Assembly: GCA_903935335.1 (NCBI GenBank)
Contig: CAIZRG010000054.1
Coordinates: forward strand, 106,306 to 170,305
Source of the DNA: Oligoflexia bacterium
GTDB lineage: Bacteria > Bdellovibrionota > UBA1018
DNA length: 64,000 nt
Direction of reading: 5' to 3'
The position numbers were made by a program, and so were the translations under genes. Below, piece by piece: positions 1-64,000 of the stretch (its first letter is position 1; the number at the start of each line of letters is the position of its first letter). The notes below the pieces were generated by a model. That model saw only the letters and a program-made list of their open reading frames with translations, did no database searches and had not been told where the DNA came from.

Positions 1-2
1 CA

Positions 3-725
3 TTTTTAGGAGATCGTTTTATTCCAGCTCCTGTGAAAATTCTTTTACCTTTTTCTATTTCCATCGCCTTATTTCCGGCACTCATTTTAAACAAACAGAT
101 TGACCTTAGGGAAACAAGAATTTGGGGTGCTACTGTCAGTGGAATTATTAGTACACTAGCGGTGGAAGTTTTTTTTTCGCTTTTGTTAGGATACACAGCA
201 AAATTAATATTTCAAGCAATTTTATTTGGAACTCATTTAGTTGGAAATTTCATGGGGTTTGCGTCTGCTACTTTTTATGATCCACATCAAGAATCCCAAA
301 CAGAGATTGTATCCCAGCTTCAAGTGACGATTGCTATGCTGATTTTTTTTGCATTAGATGGTCATCATCTTATGTTGCGAGCAAGTTTAGATAGTTATCG
401 AATAGTAGGGATTGGTAAAGCTTGTTGGTCACTCAATGTGATGCAACGTCTTATATCTATGTCAAGTGATGTATTTTCTATTAGTCTTCAAATTGCTGCT
501 CCAATATCTGTAGCATCATTTTCAGTTAATTCAGTTTTTGGAATTATCTCAAAAGCAATGCCACAAATGAATATTCTTTCTCTTTCTTTGTCAATCACAG
601 CTCTTGTAGGTCTATTTGTATTGTTTTTAAGTCTTTCTGAGTTTCATGATTTTGTTCAAATATTATTTTCTAGAATGGGAGATTGGATGTTAGAAATTAT
701 GAAGTTATTGAAAGATCGAGGATAA
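3..725 (+). CDS. fliR: Flagellar export protein FliR (5' end outside window)
   Basis: Frame is open from base 3 (FLGDRFIPAPVKI). Hydrophobic protein with FliR motifs MGFASATFYDP, LDGHH and KAMPQMNI. Directly precedes flhB. Confidence 0.93.
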   Translation, partial: FLGDRFIPAPVKILLPFSISIALFPALILNKQIDLRETRIWGATVSGIISTLAVEVFFSLLLGYTAKLIFQAILFGTHLVGNFMGFASATFYDPHQESQTEIVSQLQVTIAMLIFFALDGHHLMLRASLDSYRIVGIGKACWSLNVMQRLISMSSDVFSISLQIAAPISVASFSVNSVFGIISKAMPQMNILSLSLSITALVGLFVLFLSLSEFHDFVQILFSRMGDWMLEIMKLLKDRG

Positions 726-728
726 ATC

Positions 729-1817
729 TTGGCTGAGGATAAAGAAGACCGTTCACGTGAAGATCTGACTGAAGAAGCTTCGCCTCATCGAGTTGAAGAA
801 TATCGAAAAAAAGGAATGGTAGCACAAAGTCGTGATATTACAGGCTTAGCTGTGTTGCTAGCTGCTGGATCTTGTTTGTACCTCTTGGCACCGAAATTCG
901 GTCAAGATATTTCTAATTTTATGAAAGAAGTTTTTCAAAGCAATCTAACAGCTAAGCTTAATCTAGATAAAAATCAAATTATTCGAATTTTTTTAATTAA
1001 ATCATTATGGATTTTTATTTCTATTGGACTCCCAGTTGGATTTGCTGGTTTCATTTTGGGTGCGATGAGTAGCTTAGTTCAAACTGGAGTTATCTTTTCT
1101 TTTGATCCAATTACTCCAAAATTTGAAAAGATTGATCCTATTCAAGGTATAAAAAAGTATTTATCATTAAAACATCTGTTTGATGGATTGAGAGTGTTCC
1201 TTAAACTAGCAATCACTTTAGTTATTTCTTATAAATTAATTAAATCTGAAATCCTTGTCTCTCCTGCTTCTATGGGTTCTGATATTTTTTTAGCTTTTGG
1301 AAGTTTTTCAAGATGTATTAAATCAATTTCTTTCTCACTTTTAATTGTATTTGCCATTTTTGCTTTCATTGACTACGGATTTCAAAAATATGAGTTTAGT
1401 AAAAATCTAAAAATGACAAAGCAAGAGGCGAAACAAGAGTTTAAAGAGCGTGAAGGGGACCCTCAGATTCGAGCTAGGATTCGATCTGTGCAACGTGAGA
1501 TGGCACGACGTCGTATGATGCAGGCTGTAAAGAAGGCCGATGTTGTGATTACAAATCCTACTCATATTGCAGTGGCCTTGGTCTATGATACAACTCGAAT
1601 GAGTGCTCCAAAAGTTGTCGCTAAAGGAGCTGATTTCGTTGCACAAAGAATAAAGCAAATAGCCTTAGATTCAAATGTCCCAACGGTTGAGAATGTACCA
1701 CTAGCTAGAACCCTTTATAAAACTGTAAAAATCGGACACTCTATCCCACATGCTCTCTATCAAGCTGTAGCTGAAGTATTAGCGTATGTTTATAAATTAA
1801 AGAAAGGTAAATTGTGA
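729..1817 (+). CDS. flhB: Flagellar export substrate-specificity switch FlhB
   Basis: N-terminal TEEASPHR, KMTKQEAKQEFKEREGDP, NPTH autocleavage motif, ENVPLARTLY. Confidence 0.97.
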   Translation: MAEDKEDRSREDLTEEASPHRVEEYRKKGMVAQSRDITGLAVLLAAGSCLYLLAPKFGQDISNFMKEVFQSNLTAKLNLDKNQIIRIFLIKSLWIFISIGLPVGFAGFILGAMSSLVQTGVIFSFDPITPKFEKIDPIQGIKKYLSLKHLFDGLRVFLKLAITLVISYKLIKSEILVSPASMGSDIFLAFGSFSRCIKSISFSLLIVFAIFAFIDYGFQKYEFSKNLKMTKQEAKQEFKEREGDPQIRARIRSVQREMARRRMMQAVKKADVVITNPTHIAVALVYDTTRMSAPKVVAKGADFVAQRIKQIALDSNVPTVENVPLARTLYKTVKIGHSIPHALYQAVAEVLAYVYKLKKGKL

Positions 1818-3892
1818 GCCTTTTATCTAGAATTTCAAAAAGCTCTGACTTAACTCTTGCACTAGGTTTGTTGGCTATATTGTCAGTTATGGTTATTCCA
1901 ATGCCAAGGTTTCTGTTAGATATTTTCATATCTATTGGAATTGCATTTTCACTTATTATGCTACTGACTTCAGTTTATGCAACTCGTGCTTTAGATTTTA
2001 GTATTTTCCCTTCTCTTTTATTGATTACAACGCTTTTCCGACTTTCTTTGAATGTAGCTACAACAAGAGTAATTTTACTTCACGGAGCAGAAGAAGGAAC
2101 TTCAGCTGCAGGAGATGTTATTCGATCTTTTGGAGAATTTGTAGTTGGTGGAAATTATGCAGTTGGAATTGTTATATTTGTAATTCTAGTAATAATAAAC
2201 TTTGTAGTTATTACAAAAGGTGCTGGTCGTGTAGCAGAAGTAGCCGCTCGTTTTACTTTAGATGCAATGCCTGGAAAACAAATGGCCATTGATGCAGATC
2301 TTAACGCTGGATTAATCAATGAACAGGAAGCTAGAAAAAGAAGATCTGAGATTGCTCGTGAAGCTGATTTTTACGGAGCAATGGATGGTGCTTCGAAGTT
2401 TGTTCGTGGAGATGCTATTGCAGGAATTTTAATTGTTATTGTTAATATTTTTGGAGGAATTATTATTGGGAGCCTTCAAAAAGGAATGGATATTGCTGAT
2501 GCAGCTTCAGTTTTTACGTTACTTACAGTTGGGGATGGCTTGGTTACTCAGATTCCTGCATTGATTGTATCAACATCAGCTGGGATCATTGTCACTCGGA
2601 CAGCGACAAGTTCTAACTTTAGTCAAGAAGTTTCACGGCAACTTTTTATGAAGCCAAATGCTTTGGTTGCTGCAGGGAGTGTGATGGGATTTATGTCAAT
2701 TATCCCAGGGCTTCCTTTTATTCCATTTGCTTTATTAGGAATAGGAGTTGGTTCTTTAGGTTATACTTTAAGAAAAAATAATTTTGAAGAAGAAAAGAAA
2801 AATCAAGAAAAAGTTAATTTAGAAAAGATAAAGCCTGCTCCAGAAAAGCTTGAAAATTTACTACCTGTAGATTCATTAGAGTTAGAAGTTGGATATGGAC
2901 TCATTAGTATTGTTGATGTTGATCAAAATGGAGATTTACTTGAAAGAGTGTCAAACATCAGAAAGCAATTTGCAATTGATTTAGGTATTATCATTCCTTC
3001 GCTCAGAATTAGAGATAATCTGGAACTAAAGCCAGGTGACTATCGAATTTTACTTAAAGGAGTTCAGATTGGAGTAGGATCTTTGATGGTTGGGAATTTG
3101 CTAGCCATGGACCCAGGTAATGTTATTGAGCCGGTTGTGGGTGTTCCTACGAAAGAGCCTGCTTTTGGTTTAGATGCAATTTGGATTTCAGCTCGACAAA
3201 AAGATGAGGCCACTTACGCAGGTTATACTGTAGTTGATCTATCAACTGTAATTGCTACGCATTTGACTGAGCTGATTCGTCAAAATGTTCATGAATTAAT
3301 GGGTCGTCAAGAATTACAGCAACTCTTGGATAATTTAAAGCAAACTGCTCCAAAAGTTATTGAAGACCTTATTCCTGGTGTTTTAAGTGTAGGAAATGTT
3401 CTGAAAATTTTAAAATCATTACTCAAAGAAAATGTATCTATTCGAGATCTTAAATCTATTCTTGAGGCATTGGCAGATATAGCTCCAATTCAAAAAGATC
3501 CAATTATTTTAACTGAACATGTAAGAACAACTTTAGCTCGTACTATTACTAAAAAACTCATAGGGTCAGATGGGCAGCTAAAATTAATTACATTAGATAG
3601 AAAAATTGAAGAAACTGTTGCATCTGGAATTATTCAGACTGACCAAGGGCAGCAATTATCAATAGATCCAGAATTTGTTCGAAATTTTATTAATCAATTA
3701 AATCAACAGGTGATTGAGATGAGTTCTCAAACATCTAATGCCGTAGTTTTATGTTCCCCGTTGATTCGATCTCATATTAAAACATTAATTGATCGATTTA
3801 TTCCTAATGTCACAGTTTTATCTCATAATGAGATTACACAAAATATTATAGTTCAATCTTTTGGAACAGTGAGGTTATCAGATGCAAGTTAA
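1814..3892 (+). CDS. flhA: Flagellar export gate protein FlhA
   Basis: RVAEVAARFTLDAMPGKQMAIDADL and FYGAMDGASKFVRGDAIAG signatures. Confidence 0.98.
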   Translation: MSLLSRISKSSDLTLALGLLAILSVMVIPMPRFLLDIFISIGIAFSLIMLLTSVYATRALDFSIFPSLLLITTLFRLSLNVATTRVILLHGAEEGTSAAGDVIRSFGEFVVGGNYAVGIVIFVILVIINFVVITKGAGRVAEVAARFTLDAMPGKQMAIDADLNAGLINEQEARKRRSEIAREADFYGAMDGASKFVRGDAIAGILIVIVNIFGGIIIGSLQKGMDIADAASVFTLLTVGDGLVTQIPALIVSTSAGIIVTRTATSSNFSQEVSRQLFMKPNALVAAGSVMGFMSIIPGLPFIPFALLGIGVGSLGYTLRKNNFEEEKKNQEKVNLEKIKPAPEKLENLLPVDSLELEVGYGLISIVDVDQNGDLLERVSNIRKQFAIDLGIIIPSLRIRDNLELKPGDYRILLKGVQIGVGSLMVGNLLAMDPGNVIEPVVGVPTKEPAFGLDAIWISARQKDEATYAGYTVVDLSTVIATHLTELIRQNVHELMGRQELQQLLDNLKQTAPKVIEDLIPGVLSVGNVLKILKSLLKENVSIRDLKSILEALADIAPIQKDPIILTEHVRTTLARTITKKLIGSDGQLKLITLDRKIEETVASGIIQTDQGQQLSIDPEFVRNFINQLNQQVIEMSSQTSNAVVLCSPLIRSHIKTLIDRFIPNVTVLSHNEITQNIIVQSFGTVRLSDAS

Positions 3893-5279
3893 AAAATTTG
3901 AAGCTCCTACTATTCAAGAGGCGTTAGATAATGTGAAACGAGAACTGGGCCCAGAAGCAATTATTTTACAGACAAAAAAAAATAAAAGAGGTTTTGGTCT
4001 TCTTTCGAAAGGTTCTGTTGAAATTACAGCTGCTGTTTCAGATCGATCCTTACAAAAGAAGCAAAGTCTTGATGTCAAGCTGCCTGAAAAAAGTAAGAGT
4101 GCTGTCAAGAGATTGTCTGCTGAAAAACAAGCTAATATTTACGATAAATATGCAACTCAATCTATTCTTTCTGAAAATCAGATTTTCGATCGAGTTGAAG
4201 TAAGCCAAAAAGGTAAAAAAATTACTGCAACTCGTTATATTGATATTCGAGATGAACAATTAGAGAACAAAAAGAATTTTCAAATGAAACCTCAAAAATC
4301 TGATTTGAAGCCACTGGTGACTCAACCCACGACTTTCTTGGGTTTAGATAAAGAAGAAAAATTTTTAAATAAAAAGTCATTTGAGGAAGAAGTTCAGTAT
4401 CTGAAAAAGATGATTCAAGATCTTAAAGATACTCAAGAATCTGAAAAAAATTCAGGGCCTAATCTTTTACAGCATACTATGTTAGATGTTCCGACTTTAC
4501 AGGACGTCTTTGAACAATTAGTTACAAATGGTGTAGAACGACGTTATGTTTTGTCTTTTATTAAAAAAGTTGCATTTGAATTAGGTGCTGACGGTGTCAA
4601 AAATCCTGAATTAGTATTAGATCAATTAGCACAAGAAATTATGGATACAATCGAAGTTATTCCTCCGTTTCCCATTGATTTTGAAAAAATTCAAAAACCA
4701 GTTATGATAGCCCTGGTAGGTCCTACTGGAGTGGGTAAAACTTCTACGATTGCAAAGCTAGCAAGTAGTGCTCTAACAAAACGTGGCTTGAAGGTTGGTT
4801 TGATTAATTTAGATCAAAGTAAATTAAATTCATTTGAACAATTAGGAACTTATGCAAAATTGATCAAGGCTCCCATTCGTTCTGCTTCCTCTGAAGAAGA
4901 CTTGGAATCAGCTCTTTTAGATTTTAAAAACTTGGATCTGATTTTTTTTGATACCCCTGGTTGCTCACAAAAAGATACTGAGGCCATTAGAAAATTATGT
5001 CAAACTTTAGAAGGAATACCTCAAATTCGTATTTATATGATTTTAGCTGGAGTTACTAAAGATATTGAGCTTTATGATGCCGCTAGCCGATTTTCAATTT
5101 TTCGTCCTCAAGGCATTATAATGTCAAAATTAGATGAAGCAACAATATATGGCTCTATTTATAATCTGTCGCAACGATCTAAACTTCCTTTGGTTTCATT
5201 TACATTAGGTCAAGTTATTCCTGATGATATTGAAGATGCATCTCAAGAGAGATTAGCTTCGCTACTCTTAAATATTTAA
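3882..5279 (+). CDS. flhF: Flagellar SRP-family GTPase FlhF
   Basis: N-terminal MQVKKFEAPTIQEAL...ELGPEAIIL, P-loop GPTGVGKTST, DTPG, SKLDE, GQVIPDDI. Confidence 0.93.
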   Translation: MQVKKFEAPTIQEALDNVKRELGPEAIILQTKKNKRGFGLLSKGSVEITAAVSDRSLQKKQSLDVKLPEKSKSAVKRLSAEKQANIYDKYATQSILSENQIFDRVEVSQKGKKITATRYIDIRDEQLENKKNFQMKPQKSDLKPLVTQPTTFLGLDKEEKFLNKKSFEEEVQYLKKMIQDLKDTQESEKNSGPNLLQHTMLDVPTLQDVFEQLVTNGVERRYVLSFIKKVAFELGADGVKNPELVLDQLAQEIMDTIEVIPPFPIDFEKIQKPVMIALVGPTGVGKTSTIAKLASSALTKRGLKVGLINLDQSKLNSFEQLGTYAKLIKAPIRSASSEEDLESALLDFKNLDLIFFDTPGCSQKDTEAIRKLCQTLEGIPQIRIYMILAGVTKDIELYDAASRFSIFRPQGIIMSKLDEATIYGSIYNLSQRSKLPLVSFTLGQVIPDDIEDASQERLASLLLNI

Positions 5280-5340
5280 TAAATTTATAAATATGATAAA
5301 ATTATTAAATAGAAAGTTTTTTTAGAGGGGTGGATAAAAA

Positions 5341-6306
5341 ATGAGCTTAAATCAAGGCATTCAGAAGTACCGTGATAATCTGAAGGGTACAGCTAAGAAA
5401 GACCGTCAAAAAATTATAAATAAGACCTCTGACTTGGTATCAACTGCTTTAGAAGCAGATTCTTCTCAAAAGAACTCTGATGAAGAAAAAGAGTTACATA
5501 AAGAAATTACTAATGAAGTTGCAAAAGATTCAGCTTTGACCTCTCAATTAGTAGCTGAAGATATTTCTCCAGCTAATAGTTCTAGAGATCAGCTAATTAT
5601 TGAATATTCTTCTTTAATAAAGTATATTGCTCAGAAAATAGCAGCAAGGCTTCCTGCTAACATTGAACTTGACGATTTGATGAGCTCAGGAGTCATTGGA
5701 TTGATGGATGCTATGGATAAATATGATGTCTCTCGTGATAATAAATTTAAAACTTATGCAGAGTTTAGGATTCGAGGTGCTATTTTAGATGAACTTCGGG
5801 CTCAAGACTGGGTGCCTAGATCAGTTCGAGAAAAAGCCAAGATTTTAGAGCGTTGTTATGCTCGTATTGAGCATCAAAAAGGACGTCAGGCTACGGATGA
5901 AGAAGTTTGTCAAGACTTGAAGATGAATCAAGAAGAGTATCATGACTTGCTTAATCAAGTTCGGACTGTTTCTTTGCTGTCTTATGATGATCTTTCTCAT
6001 TTTTCAAAAGCTGACAGAAGAGCTCTTCATGGGTCTGGTGAAAGTGGGAATAAAACTACTACTCCTTTTAGTGAAATTAATACAGCTTATCTAAAGAAAA
6101 TTATTTCTAATGCAATTCAAGACCTTCCAGAAAAGCAGCGTTTAGTGTTATCTCTTTATTACTATGAAGACCTTAACTTAAAAGAAATCGGTAAAGTCTT
6201 AGATGTGACTGAGTCTCGTGTCAGTCAGCTACATACTCAGGCAGTTCTTAGGCTCAAGGGTAAGCTTAGAAACCATTGGGATGATTTTATTTCTTTGTTT
6301 GGATAA
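5341..6306 (+). CDS. fliA: RNA polymerase sigma-28 (FliA/WhiG family) with an N-terminal extension
   Basis: FKTYAEFRIRGAILDELRAQDWVPRS and region 4 LYYYEDLNLKEIGKVLDVTESRVSQLH. Confidence 0.96.
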   Translation: MSLNQGIQKYRDNLKGTAKKDRQKIINKTSDLVSTALEADSSQKNSDEEKELHKEITNEVAKDSALTSQLVAEDISPANSSRDQLIIEYSSLIKYIAQKIAARLPANIELDDLMSSGVIGLMDAMDKYDVSRDNKFKTYAEFRIRGAILDELRAQDWVPRSVREKAKILERCYARIEHQKGRQATDEEVCQDLKMNQEEYHDLLNQVRTVSLLSYDDLSHFSKADRRALHGSGESGNKTTTPFSEINTAYLKKIISNAIQDLPEKQRLVLSLYYYEDLNLKEIGKVLDVTESRVSQLHTQAVLRLKGKLRNHWDDFISLFG

Positions 6307-6332
6307 ATTATTGGATATCAAAATCAAAGTAT

Positions 6333-6770
6333 TCATTTGTCAATCCCAAGAGAATGGTTTAGGTATTTCTTACAAAATTCTATGAACTGGTTTTGTTCAT
6401 CTGAAGTAAAAATAAATTCAAGACCAATTCGATAGTTAAAAGCCTGTTGAGTTAGGATATGGCTTCCAGCATGCGAATCTTGACACCAAACTATTCGACA
6501 TCGGATTTTTATTGATCCTGGCTCTGAGATAGTGAGATGAATTTCTTGATCCGCAATCAAAGGGGCTGAAGAGTAGAGTCCAATGCCTTTTAATGAAAGG
6601 TCATTGATGAGAAGTCGAGCTTGAACTAAGGGTGAAGGTGGAGTAGTAGGTAAAATAGGTTCGAGATGAGCTGTAATTCTTTTTAGGTGAATGGAGTGGC
6701 GCTGTTTTTCTCGTTCCCTTTTTTTTATTTGATTTTGAGCACGTGTTCTCTGGTTTGGAGCATGCCACAT
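6333..6770 (-). CDS. PilZ-domain protein
   Basis: RxxxR-like REKQR, DLSLKG (DxSxxG), CRIVW and YRIGLEF. Confidence 0.75.
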   Translation of the reverse strand: MWHAPNQRTRAQNQIKKREREKQRHSIHLKRITAHLEPILPTTPPSPLVQARLLINDLSLKGIGLYSSAPLIADQEIHLTISEPGSIKIRCRIVWCQDSHAGSHILTQQAFNYRIGLEFIFTSDEQNQFIEFCKKYLNHSLGIDK

Positions 6771-6964
6771 GCCTCCTCCTCTCTTGAGATGGTTATTCTT
6801 ATAATTATGAAGGCTGTTGAATTATTATACAATAAAAATAGTATATTAATTTATTTTAATTTCTCAAATTAATTTGTATGTTTAAGTCAATTAATTTTAA
6901 TTCCTACTTTGAAGTTTTTTTGACAATGCACGCAATTCACATAGAAAGTTAAGTGTTGTTCATT

Positions 6965-7451
6965 ATAGTTCGTTGTCCAGATGCCAACGTTGCCACGAAG
7001 ATGATTGAATTAATCGATTCCGCCCGAAAAGAGGGTGACACAGTGGGAAAAATTATTACAGAATTAATACGTGGCTGTCCAGTTAGATTAGGTGAGCCTT
7101 GCATGCAGACCTTGGAAAAGCAATGCTGAGTATCAATGCAGTCAAGGGCTTTGAATATGGATCTGGCTTTATTGGCGTAGAGCTCACAGGATCTGAGCAC
7201 AATGATCCTTTTGTGTTGAGACACAGGGTAAACTAAAGACTGTTACAAACCATTCTGGAGGAATTCAAGGGGGGATTAGTAACGGAATGGACATCTACTT
7301 TAGAGTAGCCTTCAAGCCCGTTGGAAAACTCATGAAAACACAAATTCAAGAGAGAAGTCGACATGATCCCTGCGTTCTTCCTCGGGCTGTTCCCATCGTT
7401 GAAGCGATGGCAGCAATCATAATTGCTGATCATCTGATTCGTAATAATTAA
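6965..7451 (+). pseudogene. aroC: Chorismate synthase remnant (C-terminal half, frameshifted, internal deletions)
   Basis: Manual translation across frames: VRCPDANVATKMIELIDSARKEGDTVG...LGEP / [23 protein letters not shown]...GSEHNDPF / [25 protein letters not shown]...[19 protein letters not shown]. Frameshifts near 7100 and ~7220. N-terminal half absent. Confidence 0.92.
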
Positions 7452-8605
7452 ATGTGAAGTCCTAAGTTGAGAGTATATCGTCGATCTTCTAGGGTTCCTG
7501 CGTTGAGTCCCATTTCTTCTCCATAGCTTGCTAAATCAAGTGTGATGAAACGAAAGTCAATCCCTAAGCCTGCAGTCCAGTATCCTTGATTGAGTCCTGC
7601 TCGGAAGGCAAAACTTTTCCAATGGGTTTCACCTCCCAGGTGAAGGAGTTTGAAGACGCTACCATCAGGGTTATTGTGGATATCAGTCACTTCAAAAGCA
7701 AGTGCCGTATCGGTGAAAAACACCCAGGATGAGCGAGTAACAGATACGCCTAGTCCGTAGCTTCTCGGTTGGGCAGGAGGAAGAGATCCGATTTTTAGAG
7801 GGGTAAATTTTAGATTTGAATAGTTTCCTCCTAAAATATTTTGAATGGCTCCACCCATACTCAAAACAAAATTATTCCATTCTCCTAGTTTATAAGTGGA
7901 TCCGAGATCAAAGTCAATCATGCTCCCTTCTCCACCAATTGACTTAATCCCTAGGGAAGATCCACGAACATAGTCAACCAGACTGAAATTAGGTGATGTG
8001 CCGACTCGGTAAGTCAGATGTGTATTGATTCCTATAGAAAGTTCATCATGAGCAAGAAATTTTCTTCCAATTGTCAAAGTCGGTCCAATATCTAAAATAC
8101 CATCCAGGCTAGTTTGATAGCTTTGTCGAATATCAGCATCGATCTGCAAGCTTGTAATCATACCTAGTGCAAAAGCTAGTTTTCTCTCTTCAGTGGCTGC
8201 CCAATAAAAAGCGGGTAGAACAATTTGGAGTCGATCATGAATATTTTTCCCTGCATTGTTTGTCAATGATTTCAGTGGATCATTCCCATTGGAAATTGAG
8301 GAAATTTCTTTGATAGTATTTGAAGTTGTTTCAATCGGTGTGATTTGAATGAGTGTAAATTCTGAAGCAGGGTTAGCAGTGACTCGGGCTGGGTTATTGA
8401 AAAAATTCTCATCGTATAGCCCCGTTGTCATTCGGACTCCCCCCATTGCAGCACTTCGAACGCTTTGATAGGGTCGAATAATTCCATCTAGGGCATAGAC
8501 TGATGTAGAGAAAAGTAAAACTATGGAGCATAGAAATAACCTAGATGTGCCATATGAGCCAAATGAGATGGAAGAGAGAGGAATTTTTTTTATTTTTGAG
8601 AACAT
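7448..8605 (-). CDS. Outer-membrane beta-barrel protein (TraF-like)
   Basis: Signal peptide, RSAAMGG...FFNNPA N-terminal motif, amphipathic strands, RAGLNQGY, C-terminal beta signal YTLNLGLHI. Confidence 0.6.
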
Positions 8606-9459
8606 TAGTTTTCTCCTATACCTAGTCCAAGTAAACCTGCTCGGTAGACAGCGTCTTGTTGTAAGGTTGTGAAGCTATTCCAATTTGTGTTTAGGGTAAT
8701 TGCTAAGGTATTATTTGCAAAGTTCAGAGATGAAGATCCAAGGCTGCCAGTTGTTTGTAGTTCATCGATGCTGTCAATGATTTGTGTAATAGCTGCATTG
8801 ATCATATAGAGGGTTGGATTTCCTGAGGGTCCTATAATGTCAGCATCAGTGGCTTTTTGTAGATCGGGAATGGAGCTTCCTAGGGTTAGTTTCTTACCAA
8901 GGGGTGCCTTGCAGGCTGTCAATTGCTGAGTCGGATCTGTTGTGCTTAAACAAATAGTCGGGTTAGCTACTAGATCTGCTTGAGTAAATTTTCCAGGTGA
9001 TCCTGCGTCTTCAGCTAGGATTTCAGCCATCAATCCAGTTGCTGTAATAAAACGAATGAGTCCTCGGTTATGAATTTCAGAGATCAAGTTGACTTTTAAA
9101 AAAGCATGAAAGAAAGCCAGTCGTGTGGTTGAGTTGGCCGTATATGTCAAAGCGTCGGCGAGTTTTGTGATAAGGGTACCCCCATTTTTAGATCCATCGA
9201 TGATGGCACTCACAAAAACACCGGCAGTCAGTCCATTTTGAGCTAAGATCATCAAGGCTGTTTCACTATTAGCTTGATCAGAGTAATGAGGAGAAACTTG
9301 TTGGTAGTACTTAGAAGCGCACTCATAATCACCTTGATCAAAGCAAGCTCGAGCTGTTGAAAGAATCTGTAAATCTCCTGAGGGTTTATCGACTAAGCTG
9401 TAAGGATTACAGCCTGTAAGAATCATCAAAATGAAAATAACTTTGAATAAATGTTTCAT
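8605..9459 (-). CDS. Hypothetical lipoprotein
   Basis: Lipobox ILTGC and a TPR-like helix (ARACFDQGDYECASKYY). Translationally coupled to the barrel gene. Confidence 0.6.
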   Translation of the reverse strand: MKHLFKVIFILMILTGCNPYSLVDKPSGDLQILSTARACFDQGDYECASKYYQQVSPHYSDQANSETALMILAQNGLTAGVFVSAIIDGSKNGGTLITKLADALTYTANSTTRLAFFHAFLKVNLISEIHNRGLIRFITATGLMAEILAEDAGSPGKFTQADLVANPTICLSTTDPTQQLTACKAPLGKKLTLGSSIPDLQKATDADIIGPSGNPTLYMINAAITQIIDSIDELQTTGSLGSSSLNFANNTLAITLNTNWNSFTTLQQDAVYRAGLLGLGIGEN

Positions 9460-9554
9460 TTCCCATCCCCCTTGATTAACACTAGTAAAAGCTAAGACTT
9501 TAAGTCTAGAAGATCGTGCGGGGATCTGTAAAGAGGCATTTTTAAAGCTGATTT

Positions 9555-11012
9555 TTAAATGGAGTGGCTCTTTATTTTACGAATAAAATCAAAGACCCTG
9601 GCTTTAAGATGATCAATTGAGTCTGAATTATCTAAAATCCAAGTCGCATATTTTCTTTTTTCTAAGAGCGAGGCTTGTGAGTTGATCATTTTTTCTGCAA
9701 GTTCTGGATCAATCTGATCTCTTGAGATCAGGCGCTGAATTTGATTTTCTTTAGTAGTTTCAACTAAAATAAGTTGATTAAAATCTCGATATCTGCCCGT
9801 TTCTACAATGAGACTTGCTTCATAAACAATGAGGCTGTGAGTTTGACTGAATTGCTGAATTTTTTTCAAGCTTTCTAAATAAATGAGAGGATGGAGAATA
9901 GCTTCAAGCTTTTGCTTTGCTTCTTCATTAAAAAAAATAAGTTCCCTGAGTTTTTTTCGGTTGCCTGTTCCTAGTTGCTCAATGATTGTTGGATATGCTA
10001 AACCCTTTTCAGACGAGAGCTCTCGTGAAATTTGATCAGCGTCAATCACTGGGATTCCTTGCTCTAAGAAGATTCGAGCCACAGTTGATTTTCCAGATGC
10101 AATTCCACCGGTTAAGCCCAAAATTTGGATTTTTTCCAGTTGTTTAGCTTCATTCCAAAATTGATCCATTTCTTCTAGGTTGGATTCTTTTGGAGATTTT
10201 CCAGATGTTTTGAGGCGATTTTCAACATGTCGGAATCGCTTTTCAAATCGAAACACAGTTTGCCTGAGGGCATCCTCAGGGCTGATTTTGAAGTGATGAG
10301 CGATATTACAAACCGAAAAAAGAAGGTCTCCTAGCTCCGCGGCAAGTTCTACGCTTGGGTTCTTAGGATTGTTTTGATTAGGGTGCTTTGTTTTTTCTTT
10401 TTCCAGTTTCAAAACTTCTGCTTTCAATTCATTGAGTTCCTCTTGAAGTTTGTCTAGGGGACCTTCAATATCTTTCCATTGAAATCCAACTTGAGTCACT
10501 TTTTCAATGACTCGAGCAGTGCGTTGAAGGGCAGGAAGGTTTTTAGGTAGACCCTCAAGAATTCCAGATCCAAGCTTAGATTTTTTTTCCTTTGCTTTTT
10601 CTTGTTCCCAGTTTTGAAGTGCGCTTTCAGTAGAGTGGGCTTGAATTTCACCAAACACATGAGGGTGTCTACGAATGAGCTTTTCTTGTAAAGCATGGGC
10701 TACGTCGTAGATATCAAATGCTCCTGCCTCACGAGTCATTTCTGAGTGCAGCAGAACTTGCATGAGTAGATCTCCTAGCTCTTCTCGGAAATCGTTTCGA
10801 ATCTTTGGAATTTTTAAATCATTTTCGGTTTCAATTTGATCTAAAACATCTAAAACTTCATAAGCTTCTTCAATGAGGTAGGGACGAAGAGTTTGGTGGG
10901 TTTGAGATCGATCCCAGGGGCAGCCTCCAGGAGCTCTCAATCGATGTACAGTTTGAATGAGTTGAAAAAGAATGTTTTCTTGAGTGGGGTTCATGGATAA
11001 ACCGTGTATCAT
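9555..11012 (-). CDS. mazG: MazG nucleoside triphosphate pyrophosphohydrolase fused to dephospho-CoA kinase CoaE
   Basis: LRAPGGCPWD, EEAYE, EELGDLL, RRHPHVF and a second MazG repeat ELGDLLF. Then in the same frame ILGLTGGIASGKSTV, IDAD, LEAILHP, EASLIVE (CoaE). Confidence 0.92.
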   Translation of the reverse strand: MIHGLSMNPTQENILFQLIQTVHRLRAPGGCPWDRSQTHQTLRPYLIEEAYEVLDVLDQIETENDLKIPKIRNDFREELGDLLMQVLLHSEMTREAGAFDIYDVAHALQEKLIRRHPHVFGEIQAHSTESALQNWEQEKAKEKKSKLGSGILEGLPKNLPALQRTARVIEKVTQVGFQWKDIEGPLDKLQEELNELKAEVLKLEKEKTKHPNQNNPKNPSVELAAELGDLLFSVCNIAHHFKISPEDALRQTVFRFEKRFRHVENRLKTSGKSPKESNLEEMDQFWNEAKQLEKIQILGLTGGIASGKSTVARIFLEQGIPVIDADQISRELSSEKGLAYPTIIEQLGTGNRKKLRELIFFNEEAKQKLEAILHPLIYLESLKKIQQFSQTHSLIVYEASLIVETGRYRDFNQLILVETTKENQIQRLISRDQIDPELAEKMINSQASLLEKRKYATWILDNSDSIDHLKARVFDFIRKIKSHSI

Positions 11013-11525
11013 ATTGCCATGTCACACAGTAGTATTGAAACTCATCAGCGCTTAGCCCAAAAAAAGCTCATTCAGATTTTGAAGTTAGCTCAGAGTTTTT
11101 CAGGGCTATCTCGCTTGGGTCCTAAGCCCCCTTGGTCAGTTACTCTGGAATGGGTGGGTTCTAAAACCATGACTCGGCTGAATGGGGTTTTTCGTGGTAA
11201 GTTTGTTTCTACAGATATTCTTAGCTTTCCTACGACTCGTATTTTTCAGGAGCAAGGTCTTCTGGGTGAACTTGTGATTTGTTTGCCTGTTTTAAAAGCT
11301 CAGGCTAAAAAATATGGGACCCTTCGGCAAGAAATAGAGGTTTTAATCGTACATGGGGTGCTTCATCTTTTAGGTTTAGATCATGAGGTCAACCCAAAAG
11401 AAGCAAAGAGAATGGCTCGATGGGAAGTCAAGCTTTTGGAAGCTTTGTGGGGGGTTAGATCGAAGGATCCCCAGAAAAGACTGGGCTTGATCGATCGCGT
11501 TTACTCAGGTATGAAAGTCTCATGA
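11004..11525 (+). CDS. ybeY: rRNA maturation endoribonuclease YbeY
   Basis: TDILSFP, LGELVIC, HGVLHLLGLDH. Start may be the ATG at 11019. Confidence 0.93.
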   Translation: MYHIAMSHSSIETHQRLAQKKLIQILKLAQSFSGLSRLGPKPPWSVTLEWVGSKTMTRLNGVFRGKFVSTDILSFPTTRIFQEQGLLGELVICLPVLKAQAKKYGTLRQEIEVLIVHGVLHLLGLDHEVNPKEAKRMARWEVKLLEALWGVRSKDPQKRLGLIDRVYSGMKVS

Positions 11526-12695
11526 CCTCCGATCAAGATACAAGTCACTGGATAGTTGCTCCGCATGAAATTCGTGAAATCTTATCTCAATTAAGTGAAA
11601 AATTGAATTTTCTTCGAGGTTCCCTTTGACCTGACGGTCAAAAATCGTCGAATCCAAGAACTGACGGATCTTTCCCATCAAGAAAACTTCTGGAATAACA
11701 ACCAAAAAGCTCAGCTTTTGACTCGTGAAAAATCTCGACTTGAGAATGAAGTTCATGAATTTCTTGATTTGGAGCGTTCCTTTCAAGATTCTAGTACTTT
11801 GTTTGAACTTGCTTTCGAGGAAAATGATGAACAAGTTTTAAAAGAAGTTTTTCAATCCATTCAAGTTCTGAAAGCTCAGTTTGAAAAAGTAGAATTCCAT
11901 AAAATGCTTTCTGAGGAAGTCGATTCTAAAAACGCTATTTTAACGATTAACGCTGGGGCGGGTGGGACCGAGTCACAAGATTGGGCCCAGATGCTTTTAC
12001 GGATGTATCAGCGTTGGGCTCAAAGCAAAGATTTTAAGGTCGAACTCTTAGATGCTTTAACAGGTGAAGAAGCAGGGATCAAAAATGTGACTTTGATGAT
12101 TTCTGGAGCATATGCTTATGGTCAACTCAAGTCTGAGGCAGGGGTGCATCGCTTGGTTCGAATTTCACCCTTTGATTCAAATTCTAGAAGGCACACCTCT
12201 TTTACGAGTGTTTTTGTAACTCCTGAAATCGATGATGACTTTGAAGTAGTGATTAACCCTACCGATCTTCGGATTGATGTCTACCGAGCAGGAGGGAAGG
12301 GGGGCCAAGGAGTGAATACCACTGATTCAGCAGTTCGAATTACTCATATCCCTAGTGGAATTGTTGTGGCTTGTCAGCAGGAGCGATCCCAAATTAAGAA
12401 CAAGGACTTAGCCATGAAAGTCTTAAAGTCAAGGCTTTACGAACGGCATTTGGAAGAAGAAAGAAAGAAGCAAGCAGTCATTGAAGATACAAAAAAAGAA
12501 ATATCCTGGGGCAATCAAATTAGGTCTTATGTTTTGCATCCTTATAAAATGGTGAAAGACCATCGAACTGGATTTGTTGTTCCTACAGCTGAAAAAACTT
12601 TAGATGGAGATTTAGACGGATTGATGAAAGCTTATTTGACCTGTCGTATGACCGGAGAATGGGCTCGAGCTGGATCAGGAGATGACTTGGTTTAG
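11522..12695 (+). CDS. prfB: Peptide chain release factor 2 (programmed +1 frameshift)
   Basis: ATG 11522 gives MTSDQ...NFLRGSL, then CTT TGA C at 11624-11630. The +1 frame continues DLTVKNRRIQEL...FWNN into the tracked ORF, which has SPF and GGQ motifs. Confidence 0.95.
11614..11630 (+). promoter_or_regulatory. prfB frameshift site (internal Shine-Dalgarno GAGGT + CTT TGA C)
   Basis: Sequence cgaggt tcc ctt tga c matches the established RF2 autoregulatory signal. Confidence 0.93.
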
Positions 12696-12778
12696 CATAG
12701 GATTGTTCTTTTAGTTGACATTCTAGATCTGATAATGCCTGATAGGATAGTGAAAGAAGAAAAGAGTAAAGAGGTTTT

Positions 12779-13660
12779 TTGATGGTAACGAAAGCTCAGA
12801 CTCGAAAACTTTTTAAAGATCTCGGTCGAGTGGATCATGCTTTTGCAAAAAAAATGGAGCCTTTTTTAAGTGGTCTTTTCCATCATTATTTTCGTTGCCA
12901 GGTTCAGGGGTGGGAAAATGTTCCAAAGGGGAAGGCTCTCTATGTTGGAAACCACAATGGTCTTTTGACATTTGAAGTATTGATGGTTTTTTATGCTTGG
13001 TGGAAGAAATTTGGGGTATCACGTCGTGCTTTGGGTCTAGCTCATAGTGTAGCCCTCAATAACCCTTTTTTTAAGTGGATTATCCCTCGTTTGGGAGCGA
13101 TTCCTGCAGATCCAGAAATTGCGCTTGAAGCACTCAATCGGGATTACTCTCTATTAGTTTATCCAGGAGGGGAGAAAGAAGCTTTTAGGCCTTTTTTGGA
13201 GCGGAAAAAAGTAGATTTTTATCAGCGTAAGGGGTTTATCCGACTTGCTTTAAACGCTAAGGTTCCTATTGTCCCTTTAGTGAGTATTGGAGCTCATGAG
13301 AGTTATGTGATCTTGCATCGAGGAGAAGAGATTGCAGAAAAGCTGGGTTTGAAAGAAAAATTCCGTCTTCATGGAGTTCCAATTACATTTCGTTCTTTGT
13401 TTTTTTTATGGTGTTTAGCAACAGGTTTGTTTACTATTTTCCCTCTTCTAATGGCTCCTGTAGCCTTTTTAGCGATTTTTATACCGATGCCAGTAAAGAT
13501 GGGTTTTAGGATTCTTCCCCCAATTGATATCGTTTCTATGATCAATTCTGAATTATCAGAGGAGCAAAACCTGCAGGTGATTTACGATCATGTGACAGGG
13601 TTGATGCAATCCGTTTTGACTGAAGAGTATGGTAAAAGGAAGTTTCCGTTTTTAGGTTAG
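12779..13660 (+). CDS. Lysophospholipid/diacylglycerol acyltransferase family protein
   Basis: LYVGNHNG, LVYPGGEKE, RKGFIRLAL, VPIVP. Confidence 0.85.
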   Translation: MMVTKAQTRKLFKDLGRVDHAFAKKMEPFLSGLFHHYFRCQVQGWENVPKGKALYVGNHNGLLTFEVLMVFYAWWKKFGVSRRALGLAHSVALNNPFFKWIIPRLGAIPADPEIALEALNRDYSLLVYPGGEKEAFRPFLERKKVDFYQRKGFIRLALNAKVPIVPLVSIGAHESYVILHRGEEIAEKLGLKEKFRLHGVPITFRSLFFLWCLATGLFTIFPLLMAPVAFLAIFIPMPVKMGFRILPPIDIVSMINSELSEEQNLQVIYDHVTGLMQSVLTEEYGKRKFPFLG

Positions 13661-13705
13661 TTTGGGTCTAAGCTCGAGTTGAATCAAAGAGTGTTTTGAA
13701 CTTCA

Positions 13706-13734
13706 TTGACTTTAGAGAAACGTTCAGTTAAATT
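13706..13734 (+). promoter_or_regulatory. Putative sigma70 promoter of tRNA-Asp
   Basis: TTGACT, 17-bp spacer, TAAATT, about 40 bp upstream of the tRNA. Confidence 0.5.
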
Positions 13735-13775
13735 TCGTGTTTAAATATTCTTGCTTAGTGCAAGTTATTGAAAGC

Positions 13776-13852
13776 GGGGGCGTAGTTGAGTTGGTTACAA
13801 CGTCGCCCTGTCACGGCGAAGGTCGTGGGTTCGAGTCCCATCGCTCCCGCCA
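13776..13852 (+). tRNA. tRNA-Asp(GTC)
   Basis: Acceptor GGGGGCG/CGCTCCC, anticodon arm TCGCC-CTGTCAC-GGCGA, GGTTCGAGTCC T-loop, encoded CCA. Confidence 0.97.
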
Positions 13853-13921
13853 TTTTTCGAAGGGTTTCTTGGTAAGTTGAGTTAAGTGCTAGGAACCTCT
13901 CGAAAAATGAAAAATAACTCG

Positions 13922-13958
13922 AAAAACCCCGAAATTTTACGATTTCGGGGTTTTTTTT
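13922..13958 (+). terminator. Rho-independent terminator after tRNA-Asp
   Basis: AAAAACCCCGAAAT-loop-ATTTCGGGGTTTTTTTT. Confidence 0.8.
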
Positions 13959-13976
13959 ATTACCTTTGCTACACTG

Positions 13977-14278
13977 CTTGATGTGATCAGAGTCGCAATC
14001 CTCTCCTGATCTATTTTGTAGTCATGTTCATCGTGTCTTTCTTTATGAGTAAGAGGCTGTGAGCTATATACGGGGAATCTGCTACACTATCGTTCACAGC
14101 AGCATCCAACAACTTCGAGCTGGCTATTGCTGTTGCTATAGCAACCTTTGGAATCAATCATGGAGCTGCATTTACAGCGGTCATCGGACCTTTGGTCGAA
14201 GTGCCAGCCTTAATCGGTCTTGTGAATGTAGCTTTGTGGTTTAGGAAGAAATCTTTTTTGAAGGAACAGGTGGCGTGA
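13977..14278 (+). pseudogene. acr3: ACR3-family arsenite efflux transporter, C-terminal remnant
   Basis: PLLIYFVVMF...[33 protein letters not shown]...[15 protein letters not shown]. Internal TGA at 14060. 5' part missing. Confidence 0.88.
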
Positions 14279-14542
14279 TGGAATCCTGGAAATCAGACTA
14301 TCAAGCGCCCAATGGTCTGGTCAAAATAAAAGCTGCCCAAAAAAGAGCTGTCCTTGAAATTCGTGTCCAGGCATAACCAGCAACCACGATAGCCAGCAGA
14401 ACGCTAAAGATGATTGCAGCCCCGCCATAGCCTGGTTTTAGCCAGGGTAACTGCCCGATTGCAAGTGAGCTGATCAAAGGTGTTAGCTAGGACACCTGGG
14501 TGGGTTAATTATGTGTAATCACAAGACCACCGTCACTCCCTC

Positions 14543-14583
14543 CAAAAAACCCAAATCATTCGAAAGAATGGTTTGGGTTTTTG
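14543..14583. terminator. Hairpin/terminator upstream of the AbiE operon
   Basis: CAAAAAACCCAAATCATTC-GAAA-GAATGGTTTGGGTTTTTG. Confidence 0.6.
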
Positions 14584-14662
14584 TTGCTCCTTGTGTTTAT
14601 TGTATTATACTGTATTGTCAATAACAGGAAATTAAGGATAATAGAATTTTAAGTGTAACAAA

Positions 14663-15490
14663 ATGAGTCTATCGCTAACTGGTCCTGAAATTAAGTTTCT
14701 TTCTTGGGCGCAAAACCGAAAGAGGTTTGTTGTTCGCTCTGGAGACGCACAAACGTCATTGAAGATATCCAAACAACAGGAAGCGAAGATTTATTCTTCA
14801 CTGACTCAGCGAGGTGTGATCGCCCAGATTAAACGTGGACTTTATCTCGTGCCACCGACGATTCCGCCTGGTGGGAAGTGGGCACCGTCCGCTTTCTTGA
14901 TTTTGGATGTCGCCATGTCTGACATTGAAGCCAGTCAATATCAAATAACTGGAATGTCAGCCTTTAACCTGTATGGATTAACTGAGCAGATTCCCAATCG
15001 GATTGATGTTTACAATGACAAGATATGGGGAGAGAAAAATCTCGCTGGTCAGGAGTTTCGATTTATTAAAACCGACCGATCGAGATTGGGCTATACAAGG
15101 AACGTTAAAACGGATGATCAAGGTGTTTTGGGAGGTCGAGAAGTTCAGGCTCCTTATAGTAATCTGCCCCGTGCTATTTTTGATGCGGTCTATGATTATG
15201 AGCGTTTTGGAACTCTACCCAATGCCTACCAGTGGATCAGGGTCAGATTGGGTGAAAAAGAAAAGATGGCTGAGTTTGTCGAAATCTGTCTCAAGTTGGG
15301 AAATGTTTCGACACTCAGGCGAATTGGTTTTTTTTTGGATCAGGTGAATTTTTCTAGCGTCGTGGTAGCAAGGTTCAAACGAAAGCTGAAGAAAACAACC
15401 TCCTATATTCCGCTTGATCCGACCCGACCTAACAGAGGCAAGACATACAGAGATTGGGGGATTATCGACAATGAATCCATTCCCGCATGA
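14663..15490 (+). CDS. Type IV TA antitoxin, AbiEi family
   Basis: wHTH-like IKRGLYLVP, ITGMSAFNLYGLTEQIP, RAIFD, LRRIGFFL. Overlaps the toxin gene. Confidence 0.85.
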   Translation: MSLSLTGPEIKFLSWAQNRKRFVVRSGDAQTSLKISKQQEAKIYSSLTQRGVIAQIKRGLYLVPPTIPPGGKWAPSAFLILDVAMSDIEASQYQITGMSAFNLYGLTEQIPNRIDVYNDKIWGEKNLAGQEFRFIKTDRSRLGYTRNVKTDDQGVLGGREVQAPYSNLPRAIFDAVYDYERFGTLPNAYQWIRVRLGEKEKMAEFVEICLKLGNVSTLRRIGFFLDQVNFSSVVVARFKRKLKKTTSYIPLDPTRPNRGKTYRDWGIIDNESIPA

Positions 15491-16349
15491 GGATCACGAG
15501 GTTTTTAAGGAAGCTCTACGTTACACTCAAAAACAAACGGGATTTAATATTAGATTGATAGAGAAGGACTATTACTGCTCTGTGATTCTGAGTCTACTCT
15601 ATGCAGATTTCCCCGATATATTTTTCAAAGGCGGAACTCTTCTCAATAAGGTTCATACAGGGTTCTATCGGTTGAGTGAGGATTTGGATTTTTCGATTTC
15701 TGTGAGTCACGAAGCTAAACGTAGCGAGCGAAGTAAAAAGGCAGCTCCCTTTAAACCCTTTATTGAAGCTCTTTCAAAGAAGGTTGCTGGTTGTCAGGTG
15801 GTACGCCCCTTGACCGGAAGCAATGGCTCCGTTCAGTATAATGCTGAAGTGAAATATATTTCGGTCCTTACGGGGTTTGAGGATCGGATATTGTTTGAGA
15901 TTGGCTTACGGGAAGAACTAACTGACAAGGATCATGTGGGTAAGGCGGCGACGTTGGTTGTTGACCCGTATTCGGATTCATCGTTGCTACCTTATGTTGA
16001 GGTTCGTTGCCTTTCTTTGCGGGAGGCTTATTCAGAAAAGATTCGAGCTGCTCTTGCCCGTCAAAAGGTGGCGATAAGAGATGTGTACGACGTTTGGCAT
16101 GCTGTCGAGAAAGGTATCATAAATCTAGAGGATCAGGAGATTGCAAAGCTCGTGGCAAAAAAGATGACAATTCCAGAACCTCTTGAGATTCGCATCGGGG
16201 CAGATCGCAAAGCTGAATTCAAGGCGCAGATCGAGACACAGTTAAAGTCCGTGCTTAGGGGGTTGGATTTTAAGGCGTTTGATTTTGAAAAAGCTTGGGC
16301 ACAGTTGGGGCAGGTGGCGGAAAAGGTAAAGCCGTATTTGGGGAAATGA
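15471..16349 (+). CDS. Type IV TA toxin, AbiEii nucleotidyltransferase
   Basis: LIEKDYY, FKGGTLLNK, RLSEDLDF, EKIRA, RDVYD. Likely start is the ATG at 15471. Confidence 0.9.
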   Translation: MNPFPHEDHEVFKEALRYTQKQTGFNIRLIEKDYYCSVILSLLYADFPDIFFKGGTLLNKVHTGFYRLSEDLDFSISVSHEAKRSERSKKAAPFKPFIEALSKKVAGCQVVRPLTGSNGSVQYNAEVKYISVLTGFEDRILFEIGLREELTDKDHVGKAATLVVDPYSDSSLLPYVEVRCLSLREAYSEKIRAALARQKVAIRDVYDVWHAVEKGIINLEDQEIAKLVAKKMTIPEPLEIRIGADRKAEFKAQIETQLKSVLRGLDFKAFDFEKAWAQLGQVAEKVKPYLGK

Positions 16350-16572
16350 TGCATAGGACTTTTTCTATTATGATATATTTAAATTTAAAGAGAGGTTTGC
16401 AATTTCATTTCTCGTACTAGCCCCGCTGTTATGTCTCCATCGTTCAATTCCTTCAACTCCCGATCTTTCTGGTTAAAGACACTTTATGCGCTATAAAAAG
16501 AACCCTTTTGAAGCAATTTGGGGTTCAAAAAGTTCCGCTCATTCGACTGTATTAGCAGGAGTTCTTCATTTT

Positions 16573-17169
16573 TTAAATATTCTTAGTTTTTAGAGTAAAA
16601 TTGTTTTTTCTAACACTTGTCGATAAAGTCCAGTGAGTCTGAAATTTTTGAATCAGGCACGATGGATCGGTATCATGAAGTACCCGTTTATGTTGATCTG
16701 GTCGGATGAACTCCTCTTTTAAGCTAAGCTCAAATAGTTGGAGGAGGGGAACAAAATATTCATTAATATTTAATAATCCGGTTGGTTTTTGATGAAGGCC
16801 AATATTTGACCAAGTGAGTACTTCACAGAATTCATCAAGCGTTCCAAAGCCCCCAGGCATTGCAATAAATCCATCTGATAATTCTATCATCAAGGCCTTG
16901 CGTTCGTGCATTGTATTTACAATTCGTAAATCAGTGAGTCCTTGGTGAGCAATTTCCCTGTCAACCAGGTGTTGAGGCATAACTCCAATGACATGGCCTC
17001 CAGCCGAAATAACAGCATCCGCAATTGCTCCCATCAAGCCAACACTTGCGCCACCATAAACCAAACCAATGTTCTGCTCTGCCATTAATTTTCCTAAAGC
17101 AGAAGCTGCTTTCATATAGCTGGGATGCACTCCAGAATTTGCTCCACAAAATACTGTGATTCTCTTCAT
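16573..17169 (-). CDS. LOG family nucleotide phosphoribohydrolase (TIGR00730-like)
   Basis: VYGGASVGLMG, MHERK, PGGFGTLDE. Confidence 0.92.
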   Translation of the reverse strand: MKRITVFCGANSGVHPSYMKAASALGKLMAEQNIGLVYGGASVGLMGAIADAVISAGGHVIGVMPQHLVDREIAHQGLTDLRIVNTMHERKALMIELSDGFIAMPGGFGTLDEFCEVLTWSNIGLHQKPTGLLNINEYFVPLLQLFELSLKEEFIRPDQHKRVLHDTDPSCLIQKFQTHWTLSTSVRKNNFTLKTKNI

Positions 17170-17458
17170 TTGATCTCCTGAATGACAAGCTTATCCAATA
17201 TCTTTCAACCTACCATGCTGGGTCAGTCCCGATAGGACTGAAGAGGAGCAATGATCTTCCCCTCGTAAAACGGGCAGTCAGTTAAGCAACTAAATCCATC
17301 ATTAAAATCTATCCCATTATCTTAGGTCGCTTATATTATAAATGTGTGCGCCGTTGACGATCAACGGTATTTTTTATTATTTTTTTAACTTTATGTTGAC
17401 TGACTTTCTGTCCTAATCCCTTTAGGGCTTTAAAAAAATGAGGTGACCAATAGATATA

Positions 17459-18919
17459 TTATTTCCAGAATTCTACACGATAATTACCTGATCCGTCTGC
17501 TGGAGGCTGATGAGTTAAATCAAACCAATTGCATCTATGATCGCCCCCGCCTCTAACATGAATCCAGCGATCTGTTTTTTTCCAAATACCATCAAAATCA
17601 AGATTACTGGCTGTACGACGAGGCAGCTGTTTCTTGTTGTGAAAAACTGATGGAGTTGTAGAATGTGGATGATGTAAGTTCCCAAAAATAGAATATCCAT
17701 GCTTTTCAGGAATATAGTCAATCCAAGGATCATTCTCAGATCCTTCATTTACAATATCTGGGCGAACCTTAATTGACTTTCCAGCAGAAGTTTTCTCATA
17801 GTAGGCATAGGCATCATTTAATATTGTTGCATATACTGTCCTACTGAGTTGAGGCACATAATATTTACTCAATATCTCTCCACTTTCTGGATGCTTGTAA
17901 TTTAATGCCGTTTGAGCTCGTAACAAATTTGCGTTAATTATGGCATTCTTTAAAGCTTCTATTGTGAACGGATTATTTACCAACTGCATAAATTGATTTT
18001 CTGTCCTACCTTTTTTCGTCATAGTCTGGTTGAACAGCAGTCCCCACTTGCTTAATTTTTTCATAGCAGAAGGTTTGAAGAGCTCATCTTTCCTCATTCG
18101 ATCTTGATTAGGTCTTAGATCTCCTACCTCCATGTCAGTAAAGATAGCAGCATCTTTTTTTTCGTTCTCAATCGAGTGAACAATAATTATAGGTTTTAGT
18201 ATATCAATGCGAAAGTATACTGGTATTTGATCAGAGAAAGCATCTTGATTCACTTTTATAGTTGGAATTTCTCGGATGTCTCTCAACCTTACGTTTTGAA
18301 TTCCTTGTTCTCTAAGCTTTTCTGTTAGAACATTATCAGTGTTATTAAATGCAGCACTGGTTACAAACATGCCATCATACCAAAGATTTACTTCTGCAGT
18401 TGGATTAGCTATTGCCCATTTGATAACCTGAGCTAACAATTCCATTTGTAGTTCAGTTTCATCTTGAGCTGAAGAAATATATTTTTGTTCTGAATTCAAT
18501 TTTTTATTAATCCATATTAAATTGATTGAATACGAGTTAGGCACTTCAATACTCTCATAAAATTTTCCTGGTAGGCTTCCATCACATTCTAGCAATTGCG
18601 GAGTTACACTCTGTTGTATCGACTTGATTAGCTCTCCTACTTGATTTGGAATTTCAGTTAAACTGATTGAACCCGAATTGGAGGTCTGAAGCTTAAATTT
18701 CTCAATTGTAGATTGAACTACATATCCTCCATCAAACTCGACTTCCAGAATGTTTTTACCAAACTCTGATTTTAGAATTTTCTTTACTGTTCCTACTAAA
18801 AAGATTTTATGCCCACTTCCAATGTATTCAACTCTGTCACCCACATTAAAGGCGAAAACATCTTTAACTAAAAAAATTAAGAATACCACGATTATAGTCT
18901 TATTTTTTGATTTTACCAT
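17459..18919 (-). CDS. Secreted protein with an SH3-like domain and a toxin-type glycosyltransferase-like domain
   Basis: Signal peptide, FNVGDRVEY...GTVKKI...EVEFDGG, then INLIWIN, KWAIANPTAEVNLWYDG, VRLRDIR, YFRIDILK, IFTDMEV (DxE), ENQFM. Confidence 0.6.
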   Translation of the reverse strand: MVKSKNKTIIVVFLIFLVKDVFAFNVGDRVEYIGSGHKIFLVGTVKKILKSEFGKNILEVEFDGGYVVQSTIEKFKLQTSNSGSISLTEIPNQVGELIKSIQQSVTPQLLECDGSLPGKFYESIEVPNSYSINLIWINKKLNSEQKYISSAQDETELQMELLAQVIKWAIANPTAEVNLWYDGMFVTSAAFNNTDNVLTEKLREQGIQNVRLRDIREIPTIKVNQDAFSDQIPVYFRIDILKPIIIVHSIENEKKDAAIFTDMEVGDLRPNQDRMRKDELFKPSAMKKLSKWGLLFNQTMTKKGRTENQFMQLVNNPFTIEALKNAIINANLLRAQTALNYKHPESGEILSKYYVPQLSRTVYATILNDAYAYYEKTSAGKSIKVRPDIVNEGSENDPWIDYIPEKHGYSIFGNLHHPHSTTPSVFHNKKQLPRRTASNLDFDGIWKKTDRWIHVRGGGDHRCNWFDLTHQPPADGSGNYRVEFWK

Positions 18920-19266
18920 ATGTATTTAATTCTTTTTTATTTATTAAAAAGTTCGATTTCTATGTCAATCCTATTTTTTTAATCATCTTAATTCGACTGT
19001 CTAAACCTTAGCCAGCTGAAGTCGGAAATTTTATAGTTTCTTGCTCATTTGTCGTGCCCTGAGACTCTCGGGTTGTTCGGTTCGAATAATGGTCCACCAC
19101 TGTTTTGGTATTTTTGCGTTGTTTGGATTTCAGTTACTTTGTAATAAGAAAATTAGATGGAAATACCCAACCATCAGAATTATTTTTATTAAATTTTTGA
19201 AGAAATACTATTCTTACCAAATTTTATTGATCGTGCCAAATGAGCACCATGAATCCCTTTCGTTCT

Positions 19267-20403
19267 TTAAAGAGCGGTGCATTGCGAATGATAGCCGTGT
19301 TGTTCCTCAGTGCTGTTGTCTATCTCCAGTTGCCTCTCCGTGTTTTCTGTTTCTCTTTGAACATAGGAAACTACACCTTGAAAATAAGCCTCAGCAATTT
19401 CTTCGGCACTCTTGCTCATAAGATCATCTCCTGGATTCAGCCAAACATTGACTTGGGAAGGAATACTATTGAAAAACAAATTTCTTCCCAATACACCAGG
19501 CACTGTAGTTCTGGGTACACCTGCATTTAATAAACCGATACTCGCGCAAGTCTCAGCCATTTCTCGGTTCATTGGGATCCCGCAGGAAGCTTCACCAAAC
19601 GTATTAACATCCTCCAAGAGCTGAATTCCACATCTCATGTCTCTCACTTTTGCGGCAATATGAGCTGCCAGCTTCGAAGATTCCCAAACCTTTCCACTGA
19701 CTAGGGCATGCATAAATCGAAATCTGAAACGCTCTGTGGCCAATTCACCCTTCATGAAACAGCCGGGACAGAATGAGACAAAAGTATTATTTGGTTGTTG
19801 TGTTCCACCACTTTTGAAGCGAACAGCAAGTGCTATATCTGGGCTAGCTGCAAAGACTTCGTCCACTATGGGAGCATATTCAGAAGGGCCCATGCTTGCA
19901 CGAGATCTTGTCAACAAAACGTTAGCGCCTTCAGCTCTTAGTTTTCCTGCTAGCAAAGACGAAATTTCTTGAGTCAATGGAAAATAATCCGAGCGAAGAG
20001 AAGACAAATTATTTCCATCTACTGCTATATTGTAGCCGGAGAGAGTTTTCTTACCTTGCAGTTTTGCTACACGCGGTTTCATAGCTTGGAAGGCAAAACT
20101 ATATTCAACTGTTCCAGTTGCGATATCCGATATTACGTCAATTCGGTCGTCTTTGATTTTAATGTGGTTTTCAAAATGACGTCGAACCTCTTCATTTTCT
20201 TGTTGAAGCAAAACGCGAAGATCCGTTATAATCTCATCTCTACTTCTCATCCCAAGATATCTATCTAAACTATTCCAGTCAATAGGGTAGGTAAAAGCTG
20301 TCGGTGATATAAGAAATGTAAGCAGAGTTAAAAAATTCCGAACAATAGATTTGGAACGCATAAAGCACCTCTCAAAACTCAACGTAAATATCAAGTGGAG
20401 CAT
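19267..20403 (-). CDS. Secreted N-acetylmuramoyl-L-alanine amidase (Amidase_3)-like protein with a degenerate active site
   Basis: LSGYNIAVDGNN, LRAEGANVLLTR, DIALAVRF and GVLGRNL follow the Amidase_3 pattern. Signal peptide from the second Met. Confidence 0.6.
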   Translation of the reverse strand: MLHLIFTLSFERCFMRSKSIVRNFLTLLTFLISPTAFTYPIDWNSLDRYLGMRSRDEIITDLRVLLQQENEEVRRHFENHIKIKDDRIDVISDIATGTVEYSFAFQAMKPRVAKLQGKKTLSGYNIAVDGNNLSSLRSDYFPLTQEISSLLAGKLRAEGANVLLTRSRASMGPSEYAPIVDEVFAASPDIALAVRFKSGGTQQPNNTFVSFCPGCFMKGELATERFRFRFMHALVSGKVWESSKLAAHIAAKVRDMRCGIQLLEDVNTFGEASCGIPMNREMAETCASIGLLNAGVPRTTVPGVLGRNLFFNSIPSQVNVWLNPGDDLMSKSAEEIAEAYFQGVVSYVQRETENTERQLEIDNSTEEQHGYHSQCTAL

Positions 20404-20746
20404 TTATAACATTATTTAATTTATTTTTACAACTCATTTCTATCTAAGAACTTCCCAGTTTCGCGTACGAATCAAACTTTTCGCATTCGTTATGCCATTC
20501 ATTTTTTCCAAATTTTCGAGCAATTTCGGAATTGCAACATCTAATTATGGTTTCATGGCCAAAATCGAGTAAGAGATAATAAATCCTTTCTTTCTCCTCA
20601 CCAGAGCATTTACACATAAATTTAATTTTTAAAAATCTCGTATTTGGTTTCATAAATCAATCCGCCTGTGGGTATTCGAAAAAAAATTTGATTGGTAGAA
20701 ATGGCTATCACTCTTTAGTTTTTTTTGTATTCTTTGGCGATTCTAC

Positions 20747-20929
20747 CTATGAACTCTTCTTGGCTCTGGTCGGTTGATTTGTTGTTTGAATCATCTGAGT
20801 GGGTTGATTCGGGTTGTCGATCCGAGGAATGTTCAAAAGAAAAACAGCCGCTATGCCCAAGTGCAAGGCACAGGACATAAGCAGTGGACCCCTTATAGGG
20901 GAACTGATGAGCTCTATGGACCAAATCAT
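20747..20929 (-). pseudogene. Possible TonB/TolA-like signal-anchor remnant
   Basis: SCALHLGIAAVFLL (SxxxH transmembrane motif) followed by a P/Q-rich linker and an early stop, directly after topA. Confidence 0.3.
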
Positions 20930-20954
20930 CTTCTGAGCACTCAGCTTGAGAGTT

Positions 20955-23252
20955 TTATGGTTGGATAGGAGGAGGTTCTTTCCCATAATTGGGATCAATG
21001 ACTTCAATAAATCCACATTCTTTTTGAGGGCATTTATGCATAAGCCCCGCTTTCTTAGTAATTTTTTCAGTCAAGAGAGGAAATTTACATTGAGGACAAG
21101 GATTCTCCAGGGGTTTATCCCAAAGGGCAAAGTTGCATTTTGGCCATTGGTTACAGCTATAAAAGAAGCGTCCATATTTTGATCTTTTTTGAGCTATTTC
21201 TCCATCAGGACAAGTTGGGCATCGAATCCCTAATGTAATTGCCTGAGTGAATTTACAGTTGGGATAGTCGCTGCAAGCTAGGAATTTTCCAAATTTCCCG
21301 CTTTTAACAATCATTGGATTTAAGCATTTTTCGCACTTTTTTTCTGTAAACTCTTTTGGAATAATAACAATCTTTCCGTGATCATCTTTTTTAAAGTCTT
21401 GGGTATTTTTACAATCAGGGTAATTTGAGCAAGCAAGAAAAGAGCCTAGTTTTCCCCATTTGATGACCATGAGATGATTGCATTTTTCACACTGAACGTC
21501 AGTTGCGACCTCTTGACGTTTGATGTTTTTCATTTGCTCTTTAGCAATCTCTAGTGTTTTTTCAAATGGTTTCCAAAAGTTAGCGAGTGTTTTTTTCCAA
21601 TTTATTTTTCCCTCTTCAATATCATCAAGTTGATTTTCCATTTCTGCAGTGAACTCTGAATTCAAAATTTCAGGGAATGAAGCAACCAAAAGTTCTGTCA
21701 CAACGACCCCAAGTTCACTCGGAAAATAGCGGCTTTCTCTTTTTTCGACGTATTCTCGGTCTTGAATATTGGATAAGATCGCTGCATAGGTCGAGGGGCG
21801 GCCAATTCCCTTTTCTTCGAGATCACGGATCAAAGAAGCATCTGTGTATCGCGGAGGGGCTTGAGTAAAGTGCTGGGAAGGCTCAAAGGCTTTATTTTGA
21901 ACTGGGTCTCCAGCATTGAGCTTGGGAAGCTTAAGTGCAGACTCATTTTCTCCTTTTTCTTCCTCTTCTAAGCCTTCAAGATAGACGGCTGTGAACCCAG
22001 GAAACTTTAAGATAGAACCAGTGGCTCGAAATTTTTGTTCTTTTCCTCTTTTGTCTTGGGCTATTAAATCCAGTGTTGTTTGGTCATAGAGGGCAGGGTT
22101 CATTTGAGAAGCAACAAATCGATTCCAAATTAAAAGATAGAGTCTAAACTCATCCTTCTCTAAGTGGGGTTGAATGGTATCAGGAGAGAATTCCAGAGAA
22201 GTAGGTCGAATCGCTTCGTGAGCTTCTTGAGCACTTTTTTTAGATTTATAGACATTGGGCTCTGAGGGAAGATAGGATTTACCGTATTTTTTTTCGACAA
22301 ATTCTCGAAGTGATTGGATGGCTAATGGGTCGATGCGAACAGAATCAGTTCTCATATAGGTGATCAAGCCATGAGTTCCTAGATCACCTAGATCAATCCC
22401 TTCGTAGAGTTTTTGGGCAAGAGCCATTGTCTTTTTTGCACTAAAACCCAGTTTTCTAGAAGCATCTTGTTGGAGTTTACTTGTAATAAAAGGAGGAGCA
22501 GACTTACGAGATCGTTCTTTTTGCTCAAGAAGAGCTACTTTCCAATCAGAATTTTTAAGATCAGAAAGAAGATCATTTACTGCTTTTTCGTTACAAAGAA
22601 TGGGGTCCTTGCCTTCTGTTTTAAAAAGACGGGCTGAAAAATCGATTCCATCCTTTGAGAAGAGACCTTCCACTTCCCAATATTCTTCTGACTTAAAAGC
22701 TTTAATCTCAGTCTCTCGATCCACTACAAGCCGAAGAGCAACCGATTGCACTCGTCCTGCTGAGATCCCTCGTTTTACTTTATCCCAAAGAAGTGGACTA
22801 ATTTTGTAACCTACAAGGCGGTCTAAAATTCTTCGGGCTTGCTGAGAGTGATATTTATCAGAGTTTAATGCTTGGGGATGATTCATCGCGTCGAGAACGG
22901 AAGGTTTGGTGATAGCATTGAATAAAACTCGGTAGATTTTTTTCCCTCGAGCTTGAAGTTCCTCCTGAATATGCCAAGCGATCGCCTCTCCTTCACGGTC
23001 TGGGTCAGTTGCTAGGTAAAGCTCAGGAACCTGTTGAGCAGCTTTTCGAAGTTCTTCAATTACTTTGGCTTTGCCAGGAATCACTTGATATTCTGGTTGA
23101 AATCCTTTTTTGGGATCGACTCCAAGTTTACTTTTAGGTAAATCCTTGATGTGACCTACACTTGCTTTAACGATAAAACTACGACCGAGGTATTTTTGAA
23201 TGGTTTTCGCTTTCGATGGAGATTCAACGATAACAAGAGCTTTTTTCGCCAT
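20955..23252 (-). CDS. topA: DNA topoisomerase I
   Basis: LVIVESPSKAK, ATDPDREGE, SAGRVQ, ITYMRTD, GIGRPSTY, C-terminal zinc ribbons. Confidence 0.98.
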   Translation of the reverse strand: MAKKALVIVESPSKAKTIQKYLGRSFIVKASVGHIKDLPKSKLGVDPKKGFQPEYQVIPGKAKVIEELRKAAQQVPELYLATDPDREGEAIAWHIQEELQARGKKIYRVLFNAITKPSVLDAMNHPQALNSDKYHSQQARRILDRLVGYKISPLLWDKVKRGISAGRVQSVALRLVVDRETEIKAFKSEEYWEVEGLFSKDGIDFSARLFKTEGKDPILCNEKAVNDLLSDLKNSDWKVALLEQKERSRKSAPPFITSKLQQDASRKLGFSAKKTMALAQKLYEGIDLGDLGTHGLITYMRTDSVRIDPLAIQSLREFVEKKYGKSYLPSEPNVYKSKKSAQEAHEAIRPTSLEFSPDTIQPHLEKDEFRLYLLIWNRFVASQMNPALYDQTTLDLIAQDKRGKEQKFRATGSILKFPGFTAVYLEGLEEEEKGENESALKLPKLNAGDPVQNKAFEPSQHFTQAPPRYTDASLIRDLEEKGIGRPSTYAAILSNIQDREYVEKRESRYFPSELGVVVTELLVASFPEILNSEFTAEMENQLDDIEEGKINWKKTLANFWKPFEKTLEIAKEQMKNIKRQEVATDVQCEKCNHLMVIKWGKLGSFLACSNYPDCKNTQDFKKDDHGKIVIIPKEFTEKKCEKCLNPMIVKSGKFGKFLACSDYPNCKFTQAITLGIRCPTCPDGEIAQKRSKYGRFFYSCNQWPKCNFALWDKPLENPCPQCKFPLLTEKITKKAGLMHKCPQKECGFIEVIDPNYGKEPPPIQP

Positions 23253-23323
23253 GCCCTACAGTATTCAAAAATCGTAGGTTTTTTCAAGAGACTTAGAAGA
23301 GAGAAAATCTAACTGCTTAAATA

Positions 23324-24346
23324 TTAAAGACTTACAAGTAGGCCCCGGTGCTCTCTAACGCAGTTTTTTTCAAGAAGTGGCTGTAAAACAGAGAAAAATT
23401 GATGAGCTGTCCAACTTTGCTGAAGAGCCCATTCCAGTACCTCTTGTAAAGGAACTCCGCCTGTTTGATGAGTAAGTTGTGTAATCATTTCGACTAAGAT
23501 TTTCTCATGAGGGTTGAGAGGGTTTATAGGGGAGCTTAAAGGGTGATTTTTAGCCTGGTTAGTTTTTTTTTGACATGAGTTCTTCTGCTTGCAAGTGGGG
23601 TGTGTGGCAAGCTCGAGCCAAACAGCTCCAAGGCTGTGTATTCCCCAAAATGTGAGAGAGTGATCTCGGTCTAGGAGGGTTTGGTTTCCTGCAAAAGCTG
23701 GATCTCCTGGAGAGCAAGGTACAGCAAAACAGATTTTATTTTGCTCTCTCGTCCAACGTGCTGTATTGAGTGCTCCGGAAGGTAGTCCAGCTTCTACTAC
23801 CCAGGTAGCTTGAGAAAAACCTGCGATGAGACGATTTCGTCTTAAAAAATGGTGTCCCAAGGCTGGTGTGCCGAGTGGATACTCAGAAATTAAAAGGCCA
23901 TCTGACTGAAGAATTTGGCGTTTTAAAACTTGATTCTCTTTAGGATAAGGAAGGTCTAAGCCAGCCCCTAGGATTGCAATGGTCGGTAGCCCTGCTTCTA
24001 AAGCTGTGAGATGTGCGAGCGTGTCAATGCCCCTGGCTAGACCTGATATCAAAATAAGCTGGGAACCCTGAAGTTCTAGGATCCATCTTCGGAGTTGCTC
24101 CTTTGATTTGAGGAGAGGGTTGCGAGTTCCAACAATCGCTAATCCTCTCTCTGGGAGTTTGCTCAGAAGTTTGAGTCCTTTCTTTGATCCTTGAATAAAA
24201 ATTGAAGAAGGTGGGTCATCTAGATTTAAAATCCATTCAGAAATTGGGAACGGTGTTTTTTCATGGAGATTAAAATGAGTAATTGGAAAATTCATTCTTT
24301 TTAACATTGCTGCAAGTGTGCCATATTTTGAGAGCCGAGATTTCAA
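23324..24346 (-). CDS. dprA: DNA-processing protein DprA
   Basis: AIVGTR, ISGLARGID, FLRRNRLIAG, VEAGLPSGAL. Lies upstream of topA. Confidence 0.92.
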   Translation of the reverse strand: MKSRLSKYGTLAAMLKRMNFPITHFNLHEKTPFPISEWILNLDDPPSSIFIQGSKKGLKLLSKLPERGLAIVGTRNPLLKSKEQLRRWILELQGSQLILISGLARGIDTLAHLTALEAGLPTIAILGAGLDLPYPKENQVLKRQILQSDGLLISEYPLGTPALGHHFLRRNRLIAGFSQATWVVEAGLPSGALNTARWTREQNKICFAVPCSPGDPAFAGNQTLLDRDHSLTFWGIHSLGAVWLELATHPTCKQKNSCQKKTNQAKNHPLSSPINPLNPHEKILVEMITQLTHQTGGVPLQEVLEWALQQSWTAHQFFSVLQPLLEKNCVREHRGLLVSL

Positions 24347-24394
24347 TCAAGTTGATGAAATTTGAACTTTCTGATTAAAATCCGAATCTAAGTT

Positions 24395-25726
24395 TCATTC
24401 TGAAACTGATATTTCTTGAGAAGGAGTTTCTGGGAGTGGGGCTTCAGTCTCTGGGGTAGTAGATTCTGATCGAAGCTCCGTTGTGGCTTCGGGAGATTTC
24501 AAATTTTCAGGTTGAGTATCCGATAAAGGTGTGTTTTTCGCAGACTCAGGAGGTGGTGGTGTGGTTTCTAATGTTTTTAAAGTAGGAGTTTCATTGTCTT
24601 TCCACTTTTCAAGTTGTTTGAGTTCCTTCTTTTCCTGTTTTCCAAGCCCCCCTTGATCATCAAGTTGGTCTAGTTCATTTAAAGGATTGCTTTCTTTGTC
24701 ATCACCTTTTTCTCTAAATCCTCGATTTCTCGATAAATCTGAAACATCGGTGAGAAGAATGACATCTGTATTCTCTTTAATCATGATCATATTTTGAATA
24801 ATAATTCCCATGGAGAAGGTTTCAGTAATATGTGTAACCTGAATATCGGCATCAATAATAAAGTTGGATGAAGTGATTTTTTTATCATTAGAAGGGTCAT
24901 AATGTTCATAAGCTCTAAAAATCATTCCTGGTTTCACTCCGTCATCTGATCCTCGATCAATAAAAACTTCTTTGTGTTGAGCCAATAAGTGAGTTGAAAA
25001 ATTAGGGTCTATCATAACAATTCCCTTGATGGCTTGAGGAGCAGGCAAGGGGGCCATGACAGGGATTCGAGGAGGATCTTGAATGAGAGAAGTTCCTCTG
25101 GGGATAAAATGCCTTGAAGACAAAATAGAGCCAATAAAAATCTTGTCTCTTACTCCTAAGAGTTTAACTTTTCCCATGATGAGATAGGAGTAACCGATTC
25201 GATCTGATTTTGTGGACTTCAGAAGAGTGGGTTCCTGAGTAATAGCGTAAGTTTGTCCTAATTGAAGGGTATTGTCACCTCGAATGTAAACCGTATCTCC
25301 CATTGACAAAAATTGGCTTTCACTTCGAGAGCCAATGATTTGACCTAAGAAAGGGATTTTTTCAGTAGCAGGAATCGCTTGGGTTTCAAATCCAGAATTA
25401 CTATGAAAAATAATTTTATTTCGACTATCAAACCCAAGTGGATCGATCTCAGGAGGTAGAGCCGTCTGAAAAGTTTCCCAGGATTGTTTAGGTAGAGACT
25501 GCCATTCGTTTGACCGGTTTTTTGAGTAAGTGTCGGGAGATGACTCTTTTGAGGCTGAGGCTATAAATCGACTCGATTTAAGAGAAGAAGATTTTAAGTG
25601 GGTATTCTTTTTAAGAATCCTATTGGCTCCCAATACTGAATTCGTGAAGAGGAAGGTCAGCAAGAGTAGGGTCAGAAGGATGCTGCGGTAAAAGTAGGGA
25701 TTTTTTTCCAAGTTCTCAGTCATCAT
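24395..25726 (-). CDS. Hypothetical exported protein (resembles the body of the LysM protein usually found next to dprA)
   Basis: Signal peptide, GDTVYI, VFIDRGSDDGVKPG, acidic/Pro-rich tail. No LysM motif visible. Confidence 0.5.
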   Translation of the reverse strand: MMTENLEKNPYFYRSILLTLLLLTFLFTNSVLGANRILKKNTHLKSSSLKSSRFIASASKESSPDTYSKNRSNEWQSLPKQSWETFQTALPPEIDPLGFDSRNKIIFHSNSGFETQAIPATEKIPFLGQIIGSRSESQFLSMGDTVYIRGDNTLQLGQTYAITQEPTLLKSTKSDRIGYSYLIMGKVKLLGVRDKIFIGSILSSRHFIPRGTSLIQDPPRIPVMAPLPAPQAIKGIVMIDPNFSTHLLAQHKEVFIDRGSDDGVKPGMIFRAYEHYDPSNDKKITSSNFIIDADIQVTHITETFSMGIIIQNMIMIKENTDVILLTDVSDLSRNRGFREKGDDKESNPLNELDQLDDQGGLGKQEKKELKQLEKWKDNETPTLKTLETTPPPPESAKNTPLSDTQPENLKSPEATTELRSESTTPETEAPLPETPSQEISVSE

Positions 25727-26796
25727 GGTTTTAGGTCAGCCGTTTGAGGTGGGGCAAGTGAAGGAGTCGGTGTTGGGCTTGAGCTTGGCTTAACCTCAAG
25801 GGTAGCTGTGATAGGTTCTGAGAGGATTGTATTTTGCGGAAAAGGTGACGGAACTGAAATGGCTAGGGGTGAGGGGAGGGGTGAAATGATAGGTTCCGGT
25901 GAGGGCGAAGCTAGGAGTAGATTTGGAACGGGAGATTGAAAAATTTCTGGTTTTATCTTCCGATGAGCTGCAGGTGACTGTGGAAACAGAGAAGTTAAGA
26001 GTTGTCTGTGTTTTGCAGCTTCTTTTGTTTTTTGGAGAGCTTCTTCTGTTTGACTGATCTGATATAAAGCGTCAGGGATGTGACTGCTTCGGTTATAAGA
26101 AATCAAGACGCTCTGATATTCTTGAAGTGCGAGTTTGTATTCTTTTTGTTTAAAGTACGTTTCTCCAATGTAAAACTGAGCAGCCCCTGCTAAGGGATGG
26201 TCAGGATAAGCTTCTAAAAAATTAGAAAAGGCAAGGGTTGCATCTTGATACTTTTGACTTAAAAAGAGGATCATTGCTTTTCTAAAAATCTGGACAGCAC
26301 CATCATTCACAAAGCCAAACTCAGGGTCTTCAAAAGCGAGTGAAGGTTCTGCCCTTGATCCAGAGTTTTGAGCTGGATGCTCCTTAATTTCAGCAACTTC
26401 TGTAGGTTGGATGGCTTTTTCAGCTGCAAGGCGGTCCATAGCCAGGCGAGTTAAATCAAGTTTTTCATTTACACTGACGACTTTTGTTTCCAAAGATTGG
26501 ACCCGTTCATTGAGTTCTAAAAGCAGTTTATTTATTTCAGTTGACTCAGGCGGTCGGGTTTTTTGTTCTTGGGGAACCGCTTGTGGTGTTGCGCATCGGT
26601 TTAGGCTAACAACAAGAATGAAGAAGAGACTTCCTTTAAGATATTTTGTTTTTACACCCACTGTACCTCTAGGATAGGATGTTTGTTCAGTTTCAGCAAG
26701 TCCGAGTTTGTCAGAGTTGTAAACAGGAAGTGATCTATTGAGTAACAAAAGGTGAGTGATAAGCGGTGAGTGATAAAAACCAATTGCAAGCTTCAA
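25723..26796 (-). CDS. cpoB: Tol-Pal/cell-division TPR protein CpoB (YbgF)
   Basis: Coiled coil plus TPRs (FLEAYPDHPLAGAAQFYIGE, FPQSPAA) and a Pro-rich tail. True start is probably downstream (VKTKY..., lipobox-like LNRC). Confidence 0.8.
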   Translation of the reverse strand: MKLAIGFYHSPLITHLLLLNRSLPVYNSDKLGLAETEQTSYPRGTVGVKTKYLKGSLFFILVVSLNRCATPQAVPQEQKTRPPESTEINKLLLELNERVQSLETKVVSVNEKLDLTRLAMDRLAAEKAIQPTEVAEIKEHPAQNSGSRAEPSLAFEDPEFGFVNDGAVQIFRKAMILFLSQKYQDATLAFSNFLEAYPDHPLAGAAQFYIGETYFKQKEYKLALQEYQSVLISYNRSSHIPDALYQISQTEEALQKTKEAAKHRQLLTSLFPQSPAAHRKIKPEIFQSPVPNLLLASPSPEPIISPLPSPLAISVPSPFPQNTILSEPITATLEVKPSSSPTPTPSLAPPQTADLKP

Positions 26797-27035
26797 TTCG
26801 ACGAGTCATTCGAGTTAAAAAGCAGGATTCTGCTTTTGTCTATTTTCTTCTAGAGTCCTATGAAGGAATTACGAGCTATTCGACTTTGAACTTTAGGAAC
26901 GGTGATCTTTATCGGGACTTAGAGTTGAGGATGTCATCTGATTTTGTATCTGAGGTTGAAAAGCTCTTGAGGAGCTTGGGAGATTTGATCTATGAAATTC
27001 AGTCTGAATCAAGAAATGAAGGACTTTGGCATTGA
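26766..27035 (+). CDS. DUF4911-like small protein
   Basis: VKKQDSAFVYFLLESYEGITSYSTL. Confidence 0.65.
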   Translation: MSDKNQLQASIRRVIRVKKQDSAFVYFLLESYEGITSYSTLNFRNGDLYRDLELRMSSDFVSEVEKLLRSLGDLIYEIQSESRNEGLWH

Positions 27036-28470
27036 TTCTTTAGATATTGAAAAAATTTTAGTGGCAGCTCTAAAAAATGGAGGGGATCTGTCTGAATTAT
27101 TTTTTGAAGAGACCGCTTCAACACGAATTTTTTTAGAGGGGGGGCGTCTTGATAGGGTCATTCACGGAGTGGATCATGGAGTGGGTTTGCGTATTCTGGA
27201 TGGAGGAAGATCGGTCTATGGATATACCACTCGATTGACTGAGGAATCCTTAATGACTTTGGCAGAAACTCTTGCTGCAGCAGTTCATCGAGAGGAAGAA
27301 GCCAAGGAAACTCCTATTAAGCTAAAAAGATTAGATTGGCGGAAGGCCACTCAGATTGAAAAAAGTATTGAAGAGTACCGTATTCAAAAATCGCCACGGG
27401 ATGCTAGTCTTGCTGATAAATTTGATTTAGCCAAGCGGGCTGAGTCTGCAGCTCGAAAAGAGCTTCCTCAGGCTAAGCAGGTGACTGCGATTTTAATGGA
27501 CTCGCTTAGAAAAATACTTGTTTTAAATAGTGACGGGTTAGTAGCTAGAGATGCCAAAACTTATCTTCAAATGGTTGTTCAAGTCGTGGGGGAACGAGAT
27601 GGACGGGTTGAATCTTTCTACGAGTCTGAAGGTGGATTTGTTGGACTTGAATTTTTTGATGAAACTCCTCCTGAAGAGATGGGTCGACGAGCTGCTGAAA
27701 GAGTGAAAATTTTGCTTTCGGCAAAGCCAGCTCCTTCTGGAACTATGCCGGTTGTAATTTCTGCTGAGGCCGGTGGTACAATGATTCATGAGGCTGTAGG
27801 ACATGGGTTAGAAGCTGATCTTGCTTGCAATGGTCTTTCTGTTTATCAAGGTAAATTAGGCGAAAAAGTTGCCGCTTCTTTGATTACCGTGATGGATGAC
27901 GGGACTCTTCCAGGCAAACGTGGAAGTTATCGTTTTGATGATGAGGGAACCCCTGCTCAGCGAAATATTTTAATTGAAAAGGGAGTTCTGAAAAGTTATT
28001 TGGTCGATAAACTTTCAGCGATGAAGTTTGATTTGATGGCTACTGGGAACGGAAGGCGAGAGTCGTTTCGTCATCCCCCGATTGTTCGAATGACAAACAC
28101 TTGGATTGCGCCTGGGAAAGATAATCCTCAAGAAATTTTGGAGAGCACTTCATGGGGAGTGTTTGTGAAGGGGATGGGTGGAGGTCAGGTGAACACGGTT
28201 ACAGGGGACTTCGTTTTTGCTGTGACAGAAGGGTATCTGATTGAAGAAGGCAAACTTGGAGCTCCTATTCGTGGAGCTACTCTTGTTGGGAATGGACCAA
28301 AAGTTTTGATGGAAGTGGATCGGGTTGGGAATGATTTAGGGTTTTCAACTGGAACTTGTGGAAAAGATGGGCAAGGTGCCCCAGTGACTGATGCTCAGCC
28401 AACCCTGAGAATTCCTTCATTAACGGTTGGGGGTGAAGTTCCTTTGACGATCTATTGGAAAAGGTTATGA
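26992..28470 (+). CDS. tldD: TldD metalloprotease
   Basis: HEAVGHGLEAD, FDDEGTP, RMTNT, CGKDGQ. Confidence 0.95.
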   Translation: MKFSLNQEMKDFGIDSLDIEKILVAALKNGGDLSELFFEETASTRIFLEGGRLDRVIHGVDHGVGLRILDGGRSVYGYTTRLTEESLMTLAETLAAAVHREEEAKETPIKLKRLDWRKATQIEKSIEEYRIQKSPRDASLADKFDLAKRAESAARKELPQAKQVTAILMDSLRKILVLNSDGLVARDAKTYLQMVVQVVGERDGRVESFYESEGGFVGLEFFDETPPEEMGRRAAERVKILLSAKPAPSGTMPVVISAEAGGTMIHEAVGHGLEADLACNGLSVYQGKLGEKVAASLITVMDDGTLPGKRGSYRFDDEGTPAQRNILIEKGVLKSYLVDKLSAMKFDLMATGNGRRESFRHPPIVRMTNTWIAPGKDNPQEILESTSWGVFVKGMGGGQVNTVTGDFVFAVTEGYLIEEGKLGAPIRGATLVGNGPKVLMEVDRVGNDLGFSTGTCGKDGQGAPVTDAQPTLRIPSLTVGGEVPLTIYWKRL

Positions 28471-28566
28471 GTTCTCTCGTGTTTTTTTATAAGAGATGAT
28501 TTTCTGTCTTGAAATTGGAATCCAATAAAGGTAATCGTTTGAACTCTTGCATGAGTTTTATATTGC

Positions 28567-28642
28567 GTCCCCATCGTCTAGAGGCCTAGGACACCGCCCT
28601 TTCACGGCGGTAACCGGGGTTCGAATCCCCGTGGGGACGCCA
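28567..28642 (+). tRNA. tRNA-Glu(TTC)
   Basis: GTCCCCA/TGGGGAC acceptor, CCGCC-CTTTCAC-GGCGG anticodon arm, GGTTCGAATCC, CCA. Confidence 0.97.
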
Positions 28643-28699
28643 ACAGATGCTTTAAGCTGGCCCAGAAGGATTACTCCAAAGTATTGGCAGATTTAAATT

Positions 28700-28923
28700 T
28701 TTTCCATTCTGTCATTCAACTCATCGTATTTCTGACGGACGAAAATGAGCCAAACGATAGCCCCCTCCCCCTACCTTCCCTCTGTGAATTACCAGCCTTG
28801 AGGTGATAGGTATGATTTTTAACTAAAAATCCCCTTTTACCGCCTGTTGTGCGGTAAAGAACCCAGTTGTCCTACCGATATTTCATAGAGCCCAGTTTCT
28901 TTAGCCTTGGATTTGTGCACCAT
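28700..28923 (-). pseudogene. AbiEi-type antitoxin N-terminal remnant
   Basis: Minus strand across frameshifts: MVHKSKAKETGLYEISVGQLG / FFTAQQA / NHTYHLKAGNSQREGRG / YRLAHF. Confidence 0.55.
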
Positions 28924-29065
28924 TCTGTTCAGATGTTGGAAGGAGTTCTCTAGTTCGGATAAATCTTCGGATGATGTTCTTTCCAGCCGGGGATTGACTA
29001 CGAGACATAGAAATAAGTAAAACCGTTATAATAAATTCAATAGATAGTAAAATAGATATCTTAAA

Positions 29066-30853
29066 ATGATTATTAGAATATTTAGAGTACTTATATTAAT
29101 TCTGATTATATTTGAATTTTCCTTGATTTTTTTTAAGAGTTCGGCTTTTGCTGGAAAAAAGAAGAAATACAGAAAAGAGGCTGTCGCAATAACTTCTGGA
29201 TCTGTTGTTCTCACTAGTCTAAAAAACTCTCTTCTTATAGCAGAACCAGCTTTAGTAGCACGAAGTGAAGCTGAAGAAATTTTGTATCAATTACAGGAAA
29301 GTAGAAATGTTCTGAATGATACGAGTGGGCAGCATCATCGGTGTGATTCCGAGACACAAGACCCCGTAGAAATTAAAGAAAATTTGATTGAGAGTCAGCA
29401 AAGAATCCTTTGTACAGGAAAAGCAAGTCTCAAGAAATTTTGTACTGAATTTTTAAATGGATTAATGACTGGGGGTGTGCTCGGTGTTGTTACCCAAATT
29501 GCTGCAGCTCAGTGTACAGGTTTGGTTTTAGGTTCGGATGCTACGAATGGAAATCAATTAGTTGTGAACGGAGTTCAACAAGCAATTAATACAGCCTTAT
29601 CAGCAGCGATAACTGGAATCTATACTGCCTGGACAAAGTGCGCTCTGACTCCCTCTGAAGGTATGGCAGAAATTTACAAAATCATGAAGAAATCTTCCAA
29701 AGCCCAGTTGGAGGCTATGCCCTTCGATATCAAGAATAGAGTGCGAGCAATCGATGGGCAAATTGATCAATACATTTCTCAGCTTGTTTACGGAAGTGCT
29801 ACTTCTTTTGATGAAATTGTGAAACGACTTAGACGTAGAGAACTTGTTTATATGCTTTTTAATACACAAATAAGAGATATATCAAGAAACAGCTTGAAGA
29901 TTAGTGATGAAGACAAATCAAGAATTGATTCTGAATTCAATAAAATATTAGATGACTATCCAGAACACCGAGATTCTTTAAAAGTCGTACTGACGCGGAT
30001 ACGAGATAATTCTTCTGAGACTCATACTCCAGATCCGAAAACAGTCCAGTTCTATCTCTACGGACCCCCTGGTACTGGTAAAACAACAATTGCGGAACGA
30101 ATTGCAAATGCAACAGGGCAATACTATTGCTGGATACCGACCAAAGACCTCACTTTAAGTGATCTAACGGGTGCCGGGTTGCATTTTGATAATTGGTTTC
30201 AACAGACTGACGAAATGCTCTTAGGAAAGATTGGAGATTGCATCAGAAGAGCAAACGGTAGAGGTATCTTATTTAACTTTGACGAAATTGGAGAAATGCT
30301 TGGAGATGATGGTAGCAATTCTAGTGTTCAGGAGTCTGATCAACAGAAGCAGCTTAAAAGTCTAGTAAAAAAACTATTTGACCCAAGTACCAAAGTACTT
30401 GCTTTTGACGGATTAGGTATTGTGGCTCCAATATCCCGTTTTACAATTATAGGCACAGGGAATAAGCCATTAATTGATTCCGCAATTCTCGAGCGATTAC
30501 CACAATTTAGATTTATGAGCTTACGTCCTAGTCAAAAAGCAGCTGCTTTTAGAGCTGGATATCGAGACACTTACACTCGATTAAAAAATCAGGTAACTCA
30601 GGAAGAGATTTTAGAAATTAAAAATGTTACTGATCAATATATTGAGTTTATTTTCGAACAAGACGAAGCATTCCCAGGTGGGCGAGTTGTTAAAGAAATT
30701 ATAGAAGAATTTGTCGTTCATGTTAAAAACAAAATTCTTGATAAGGGGACAATTGACACAGGTGAGTTGCAAAGCTTTATCTTAGAGGCATTTGGAAGAC
30801 GAAAGAAGGATGGAGGAGTCCCTAGCTCTGAACCCATACTTCCTGTCAGTTAG
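29066..30853 (+). CDS. Lon-like AAA+ ATPase with an N-terminal signal/anchor and no protease domain
   Basis: Walker A YGPPGTGKTT, Walker B FNFDEI, sensor-1 IGTGN, AILERL, PGGR. Confidence 0.75.
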   Translation: MIIRIFRVLILILIIFEFSLIFFKSSAFAGKKKKYRKEAVAITSGSVVLTSLKNSLLIAEPALVARSEAEEILYQLQESRNVLNDTSGQHHRCDSETQDPVEIKENLIESQQRILCTGKASLKKFCTEFLNGLMTGGVLGVVTQIAAAQCTGLVLGSDATNGNQLVVNGVQQAINTALSAAITGIYTAWTKCALTPSEGMAEIYKIMKKSSKAQLEAMPFDIKNRVRAIDGQIDQYISQLVYGSATSFDEIVKRLRRRELVYMLFNTQIRDISRNSLKISDEDKSRIDSEFNKILDDYPEHRDSLKVVLTRIRDNSSETHTPDPKTVQFYLYGPPGTGKTTIAERIANATGQYYCWIPTKDLTLSDLTGAGLHFDNWFQQTDEMLLGKIGDCIRRANGRGILFNFDEIGEMLGDDGSNSSVQESDQQKQLKSLVKKLFDPSTKVLAFDGLGIVAPISRFTIIGTGNKPLIDSAILERLPQFRFMSLRPSQKAAAFRAGYRDTYTRLKNQVTQEEILEIKNVTDQYIEFIFEQDEAFPGGRVVKEIIEEFVVHVKNKILDKGTIDTGELQSFILEAFGRRKKDGGVPSSEPILPVS

Positions 30854-31224
30854 GAGAAAGACGAGAAATAAACCTAAGTGAAGTATTTGACTTTTTTCGT
30901 AAACAAAAAAAATTCGCTCATCATTCATATGTTAAGCATAAATGAATGTCTAAGATTTCTATGCCTGCCTTTATTTGAAGAATACTGCGCGATGTACTTA
31001 ACTAACTGCTGTCAAGCTTGCAATTTAAGTTAGATTTTCCAGTTAGCTTTATTCCCTTTAATAAAGTCATCTTTTTTAATGTAGTGGGCTGATCCAAAAT
31101 CAATAAGTCAGAGACTCTGTCCTGGACTCTAATTAATCACCTAGGATGGAAGGAAGTCCATTTGGGTCATCAAAATACCCTCTACGTCTTATCCATGCAG
31201 CGTGAGAATTTATTCCAATTTTTC

Positions 31225-31494
31225 TCAAGATAGAAGTGGTGACTGTAGCAAAGTCTTTGCAACTCGTCCTCGACGAGATTGGGCAATTTGCTCATCGACT
31301 ACCAGTAATTTGATGGTTTCGATTGAAGTTCCATCTTCATTGACGTTAACAGAGCGGTTAAAAAATTGAATTTCTGAGTCGGTATTTGATTGAACAGCAA
31401 AACGTGCCTCAGCAAGAGTCGGAAAAACGAGAACGGATAATATAGCAGCCAACGCAAATCTACATAAAAATCTAAAATGATGCACAATGTACAA
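31225..31494 (-). pseudogene. Truncated exported protein (DUF3857/transglutaminase-type N-terminus)
   Basis: Signal peptide, then IQFFNRSVNVNEDGTSIETI, then an abrupt change of sequence and a stop. Confidence 0.4.
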
Positions 31495-31550
31495 ACTAAC
31501 ATTGAAGATTCAGGAGGGCAAGGTGTACAAGGTGAAACGAAGCTAATGGT

Positions 31551-31614
31551 GCTCAAGAAAATTTCTTTTAGGGCGTGAAGATTTAGATTTCAAACCAAAA
31601 ACATTTTCTTGAGC
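31551..31614. repeat. Dispersed ~65-bp palindromic repeat, copy 1
   Basis: GCTCAAGAAAATTTCTTTT...CGTGAAGATTTAGATTTC...AAAAACATTTTCTTGAGC. Second copy at 54054-54118. Confidence 0.8.
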
Positions 31615-31733
31615 CCTGTAGAAGGGCTTGGTAGAAGTTAAGTCTGTTTATTTCATGGTTAAATTAATGTATCCAATCTGATTGTTATTGAGTTTGCCTG
31701 ATTTTCGCACTTATTATTCGAAACGAGGTTTTC

Positions 31734-33656
31734 ATGATTCAGGTTCAGTGTATTAGCAAGCAATATGGCAGCAAGGTGCTTTTTGAAAACGCAGATGTTT
31801 TCATTGGCGCTCATGCTAGAGCCGCTCTTGTTGGGCCCAATGGTGCTGGAAAGAGTACTTTAATCAGGTTGATTCTGGGTCAAGAGAGTCCAGATTCAGG
31901 ACGTATTATCCGGTCCCAGCATCTTCAGCTAGGGTACCTGGCTCAGGAAGTTCCCAAGATGGAGGGTGGGACTGTTCTTTCCACGGTGATGAAGAAAAGT
32001 AATCGATTGGAGAGTCTTCAGCAGAGAAGGTCCATAATCGAGGAAGAGTTCGCTTCAGGTTTGGAAGACGTTCAGGTTTTGGAGGAGTATGGATCGATTC
32101 TAAGTGAGCTTGATCGATTCGACGAAGCAAAACTCGAGGCACGCGCGAAGGAAATTCTTATGGGAATGGGTTTTAAAGCCTCTGATTTTTCTCGCAACCT
32201 GACTGAGTTTAGCGGAGGCTGGTTGATGAGGGTGGTGTTTTCTCGCCTTCTCTTTCTAGAGCCCAACCTTCTTTTGTTGGATGAGCCAACAAACCATCTG
32301 GATCTGGAGAGCCTTCTGTGGCTAGAGAACTTTTTAAAAAACTATCCTGGGGCGATCTTTGTGATCAGTCACGATACGGCGTTTCTCAATGCACTCGTAG
32401 ATGAAGTGATAGAAATTGATCAAAATAAGATATTTCAATACAAAGGGAACCTGACCGCCCACGAAGTTCAAAAAAATGCTCGTCTGGAGTTTTTGAAAGC
32501 TCAGTATCGACAGCAGCAGATCAAAATAGAGCAGCTTCAAGATTTCATTGGTCGTAATCAAGCAAAGGCTTCTAAGGCAAAGCAGGCTCAAAGCCGGGTC
32601 AAGCAGCTTGAGAAGATCGAACGAATTGAACTTCCCCAAGAAAAATCTGGTATTCGGTTTAGGTTCCCAACAATTCCTCCTGGTGGAAAAGAAGTGATTT
32701 CCCTTCAGAATGTTAAAGTTCATTTTGGCGAAAAGAAAGTTTTTGAGCGGCTCAACTGGACCCTGCAGCGTGGAGCGCGGGTAGCCATTTTGGGTGTAAA
32801 CGGGGCTGGAAAGACAACCTTATTACGGATTTTGAGTGGGCAACTCGAGCCGACCGAGGGTGAAGTCAAACTAGGTCATAATCTCAAGATGGGGTACTAT
32901 GCTCAACATCAGTCTGAAACACTGAGTTTGCAAAAGACCGTTTTACAGGAGTTACATGATACGGCTCCCCATCTTGATGTGAGTCATGTCCGGGGTGTTG
33001 CGGGTGCCTTTTTGTTCAGAGGTGATGCCGTCGAAAAGAAGTGCTCTGTCCTTTCGGGTGGAGAAAAAGCGCGAGTCTCTTTGGCTAAGCTTCTTTTGCT
33101 CCCGTCCAACTTTTTAATTTTAGACGAGCCAACGAATCATCTCGACAAAGATTCTAGAGATGTTCTGTTGGAGGCTCTTAAGAGCTATCCCGGAACGATC
33201 TGTTTAGTAACTCACGACAGGGATTTCGCCATACCTTTGGTAAGCTCGGTCCTTGAGATTCATCCTGGATTGCAATCTCATGAGCCTTCTCAGGCGGTCC
33301 AGCTTTTGGGCTCATATCAGGATTATCTGGATAAAAAATTGAAAGAACTCCAGGTGCGGCAGGAGTCGGCCTCGGCTAAGGATTCCGGGCGTCAGACAGG
33401 AATCCTTCAAAGAGACAGGGAATCGGATCGGAATCGACGCAAGCAGGCCAACCTTCTCGAGAGACGTCAGGCTAGTCTGGAGAAGGAGATCATCGATTTA
33501 GAGGAAAGCCTGTGCGAGATTGATACTCTTTTAACCCTTCAAACTCAGGGAAATAGCGCGGAAACAATCCAGCTTGTACGCAAGAGGCGCGAAGTCGAGG
33601 AATTAATATTAAAAAAAGAAAGAGAATGGGAAGAGGCGCTAAAACTTTCCTCTTGA
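31734..33656 (+). CDS. ABC-F family ribosome-associated ATPase
   Basis: Two ABC domains (GPNGAGKS/FSGGW/LDEPTNHLD and GVNGAGKT/LSGGE/LDEPTNHLD), no TM segments, C-terminal coiled coil. Confidence 0.95.
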   Translation: MIQVQCISKQYGSKVLFENADVFIGAHARAALVGPNGAGKSTLIRLILGQESPDSGRIIRSQHLQLGYLAQEVPKMEGGTVLSTVMKKSNRLESLQQRRSIIEEEFASGLEDVQVLEEYGSILSELDRFDEAKLEARAKEILMGMGFKASDFSRNLTEFSGGWLMRVVFSRLLFLEPNLLLLDEPTNHLDLESLLWLENFLKNYPGAIFVISHDTAFLNALVDEVIEIDQNKIFQYKGNLTAHEVQKNARLEFLKAQYRQQQIKIEQLQDFIGRNQAKASKAKQAQSRVKQLEKIERIELPQEKSGIRFRFPTIPPGGKEVISLQNVKVHFGEKKVFERLNWTLQRGARVAILGVNGAGKTTLLRILSGQLEPTEGEVKLGHNLKMGYYAQHQSETLSLQKTVLQELHDTAPHLDVSHVRGVAGAFLFRGDAVEKKCSVLSGGEKARVSLAKLLLLPSNFLILDEPTNHLDKDSRDVLLEALKSYPGTICLVTHDRDFAIPLVSSVLEIHPGLQSHEPSQAVQLLGSYQDYLDKKLKELQVRQESASAKDSGRQTGILQRDRESDRNRRKQANLLERRQASLEKEIIDLEESLCEIDTLLTLQTQGNSAETIQLVRKRREVEELILKKEREWEEALKLSS

Positions 33657-33691
33657 TTTGGTGCTTCGTCCTTGGTCTTGGTCGGTTTTCA

Positions 33692-33749
33692 TTTTCATAC
33701 CAACTTTAAGTTGCGACATCAATGTCATCACTTAAAGTTGGCATGAAAA
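33692..33749. terminator. Long hairpin between convergent genes (bidirectional terminator)
   Basis: TTTTCATACCAACTTTAAGT...ACTTAAAGTTGGCATGAAAA. Confidence 0.65.
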
Positions 33750-33771
33750 GATTTTTTCCCTTTTTGTGCAA

Positions 33772-34167
33772 TTATTCAGCTTTTGCTTTTGTTGTCAAAA
33801 TTCGACTAAAATAGCTTCGATACGAAAACAGTAGAAAGCCTTCGAGTGCCGAAAATACCAGTCCTGGTGCGATCCCTTCTCCACCCATCAAACAGATATG
33901 AAAAGCGAGGATGTTAACAAGTACGGGTGCGAGCAGAAGTAAGCCAAGGGGAGCAGTGCCACCCAACAGAACAAAAGTTCCACCTACGAATTGAAATAAG
34001 CCCACTAGACCCATCCAATGAGTTGGAAAGGCGACAGCCATGAATTGTGCTGCCAGCGAGCCAGGAGGAGGGGGTGGTTGCGGTAAAAATGGATGCAGAA
34101 GATTCAAACCAAATACAACAAACCCCAATCCAAGAAGAACTCGGCTAATGATGACTGCAACTTTCAT
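33772..34167 (-). CDS. DoxX-like membrane protein
   Basis: RVLLGLGFVVFGLN, PVLVNILAFH, 4 TM segments. Confidence 0.7.
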   Translation of the reverse strand: MKVAVIISRVLLGLGFVVFGLNLLHPFLPQPPPPPGSLAAQFMAVAFPTHWMGLVGLFQFVGGTFVLLGGTAPLGLLLLAPVLVNILAFHICLMGGEGIAPGLVFSALEGFLLFSYRSYFSRILTTKAKAE

Positions 34168-34302
34168 AAAGATTCCTCCGTTGTTAAGAGCGACTTGCTC
34201 ATCTATAGTAAAGCATATATGAGAAGTAGCTCATTAAAAAGAAGGCACATTCTGTTACAACTTGGATAATATTACGCAAAAGCATGCGAATAGGGTCATG
34301 TC

Positions 34303-36305
34303 TTGGGTGAAGTGCTAAAATGTTTCCAACGCTATATAGAGTTTTCTATGCGATTCGTGATTAGATCTTCTCAGTGTTTAATGGTTGCATTTGCTAGTTT
34401 AGCAATCATCCTCTCTGCCAAATCAAATGCAAGCAATACAACTCATGACAAGGTTTTTAGCACTGAGAATGTCATCGTTTCTATGTCGGGACCACAGATG
34501 GATTTATCGCGAACCGAAGTGATTATGAAACTGGCAGGTTACTCGTTGGAGATACCACAAAAATTTGATTTTCCCGCTAATCGTTCTTTGATTCTTCAGA
34601 TTTATAAGCCAAAAAATATAGCAACTACCAAACTACCCGTTATTTTATTTTCAGGTGGGTGGAGTGAAGATTTTAGATTATATTCAACGGTTTTGAAAAG
34701 CATAAGCTCACGTGGTTATTTTTTTTTTAATATTGATCATTACTATCATCAAAATAGTAAGAGCCATTCAGTTGGCTTTGATCATTGGGTTAAGGAACAA
34801 AGGAAAAACAGTGAGTTAGAGAGTCAAAAAATGCAGCAAGAGAATTTTATGAGAACAAAAATGGCTCTTCTTGAAATTTACAAAAAGGACATTTTATTTA
34901 TAATGGATAGATTGCCTGAAATTTTAAAAACAGAGCCAAATGCAAATTTATCGCAATTGATATTGATGGGGCATTCAATAGGAGGCAATGCTGATAAAGC
35001 TGTAATTGAACAACTTTTTAAATCTGATGCAACTAAAGAGCGAGTAATGGCTTTTGTTTCGTTTGATTCAAGATTAAACCAACTTGGACTAAAAACAGTT
35101 TTTGAGATTCCAACATTGCTTCTGGGTGCGTCCTCGTGGTATTCGGGTAAAAAGGATCCTTTACGTGAACTCCCAAAACAAACTAACTTAAGATTAAAAG
35201 TTCTCGATCACACGACTCATGTTTCCTTTGATGATGTTGCTATTTTCTCTATGATTGGACGAGATTTAGAACCGCTAAAATATGGTATGAATGAATTTGC
35301 AAAACAAGAATTAGATGTAGATATAATAAAAATTAAAAATGGAAATACTCAGCGGTTTGGCGAGGAATTGTTTTTGGGTGATCGGAAGGAAACGATTGCA
35401 TTTATCAATGATCTATCCAGTGAAGTAGACGACTTTATTAAAAATTTATCGCTTCAAGGGTTTCGGACTCCTTATTCCACCTACGAAAAGGATTTGGCTG
35501 ATGTTGAAGCTTCGTCAGGTGGCCACATTGGAGTATCTGCAATAGATACGAGCAATCATAGAATTTTGAATTATCATGCTGAAGAAAAATTTCAATTATG
35601 GAGTACATTTAAGCTCTTTTTAGCTGCGGCTGTTCTCAAAAACAGTATGATGAATCCTAAGCTTTTATCAGAACGCATCCATTACACTAAAAGCGATGTT
35701 GAATTGGCTGGGTATGCTCCCATTACCATTACCGAAAAAAATATCAAGGAAGGTCTTACGGTTGCTTAATTGTGTGCAGCGTCAATTCAACATAGTGATA
35801 ATGCTGCTGCGAATTTACTGATGCGTAAAATAGGCGGACCCAGTGCTGTTACTCAATTTCTTCGTTCAATAGGAGATACTGCGTTTAGATTAGATCGCTG
35901 GGAGCCTGATTTGAATACTCCTATTCCAGGAGAGTTGCCAGGGGAGCAGCAAGATACCTCTACTCCAGGAGGAGTTGCTCAAAGTTTACAGCATCTTCTC
36001 GTCGATGGGGATGCTTTAGGACAAACCGAACGAACTCAGTTGATCGATTGGCTCAAAGGCAATACAACAGGGGACACGCGCATTCGAGCGAGTGTGCCTC
36101 AAGGTGGATTGTCGGAGATAAAACAGGTACAGGACTTTTTGGAACGACAAATGATATTGGAATTATTTATCCTAATGCAGGGAAGGGGGAGCCAATGATT
36201 ATGGCAATTTATTTTACTCAGAAGGAAAGGGACGCGCCACCTCGTAACGATGTTGTAGCTTCAGTTGCTAGAATTTTGTTGAGTGAATTTCAGAGGAAAA
36301 AATAA
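34303..36305 (+). pseudogene. Alpha/beta-hydrolase fused to class A beta-lactamase, broken by a nonsense codon (35767-35769) and a frameshift (~36104)
   Basis: Hydrolase motifs GHSIGG and HVSFDD, then STFK, SDN, RWEPDLN and KTG. Reads VA*LCAA in frame. [11 protein letters not shown] needs a 1-nt shift. Confidence 0.85.
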
Positions 36306-36466
36306 ATTTTAGACTATTAATTGCTTTCTAGTTCGTATTTTTTATCTCTAGATTAAGCTTTCCCAGTGTTTATCCGATTTTCATTTGACTTACTGACGAT
36401 AGGGGGAGTGGTGATTTCGGATGGTAATTCCCGTTCCGATAGAGTCCATTAATGGAAGAATAGTGA

Positions 36467-36743
36467 TCAGCGTCGACGTTGGGTAGTGACCTCATTTTTT
36501 TTAAATATATTTACAAAATTTGATGCATCTAAAGAAATGCCTTTGGGTAAACATCTTATCACAGAGGGTCTTTGAAGAACTTTTTGTATTTCTAAAAATT
36601 GCTCAGGACTGCTGGCAAAATCAAATGCGTGCATACGAAATTTTTGTAAAATATGACCAGGTACTCCATGTGGAGAAAGAATGCCACTCACCAAAATATT
36701 GGTATCAAGAACGGCGATAATTTTTTTCTGTGTCAAGACGAAC
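36467..36743 (-). pseudogene. PIN-domain TA toxin, truncated
   Basis: AVLDTNILVSGILSPHGVPGHIL, EIQKVLQRP. C-terminal catalytic aspartates absent. Confidence 0.65.
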
Positions 36744-36948
36744 CTCTTTGAGTGCCTGAGAAACCCTTTTTTCAATTTTTTCAGTAGAGATGTGATCTGT
36801 TTTAGCCCAAATTTTATCTAATGAGTCCCAAACTAATTGTTCTTCTTTTGTTTTGGGTTGACAAGCTTCTTGAATAGACAGACAGAATGACTTCTGCAAC
36901 AGTTACTTTTTTTAAAGTTGCCATTTTTCGCAAGAGGATAATATCACC
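36705..36948 (-). pseudogene. Cognate antitoxin remnant cut by IS256
   Basis: IEKRVSQALKEVR C-terminus overlaps the PIN start. 5' end abuts the IS fragment. Confidence 0.45.
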
Positions 36949-37314
36949 TTGATCTTAATTTTTTGATCCCCCACAAATACAGATCCAGAATTCTGCCCTC
37001 AACGTTTTCTATGGCCTCCTGTACGACCGTAACGATCTTCTTCACGGAGTTCTGTGACCTCCCCTTGTAATTCTTTCTCAACAGCCTTTAAATAGGGGAA
37101 TCAGCATCTGGATCATGCAGAGCCTACTCTCTCTATCTCAACTCTGGCTTGACATTTCTTCAACTCTTTGATTCCTGATATTGATTCTTTTCGCCTGTTT
37201 GTATAGTTTGATACTCATGTCTGACTTTTCTTGGTTTTGGTTTGGATTTGTTCATTAACCCACCTAAACAGGGTAAGGTCAGACTGCAATTTCAACTCAA
37301 CTTAGTACTTCACC
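36949..37314 (-). mobile_element. IS256-family fragment (left end plus transposase 5' part)
   Basis: Reverse complement aligns with 39776-40135. Terminus GGTGAAGTACTAAGTTGAGTTGAAATT. Confidence 0.8.
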
Positions 37315-37324
37315 GGAGAAACCT

Positions 37325-37987
37325 ATGAACCCATCATTCGATTCCGTCATTGCTGACCTTCACCTTCTACGCCATCCGTTTTACCAAGCCTGGATGCAAG
37401 GGGCTCTGTCTCAAGAAATACTCAAGGACTACGCCAGACAGTACTATTTTCATGTGGATCGCTTTCCAAGATATATAAGCGCCATCCACTCCAATTGCGA
37501 GAACGGCACTTGGCGTAATGAGCTTTTAAAGAATCTCAACGATGAAGAGGGGTCATCAGGACTTTCTTCACATCCTGAACTTTGGCTGCAATTTGCAGAA
37601 GGACTTGGTCTTGATCGCAAAGATGTTCTTGCAACCACTCCTCGCCCAGCCATTCAGGATGTCACCTCGATATTTTTTGGCTGCGCCAGAGCTTCGTTTC
37701 ACGAAGGCGTGGGTGCCCTTTATGCCTATGAGTCCCAGGTTCCTGAAATCGCAAAATCAAAAATAGAAGGATTAAAACAGTATTATGGAATTCAAGATCA
37801 ACGAACATTATGTTTTTTTGAGGTTCACCAAAAGGCTGATATTGAGCATCGAAAGGTATTATTAAATATGCTTGAAAATTTTCCTGAAACAGAAAAGAGC
37901 TGCGCTAAGGAATCTGCCCGTCGTGCAGCTAAGGCATTGTGGGATTTTTTATCAGATGTGCAAGAACAAGAATTGGCCCATGCTTAA
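37325..37987 (+). CDS. CADD-family (CT610/TenA/PqqC-like heme-oxygenase-fold dimetal oxidase) putative pABA synthase
   Basis: HLLRHPFYQAW, DYARQYY, NLNDEE, HPELW, YESQVPEIAKSKIEGL, FFEVHQKADIEH. Confidence 0.9.
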   Translation: MNPSFDSVIADLHLLRHPFYQAWMQGALSQEILKDYARQYYFHVDRFPRYISAIHSNCENGTWRNELLKNLNDEEGSSGLSSHPELWLQFAEGLGLDRKDVLATTPRPAIQDVTSIFFGCARASFHEGVGALYAYESQVPEIAKSKIEGLKQYYGIQDQRTLCFFEVHQKADIEHRKVLLNMLENFPETEKSCAKESARRAAKALWDFLSDVQEQELAHA

Positions 37988-38304
37988 GTCAGAGGTCGTG
38001 CCATTTCTCTCGTTACTCCTGACTGTGGGTTTTTGATTTAAGGAAATGCCCCCAGGAGTTGTCAGTGATAAATTGAATTAAAGGGTATGACTCAATCATT
38101 GGTCTTTAGACCAGAGTCAAGCCCGCTCAAGCCGTTAGGCTTGAGGTCTTCTTTTATCCTCAACGTATTTTTTCACAATTTCGGGTTAACCCCATTATTT
38201 TGGACAAATTTCTTTCATAGTCTGATTTCCTCAATATCCAGCTTTATGCCTGCCTTTCAGAGCTGAATCACCTCCACTGGTGTTCTCATTGTGTAATTGC
38301 ACTG

Positions 38305-38559
38305 ATGGGGACCACCCGAACTCGCTCTCAGTTGCGATATGGAGAGGCATTGAAGAAACGAAGGGTGACGAGTCATCAAAAAAAGGAGCTAGAGAACATC
38401 GATAAAATGAGGAAGCTCCGAGCGCAGGGGTTTAGTTGCTGGAAGATTGCCGACATTCTCAATTCCCTTGGGATCAAAACTAAGACTGGCTAGGGTAGGT
38501 GGCATTCTCGGTCTGTTCAAGAGGTATTAAAAGCATACAATCAGGAGGTGCCAAACTAG
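38305..38559 (+). pseudogene. Serine-recombinase DNA-binding domain remnant
   Basis: YG...MRKLRAQGFSCWKIADILNSLGIKTKTG*GRWHSRSV with an internal TAG. Confidence 0.6.
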
Positions 38560-38590
38560 TTTTTAGTGAGTGCTCGTTCTCTATAACCTC

Positions 38591-38680
38591 TTCCGCCATG
38601 TTGGCGGATGGCGGATAACTGGCGGAAAAACTAGAAATATTTTATCCGCCAACTTGACAATGGCGGATAAGTGGCGGATA
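38591..38680. promoter_or_regulatory. Cluster of 7 TGGCGGA motifs around a TTGACA box upstream of the fic gene
   Basis: Five direct copies (38602, 38609, 38620, 38661, 38672), two inverted copies (38592, 38645), TTGACA at 38654-38659. Confidence 0.7.
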
Positions 38681-38681
38681 A

Positions 38682-39743
38682 ATGGATATGGAATCACGAT
38701 ATTCAACTTTCAGTCGTCTAAAAATACCTCATGAAATTATCTATACCGATGCATTGGTGAAGTGGCTTATGCGGGTTGCTGAAACAAGGCCGTTCTTGGA
38801 TGAATATTTGGGTACTCCTCAAGAAGTGAACCTGCTCCGTAAGGCTAAGATAAGGGCTATTACCTATTCTAATCAGATTGAAGGTAATCACCTGGGTGAG
38901 AGTGAGGTAACCGCTGTTTTAAAGGGTAAGAGGGTTGCGGGCTCAAAAAAAGACATTAAGGAAGTGCAAAATTATCATGAGGCACTCGATTACGTAGAAA
39001 AGCTCATCGAAGACTCTAGGACGATTCGACTTGCTGATATGTGTGATCTCCAACACCTTGTAACAAAGGGTCTGATTGAAGAAAGACAGTGCGGACGGGT
39101 CCGTACAATTCCTGTCTCTATAGTGAACGCGGCCACCGGTGAGAAAATCCAGGAGTGCCCACAACCTCATGAATTAAAGGATCTTCTGGATGATTTATGG
39201 CGCTGGCTAGACGATACAAAGGATGTGAATCCATTTGTTCAGTCTTTCGCGTTTCACTTTATCGCTGTGTCGATCCATCCTTTTGTGGATGGAAATGGGC
39301 GTACGGTTCGGTTGATGCAACATCTTCTTCTCCTCTTGGGGGGGCAAGGGGTGGCTAGGTTTGTACCGAGTGAGACAGCCATTATGCGTGGCCGTGACCG
39401 TTATTACTTCGCGATTCGCCAGAGCCGTTCTCTCGGGCAACTTCATCCAATATTAGAATATTTAGCTGAATGCTTCGCTGTTTCAGCAGAAGAAGTTGTT
39501 GAGGAGGGACGTAAGCTTCTGCGTGAAAGTGCCGGTAAAACTCCAGAGGCCCGACACCGAAAAATTCTGGCTTATGCCCAGAAACAAGAAGAATTCTCGA
39601 TGCAGGATGTAGTGGGTTGGCTGCCTGATATCCCTCGTCGTACTCTCGAACGGGATATTGCTATGCTCGTGAAAAACCGTGCGTTGAAAAGTAAAGGTGA
39701 ACTCAAGGCTAGGGTCTACAGTCTGTCGAAGCGGCAGAACTAA
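38682..39743 (+). CDS. Fic family protein (class II, auto-inhibited) with a C-terminal winged HTH
   Basis: SNQIEG inhibitory motif, HPFVDGNGRTVR, C-terminal PRRTLERDI...GELKARVY. Confidence 0.92.
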   Translation: MDMESRYSTFSRLKIPHEIIYTDALVKWLMRVAETRPFLDEYLGTPQEVNLLRKAKIRAITYSNQIEGNHLGESEVTAVLKGKRVAGSKKDIKEVQNYHEALDYVEKLIEDSRTIRLADMCDLQHLVTKGLIEERQCGRVRTIPVSIVNAATGEKIQECPQPHELKDLLDDLWRWLDDTKDVNPFVQSFAFHFIAVSIHPFVDGNGRTVRLMQHLLLLLGGQGVARFVPSETAIMRGRDRYYFAIRQSRSLGQLHPILEYLAECFAVSAEEVVEEGRKLLRESAGKTPEARHRKILAYAQKQEEFSMQDVVGWLPDIPRRTLERDIAMLVKNRALKSKGELKARVYSLSKRQN

Positions 39744-39774
39744 ATATTTTGGGTGAAGTATTTTCAACGAGTAG

Positions 39775-40640
39775 GGGTGAAGTGCTAAGTTGAGTTGAAA
39801 TTCCAGTCTGACCTTTTATGGTTATTTGAAGAATGAATCAAAACCAAAACGAGAAAAGTCAGACATGAGTATCAAACTATACAACCAATCGAAAAGAGTC
39901 ATATCAGGAATCAAAGAGTTGAAGAAATATCAAGTCAGAGTTGGGACAGAGAGAGTAGGCTCTGCATGATCCAGATGCTGATTCCCCTAGGTTTAAAGGC
40001 TGTTGAGGAGGAATTACAAGGGGAGGTCAGAGAACTCTGTGGAGAAGATCGTTACGGCTGTACAGGAGGGCATAGAAAACATTGAGGGCAGAATTCTGAA
40101 TCTGTATTTGTGGGGGATCAAAAAATTAAGATCAACGTACCTCGAGTACGAGATCCAGGTTAGAAAAGAGATCCAACTAGAAAGTTATGCTCGTCTGCAA
40201 GATCCATCACATCTAGATGAAGTAGCTCTTTCTCGAGTGATCAATGGCCTGAGTCAGGGCAAGTATGAACCGGCTGCTGAGCATATCCCAGAAACCTTTG
40301 GCATCAAAAAAAGCAGCGACGTGATGGGTGAAAATGCTCTGATAGCCAGATGCCAGTGGCATAAGAGGGAAAATGTATTGAAATATTTGTCCAAAGAAAA
40401 GCGGGACAAATTTCGAAAGAAACTGCAGTCTGCTTATGAACAACCTAATGATGAGTTAGCAAAAAAAGAATTGGGGTCCATTCGTTTGGAGATAGAACCT
40501 AGGCTCCTTCGAGTCCAAGGATGGGAGCATTTAAAAGAACTTCGGGGAGCCATGAAAAAATTTACATTCATAAAAAAAGAATGAAAAGTGGCGTGAAAGT
40601 CAGAGAGTTGGTTCGAAATTTCAATGTGTTGGTGGGATTA
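39775..40640 (+). mobile_element. Degenerate IS256-family element with internal deletions
   Basis: QMLIPLGLKAVEEELQGEV, SVFVGDQKIKINVPRVR, GLSQGKYE...PETFGIKKSS, RCQWHKRENV. Several stops and frameshifts. Ends share TTGAAATT/AATTTCAA. Confidence 0.85.
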
Positions 40641-40838
40641 GTAGCCGCACCAGTAAGCTAGAATTCCGTGAACCTTCGGGTTTTGGAAGAAATCATGCAG
40701 AGCCTTGACTCTGTCTTTGATTGTCCCAGAACAATGGCCGACCGGACTTCGACAATTGGGGGCTTCCAAAATTTGGAAGCCTTTGTCCTTCAGGAATTGA
40801 TAACTCCAATTGATTGTCTCAGGCGAGGTTGCTGTCAT
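40638..40838 (-). pseudogene. LD-carboxypeptidase (S66/MccF) N-terminal fragment truncated at the IS256 end
   Basis: SGTIKDRVKALHDFFQNPKVHGILAYWCGY. Confidence 0.7.
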
Positions 40839-41376
40839 TTTTCACCCGATATAAGACATGTCTCACCATGGGGTGCCACTGAGGGACCTTAGGGTGATCA
40901 AAATCGTCGTTCGGATTATGAGTCATTCCTAAACGCTCCATGACCCCTCGTGATGAAGTGTTTTGCGGTAAGGTGAAGGCCACAATTTCAGGGAGGTTCA
41001 GTTTCTCAAACCCGAATCTCAAGGCCTCGACTGCCGCCTCTGTGGCGTAGCCATTTCCCCAGTGTTGGCGAGCAAGACGCCAGCCTATATTGACCGTCGG
41101 AGTAAAATGGGCAGCAAAGGTGACTCTTAATAGTCCGGTCGCACCAATCAGGTCTCTTGTCTTCTTGCTTTGGAGCGCCCACATGCCAAAACCTTGCTCC
41201 TCAAAATGTTTTTCGTATCGTTCTATGAGCGAATCGCTTTCGGAGCGGTTGAGCGGCTGCAAAAAGAATTTCATGGTTTCAGGATCACCATTGAGGGTTG
41301 CAAAGGGTTCTTGATCCGCGATTTGCCATCGCCTTAGGAGGAGTCTTGGTGTTTCCAGTGTAGACATCGCTGCCAT
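40819..41376 (-). CDS. GNAT (RimJ/RimL-type) acetyltransferase
   Basis: LETPRLLLR, IGWRLARQHWGNGYATEAA, NTSSRGVMERLGM. Confidence 0.92.
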   Translation of the reverse strand: MAAMSTLETPRLLLRRWQIADQEPFATLNGDPETMKFFLQPLNRSESDSLIERYEKHFEEQGFGMWALQSKKTRDLIGATGLLRVTFAAHFTPTVNIGWRLARQHWGNGYATEAAVEALRFGFEKLNLPEIVAFTLPQNTSSRGVMERLGMTHNPNDDFDHPKVPQWHPMVRHVLYRVKNDSNLA

Positions 41377-41614
41377 CTATTAAGCTGTATATGTCTCCCC
41401 ATGGGCTTTTGCAAGAAGCCTCCAGACGATTCATGAGTGCGCTTGAATGATTTTCTCAAGTGTACGGTAAATAATGGGTGCCCTTGTCATTTCGGGTCAT
41501 CACGGTTGGTAGTAGGTGAATAGAAGAAAGATATAGTCAACTATTGTTCGTAGAATTGGATTGTCGAGAAACAATTTTATCCGAGCTGAAACTCAAACAT
41601 TTTTTAAATTTTAA

Positions 41615-41691
41615 TGGGGTGACCAACGGGGCTCGAACCCGCGACCACTGGAATCACAATCCAGTGCTCTACCAACTGAGCTATGGTCACC
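41615..41691 (-). tRNA. tRNA-His(GTG)
   Basis: Reverse complement G-GTGACCA TAGCTCAGTTGGTAGAGC A CTGGA-TTGTGAT-TCCAG...GGTTCGAGCCC...TGGTCAC C CCA, with G-1:C73. Confidence 0.97.
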
Positions 41692-41885
41692 ACTTGAAAG
41701 AAAGATTCTTTTGACAAACCTTTTTCTTTCTACGTGCATTGGCTACCGCTGTCAATCCTGACTTTGAGAGCAGTTTTTCTTTAGAGTTGACCAGGACTCC
41801 CAGGAGTCAATGATGAGCTTCTGTTCTGACTTGATTTAAATCTTTTTGTATTAGAGTTTAGGGTCATACAGGGAGCTTAAGTCTA

Positions 41886-42536
41886 ATGCTGTTTGCAATG
41901 CGAAGTTGGTGTAGTTTTTATTTCCAGGCAAGAAGGTCTAGGTCGAGATTCATTTGGAGTTTAGTGGGGTTAGGCTCGGTGATTTTGATCTCACAGACTC
42001 AAGCAGGTGTTTTTAGTTTACCTCACTTGGTTAATCCCGGGCAGTTTGCAATTGGCTTTGAGCCTGGTTTTGTGATGACCGGAGGAGCTGCTATGGATAT
42101 CAATCTAAAGTATACCCATGGGATATCAGAGAGTAACAATTTGACAGGGATCGTTGGGACAGGGGGTGGAGCTCGACAATTTCGTATTGGAGGGAGTTTT
42201 AGTTTTGATCTTTTTCCTGATTTAGTCAATCAGCCTGGATTTGGTATAGCCATTCAATCTCTTTTTGTGCAGTTAGCCGGGATGACTGGAAGTTTAGAAA
42301 CCACTGCAATTCCTTATGTTCATAAATCTTTTAATACGATTTATGGAGTCGTTGAGCCTTTTTTAGCGGTTCCAATGGGTTTAGTTTTGTTTGATGGGTT
42401 TTATCGAAACTTGTCTACAGTCGTTGTAGGGAGTTTATTTGAGTACAATGAACATATCAGAAGTGTATTTGAATTTGGAGTAACGTTGAATCATACTCAG
42501 ACTTATCTATCTGGGGGAATTGTTTATTACCATTAA
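41886..42536 (+). CDS. Hypothetical outer-membrane beta-barrel protein
   Basis: Signal peptide, alternating beta strands, C-terminal YLSGGIVYYH. Confidence 0.5.
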   Translation: MLFAMRSWCSFYFQARRSRSRFIWSLVGLGSVILISQTQAGVFSLPHLVNPGQFAIGFEPGFVMTGGAAMDINLKYTHGISESNNLTGIVGTGGGARQFRIGGSFSFDLFPDLVNQPGFGIAIQSLFVQLAGMTGSLETTAIPYVHKSFNTIYGVVEPFLAVPMGLVLFDGFYRNLSTVVVGSLFEYNEHIRSVFEFGVTLNHTQTYLSGGIVYYH

Positions 42537-43440
42537 AACTCGTTATCGAGCAACTGCTTTAGCTCTTTTTGTCACGGTTGGGTTGACTGGATTAAAATTA
42601 GGGGCTGCTTTTGCTTCTCACTCGGTAGGGATGCTATCTGAGGGAGTTCATTCTTTTTTAGACTTAATTTCTGCAGCTATTTCTTTTTTCACAGTCAGAG
42701 CGGCAGGTAAACCTGCTGACGAGGATCATCCTTTTGGTCATGGGAAGATTGAAACTCTTTCTAGTCTTTTTGAGTCTCTCCTTTTAGTGGCAGCTGCAGG
42801 ACTGATTGTCTATGAAGGGGTCACTCACCTTCGTCATCCTGAGCCAGTACAGAGAGAGGGATTGGCAATTTGCGTCATTGTGATTTCTATTGGGGTAAGC
42901 TACTTGGCCTATCTCCATAATCGAAATGCGGCTCTAAAAACTGAAAGTAGTGCTTTGCATGTGAATGCCTTTCATTTTCTGTCGGATGTGATTGCAAGCT
43001 TGGGAGTCTTGCTAGGCTTAATCCTCTTGCATTGGACAAGATGGGAGATGATTGATCCTCTCATTGCGTTTGCTATTGCGGGCTATATTTTATTGATTTC
43101 GCTTAAGCAAGTGAAAAAAGCTTTGCTCGAGTTGGCTGATACTCAACTCCCTCATTCAGAGATTGAAGCGATTCGATCCTTTTTAAAAGGTGAAGGGGAT
43201 CGATTTGAAGTCCGTGAACTTCGGACTCGAAAAAGTGGTGCGACCCGGCATATTGATTTTGATCTTATTGTGTGTGGTCAGCTCTCAGTTGAGGCTTCTC
43301 ATGCGCTTTGTGATGAGCTTGAATCTAGGGTTAAATCCGCGTTCTCTCAGGCATCAGTTCATATTCATGTTGAACCTTGTGAAAAGGAAACGATTCAATG
43401 TTACACAACCTGCATCAATTACAAATACCAAAAAAGATGA
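42520..43440 (+). CDS. Cation diffusion facilitator transporter (FieF-like)
   Basis: SEGVHSFLD, HPFGHGKIE, HFLSD, IHVEP. Confidence 0.92.
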   Translation: MFITIKTRYRATALALFVTVGLTGLKLGAAFASHSVGMLSEGVHSFLDLISAAISFFTVRAAGKPADEDHPFGHGKIETLSSLFESLLLVAAAGLIVYEGVTHLRHPEPVQREGLAICVIVISIGVSYLAYLHNRNAALKTESSALHVNAFHFLSDVIASLGVLLGLILLHWTRWEMIDPLIAFAIAGYILLISLKQVKKALLELADTQLPHSEIEAIRSFLKGEGDRFEVRELRTRKSGATRHIDFDLIVCGQLSVEASHALCDELESRVKSAFSQASVHIHVEPCEKETIQCYTTCINYKYQKR

Positions 43441-44273
43441 ATCGACCCTTGGATTGGAATCAGGCCACCGCAGAGCAGATCAAAGGGATTCGAGGTGTTT
43501 GTCTGGATATTGATGATACCTTATCCACGTCTGGAAAGCTCACTTCTGAAGCTTTCTGTGCTTTATGGAAGCTCAAAGAGGCAGGATTTGTGGTGGTGCC
43601 GGTTACAGGTCGTCCAGCCGGCTGGTGTGACCACATTGCAAGGTTTTGGCCAGTCGATGCAGTGGTAGGAGAAAATGGAGCATTTAGTTTTTTTATGCAT
43701 CAGTTTATGAATCAAAAGATAAGAAAACGGATAGATACTCCCTCAGGATCAACGCCAGAAGTTCTTAAAAAAAAACTCTCACAACTCGCTCAGAAAATTC
43801 AATCTGAGTTTCCTCAAGTGATGTGGGCTTCAGATCAGGCTTATCGAGAATATGATCTAGCCATTGATGTGTACGAAGATGTCAAGCCCTGGTCCTTGGA
43901 AGCGATTCAAAAATTGCTGAAGATTTGTCACCAAGAGAAAGCGCATGCCAAGCTCTCCAGTGTTCATGTGAATGCGTGGTTTGGGGATTATGATAAGCAA
44001 AAAGGGTTTACTCATTGGCTTTTACAAGGAGCACCGGGTTGCACTCAGCCTGTGCCCTCAAAAGAGGAGTGGATCTACATTGGGGATTCTCCTAATGATG
44101 AGCCCATGTTTAGTTATTTTAAATTTTCTGTCGGAGTTTCTAATTTAAAACCTTATTTGGATCAGTTAAATTTTCTACCGACCTGGCTGACCGTCTCTCC
44201 TAGTGGTCAGGGCTTTGTTGAAATGGCAAATCGGTTAATAGAGTTTTGTAATCAGAAAAAACTATTTGAATAG
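43437..44273 (+). CDS. HAD-IIB family hydrolase
   Basis: DIDDT, VTGRPAGW, GENG, GDSPND. Likely start is the ATG at 43437. Confidence 0.9.
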   Translation: MNRPLDWNQATAEQIKGIRGVCLDIDDTLSTSGKLTSEAFCALWKLKEAGFVVVPVTGRPAGWCDHIARFWPVDAVVGENGAFSFFMHQFMNQKIRKRIDTPSGSTPEVLKKKLSQLAQKIQSEFPQVMWASDQAYREYDLAIDVYEDVKPWSLEAIQKLLKICHQEKAHAKLSSVHVNAWFGDYDKQKGFTHWLLQGAPGCTQPVPSKEEWIYIGDSPNDEPMFSYFKFSVGVSNLKPYLDQLNFLPTWLTVSPSGQGFVEMANRLIEFCNQKKLFE

Positions 44274-45284
44274 GTTGATTTTAGTGTCTTTATTTTTAGG
44301 AATTCCATAAAAAAATTCTTTTAGATCTTGAGGAAAGGGTGCTGTGAACTCCATGGATTGGCCTGTGATCGGATGTATCAGTCCCAGGAAAGAGGCATGA
44401 AGAGCATGTCTGGGAAGGATGAGCTTAGCTAAGGCTTCAGGAGTTAAAAGCCTTCGATCGTAAAAACGAAGGGCTTCTTCTTCGGGAAGTCCATAAAGTT
44501 TATCACCTACAATTGGAAACCCTGCAGCCTCTAAGTGTACCCGGATTTGATGTTGACGACCTGTTTTGGGGAAGCATTCGATGAGTGAATAAGACCCACG
44601 GACTTCCAGTTTGCGGAAGGCTGTCAGGGCTGCTTGTCCACCTTCTGACTCAGGAGTGGGGACCATTTTGAGTTCAATGAGCGAGCGAGTTGCTCGCTTA
44701 AGAGCTAAGTCAATCGTGAAAGTTTCAGGGCAAATGCCTCGTACAAGGGCCAAATAGTGTTTTTGGGTTGTTCTTTCAGCAAACTGTCGAGTGATTTCAG
44801 AGCAGGCTTTCTTATTTTTAGTGAGGACTAAAACTCCGCTCGTTTCTTTATCGATTCGGTGGACGAGATAGTACTCCCGTTTTTCACGAGTTTTGAGGTG
44901 AACCAAGAGCGTATTAAAAAAATATCGTCCTGCAGGATGAACGGGTAGAGATGGGGGTTTATTGATCACAAATAAAAACTCATCTTCATACAGGATTTTG
45001 TAATCAAACCGAACTTGGGGTTCAGGTTGACGCTCTGTTAAAACTAAAACTTCGTCGCCTGGAATTAAGTGAGAGCTGGGTTTAGGTTTACCAAAAGTGA
45101 GATGAGGACCTTGATTTCTTCTAACAGAAACGACTCCGCGGCCGATAGCCTGCTTGAGTTGCTCTCTGGATCTTTTGCGGTACCTTTGCTTGAGAAAAGT
45201 ATCTAAACGAATTCCATTCTGATGAAGGCCTACTGAATGGGTTACTAAATAGCTATGAGAGGTCAGACTTCGGGTAATATTCAT
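44262..45284 (-). CDS. RluA-family pseudouridine synthase
   Basis: S4-like RLDTFL, INKPPSLPVHP, HRIDKETSG, TGRQHQIRVH. Confidence 0.95.
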   Translation of the reverse strand: MNITRSLTSHSYLVTHSVGLHQNGIRLDTFLKQRYRKRSREQLKQAIGRGVVSVRRNQGPHLTFGKPKPSSHLIPGDEVLVLTERQPEPQVRFDYKILYEDEFLFVINKPPSLPVHPAGRYFFNTLLVHLKTREKREYYLVHRIDKETSGVLVLTKNKKACSEITRQFAERTTQKHYLALVRGICPETFTIDLALKRATRSLIELKMVPTPESEGGQAALTAFRKLEVRGSYSLIECFPKTGRQHQIRVHLEAAGFPIVGDKLYGLPEEEALRFYDRRLLTPEALAKLILPRHALHASFLGLIHPITGQSMEFTAPFPQDLKEFFYGIPKNKDTKINLFK

Positions 45285-45290
45285 TGAGTC

Positions 45291-47534
45291 CTAGTAGCGT
45301 TGCCTCATGAGAAATATGACAACTTCCTGAGCACAGAGTTGGCAATAACCAAATTTTGATTTCATGTTATGAAGGGTTTGCCGAGCGAGTTGACCTCCCT
45401 CAGAATCAGGGCCATCTTTGTCCGTATCATACGCCAAGAGAGAATTACTCATTTTTATGAGGAGGGCTTTTTGCGATTCAAAATAGTGTTTTTCTAGTTT
45501 TTTCCAGAATTCTGGAAAGACTTGAGCATAGATCATTTTTTCTTTGGGATGATCTAGTGACCAAGCCCCTAATTGAGAAAGGATATTTTGGCGAAATGGA
45601 TCTCGGTCAGCTAAAGATTCAGGAGCTTCTACAATTTTTTCAAATTCTGTGATGAGGGTGAAATCAGGATCTTCTCGTTTTCCAGTGATAGGGTTTTTGA
45701 TTTTTTCTTTTTTTAAGACAAGCGAAATTTGCATGACGTATTTTCTTAAAAAATCTTCCCATTGTGCAGAATCATAAATACCGATCGAATCTTTGACTTC
45801 CTGATCAATTTTTTGAATGTATTCGTTTCTTACTGTTTCGATAAATCCCACTACATCGTGAAATCCATCTTTGATTTCTTGCTTGAGAAATTCATATTCT
45901 GAAGTACGTTTAACGAACTCCTCAAGTTCTCGAAGGACTGCTAGAGGAGAAAGGCAGGGATACTCTGAGTTTTGTGCTGAGTCAAATAGCAAAGATTTTA
46001 TTTCACGGGCTGAAGCTCCGATTCTGCCTTCATAATAGGGAATATTTTCATATTCTTCTTTTAATTTTTTCAAAGAAGCTTTCAAAAGCTTCCGATCTTC
46101 AGGAGAAAGTGAGCTGGGTAAGTCCCCTGAGTCATAGAGCCGAGCTTTGTCCAGAGGACCCATATTCGAAATGAGAGTCCCTAAGTGAGAAGGGTAGTTC
46201 AGGTTGTTTGGTTTCTTGAGTCGAGTTAAAACGCTCCATAAGGAAACGCTCCAAGCTACATGAGGGGTAACATGTTTTTCATGAGCCATTTGAGTGAGAA
46301 GTGGAGTATAAATTTCTTTTTCCCGACTGACAGAAAGAAGGTATGGAACACGAATCAGATCAATTCTGGCCTTAAAACTCGTGAAATCAGGAAATTCTTT
46401 AAAAGCATCCAGTTGAATTTCATTGGTTGAGCCCAGCAAGAGGGAGTCCAGATAAGCAATACTATTTCCAATATTGACTGAACCCGTCTCACAGGCTGTT
46501 AATAAATATTTAAATGAATCTATGGGTCTTTTAAGTAAATCACTGTACTCAATAAGACCTCGATTACCTTCAATCAAATCTCCCGTAAGCGAAAAGAGGT
46601 TGATATTTTGTAAGGAAGCGGGCAAGGAACTCATGTTCTTGTTATAAGTTAACTGATGGTATTGAGCGTCTACATGCATTTGCGGCTCAATTGTGATGAG
46701 TCCTTTGCGGTAGCGGCGAGCAAGATAAATTCTCTCGATTTGGATATACTTTAAAAGCTTTCTAAAATCTCCACCTGCTGTGGTCAGTATTGCATCAGCA
46801 ATTTGTTTACATCTGTGGCAAAGGTCCCCATGAGTTAAATAGTGTGGAAGCGATTCCAACAGCTCTTTGTTTTTAGAGCCAAGCAGCTCTTCTAAAATTT
46901 GTTTTCTCTGTTCTTGCGGAATGAGCAGTAGGGGATGGTCTTTCAGCTCACACGGAATTCGTGCTGCAATTTCATCCTCGGAAAGCTTGGCAAATGAACT
47001 AAAAGGGTCCTGTGGAGATGAAGGCGAGTGAATGCCAAGACTTCCTTTTGTGTAACGTTCGATCGGAAAAATCCAATTAAAGGAATAGAGTGCCCCGTCT
47101 GCCTCTTTCGAATAACGTTCAAGTCCACCCATGAGACTATGGATGATGGAACTTTTGGCACTTCCATTGGGTCCATGCAATAAAATGAGTTTGTTGTTGA
47201 AGCCTTGCCGAGAAAAAGCTTTGAGGCAACGGTAAATTTGGTTTTGAACCCATTCTTGCCCAACAATTTGAGTTGTGACACCCTCTACAGGAAAATCAAA
47301 AATTTTAAAGCGTTGATTATTTCCACTGGTAGAATGGCTTGATGGATTTTCTGGAAGCTCAGATTTTCCGTAAAAATCCATCATTTCTAATGCATATTGA
47401 GCTGATCCACGGCACTGACTCTTTATGTTTTCAGAAAAAAAATCCAAATATTCATCAAAAGACAATACTCTTTGATGGGAGTTAAAATCCTGTTGAATAG
47501 CTTGATCCATTGATTCTAGAATTTCTTTTCCCAC
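45291..47534 (-). CDS. PrkA/YeaG family AAA serine protein kinase
   Basis: LLHGPNGSAKSS, DHPLLLIP, GNRGLIEYSDLLKRP, YEGRIGASARE. Confidence 0.88.
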   Translation of the reverse strand: MGKEILESMDQAIQQDFNSHQRVLSFDEYLDFFSENIKSQCRGSAQYALEMMDFYGKSELPENPSSHSTSGNNQRFKIFDFPVEGVTTQIVGQEWVQNQIYRCLKAFSRQGFNNKLILLHGPNGSAKSSIIHSLMGGLERYSKEADGALYSFNWIFPIERYTKGSLGIHSPSSPQDPFSSFAKLSEDEIAARIPCELKDHPLLLIPQEQRKQILEELLGSKNKELLESLPHYLTHGDLCHRCKQIADAILTTAGGDFRKLLKYIQIERIYLARRYRKGLITIEPQMHVDAQYHQLTYNKNMSSLPASLQNINLFSLTGDLIEGNRGLIEYSDLLKRPIDSFKYLLTACETGSVNIGNSIAYLDSLLLGSTNEIQLDAFKEFPDFTSFKARIDLIRVPYLLSVSREKEIYTPLLTQMAHEKHVTPHVAWSVSLWSVLTRLKKPNNLNYPSHLGTLISNMGPLDKARLYDSGDLPSSLSPEDRKLLKASLKKLKEEYENIPYYEGRIGASAREIKSLLFDSAQNSEYPCLSPLAVLRELEEFVKRTSEYEFLKQEIKDGFHDVVGFIETVRNEYIQKIDQEVKDSIGIYDSAQWEDFLRKYVMQISLVLKKEKIKNPITGKREDPDFTLITEFEKIVEAPESLADRDPFRQNILSQLGAWSLDHPKEKMIYAQVFPEFWKKLEKHYFESQKALLIKMSNSLLAYDTDKDGPDSEGGQLARQTLHNMKSKFGYCQLCAQEVVIFLMRQRY

Positions 47535-47623
47535 AAATACCTATCCCTTAGTTATAGTAAAGCCATTTGTGACCCCATAATCCCTACCTGAAGATCATTT
47601 TAGCATAACCCGGAAGAGGGGTG

Positions 47624-49519
47624 TCAGGATCTTTTTCCTCGGTACTTGAATTTAAGATGGCGGTGTTTTTTGATTTTCTCAAATTTGAGTCGAGGATGTT
47701 TAGGATCAAGCAAGGGGTGCTCTGTTGTATTAATTTCTTTTTGCTGCTCAATGTATTGGATGAGAGCATCTCGAGCCATCAGACCTGTAGAAACTCTGAT
47801 TCGGTCTGCTGGGATTTGAGAAATGGGCCATGCGAGATCATCGCCTCCCGTTGTTAAAAAATCCAGTGTTGCTAGGGTATAGAGTTGATTTGGATCAAGT
47901 TTGCTTCCCTGAGATAATCGAACATCTAAAAGCCGGTTTTTTTTCCAAATTTCAAACTTTCCATCTCCATTCAGATCTTCGAAGGGAGCATCGAAGGAAG
48001 GGTCAATGAGTTGCAATTGTAAACCAGAGATGGATCCAAATCCTCGTGCACCGCTATGAGAAACTTTAAGAATGGTTCGGAGTTCTTTTTCATTCACTTG
48101 AAGCGTGACGATGCTGTTGTCAAAGGGAAAAGCTCTGAAAACATCTCCGTAAGTAATCGGCCCTGCTTCTAATGGAGAACGCACTCCTCCTGAGTTAACA
48201 TAGGCAAAGTCGGCATGAGTTAAGGTCCGGATGGCATCAGCCAGTAGATTTCCTAGCTCTGACTCCCCCATTCGGACATTTTCAACTGGACGAAGAGCCA
48301 CTCCGATTTGCTTTTTCTTAAGGGCTTGAGCTTTTTGAATTGGTTTTTCAACCAGTAATAGAGTTTTTGAGTCAGGTTCAATGGGCTTTCCATGAAATTT
48401 TGCCTGTATCAATGGACCTCTACCGTTCTTAGGAGCTAAGCGGTCTCCATTGCAGTCATTTTGATTTTGGAAGATATGAGTACAGACTGGAATGGGTCCT
48501 TCAATTCTGGAAAGCTCCGGAAGCAGTTTATTTTGAGACCAGTCATAAGTGAGATAGATCAGATTAAAATATCGGCCAAAAGCTCCTCCTTGAATGACAG
48601 GGACTCCAGCTACCCAATGATGAACCACTTGGTGAGAATGTCCTGCAATGACTCCATCTACAGTTCCTAGTGGGAGAGATTGTAAAAGCTCAACCATTTC
48701 ATCCTGTTCTCCGCACCTTCCTTGGGGATCTGTTGGTTTTCTTAAAAGTCGAGTGGATGGATTAGAACGACCTGATTCACACGCCAGTCCTACGTGGCTT
48801 GTGATTAAAATGAGATGAGCACCGAGTCTTCTTAAAGCTTGAGACTCTCTTAAGGTTGCTTGTTTGAGGTCTTCAAATTGAAGAGTCTTCACATTTTCAA
48901 CTTGGGTGGTTTTCGGAGTATCAAGAGTGGATAAGCCTAAGATTCCAATTTTAAGTCGACCCGCCTGTAAAAGAAGAGAAGGAGTCGTATTTTGAAAAGA
49001 GATCAGCTGATTCGTTTCTGTATCTTTTATATTAGAAGCTAAATAAGGATATTTGGCTTCTTTCATTCGTTTTTTTAAAGTAAGAAGTCCAAAGTCAAAT
49101 TCGTGATTTCCAATGGCAGCAGCCTGAAGGCCTGCAGCATTAAAAAACTGAACCATGGGAGCACCTTCCTCCAGATTACTTTCAACCGATCCTTGAAACT
49201 GATCTCCGGCATCAAGCCAGATCAGATGCTCCTGAAACTCAGATCGAAGAATCTGGATGAACGATGAAAGGACGGCAATGCCTCCTGCCTGATACTGAAT
49301 GCTTTGGGTTTTTCCTGCTTCTTCACGGGTATTGAGAGTCGAAGGAAGAATAGCACCATGCAAATCATTCGTTCCTAAAATAACAATAGTTTCAAGATCG
49401 TGAGTTTGTTTGGAGTTTTCATTTTTAGAGGGGGAACTACAGCTCGAGAGTAAAAGAATCAGAGTGATCAGAAGGAAGATAGATCTGTCACCTGGAGAGG
49501 GAATAGACTGGAAGTTCAT
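47624..49519 (-). CDS. 5'-nucleotidase/UDP-sugar hydrolase lipoprotein
   Basis: Lipobox LLSSC, TNDLHG, DAGDQFQG, GNHEFD, GHSH, NSGGVR, PFDN. Confidence 0.93.
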   Translation of the reverse strand: MNFQSIPSPGDRSIFLLITLILLLSSCSSPSKNENSKQTHDLETIVILGTNDLHGAILPSTLNTREEAGKTQSIQYQAGGIAVLSSFIQILRSEFQEHLIWLDAGDQFQGSVESNLEEGAPMVQFFNAAGLQAAAIGNHEFDFGLLTLKKRMKEAKYPYLASNIKDTETNQLISFQNTTPSLLLQAGRLKIGILGLSTLDTPKTTQVENVKTLQFEDLKQATLRESQALRRLGAHLILITSHVGLACESGRSNPSTRLLRKPTDPQGRCGEQDEMVELLQSLPLGTVDGVIAGHSHQVVHHWVAGVPVIQGGAFGRYFNLIYLTYDWSQNKLLPELSRIEGPIPVCTHIFQNQNDCNGDRLAPKNGRGPLIQAKFHGKPIEPDSKTLLLVEKPIQKAQALKKKQIGVALRPVENVRMGESELGNLLADAIRTLTHADFAYVNSGGVRSPLEAGPITYGDVFRAFPFDNSIVTLQVNEKELRTILKVSHSGARGFGSISGLQLQLIDPSFDAPFEDLNGDGKFEIWKKNRLLDVRLSQGSKLDPNQLYTLATLDFLTTGGDDLAWPISQIPADRIRVSTGLMARDALIQYIEQQKEINTTEHPLLDPKHPRLKFEKIKKHRHLKFKYRGKRS

Positions 49520-49561
49520 GGGAGCTGATCATGCTTGATGAGTGCAGGAGTTGTCAAACTC

Positions 49562-50215
49562 CTAGTTCCACTGGACTGAGATTTGAGTCACCTTGGCATC
49601 AACCTCAGATGATCGTTGAATCCTGATGAAACCGTTTTGACGACCGAACTGAAAAATATCGCGAGTGACTTTTACATCTTGGGTACAATAATCAATGATT
49701 TTTTGAACTTGCCCAGCTTTCCACCATTCTACAGCCATGAGTCCATCTGCTGATTTACCCGTGCCTAGGGTTCCTCTTGCGACAGCTTCAAGCTTAAGAA
49801 ACCGTTGGCGAGTGAGAGCTTCTAAGTCATACAAGATATCGAAAGTGTCCAATTTTTTAGGATCAAGTCCATAAGGAACTAAGACAGGTAGGTCAAATCC
49901 ACGAATATTGTATCCAACAACTAACCGCTCCTCACAAAGATCAATCAATTTGGAGAGTTCATTTTCTTTAAAAGCGAGAAACTGGTCAGTTTTGCTATCA
50001 TAGGCACAGGCGACTGAGACCCCTAGTTGGTCAACGTGATCCCATCCTCCTACTTCTTGAACGAGTTTTTGAGTCTCAACATCAATGACTAAAAAGTGCC
50101 GATGTCTCAAAAAAAGACTAGAAGGAATGACATCCTCAGAAAAAGGAACACAGTATCCATGTCGCCAATAAGAGGCATTGAGCTTGATGCGGGTTGTTGT
50201 TTCTCTTGTGTTCAT
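49562..50215 (-). CDS. RNase H-like (DEDD, YprB-type) nuclease domain protein
   Basis: VIDVETQ, GYNIRGFD, YCTQDV. Confidence 0.8.
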   Translation of the reverse strand: MNTRETTTRIKLNASYWRHGYCVPFSEDVIPSSLFLRHRHFLVIDVETQKLVQEVGGWDHVDQLGVSVACAYDSKTDQFLAFKENELSKLIDLCEERLVVGYNIRGFDLPVLVPYGLDPKKLDTFDILYDLEALTRQRFLKLEAVARGTLGTGKSADGLMAVEWWKAGQVQKIIDYCTQDVKVTRDIFQFGRQNGFIRIQRSSEVDAKVTQISVQWN

Positions 50216-50472
50216 TTCAAAGGATTTCTATTCTTGCTTAGAAATTTTTTGATTGTCAAGGTTTAGGTTTTTTATCCCAGCCTTGTAGGCACTAAAATTC
50301 ATAAGACTGCAATTTTTTCCTATATAAAAATCTCTAAAAATTGTTTTTTCAGAAAAAATTTAAACAACTGTAGAAGATAATAAGTTTATATTTTTTATTT
50401 AAAATATAAACTTTTGGCATTTATTTTGCTGAATACTTAGTTTTTTAAACACTATAAATAGATGGAGGTTCA

Positions 50473-52155
50473 GTGAAACGATTAAGAGAAAGTAAAATTC
50501 ATTATTTTTTAGCTGCTCAATTACTTGTTGTCAGCAGTTTATCTTTTGCTATGGTGACAGATGATCAGGAAGGAAGTTCCGGTGCTATAGTGACAGATGA
50601 TCAGGAAGAAAGTTCCGGATCAAAGTCTCAAGGCAAAATGGTCATTCATTCTACTGCTGAGCGGCTTCCTGGAAAGTATATTGTTGTTTTTAAACAAGAT
50701 GCACCTCCGACTCGAGTGGCAGAGCTGCTGGATGCAAAGGGGCCATCCAGTGAAATAAAAGAAGTTTTTCAGAATGTATTTCAGGGGTATACCGCTGAAC
50801 TTACTGAAGAAAAGTTAGATGAGGTTATTGCTGATCCAGATGTTGAGTTTGTGGAAGAAGACTCAATGCGGAAATTGATTTATTTCCCAGAAGAAGAAAA
50901 CCCCCCAGGTTTATCTATGAATGCTGTACAGCCGAATGTTCTTTCTTGGGGATTAGATCGTATTGATCAGCCTAATCTTCCGTTGAGCAAAGAATATTAT
51001 TACGAACAGACCGGGCGGGGTGTGAGTGCCTATGTTGTTGATACTGGGATTAGAAAGTCTCACATTGACTTTGAAGGTCGTATTGGAAAGGGTTTTAGTG
51101 CCATTTCTGATGGTCATGGTGAAGATGACTGTCAGGGGCATGGAACTCACGTTGCAGGGACGATTGGCGGAAAGCGATTTGGTGTAGCTAAAGAAGTCAC
51201 TCTTCATTCTGTCAGAGTGCTAGGTTGCGAAGGTGATGGTGCTATTTCTGGTGTTATTGCTGGATTGGATTGGGTGAAGGCTAATCATGTCGGTCCCTCT
51301 GTAGTGAACTTGTCTTTAGGAGGATCTCCTTCTGCTGCTATTGATAATGCAGTCAAAAGTTTGATTCGCAGTGGAGTGACAGCTCTGATTGCTGCAGGAA
51401 ACTCGAATGCAGATGCTTGTAAAGAATCTCCCAGTCGAGTTCCAGAGGCGATTAAGGTAGGAGCAACGAGTTCTAATGATTCAAGAGCCTCGTATTCAAA
51501 CTTTGGGTCTTGTGTGACTTTATTTGCTCCAGGCACTCAGATCACAAGTGCATGGAGTGACTCTGATAGCGATCAGAAGACGATTTCCGGGACATCGATG
51601 GCTACCCCTCACGTTGCAGGAGTTGCAGCGTTGGCTTTGGAGATATCTCCAAATGCGACACCCGAGCAAGTCAAGCAGATGATTATGAGAGCTGCTGTTC
51701 CAAATAAAGTGAAGGATCCAGCAGGTTCTCCGAATTACTTGCTGCAAAACAGTGTCAAGGCTTTGAGTGATTCAACTCCAAATCCAAGGGAACCCGAACA
51801 AAGACCCAATCCAACTCTTCCAGTTTCACCCCCAGTCTTACCCATTGACTCTTCTGGTCAGTATATCAAGTCCAGTGGAAATGTGAATGCTCCTTATTGG
51901 GTTTACGAACCTAATGGCGGACATCTTTATTCTCAATACCGTGAAAAACAGGAAATTTGGCTTCGGGCTGTTGACCCAAATGCAGTTTTTAAGCTAGAAA
52001 TCTTGAAATGGGGAAAAAAATGGGAAGTCGTTGGTGAGGCTATGGCATCCTCGGTAGAAGATGCTCATTTAGTTGAGGTAGGCTCTGGCTATTACTTGCT
52101 GCGAGTGACTGCTGTAACCCAAGGGGGAGATTATACTCTTTGGATTAAAAAGTAA
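50473..52155 (+). CDS. Secreted S8 subtilase (aqualysin/proteinase K-like) with I9 propeptide and C-terminal beta domain
   Basis: WGLDRIDQ, VVDTGI, HGTHVAG, GTSMATPHVAG. Confidence 0.95.
   Translation: MKRLRESKIHYFLAAQLLVVSSLSFAMVTDDQEGSSGAIVTDDQEESSGSKSQGKMVIHSTAERLPGKYIVVFKQDAPPTRVAELLDAKGPSSEIKEVFQNVFQGYTAELTEEKLDEVIADPDVEFVEEDSMRKLIYFPEEENPPGLSMNAVQPNVLSWGLDRIDQPNLPLSKEYYYEQTGRGVSAYVVDTGIRKSHIDFEGRIGKGFSAISDGHGEDDCQGHGTHVAGTIGGKRFGVAKEVTLHSVRVLGCEGDGAISGVIAGLDWVKANHVGPSVVNLSLGGSPSAAIDNAVKSLIRSGVTALIAAGNSNADACKESPSRVPEAIKVGATSSNDSRASYSNFGSCVTLFAPGTQITSAWSDSDSDQKTISGTSMATPHVAGVAALALEISPNATPEQVKQMIMRAAVPNKVKDPAGSPNYLLQNSVKALSDSTPNPREPEQRPNPTLPVSPPVLPIDSSGQYIKSSGNVNAPYWVYEPNGGHLYSQYREKQEIWLRAVDPNAVFKLEILKWGKKWEVVGEAMASSVEDAHLVEVGSGYYLLRVTAVTQGGDYTLWIKK
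50547..50618 (+). repeat. 36-bp tandem duplication in the subtilase pre-pro region
   Basis: TGCTATGGTGACAGATGATCAGGAAGGAAGTTCCGG followed by TGCTATAGTGACAGATGATCAGGAAGAAAGTTCCGG. Confidence 0.9.
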
Positions 52156-52213
52156 ATATTTGGGATTCAGCTTTTTTTTGAGTCTTTGAAGGAAACGAGG
52201 GAAAGGGTCAGAT

Positions 52214-52975
52214 ATGCTCAGGCATTTCACCCTTTCCTTTAAAATTCATGAGTTATACTTTTTTTTAAAAATTCACCCCTGTTTTGATTCAGAATTAAAA
52301 GAACAAAGATTGCTTGAAAAACAAGGTGGTTGTACAGTGGTTTTCATGCAAAAATCCTATAAAAGCATCCAAATTTTTAAAAATCCTCTTTTAGAGAGAT
52401 TCACGCATGTTCACCCTTTGACTCCTTTTGTTTTGTGGTTTCCCTTAGTGGGTTGGTTGTTATGGCGATCATTGAGTTTGCATCAATTGAGCATCATCGA
52501 AGTGGGAAGTTTAGGTTTGATTGCTTTACTGCTTTGGACATTAGTTGAGTACTTGTTGCATCGATTTGTTTTTCATTATGAGGGTAAGACATCTCTTGTT
52601 CAAAAACTTCATTTCTTGATTCACGGATTGCATCATGCAGATCCCATTGATCCCACTCGGTTAGTGATGCCACCGGCAGCGAGTATTATTTTGGCTGTGA
52701 TTTTTTATACGGTATTTCGGAGTATTTTAGGTTCTGTTCTTGTCGAGCCTTTTTTTTCTTTTTTTGTATTAGGCTACCTTTGTTATGATTATATTCATTT
52801 TGCAGTTCATCATTTTTCACCCAGAACGTTTATTGGTAGGTTTCTTAAGCAAAGTCATATGCAGCACCACTATGTGAGTCCTCACTCACGTTGGGGAGTC
52901 AGCTCTCCATTTTGGGATTATGTCTTTGGAACTTTGGAAGATGGAGATGTAAAGGATAAAGAAAGAACTATTTAA
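52214..52975 (+). CDS. Fatty acid hydroxylase/sterol desaturase family protein (FA2H-like)
   Basis: His boxes HRFVFH, HGLHH, HFAVHH and HMQHH, plus RLVMPP. True start probably ~52346. Confidence 0.9.
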   Translation: MLRHFTLSFKIHELYFFLKIHPCFDSELKEQRLLEKQGGCTVVFMQKSYKSIQIFKNPLLERFTHVHPLTPFVLWFPLVGWLLWRSLSLHQLSIIEVGSLGLIALLLWTLVEYLLHRFVFHYEGKTSLVQKLHFLIHGLHHADPIDPTRLVMPPAASIILAVIFYTVFRSILGSVLVEPFFSFFVLGYLCYDYIHFAVHHFSPRTFIGRFLKQSHMQHHYVSPHSRWGVSSPFWDYVFGTLEDGDVKDKERTI

Positions 52976-52976
52976 A

Positions 52977-54020
52977 ATGATGGGACCCAGAATTTTTGCT
53001 GGTTTGATAGCTCTGCTTTTTTTTTATATCGTTTCTCCTCTTGCTTTTCCGATTGCAATGGGAGGTGTCTTAGCTGTTTTGTTGGCGCCTTGGTTGGCCA
53101 TTTTTGAAAAAAAGAAGGGATCCACCGTATTAGGGTCTTTTATTCTCACGTTTGCAATTACGATGGTTCTTTTGGTTCCGGTCTCCTTTTTAACTTTTTT
53201 TGCAGCGAAAACAGGATTTCATCAGCTTCAAAACTGGAGATTGAATCCATCGAGCAGTTCAACGGGTTTCATGGATTCTGTCATTCACTTGCCTATGATT
53301 CATACTGGAATGATTTGGCTGACTTCAAAGATCCCTGTTGAGATGTCTGAACTTGTGGGTGTTTTCCAAGATTTGGGGAGAAGTGTAGTAGCCCGTATTG
53401 CTGAATTTTTAGGAGGAATCCTATCCCATCTTCCTGGAATGTTAGCTTCTTTAGGACTCATGGTAGTCAGTGTTTATTTCTTTTTAGTGGATGGCAAGCG
53501 TCTCACTTTATTTTTTAAGAAGAATTCAGTTTTTACCTCTCAGCAAACAGATCAGTTGATGAAGACAGCAGCTGAGATGTGTCGCTCAGTGATTTTAGCT
53601 TCCTTGGTTTCTGGTGGGGTGCAGTCGGTGATTGAAGTCTTGGTGTGTGCTTTGACTTCAACACCTCATTTGGCATTCATTGGTTTACTTGTGTTTATTG
53701 GATCGTTTATTCCCATTGTGGGATCAGCTCCCATTACTTTGACTGTAGCTATTCACCAGATCATTGAGGGACGACCTGAGTCAGGGATAGTCCTGTTGAT
53801 CACTGCAATGATTCTAATTGGAGTAGATAATGCAGTGAGGCCTTTGTTTCTCAAAGGTTCAGCTAATTTACATCCTTTTCTTGCCTTCATTGCAGCTTTT
53901 GGTGGTTTACAAACTTGGGGTTTTTGGGGTGTTTTCCTAGGTCCTATTGTAGCTGCTCTTTTTATTGTCGTGATTCAAATTTGGCTTGAGTCTGGGAAAG
54001 TTCAAAAATTAAGCAAGTAA
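52977..54020 (+). CDS. AI-2E family transporter
   Basis: YFFLVDG, FIPIVGS, DNAVRP, GGLQTWGFWGVFLGP. Confidence 0.9.
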   Translation: MMGPRIFAGLIALLFFYIVSPLAFPIAMGGVLAVLLAPWLAIFEKKKGSTVLGSFILTFAITMVLLVPVSFLTFFAAKTGFHQLQNWRLNPSSSSTGFMDSVIHLPMIHTGMIWLTSKIPVEMSELVGVFQDLGRSVVARIAEFLGGILSHLPGMLASLGLMVVSVYFFLVDGKRLTLFFKKNSVFTSQQTDQLMKTAAEMCRSVILASLVSGGVQSVIEVLVCALTSTPHLAFIGLLVFIGSFIPIVGSAPITLTVAIHQIIEGRPESGIVLLITAMILIGVDNAVRPLFLKGSANLHPFLAFIAAFGGLQTWGFWGVFLGPIVAALFIVVIQIWLESGKVQKLSK

Positions 54021-54053
54021 ATAGAGATATCCAGATTCATTTTCGTAGTCAGT

Positions 54054-54118
54054 GCGCAAGAAAATGTCTTTTGGGACGTGAAGATTTGGATTTCGATCCA
54101 AAAAACATTTTCTTGCAC
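54054..54118. repeat. Dispersed ~65-bp palindromic repeat, copy 2
   Basis: GCGCAAGAAAATGTCTTTTGG...CGTGAAGATTTGGATTTC...CCAAAAAACATTTTCTTGCAC. Confidence 0.8.
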
Positions 54119-54158
54119 ATTATAGATGCAGTCATTGACAGATGGATTCGATTTTTGA

Positions 54159-55808
54159 TTGAATCCGTTCATGGCTAAATTACCTCAGTCAAATAAGATT
54201 ACGGCAAGCAGTACTGCTGAGTATTTTTCAAAAAATCTGCAACAGGTAGGTTTTTCATCTCAAACAAAAGCTATTTTAACAACTTTAAAAGAAGCGGTTG
54301 ATAACGCTCTAGATGCGTGCGAAGAGGCTGGTCTTTTACCAGAAGTTTTTGTTTTGATCGAAAAAGTCGGGCCTGGATCTTTGAAAAACTCAGATCAGGT
54401 TCGAATTCGAGTTGAAGATAATGGACCTGGAATTGATCTTGAAGATGTTCCTAAAGTATTTGGAGAGTATTTAGCTTCTTCCAAGTTTGGTCGAGGGCGT
54501 TGTTCACGAGGGCAGCAAGGGATAGGCATTTCTGCTGCAACAACTTGGGCACAGCTGACGAGTGCAGTAGGGGCTCGTGTGATTACCAAAACAAAGTCTA
54601 TGCGCAAAGCGGTATCTTGTATCGTAGAAGTAGATATTAAGAATAATCGTGGAATGATGAAGGAGCGTGCATCTCTGGATTGGGATCGCCCTCATGGCGT
54701 TTTGGTAGAGTTTTTGGTGGATGGACGGATTCAATTAAATGGCGAGGCAGGGTTACTTAACTATTTAAATGGGACAGCTTTAGTGAATCCTCATTTAACC
54801 TTGCGATTCAAAGTTCCAGAGGTGGAAGAACAAAAGATTGAAAGAGTGAGTCAGACACTTCCAGAAGTACCAGAAGCCACAGAGCCTCACCCTCACACCA
54901 TGAAATTAGGTGAGTTTATTGCTCATTCGCATCTTTTTGGTCGAGTGAAGGTGGAAAGCTGGCTTAAGAAGGGTTTCTCTCGAGTTCATGAAGGTGTTTT
55001 GAAGGAATTAGTAGCCCATGGAGTAAAAAAAGATATTTTAATCAAGTTAGTTGATTCTCTAGGTGAGTCTGAGTTTAAACAACTGTTTATCGGCTTGCAA
55101 AATCTCAAGTTGATGGCACCTTCCACGAAGTCTGTTTTGTCGATTGGGGAAGATGGTTTTTCAAAGAGCATTCAACGGTTAGGGGCTGTTGATTTTTTTT
55201 CGGTGGTTTCGAGAAAACCTACGATTTGTGATTTTAAACCGGTTCAGGTTGAAGTGGCTGTTGCTCGTTTAGAGAATAAAGCTCAGGATTCAGAGACCTC
55301 CGTTCAAGTTTTAAGGTTTGCCAATCGGGTTCCGCTTCAGTTTGATAAGGCAGCATGCGCCATTGTTCATGCGATTGAATCGGTGAATTGGCGTTCTTAT
55401 GGGTTGGTCCAGCCTAAAAATTCGATTCCTCAAGGACCGTTTATTATTGCTGTGAGTGTGGTATCTCCCTTTATTAAGTTTAAAAATGCTTCAAAAGAGA
55501 CCATTGATGCGTCAGATGAATTGGTTGAGGAAATTCGAAGAGCCTTGATTCAGGCAGGCCAGAAGCTATCCAAGCATATTAGAAAGGAAGTCAAGGCTAA
55601 CGAGCTTGAAGAAAAAATCCGGCATATTGAGCAGTTTTGTCCAATTTTAGTGGATGGGTTATGTCGAATGACTCAGGCCAGTGCCGAGCGTCGAAAAAAA
55701 GCGGAGGCTGGATTAGTGAAGATCCTTGGAAGAGAAGCTCGTGAGACGGAGCAGGAGTTAGCCCAGGCCCAGGCAGTGCTGGAAGCACAAAAGGAGAGTC
55801 AGCTATGA
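54159..55808 (+). CDS. top6B: DNA topoisomerase VI subunit B
   Basis: GHKL motifs KEAVDNALDA, VEDNGPGI, SRGQQGIG, plus RFANRVPL and ASKE. Confidence 0.93.
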   Translation: MNPFMAKLPQSNKITASSTAEYFSKNLQQVGFSSQTKAILTTLKEAVDNALDACEEAGLLPEVFVLIEKVGPGSLKNSDQVRIRVEDNGPGIDLEDVPKVFGEYLASSKFGRGRCSRGQQGIGISAATTWAQLTSAVGARVITKTKSMRKAVSCIVEVDIKNNRGMMKERASLDWDRPHGVLVEFLVDGRIQLNGEAGLLNYLNGTALVNPHLTLRFKVPEVEEQKIERVSQTLPEVPEATEPHPHTMKLGEFIAHSHLFGRVKVESWLKKGFSRVHEGVLKELVAHGVKKDILIKLVDSLGESEFKQLFIGLQNLKLMAPSTKSVLSIGEDGFSKSIQRLGAVDFFSVVSRKPTICDFKPVQVEVAVARLENKAQDSETSVQVLRFANRVPLQFDKAACAIVHAIESVNWRSYGLVQPKNSIPQGPFIIAVSVVSPFIKFKNASKETIDASDELVEEIRRALIQAGQKLSKHIRKEVKANELEEKIRHIEQFCPILVDGLCRMTQASAERRKKAEAGLVKILGREARETEQELAQAQAVLEAQKESQL

Positions 55809-56947
55809 TTAACAAAGAAACCATACCCAAATTAAGCAAAGAGCTTTGTAACCGACTTCTGGCTGATTTAGAGAGAGCTAAAAGACCGATTTTGTATGCT
55901 ACGAAGTGCTCTTTAGATAATGCGAATTACAATCATAAAGTGGGATATCTAACGCCTGGATCTAAAAAAGTGGCAACTGAACTCAATGTGAGTTCAGTTA
56001 AAAAGATGTCTCGAGCTATTTTTATGCTTGAGATCTTGCTTCGTAATATTGATACAGGGGCCGTGAACACGAAACGTGAACTTTATTATATTAGTAAAGG
56101 TGAGATCAAGCATGATGCTCATCTTAAACCTCTTGATTTTGCGGATCAGGATGAGTCTGATGAGATTGTTGATTTTATTTGTGAAATGCTGGAGTGCTAT
56201 CGTGAGGAGCTCAATTGTTATGCGAATGATCGGGGGGGGCAAACCTATTCTCAGCAGTTGGTCGTCACGGAAACTTTACCGGATGGGGATCAAGCGGTGG
56301 TTGACTTATCTAAACTGGGGACAACTCCATTTCAGCCTAAAAATCGGCCACAAAACTTAAAGCTTTCAGCAAAGAAAAAAATTGATTTTTGTCTGATTGT
56401 TGAATCTGAAGGTACAGCTAACACTTTGGTGGCCAATGGTTTTACTAAGCGGCATGCGTCTATCTTAATGGGGGCACAAGGGGTACCCTCCAACGCCGTT
56501 CGGGGTTGGTGTAAGTTGATTCAAGATCAGCTTGCAGTTCCTCTTTATTTTTTTGGAGATCTGGACGCATACACGATGCAAAATATTTTTAGAACCTTAA
56601 AAGCAGGTTCAGCTGCTAGTTTAATTAGAAATTCAGATTATTCCGCTCCTGATGTAAGATTTCTTGGAGTTTTGCCGGATGATATTAAAAAATATGATTT
56701 AAATGATTATCCGGTGAAAGAAAACGATGCTCAAGAAGTGAGAGCTTTGAAAAAAGCTCATGATGCTTTAAAGAACGATCCCTTTTTTCAGGACAAAAGG
56801 AATAAAGGTTTAAACCAAATCTTAAAATGGCTTTTAGAAAACAAAAGACGTTGTGAGCAACAAGCTTATTTTACGGTGGATCCCAGAGATCCTACTATGC
56901 CTGAAAAAATCATTGTAGAGAAAATTAAACGTGGAAATTTTGTTTAG
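55805..56947 (+). CDS. top6A: DNA topoisomerase VI subunit A
   Basis: TKRELYY (catalytic Tyr), TOPRIM VESEG, GAQGVP, GDLD, EQQA. Confidence 0.93.
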   Translation: MINKETIPKLSKELCNRLLADLERAKRPILYATKCSLDNANYNHKVGYLTPGSKKVATELNVSSVKKMSRAIFMLEILLRNIDTGAVNTKRELYYISKGEIKHDAHLKPLDFADQDESDEIVDFICEMLECYREELNCYANDRGGQTYSQQLVVTETLPDGDQAVVDLSKLGTTPFQPKNRPQNLKLSAKKKIDFCLIVESEGTANTLVANGFTKRHASILMGAQGVPSNAVRGWCKLIQDQLAVPLYFFGDLDAYTMQNIFRTLKAGSAASLIRNSDYSAPDVRFLGVLPDDIKKYDLNDYPVKENDAQEVRALKKAHDALKNDPFFQDKRNKGLNQILKWLLENKRRCEQQAYFTVDPRDPTMPEKIIVEKIKRGNFV

Positions 56948-56982
56948 TCAAAAGATCCAGATAAATCTTTTGACTAAACAAA
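56938..56982. terminator. Inverted repeat at the end of top6A
   Basis: TTTGTTTAGTCAAAAGAT-ccagataa-ATCTTTTGACTAAACAAA. Confidence 0.7.
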
Positions 56983-57104
56983 ATAAACTAAAAAAATTAA
57001 AACTATAAATTAAATTTAAGTTTATTAGTTTACTTTAGATATAAGTCAGTCCTGTTTTATCTATTTAATGTAAAATAAACTAAATTTATGATAAAATATC
57101 CAGG

Positions 57105-60100
57105 ATGTGTCTCTTTGATTTAAGTTTATTTAAAGTTCTTAAAAAATCAGGCTTCTTGTTTTGTTTATTTTTAATTTCGTGTGCTTCTTCTGATCAAGGG
57201 GGAGGAGGACAGGGAAAATTTTCAGCTCAGAAATCTGAAATTCAAGTTGAAAAATTAATTCTTTTTTCTGGAGAGCAAACAAAAGTCACTCTTCGTCTGA
57301 GGGATGATCAAGGTTCTCCCTTTGTGGATTCAGGGATCAGCGCTGAGTTCAAGCTTCGAGGGGGGGGAAGTCTTGGAGTTTTTGATCCGATGAGAAATCT
57401 TGGGTCAGGAGCTTATCAAGCAATATTTACTGGAGAGATTGCAGGAAGTCCCTCTGAGGTCTTTGGAGTGATCCAAGGAGCAGGAGTCGGGTTTATAGGA
57501 GAAGTTGTTGGGCCACGTGTGCAAGTTGTACCCGGTTCAATTGATGCAAAAAAATCCAGTTTAGAAATTAATAAAGCTAAAATCAAAGCAGGAGAAGAAG
57601 TTGATTTAACTCTGACTCTGAAAGATCAAAAAGGAAATCTTCTTCCTATAGATCATGATAAACTGGACGTTGAATTTTTAATTACAAAAGAAGATGGAAA
57701 AAGTTTTGGAGTATTTAAAGACCAAAAAGAAAAATCTGGAGTTTATCAAACTACTTTTACTGGAAGGATTGCTGGTACTTCTGCACTGATTTACGCTCAA
57801 GATAAAAATGGCAATCACATTGTTTCAAAAATTGAAGGGGTCCAGATTGAAGTTGAACCCGGAGAAGTTTCACCTGCGGACTCCAGCTTAACGGTAACTT
57901 TCACACAAGTACAATCCGGATCAGCCGTTAGGGTGACTCTGACTCTCATGGATAGTTATAAAAATTTGATTAATCACATCGATTCCAAAAATCTTCGTTT
58001 TATTTTGTCTGATATTCCAGGTCAAAGCATTGGGGAACTGAGTCCAGTAAGTTTCAATAAGGATACTTATACAGCATTGTTTACAGGTAAAAGCGCAGGT
58101 ACCCCAGTTCGAATCACCCCTGAGTTAAATAATAATAAAATAAGTAAATCTGTTGATATTGAAGTCATTCCTGGTCCTTTTTCTCCGAGTCATTCAATAT
58201 TGAAGATATTGAAATCTGATGCCTCTGATGTTTCGATAACTGCTGGAAGTTCTGTGAAGGTGAGTTTTGAGCCCAAAGATTCTAACAGTAATAAGCTGAC
58301 GGGAAGAAATGTTACCTTCGATTTGGTTGGAGGCCTGCGTAAGGGTAATTTATGGGTTGAAAGTTTTTCTGATGATACTGAATCAAATGGAGTTTATCAA
58401 ACAAATTTTACAGGTTATGCTTCAGGTCCAAGAGAAATTTTTGCAAAACTTAATCAGGAATTTCCAGGTGGCCCTCAACCACATGGTGTTTTACGACATG
58501 TTTCTCTAATTATCAATTCTGCAGCTCCAGACGAAGGTGAATCGAAGTGTAATTTGGATAAAGATGAAGTTCAATCTGGGTCCTCGCTACAAGGAACGTT
58601 GAAGCTTTTTGATAGATATCACAATCCGGTGCAAATTCCCGTTGATCAGATTCAATGGAAGAGCTCTGGGGTTGCAGGTCAAAGCACTGGCGAGTGGAGT
58701 AATGCTGAGCTGAAAAAAGGCTTTGAAAATATCTATTTGTCAAATTTTACAGGGGCATTAGCAGGAAGTTCAGCTGAGCAAAAAGTTGAGCTCACACTGT
58801 CCAAAGATAAAAAACTGTCTATCGTCTGTACGCCTCATGTGAGAGTGGTACCCGGTTTAATTGATGCAAAAGGATCCAGTTTAGAAATCAAGAAAGCTAA
58901 AATCAAAGCAGGAGAAAAAGTTGATTTAACTCTGACTCTGAAAGATCAAAAAGGAAATCTTCTTCCTATAGGCTATGATAAAGCGACAGTTGACTTTTCA
59001 ATTGAAAGAATAGATGGAAAAAGTTTTGGGGACATTAATGGGAAAATAGAAAAAGCTGATGGAGTTTATGAAGCTACTTTTACTGGAACGACTGCTGGTA
59101 CTTCTGCACTGATTTACGCTAAAGCTACAATAGACAATAAAGATTCTTTAGACATTGGAGGGGTGCAGATTGAAGTTGAACCGGGAGAAGTTTCACCTGA
59201 GCACTCCACCTTAAAGGTAAGTTCAAAAGAAGTAAAATCCGGATCAAAAGCTCAGGTGACTCTGAGTCTCAAAGATCGTTATGGCAATCTGATTATTCAG
59301 AAGGAGTCCCAAGATCCTGTTTTTAGTGTGTCGAAGGATCCAGGTCAAAGCACTACTAGCGATCTGAGTAAAGTAAGTTTCAGTAAGGGTATTTATACAG
59401 CATCTTTTACAGGCATAAAAAAAGGTACCCCAGCTCAAATCACCGCTCAGCTCAATAAAAATAGAATGGGTGAAGCCGTTGATTTTGAAGTCATTCCCGG
59501 TCCTCCTTCTTTAAGTCAGTCAATATTAAAGATAGACGATCCTACAGTGGTTGTTGGCAGGATTGCAAAAGTAACCTTAGAACTCAGAGATGATCATGAC
59601 AATCCATTGACGAGTGGGGGTCATAAAATTAGGTTTTTACCAAATACAGGATCTGGTTTGAGTCAAGGAAATCTTCAAGCAGTGAATGACCTAAATAATG
59701 GGACCTACGAAGTTGAATTTCAGGCAAAAAAAGCAGGCAGTGAAATTAAACTTTCTGCTTTTTGGGACGATGCTCCTGGTGAAAATAAGACATTTAAAAG
59801 TACAGTCGGAATTACTGTAGAAATTGCTGCTTTTTTTGGTGTGAAGCAATGGAATCCTTCACGTCTTAAGTCGATTCCTAGACGTAAGCTTTGGAATTTT
59901 GAATCTAAAAACTCACAGTATTCTGTTGAAGGCTTCAAGCAATGCACAAAGTCTTATCAAGAACAATGGAAAGCCCTTCAGGATAGAAAAATTATAAATT
60001 CATTAATGAATAAGACTTGTTGGTCTGATTCACAAAAGAAAGAAATTCAAGCATTAGGAGAAGAGCTGAATCATAGCTTCTCTGAAGTGAGTCAACTCAA

Positions 60101-63100
60101 AGTAGGGAATGAGTCCAAGGAATTGACCCTAGAAATGCAGGGTTTGTTAGTTCAAGTAGGCCAAACTTATCAAAACCTTCAAGAGCATTTATCTTATTGT
60201 CGTATTGCTCAAGTGACTGAACCTTGGAATCAGATTTCTTTATCTCCTAATAGACTAGATGATGGGTTAAGTTTTACAAGTGAAGATAAAGCCTTTCTTC
60301 ATGTGCTTGGAGATTTATTTGGAACAGAGTCAGGTCTTGAAGGGCAAACTCTCGAGGAAAGCACCGAGCTTTTAAAACGACGGTTATCGATCATTGACAA
60401 AATGAGTAAAGATTTAAAGGAGCACAAGTACATTGCGTCCTCTCAAGCTGCCAACCCATGTCTGGGGATTGATGGAGGTTACCATCCAGAATTAGAAGGA
60501 AGGTTTCCTCCTAAGCCGGATCTAGACGTTGTTCTACTCGAAGATATAGTCAGGCATGGAGAACAAGCTGTCAAATTGTCAGGATTCTTTGGGAGGAATC
60601 TCGGAGAATTTGTGACTGATTTTAAATCTAATCTTGATCAGATCAAAACAAATCAAGATTGGTTTTATTTCTTGGGTGGGGCAGTAGGGCATGCAGTCGT
60701 TTACCTAGTCCAAAAACAAGGTCCGGATCAGTATCAATTTCGAGTGTATAATAGCGGGGATGGTCTTGGATTTCATGGATCCATCTTGGATGGATCAAAA
60801 GAGTATGTTTTCCCTTATTACGAAATAAAAAATATTAATAGAAAAACTCTCAGTCGGATTTCTTTTCTTAAAGGTTTAAGGGAATTGAAATTTCAATCAG
60901 AGACTCCTAACTCAAATATGGCTTTTCTTTATGACAATATTTTAAATGAGCTAGGTGGGGAAGTTACAACCATTCAAGCTCATTCAAGAGAGTTCTTGGA
61001 TAGTCAAAAATCTGGGACTTGTAGTTATTATGTTTTGCCCTATTTTCAAACCGACAGATTGAAAGATACCAGTTTAGGACGATCTTTAGAGTTTTTCATT
61101 CAGTCTGCATATTTAGAACTTTATTTTAAAATAAATCAAGAAAAAATTAAAAAAAGTCAACCGATACAAAGACTTTTTCAAAAAGGAATTCAGTATTATT
61201 CAGAAGAAATTTCAAAAGATCTTTCAGAAATTCCTTTAAGCCAAAGGGTAGAAGATAAGAATAGATCTGTTGATTTTGGAATGGCAAGAGAAGCATCTGA
61301 AAGAGTTCAAAAATATCAAGATTTTTTAGATCGAGTAAAAAAAGAGCGAAAAGCAAATCAAATCATTGTTTCTTTAAAAAATTTATCTCAATTTTTAGGT
61401 GAAATTTTCACAAAATTCACAACCATTGGTGCAGATTTGATCTCATCTGCTCCCCTCTCGGAGAAGCCTATTTCACTTCTTGAGTTGAGTCATTGGACTC
61501 CAAATCGATCAAATCCTGATCAAATAGTTGATGAACTGAGGAAATTTATTAAACAAATGCAGCCAGGAAAAAATTCTCAACCTTCAGAAAAAGATTATGA
61601 AAGTAAAATTATCTTGGGTGGATTTCAAGAGATTGTGAAGCGACTTCCAGTTGAAAAGTCTTTTTGGGAAGGACTAGCAACATATCAGCTCAAATCAGTG
61701 ATTGAGTATTTTAGCGATTTGAGTCAGTTTCATTTTTGGTCTTTAGTTCAGCTTCATTCTAAAGAGAAGGCTCATTTAACTGGGATTGCTCCAGAAAGAA
61801 TAGTAGCTCAGATAAAACTTCTGACACTAACTGAGCAGATCATCCGAATCTATGGGGAAAGAGGAGAAGGAATATACCCTGATTTCGAGATTTCTATTTT
61901 TAAAGATTTCCCCAGTCTTTATCATCCTTATTTGAAATACTTTGTTTTTCCTCAAGAAAAGAAAAAAGGAGTGTCAGCCTCTCAATGGGTCAGTCAGATT
62001 AGAATTGAAGATCATGATTGGCAAAAAGTTTTAATAGATGAGCTGATGCCTTATTGGGATATTCAAAAAAAATCAAGCAATATCAATTCTTCTATTTTTG
62101 AATGGATGAGATATCCACTTTTTTATTCAGGTTATCCTGTATGCGATGAAAGAATTATATTAGATCATGCTGGAGTTCAAGATACTCGTCTATGGAGTCA
62201 TCCCTATGGAAGTCCAATTTTACATGATTTAAAATGGGCTGATTTGAAATGGGCTCATGAAAAATTTCCAAATATCTCAACTGCTGTTGAGCTATCTAAT
62301 CTTTTTGCTTACAAAAAAATCTCAGGTCATCCTAAGATTCCTGATTTGTTTTTTGATGTTCGAGATATTAGTTTTATTACTCATTATTTGCTTTCTGGTT
62401 CCTTTGATTCAAGTATTTTAAATCAACCTAGTAATTACGGTAGAGATAGTATTCGAGAGTCTGTAGAAAAATTATTTCTATACACGCCAGAACACTTAGA
62501 CCGAGTTGCTTTAGCATTTAATTTTTCAAAAGCAGTAAAAAAATACCAATATGGAGACTATAAACAAAATTATTCGAATGTAGGTTACACATATTTTAAT
62601 GGTTCAAGAGAAATGAATTCAGACAATTTAAAAGATTACCTTAAAAATAAAAAAATAGTAGAAATTTATACGAATCAAAATTCATATATTGGAAGCCCAA
62701 ATTTTAGTTTAGACTTAGCTACGCAAAGAGGTGATCTTGGGCTTTGGACTGAGTTACTTGAAGATAAAAAATTATCAAATAGCGATGGATTTTCCTACTT
62801 AAAGAATCTTTCATCCCAAGAACTGATTTGTGAGCCTCAGGCTTTATGTCGAGTGCCACTTAAGTCAAATTCAAGTGAGACACGAGAAGTGCCAATTGCA
62901 ACTCTTGAAATGCAGCGGCAATTACTGAATTTAAATTCACCCGTTGTTGCTCTATCTTACTTTTCTGAACGACCTCATTTATTAAAAGAAAAAAGATGGG
63001 AAATTTTATTTAAATTCATTGTTTTTCAACCGACTCAGTTATTGCTAGAGCACCAAAAAAATCCTGTTTTTTTTCAACAATTTGAAAAATTTTTAAAGGT

Positions 63101-64000
63101 AAATTTTGAAAAAAATTTGAAAGAGGAAGATTTTGAAACCGCTGCTTTTTATTCAAGAATGGGGAATCTTTTAGATGAGTGGTCTTCTCGAGTAAAATCA
63201 GCTTCATCTTACGCTATTCTAAAAATAGACAGAAACAAATGGTCTTATCAGGGGCAGATTCAACTGCTGAGTAAACTCCGAGAACCTATCTCTGATTTAA
63301 AAAATATTTTGATGAGAGATATAATTCGTTCCTACCGATATGCTGATTTATCTGTGATTTCTGAAGAGAGCTTATCATTATTCGTTCAGGCAGTTATTTA
63401 CCGAGATCGAAACTCACTCATGAGTCAGGATTATTTTGATGCGGAAGAGGAAAATGCATCTGAAAGTGTCTATCAATTAAAAAGGAAGGATTTGATAGAT
63501 CGGTTAAGTCAATGGAAATTAGAAGTTAAACGAAAATTTTTTAACCAAGTAATATCCTATTTTGTTCCGCAAGAGCTCAAAAACGAATGGGCTCACTCTT
63601 CATGGATCCAAGGTATCGAAAAGGAACCAGAAGTTTGGACTTCTGAGTCACTAAATGGGAGAAAAATTGCGATTGATTTCAGTCGGCCTCGTATTTTGAT
63701 GGATGGAGCTGAGCAACGAATTTTTCCAGGAGAAATTGCAAATCTTCTAAAGTTTAAAAAAGTAATTTCTTGGAACTCTGAAAATCCATATGTGAAATGG
63801 CTAGGCGATCGAAAATATGAACTCATTGATTCTAGAGATGGGCATAGTGTTAGAGTAAATCAATCTAACAATTTGGTGATTCAAAAAAAATGGGGAAATC
63901 AATGGTATCAGCTTTTAGATGATTCTTATGTGAATGAAAATGCTGTGAATCCTGATGGATTTCAGGAATTAGACTGGCAACAGAATTTAAACTGGTCATT
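57105..64000 (+). CDS. Giant lipoprotein (>2,290 aa, 3' end outside window): 8 invasin-like Ig repeats + putative cysteine protease + long helical region
   Basis: Manually translated with no stop from ATG 57105 to the window end. Lipobox LISC (Cys 57180). Ig repeats ~57215-59825. GGAVGHA, YNSGDG and QKSGTC at 60670-61025. Absent from the ORF track because the stop lies outside the window. Confidence 0.88.
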   Translation, partial: MCLFDLSLFKVLKKSGFLFCLFLISCASSDQGGGGQGKFSAQKSEIQVEKLILFSGEQTKVTLRLRDDQGSPFVDSGISAEFKLRGGGSLGVFDPMRNLGSGAYQAIFTGEIAGSPSEVFGVIQGAGVGFIGEVVGPRVQVVPGSIDAKKSSLEINKAKIKAGEEVDLTLTLKDQKGNLLPIDHDKLDVEFLITKEDGKSFGVFKDQKEKSGVYQTTFTGRIAGTSALIYAQDKNGNHIVSKIEGVQIEVEPGEVSPADSSLTVTFTQVQSGSAVRVTLTLMDSYKNLINHIDSKNLRFILSDIPGQSIGELSPVSFNKDTYTALFTGKSAGTPVRITPELNNNKISKSVDIEVIPGPFSPSHSILKILKSDASDVSITAGSSVKVSFEPKDSNSNKLTGRNVTFDLVGGLRKGNLWVESFSDDTESNGVYQTNFTGYASGPREIFAKLNQEFPGGPQPHGVLRHVSLIINSAAPDEGESKCNLDKDEVQSGSSLQGTLKLFDRYHNPVQIPVDQIQWKSSGVAGQSTGEWSNAELKKGFENIYLSNFTGALAGSSAEQKVELTLSKDKKLSIVCTPHVRVVPGLIDAKGSSLEIKKAKIKAGEKVDLTLTLKDQKGNLLPIGYDKATVDFSIERIDGKSFGDINGKIEKADGVYEATFTGTTAGTSALIYAKATIDNKDSLDIGGVQIEVEPGEVSPEHSTLKVSSKEVKSGSKAQVTLSLKDRYGNLIIQKESQDPVFSVSKDPGQSTTSDLSKVSFSKGIYTASFTGIKKGTPAQITAQLNKNRMGEAVDFEVIPGPPSLSQSILKIDDPTVVVGRIAKVTLELRDDHDNPLTSGGHKIRFLPNTGSGLSQGNLQAVNDLNNGTYEVEFQAKKAGSEIKLSAFWDDAPGENKTFKSTVGITVEIAAFFGVKQWNPSRLKSIPRRKLWNFESKNSQYSVEGFKQCTKSYQEQWKALQDRKIINSLMNKTCWSDSQKKEIQALGEELNHSFSEVSQLKVGNESKELTLEMQGLLVQVGQTYQNLQEHLSYCRIAQVTEPWNQISLSPNRLDDGLSFTSEDKAFLHVLGDLFGTESGLEGQTLEESTELLKRRLSIIDKMSKDLKEHKYIASSQAANPCLGIDGGYHPELEGRFPPKPDLDVVLLEDIVRHGEQAVKLSGFFGRNLGEFVTDFKSNLDQIKTNQDWFYFLGGAVGHAVVYLVQKQGPDQYQFRVYNSGDGLGFHGSILDGSKEYVFPYYEIKNINRKTLSRISFLKGLRELKFQSETPNSNMAFLYDNILNELGGEVTTIQAHSREFLDSQKSGTCSYYVLPYFQTDRLKDTSLGRSLEFFIQSAYLELYFKINQEKIKKSQPIQRLFQKGIQYYSEEISKDLSEIPLSQRVEDKNRSVDFGMAREASERVQKYQDFLDRVKKERKANQIIVSLKNLSQFLGEIFTKFTTIGADLISSAPLSEKPISLLELSHWTPNRSNPDQIVDELRKFIKQMQPGKNSQPSEKDYESKIILGGFQEIVKRLPVEKSFWEGLATYQLKSVIEYFSDLSQFHFWSLVQLHSKEKAHLTGIAPERIVAQIKLLTLTEQIIRIYGERGEGIYPDFEISIFKDFPSLYHPYLKYFVFPQEKKKGVSASQWVSQIRIEDHDWQKVLIDELMPYWDIQKKSSNINSSIFEWMRYPLFYSGYPVCDERIILDHAGVQDTRLWSHPYGSPILHDLKWADLKWAHEKFPNISTAVELSNLFAYKKISGHPKIPDLFFDVRDISFITHYLLSGSFDSSILNQPSNYGRDSIRESVEKLFLYTPEHLDRVALAFNFSKAVKKYQYGDYKQNYSNVGYTYFNGSREMNSDNLKDYLKNKKIVEIYTNQNSYIGSPNFSLDLATQRGDLGLWTELLEDKKLSNSDGFSYLKNLSSQELICEPQALCRVPLKSNSSETREVPIATLEMQRQLLNLNSPVVALSYFSERPHLLKEKRWEILFKFIVFQPTQLLLEHQKNPVFFQQFEKFLKVNFEKNLKEEDFETAAFYSRMGNLLDEWSSRVKSASSYAILKIDRNKWSYQGQIQLLSKLREPISDLKNILMRDIIRSYRYADLSVISEESLSLFVQAVIYRDRNSLMSQDYFDAEEENASESVYQLKRKDLIDRLSQWKLEVKRKFFNQVISYFVPQELKNEWAHSSWIQGIEKEPEVWTSESLNGRKIAIDFSRPRILMDGAEQRIFPGEIANLLKFKKVISWNSENPYVKWLGDRKYELIDSRDGHSVRVNQSNNLVIQKKWGNQWYQLLDDSYVNENAVNPDGFQELDWQQNLNWS
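57528..59534 (+). repeat. Internal duplication of a two-Ig-domain unit (57528-58208 vs 58848-59534)
   Basis: Long identical DNA blocks, e.g. AAAGCTAAAATCAAAGCAGGAGAA and GTTGATTTAACTCTGACTCTGAAAGATCAAAAAGGAAATCTTCTTCCTATAG, at an offset of ~1320 bp. Confidence 0.9.

Follow-up and report, generated by a model that had tools for sequence, protein, structure and literature searches.

Described counterparts exist for several parts of the protein reported here. Inverse autotransporters such as invasin and intimin carry a stalk of tandem Ig domains of the Invasin_D3/Big_1 type. The nearest fold for the putative catalytic head is found in the Legionella effectors LegA15, AnkD and AnkH, proteins of about 430-490 residues. 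The accessible text on LegA15 describes a slow GTPase in which the C361S and Q356A substitutions abolish activity, H268A has little effect, and K367 (Cys+6) and R291 (Asn+1) are important for activity (PMC9757750); for AnkD, a literature search on function found nothing beyond that paper. For AnkH, the accessible text lists the motifs rGHa, D/NRg and GNCSWANV, relates the domain to the CE-clan protease XopD, names RavZ as similar to the AnkH CPLD, and reports that protease activity was not observed in vitro (PMC6712400). Some lipoprotein toxins are also active in the cytoplasm of a recipient cell, as described for SitA of myxobacteria in the accessible portions of two reports (PMC5562445, PMC8546572). 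Finally, giant proteins with a DUF3638 domain constitute a large and catalogued but unstudied family: a literature search covering titles and abstract openings returned no functional study of these giants and no activity for any member.

Here we describe a DUF3638 giant encoded in a 64,000-nt stretch of a metagenome-assembled Oligoflexia genome (contig C54, 106306-170305; hereafter the window, in whose positions all coordinates are given). Its stalked form, predicted to be exported, is the new part. On balance, we favor the reading that it is an exported, lipid-anchored giant whose Ig stalk carries a thiol-hydrolase head and a SecA-like motor and which acts in another cell. The family thereby gains testable handles, namely a near-invariant Cys-His-Asn-Gln site on a Legionella-effector fold, a SecA-like motor, and a probable and unexpected extracytoplasmic address, on a lipid anchor and with a prolyl isomerase gene alongside. 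The features of the gene are collected in Table 1.

Table 1. Features of the giant gene, with positions in the window unless a contig is named
Feature	Residues	Position	Strand	Basis
Start codon, signal peptide and lipobox L-I-S-C with predicted lipidated Cys26	1-26	57105..57182	+	Translation, hydropathy
Stalk of eight Ig-like repeats, Invasin_D3/Big_1 type	37-905	57213..59819	+	Pfam, repeat alignment
Conserved junction with the helical N-terminal part of the family body (begins VEIAAFFGV...)	906-1039	59820..60221	+	Colinear with P0003, P0005, P0012
Head and helical cap, LegA15/AnkD/AnkH type	1040-1420	60222..61364	+	AF2 model, VIA, Foldseek
Putative general base (GHAV motif)	His1196	60690..60692	+	His in 144/146; first residue of model strand E157-167
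Putative third triad member (YNSGDG motif)	Asn1216	60750..60752	+	Asn in 143/146; after model strand E170-176
Putative oxyanion-hole residue, five before Cys	Gln1301	61005..61007	+	Gln in 128/146
Putative nucleophile (SGTCS motif)	Cys1306	61020..61022	+	Cys in 143/146; first residue of model helix H267-280
Start of the middle region (about 1,500 aa); gene runs on to the C54 end (aa 2939), then C18		61365..64000	+	Open frame; colinear with P0003, P0012
C-terminal piece (P0010): DUF3638, Walker A/B, SecA-like ATPase, acidic E-rich linker, C-terminal domain	1,440 aa	C18	-	Pfam, motifs, model

Gene structure and assembly

The first-pass annotation of the window reported a frame of 2,298 codons open to the window edge, and exactly such an ORF was found (57105..63998), beginning with an ATG that is the first in-frame start after a stop. 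When the full ORF was retrieved, the frame proved to extend without a stop as far as the C54 contig end (2,939 codons), and a further 1,440 colinear codons, closed by a stop, were found on the minus strand at the end of contig C18; the protein therefore comprises at least 4,379 residues. The two pieces do not overlap. By tblastn, P0003 is colinear across them, with 35.9% identity in a 2,139-aa alignment and 41.1% in one of 1,500 aa. P0012 is encoded on a contig of 494,685 bases with stalk and body in the same order as here; a single HSP (aa 135-2881 here, 29-2708 in P0012) carries its alignment through the stalk/body junction, and it also aligns to the C18 piece (6-1434). Contigs from four public pond-metagenome runs of two studies, possibly the very samples from which the genome derives, cross the junction without any joint, and one public contig of 46,187 bases covers the entire stretch compared and extends past it.

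A chimeric join near 59830 was raised in the first pass as an objection to the fusion. It was considered and is rejected in view of the single HSP of P0012 and the public contigs that cross the junction. More generally, a misassembly of the metagenome bin that joined stalk to body might be suspected from the origin of the gene in a MAG of 59 contigs, over two of which it is split, and from its G+C content of 35-36%, which places it among the lowest 3-4% of 9-kb windows in a genome of 40.0% G+C. Given that an independent protein has the same order of parts and that the contigs of all four runs pass the junction seamlessly, we regard such an artifact as exceedingly improbable. As judged from this colinearity, the two pieces form one genuine gene, about 4,400 codons long, and not a chimera. 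Scans upstream of the start gave one promoter-like site (56970-56997), within shuffle expectation, and no terminator.

Signal peptide and Ig stalk

The N-terminus of the protein, MCLFDLSLFKVLKKSGFLFCLFLIS-C, displays a basic KK n-region, a hydrophobic core and a lipobox that fits the pattern [LVI][ASTVI][GAS]C, with the Cys at 57180-57182; these elements, read by eye, agree with the type II signal peptide claimed earlier. The signal peptide is the only hydrophobic 19-residue window with a mean Kyte-Doolittle value of at least 1.5 in all 4,379 residues. Lipoboxes were likewise present in P0003, P0005, P0008 and P0012 as well as in giant ORFs at six related loci (L028, L029, L030, L031, L032 and L037). 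Ig domains of the Invasin_D3/Big_1 type are a typical feature of extracytoplasmic proteins. Judging from its N-terminus and domain content, the protein is likely to be exported and lipid-anchored.

The eight Ig repeats anticipated in the first pass, with an end near 59825, were all recovered. They measure 104-117 aa each, start at aa 37, 141, 250, 354, 471, 581, 691 and 796, lie far beyond chance, and have Pfam matches (Invasin_D3, E 5.9e-44 in seven stretches; Big_1, 1.8e-15 in three stretches; Filamin, 4.1e-08). Identities between repeats four positions apart (R2/R6, 70%; R3/R7, 55%; R4/R8, 41-48%) point to the duplication of a block of repeats, and since Tandem Repeats Finder detected 0 arrays in the stalk DNA, the repeats would be old at the DNA level. 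By tblastn, the stalk matched only itself in its own genome and nothing in 17 related loci.

The description of the stalk as invasin-like holds for its tandem Invasin_D3/Big_1 domains, but not for the remainder of an inverse autotransporter, as neither Pfam nor NCBIfam detected an inverse-autotransporter barrel. The NCBIfam model IatC matched the Ig part only, with 64.4 bits against a cut-off of 2,400, and Pfam identified only Ig families in aa 1-905, with no beta-barrel or LysM. In contrast with inverse autotransporters, the protein carries a lipobox anchor, and its tip is an enzyme-like body rather than a lectin-like domain. The proposed fusion of an adhesin-type stalk to an effector-like body was borne out, and it is rare: among the 153 relatives examined, a homologous stalk was found in P0012 only. 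The stalked form can be seen as adhesin modules recruited to lengthen an enzyme's reach.

Relatives of the protein

The C18 piece contains DUF3638 (PF12340; 71.1 bits, E 1.1e-19, cut-off 31), as do all of the first seven homologues, which are 2,612-3,731 aa long and share 27-48% identity over the head. The head was matched by 299 cluster representatives (E<=1e-3; clusters at 50% identity), and 153 relatives that were fetched had a median length of 3,195 aa. With these giants the protein shares DUF3638 over the cut-off, similar size, colinearity and the same H-N-Q-C head, and it differs from them in combining a lipoprotein signal with an eight-domain Ig stalk. We hold the architecture set out in Table 1 and the membership in the DUF3638 family with high confidence. 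The likeness to DUF3638 giants of environmental chlamydiae suggested in the first pass stood as far as the family is concerned, but the named close relatives are MAGs of Oligoflexia, Oligoflexales, Deltaproteobacteria and Myxococcales, not chlamydiae.

DUF3645 (PF12359) was absent at E<=0.1 from P0010, P0003 and P0008 and at E<=0.01 from P0012, P0060, P0107, P0076 and P0145; the bacterial members examined thus have no DUF3645 detectable by Pfam. The relatives P0107, P0076 and P0145, which lack a signal peptide, gave DUF3638 together with DEAD and ALTTAQ repeat matches below the cut-offs, and Pfam assigned them no family over the head, no DUF6606 and no DUF3645. In a FastTree phylogeny of the head, which has no support values, a hydrophobic N-terminus, as scored by a crude hydropathy proxy, was found in 25 of the 26 members of this protein's clade and in 7 of 68 sequences outside it, placing the protein in a clade of DUF3638 giants that mostly appear to bear signal peptides.

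A profile search of genome contigs with a four-sequence alignment recovered six loci, and a search with the single head sequence recovered none. Among 301 sampled genomes of the phylum, PF12340 exceeded its cut-off in this genome only, so DUF3638 is not a lineage-wide host-adaptation trait. Given this distribution and the low G+C content of the gene, a horizontal origin was considered.

A cysteine-protease-like head

The AF2 model of the head (pLDDT 89.4, pTM 0.88) was compared with solved structures by VIA. The best match was LegA15 (7kj6_A, Z 19.9 over 267 aa, 3.1 A; GNP complex 7xql, Z 19.8), followed by AnkD (7ew8_A, Z 18.4 over 258 aa, 3.4 A) and AnkH (6mca, Z 13.6 over 270 aa, 4.9 A), and the next unrelated structures reached Z 6.1 in one comparison and 8.1 in another. 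Foldseek matches to the head had E values of 3e-4 to 3e-3. The head thus has in common with these three proteins the fold of the domain and its helical cap. It also shares their His-Asn/Asp-Cys order and the Q-x4-C spacing of AnkH and of LegA15 Q356/C361 in the accessible text (PMC9757750), and the motifs reported for AnkH (PMC6712400, accessible text) have possible counterparts in GHAV, YNSG and SGTCSYY. In a head-profile search of PDB sequences, the Q-x-S-G-x-C-S motif was aligned to AnkH, at a non-significant E of 0.09.

There are also differences. Sequence identity to the three proteins is 12-14%, a phmmer search of PDB sequences with aa 901-1600 found 0 matches at E<=10, and Pfam matched no peptidase family in the protein and no ankyrin family at E<=1, in contrast with the ankyrin repeats of LegA15, AnkD and AnkH. 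Moreover, the head here is part of a 4,379-residue protein with a predicted export signal. The helical character that the first pass ascribed to about 1,000 residues after the head was seen up to aa 1420, the part modelled.

The positions given in the first pass for the His, Asn, Gln and Cys of a presumed active site were confirmed exactly, and the conservation of these residues was counted in 146 aligned family sequences (Table 1). Flanking glycines are similarly conserved (G1218 in 144, G1220 in 142 and G1304 in 143). The order of the residues, with the Gln ahead of the Cys, is that of the CE clan (Ulp1/SENP, XopD, SseL, YopJ/AvrA, I7L), and in the model the His lies at the start of a strand, the Asn at the end of the next antiparallel strand and the Cys at the start of a helix, as in CE enzymes. 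The earlier assignment to a CE-clan-like protease was upheld in these respects, but solved CE enzymes matched the head weakly (Z 3.8-5.0): monkeypox I7L had Z 4.7, desumoylase 5lnb 4.4, and SseL, AvrA and HopZ1a 3.8 each, with RavZ at 5.0 among the weak matches and a Foldseek probability of 0.10-0.16 for SseL. The close relative P0005 is without both the His and the Cys, indicating that a full-length member can have an inactive head. Based on the model and the conservation of the site, the head is probably an active Cys-dependent hydrolase. These same weak CE matches, the inactivity of AnkH as a protease in vitro in the accessible text (PMC6712400), and the description of LegA15 as a slow GTPase little affected by H268A (PMC9757750, accessible text) weigh against the protease-like chemistry of the favored reading.

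Three other functions for the head were considered. The first pass proposed a surface deubiquitinase or Ubl protease, in which a stalk-displayed CE-clan isopeptidase strips ubiquitin, SUMO or NEDD8 from eukaryotic host proteins. The order, spacing and secondary-structure placement of the H-N-Q-C residues fit CE enzymes, the weak structural matches include a desumoylase, SseL and the poxvirus protease I7L, and the AnkH domain has been likened to XopD (PMC6712400, accessible text). However, the accessible texts on the strong matches LegA15, AnkD and AnkH report no deubiquitinase activity (PMC6712400, PMC9757750), nothing in the data suggests that this bacterium meets eukaryotic cytosol, and the restriction of PF12340 to one sampled genome of the phylum counts against such a role, which we consider unlikely.

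Alternatively, the head may be an autoprocessing domain that cuts near the stalk/body junction and frees the body of about 3,400 residues on cue, much as happens in large toxins with cysteine protease domains. The sequence that follows the spacer is conserved at the junction, with a (V/A)FG(V/M) motif also present in the stalk-less relatives P0003 and P0005, and AvrA and HopZ1a, which according to their entry titles were solved with IP6 bound, appear among the weak structural matches. On the other hand, the same head, with its residues intact, occurs in members that have neither signal peptide nor anchor, and release from an anchor therefore cannot be the ancestral role; we consider self-release of cargo an unlikely function.

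Finally, with LegA15 as the best structural match, including its GNP complex, and with Gln1301 and Cys1306 spaced as the LegA15 Q356 and C361 needed for GTP hydrolysis in the accessible text (PMC9757750), the head could be a nucleotide hydrolase or a nucleotide-gated switch, and the protein a two-nucleotidase machine. This is quite unlikely, given that the positions of LegA15 K367 and R291 are occupied by Pro1312 and Ser1217, that Arg follows the Asn in only 21 of the 146 family sequences, and that the His, dispensable in LegA15 according to the accessible text (PMC9757750), is kept in 144 of the 146. We retain a thiol hydrolase as the most plausible identity of the head.

Middle region and SecA-like motor

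The middle region had no match in Pfam, NCBIfam, PADLOC or PDB sequences. PADLOC reported 0 families on the C54 and C18 pieces, a whole-protein profile gave 0 matches to PDB sequences at E<=1, and ESM Atlas returned no usable match for aa 1401-2939, an outcome that indicates neither novelty nor absence.

In the C18 piece, a Walker A motif, MGAGKTS (in MIMGAGKTSVLL), and a Walker B motif, LIDEVD, are intact, and under a strict pattern both are intact in 21 of 29 signal-bearing relatives. The model of this region (pLDDT 88.3) is a two-lobed, SecA-like ATPase. SecA chains were the best Foldseek matches (E 1.3e-9 to 1e-6), and by VIA they gave Z 17-20 with 430-575 residues aligned at an rmsd of 4.2-5.9 A, compared to Z 15-16 and about 340 residues for DEAD-box helicases. 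The best match is thus to SecA/SecA2, over more residues than the pair of RecA lobes that DEAD-box helicases also have. The motor differs from SecA in that no SecA Pfam family was matched in the protein, that it is embedded in a giant protein predicted to be exported, and that no link to SecYEG was seen; a polypeptide would be its presumed substrate.

Proposed mode of action

Based on the data presented above, the protein would be exported by Sec and then lipidated at Cys26, and it may fold outside the cytoplasm with the aid of the adjoining isomerase. Anchored at the cell envelope, it would use its stalk to hold the catalytic body off the membrane. The head would act as a thiol hydrolase, most likely as a peptidase or isopeptidase in the manner of CE enzymes, and the SecA-like motor would supply it with a polymer, most likely a polypeptide, or remodel one for it. 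Outside the cytoplasm there is no ATP, and an ATPase located there has no fuel. The motor needs ATP and its motifs are conserved in the clade predicted to be exported, which implies that the body must act at a site supplied with ATP. The most plausible such site is in or at the cytoplasm of a prey or host cell that the bacterium touches. Action on or in another cell, considered by itself, is a tentative proposal, and so is the role as a contact weapon put forward in the first pass. A systematically exported ATP motor is a paradox: the protein works in another cell or it acts without ATP, and if the former is true, it would represent a new effector-delivery route in predatory or host-associated bacteria.

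SitA offers a partial parallel, being likewise anchored as a lipoprotein and acting inside another cell in the accessible portions of the reports (PMC5562445, PMC8546572), and the relatives of the present gene include Myxococcales MAGs. Unlike SitA, the gene has no adjacent immunity-like gene, its neighbor being a prolyl isomerase, and transfer is here a proposal. Inspection of the protein sequence and gene neighborhood revealed neither a translocation segment nor a secretion system, and neither an immunity gene nor a receptor-binding tip; these absences, together with the lack of fuel for an extracytoplasmic ATPase, count against the favored reading.

Alternatively, the protein could be a structural or adhesive giant that stays periplasmic or on the surface, with the ATPase and head being relics or ligand binders that perform no turnover. 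Such a role agrees with the lack of ATP outside the cell and with the loss of the His and Cys in P0005, and a Pfam-based search identified other Ig-repeat giants in the genome, in frames of 8,751 codons on contig C6 and 2,149 codons on contig C8. However, the conservation of the Walker A/B motifs and of the H-N-Q-C residues across the clade predicted to be exported argues for selection on catalysis, and we consider a purely structural role very unlikely. Returning to the favored reading of a catalytic body that acts in another cell, a far more specific version can be formulated, albeit as speculation that we regard as doubtful: in Bdellovibrionota- and Myxococcota-like bacteria, the signal-bearing DUF3638 clade would form a novel class of machines that are lipid-anchored and delivered by contact, and whose motor threads target-cell polypeptides into the CE-like head in the prey or host cytoplasm after transfer or anchor release, with a dedicated FkpA/Mip-type isomerase folding the body outside the producer cytoplasm and the Ig stalk lengthening reach here and in the P0012 lineage.

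The adjoining prolyl isomerase gene

The stop codon of the giant gene is overlapped by 4 nt by a gene for an FkpA/Mip-type prolyl isomerase (FKBP_N and FKBP_C, with a hydrophobic N-terminus), which is predicted from its sequence to be membrane-anchored. Scans at this junction gave three promoter-like sites, within shuffle expectation, and no terminator. The absence of an FKBP neighbor from the full flanks of L031, L032 and L037 counts against the favored reading. In 7 of the 17 related loci, about three distinct lineages apart from this one, an FKBP homologue lies next to the giant gene, in line with export.

Extent and integrity of the giant gene

The open frame reported in the first-pass annotation starts at an ATG and runs for 2,298 codons to the window edge, exactly as described; beyond the window no stop interrupts it before C54, the contig carrying the 5' part of the gene, runs out, for a total of 2,939 codons. 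A tblastn search with P0003, the best homologue, placed the remainder on the minus strand at the end of a second contig, C18, as a frame of 1,440 codons that ends in a stop. The encoded protein is at least 4,379 residues long. There is no overlap between the two contig ends, and the residues flanking the break sum to 63, compared with ~51 in P0012, an independent metagenome protein of 4,180 aa from a contig of 494,685 bases, indicating that little or nothing has been lost between C54 and C18.

The possibility that a chimeric assembly had fused the Ig-repeat stalk to the rest of the protein (the body) is very unlikely. P0012 shares the same order of parts (lipobox, six Invasin_D3 stretches plus Big_1, body, DUF3638) and its alignment with the giant protein runs through the stalk/body junction within one HSP. 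In four public pond-metagenome runs, drawn from two studies, contigs also read without a joint across this junction and over everything that follows it in C54, although these runs are not independent of the assembly, because they may be its source. No sign of a chimera was seen in the P0012 alignment or in the public contigs, one of which (46,187 bases, in two of the pond runs) covers the compared stretch completely and reaches beyond the C54 end, by ~39 kb on the usual reading of the coordinates.

Coordinates of the giant gene, its neighbours and related features
Feature	Location	Strand	Remarks
Giant gene, part in window (window = G000:C54:106306-170305)	window 57105..63998	+	
Topoisomerase VI subunits B and A	window 54159-56947	+	549 aa and 380 aa (TP6A_N + Toprim); directly upstream of giant gene
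Secreted S8 subtilase	window 50473-52155	+	I9 propeptide
631-aa protein	window 47624-49519	-	lipoprotein-like N-terminus (LLLSSCSS)
Second, short FKBP-type isomerase	L003:7578-8063	+	161 aa; opposite strand
Truncated globin	L003:8359-8730	+	bacterial type; just beyond FKBP neighbour
FKBP features, P0005-type loci	L029, L033, L034: ~14576-15206		intact FKBP gene upstream of giant gene; second FKBP-like stretch downstream
FKBP features, fourth P0005-type locus	L030: ~11903-12533		partial match upstream, at locus edge; second FKBP-like stretch downstream
Ig-repeat frame	G000:C6, ~17.5-28.2 kb	-	8,751 codons; crowded with Big_1/Invasin_D3 repeats
Ig-repeat frame	G000:C8, ~83.9 kb		2,149 codons; Big_1/Invasin_D3-type domain

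A lipoprotein signal precedes an Ig stalk of restricted distribution

Judged by eye, the N-terminal sequence MCLFDLSLFKVLKKSGFLFCLFLIS-C is built like a lipoprotein signal, as had been claimed, and it is the sole strongly hydrophobic segment in all 4,379 residues. The eight repeats noticed earlier proved to be Ig repeats of 104-117 residues each, occupying aa 37-905, and a Pfam search of this stalk returned Invasin_D3 (E 5.9e-44, seven stretches) along with Big_1 and Filamin. Numbering the repeats R1-R8 in order, R2 and R6 are 70% identical, R3 and R7 55%, and R4 and R8 41-48%, implying that several repeats were copied together as a block.

A strongly hydrophobic N-terminus (mean hydropathy of at least 2.2) was present in 25 of 93 full-length representatives of the family, and 14 of the 93 matched a strict lipobox pattern. 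In a FastTree phylogeny of the head (aa 1040-1420), midpoint-rooted and taken without support values, a hydrophobic N-terminus (at least 2.0, a crude proxy for export) was found in 25 of 26 members of the giant protein's clade vs 7 of 68 elsewhere. The close relatives inspected whole carry a lipobox and, after it, a spacer that is rich in Pro and Ser and often repetitive; in the giant protein and P0012 the Ig stalk takes its place. P0012 was the only one of 153 fetched relatives with an Ig stalk by blastp, and tblastn detected none in 17 related loci. Since the head tree groups the giant protein with both P0012 and the stalk-less P0003, either one gain followed by a loss or two gains could account for the stalk.

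Two loci, L032 and L037, are giant paralogues lying ~14 kb apart on one 56,812-base metagenome contig; counted between stops, they measure 3,599 and 3,684 codons, and each has a lipobox and then a repetitive Pro/Ser/Val-rich spacer (ASPV..., ASKVTP...). Elsewhere in the source genome, long frames on contigs C6 and C8 (see table) imply that giant Ig-repeat surface proteins are native to this organism.

The head resembles a CE-like cysteine hydrolase

The residues proposed as catalytic lie precisely where they had been placed (His1196, Asn1216, Gln1301 and Cys1306), and in an alignment of the giant protein with 145 homologues they are conserved in 144 (His), 143 (Asn), 128 (Gln) and 143 (Cys) of 146 sequences, with the surrounding glycines kept in 142-144. 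P0005, a close full-length relative, has lost both His and Cys. That the giant protein is itself a catalytically idle component of the envelope is an improbable reading.

An AlphaFold2 model of the head, built from an input alignment of 42 rows, was confident (pLDDT 89.4, pTM 0.88). In the model, His stands at the start of a beta strand, Asn comes after the antiparallel strand that follows, and Cys is at the start of a helix, a placement that the available text of the AnkH report describes for AnkH and XopD (PMC6712400). The only significant Foldseek matches were LegA15, AnkH and AnkD (E 3e-4 to 3e-3). A Foldseek-independent search recovered AnkD (Z 18.4) and AnkH (Z 13.6) ahead of a next-best chain at Z 8.1, and a second structural comparison gave Z 19.9 and 19.8 for LegA15. 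Below these, RavZ scored Z 5.0, and the CE-clan enzymes poxvirus I7L, desumoylase, SseL, AvrA and HopZ1a scored Z 3.8-4.7; their recurrence is suggestive at the level of modelled structure, although each match is too weak singly. By sequence, the family profile reached AnkH at E 0.09 only, the aligned piece being the Q-x-S-G-x-C-S motif. The earlier assignment to CE-like cysteine enzymes thus stands for the predicted fold and the conserved site, both of which support a CE-like cysteine hydrolase, while matches to true CE-clan members are weak, and a surface deubiquitinase, as the first-pass annotation had suggested, is quite unlikely.

In the available text, the AnkH triad mattered in infection while protease activity was not detected in vitro (PMC6712400), and LegA15 is reported as a GTPase whose activity was abolished by Q356A and C361S but little changed by H268A, with R291 and K367 also important (PMC9757750). 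The latter two residues correspond to Ser1217 and Pro1312 in the giant protein, and we regard a LegA15-like nucleotide hydrolase as improbable.

The body belongs to an unstudied family and contains a SecA-like motor

A word-indexed search with aa 1050-1450 returned seven proteins of 2,612-3,731 residues (27-48% identity), all seven with Pfam DUF3638, and an exhaustive search returned 299 cluster representatives at E<=1e-3, including 94 that passed the stricter E<=1e-10; the 153 fetched relatives have a median length of 3,195 aa. The link to DUF3638, proposed in the first-pass annotation, was borne out by the C18 piece (71.1 bits; cut-off 31). No functional study was found in the portions of the literature covered for DUF3638, DUF3645, DUF6606, PF12340 and PF12359, and the family is catalogued but unstudied. 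What is new here is a predicted exported, lipid-anchored form, its Ig stalk and its isomerase partner.

The 871 residues around DUF3638 were likewise modelled with confidence (pLDDT 88.3, pTM 0.88), and the model's best Foldseek matches were SecA and SecA2 (E 1.3e-9 to 1e-6). Structural comparison by VIA gave Z 17-20 against SecA/SecA2 (430-575 residues aligned, rmsd 4-6 A) vs Z 15-16 against DEAD-box helicases (~340 residues), implying a likeness somewhat exceeding the two RecA lobes. No SecA family was detected in the giant protein by sequence. The giant protein has complete Walker A (MGAGKTS) and Walker B (LIDEVD) motifs, and a strict pattern found Walker motifs in 21 of 29 signal-bearing relatives. 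The ~1,500-residue middle region had no match in any of the sources searched. Between the motor and the C-terminal domain, the C18 piece (P0010) has a conserved acidic stretch, DEEMEVESEVEQEQEQEQEQEQEEEVES, at aa 1158-1185, and E-rich stretches occupy the equivalent place in the relatives P0003, P0005, P0006 and P0008.

A prolyl isomerase gene adjoins the giant gene

Overlapping the giant gene's stop codon by 4 nt is a gene whose product combines FKBP_N and FKBP_C, the FkpA/Mip architecture, and has a hydrophobic segment at its N-terminus. Of the 17 related loci, 7 (L028, L029, L030, L033, L034, L035 and L036), representing about three distinct lineages, have a homologue with 32-45% identity directly next to the giant gene; such homologues are absent beside it in L031, L032 and L037, all with full flanks. 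An adjoining extracytoplasmic folding helper would fit export of the giant protein, albeit as circumstantial evidence. The four P0005-type loci (L029, L030, L033 and L034) each have a further FKBP-like stretch on the downstream side of the giant gene; in L030 and L034 this match falls into two pieces in separate frames and may be frameshifted. Past the giant gene's FKBP neighbour, a further isomerase and a globin are encoded (see table).

A possible route and workplace

Starting from the architecture, family, conserved site, lipobox and isomerase neighbour, and from two folds known as models, we propose that the protein would leave via Sec, be acylated at Cys26 and fold outside the cytoplasm with the FKBP protein, to be displayed with the Ig stalk as a spacer. 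The head would hydrolyse its substrate by means of the Cys, most likely as a peptidase or isopeptidase, and the SecA-like motor may handle a polymer, perhaps a polypeptide, for it. Alternatively, the head could be an autoprocessing protease whose cut releases the body, which we consider unlikely. Given that selection appears to maintain the motor motifs within the exported clade and that there is no extracellular ATP, the body would most plausibly work in or at another cell's cytoplasm. In the available parts of the reports, SitA of myxobacteria provides a precedent for lipoprotein toxins acting inside recipients (PMC5562445, PMC8546572). Overall, the observations of the first-pass annotation were confirmed, and its interpretation was supported in part.

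Origin of the gene and its upstream neighbours

Named relatives of the head come from MAGs labelled Oligoflexia, Oligoflexales (including P0017, MBP6217611.1), Deltaproteobacteria and Myxococcales. Among 301 sampled genomes of the phylum, PF12340 reached its cut-off in one alone, the source genome itself, and it did so in none of 34 of the same family. The G+C content of the giant gene (36.0% in the C54 part, 35.3% in the C18 part, vs 40.0% for the genome) falls in the lowest 3-4% of the genome's 9-kb windows, with the stalk (38.6%) nearer the genome value than the body (34.9%). Judging from composition and distribution, it is plausible that the body came from a foreign source.

The upstream neighbours, which also include an AI-2E-family transporter, suggest no secretion or immunity system. 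The subtilase and the 631-aa protein place several exported hydrolase-like proteins near the giant gene. The stop and start of the topoisomerase VI B and A genes overlap; type IIB topoisomerases are uncommon in bacteria.
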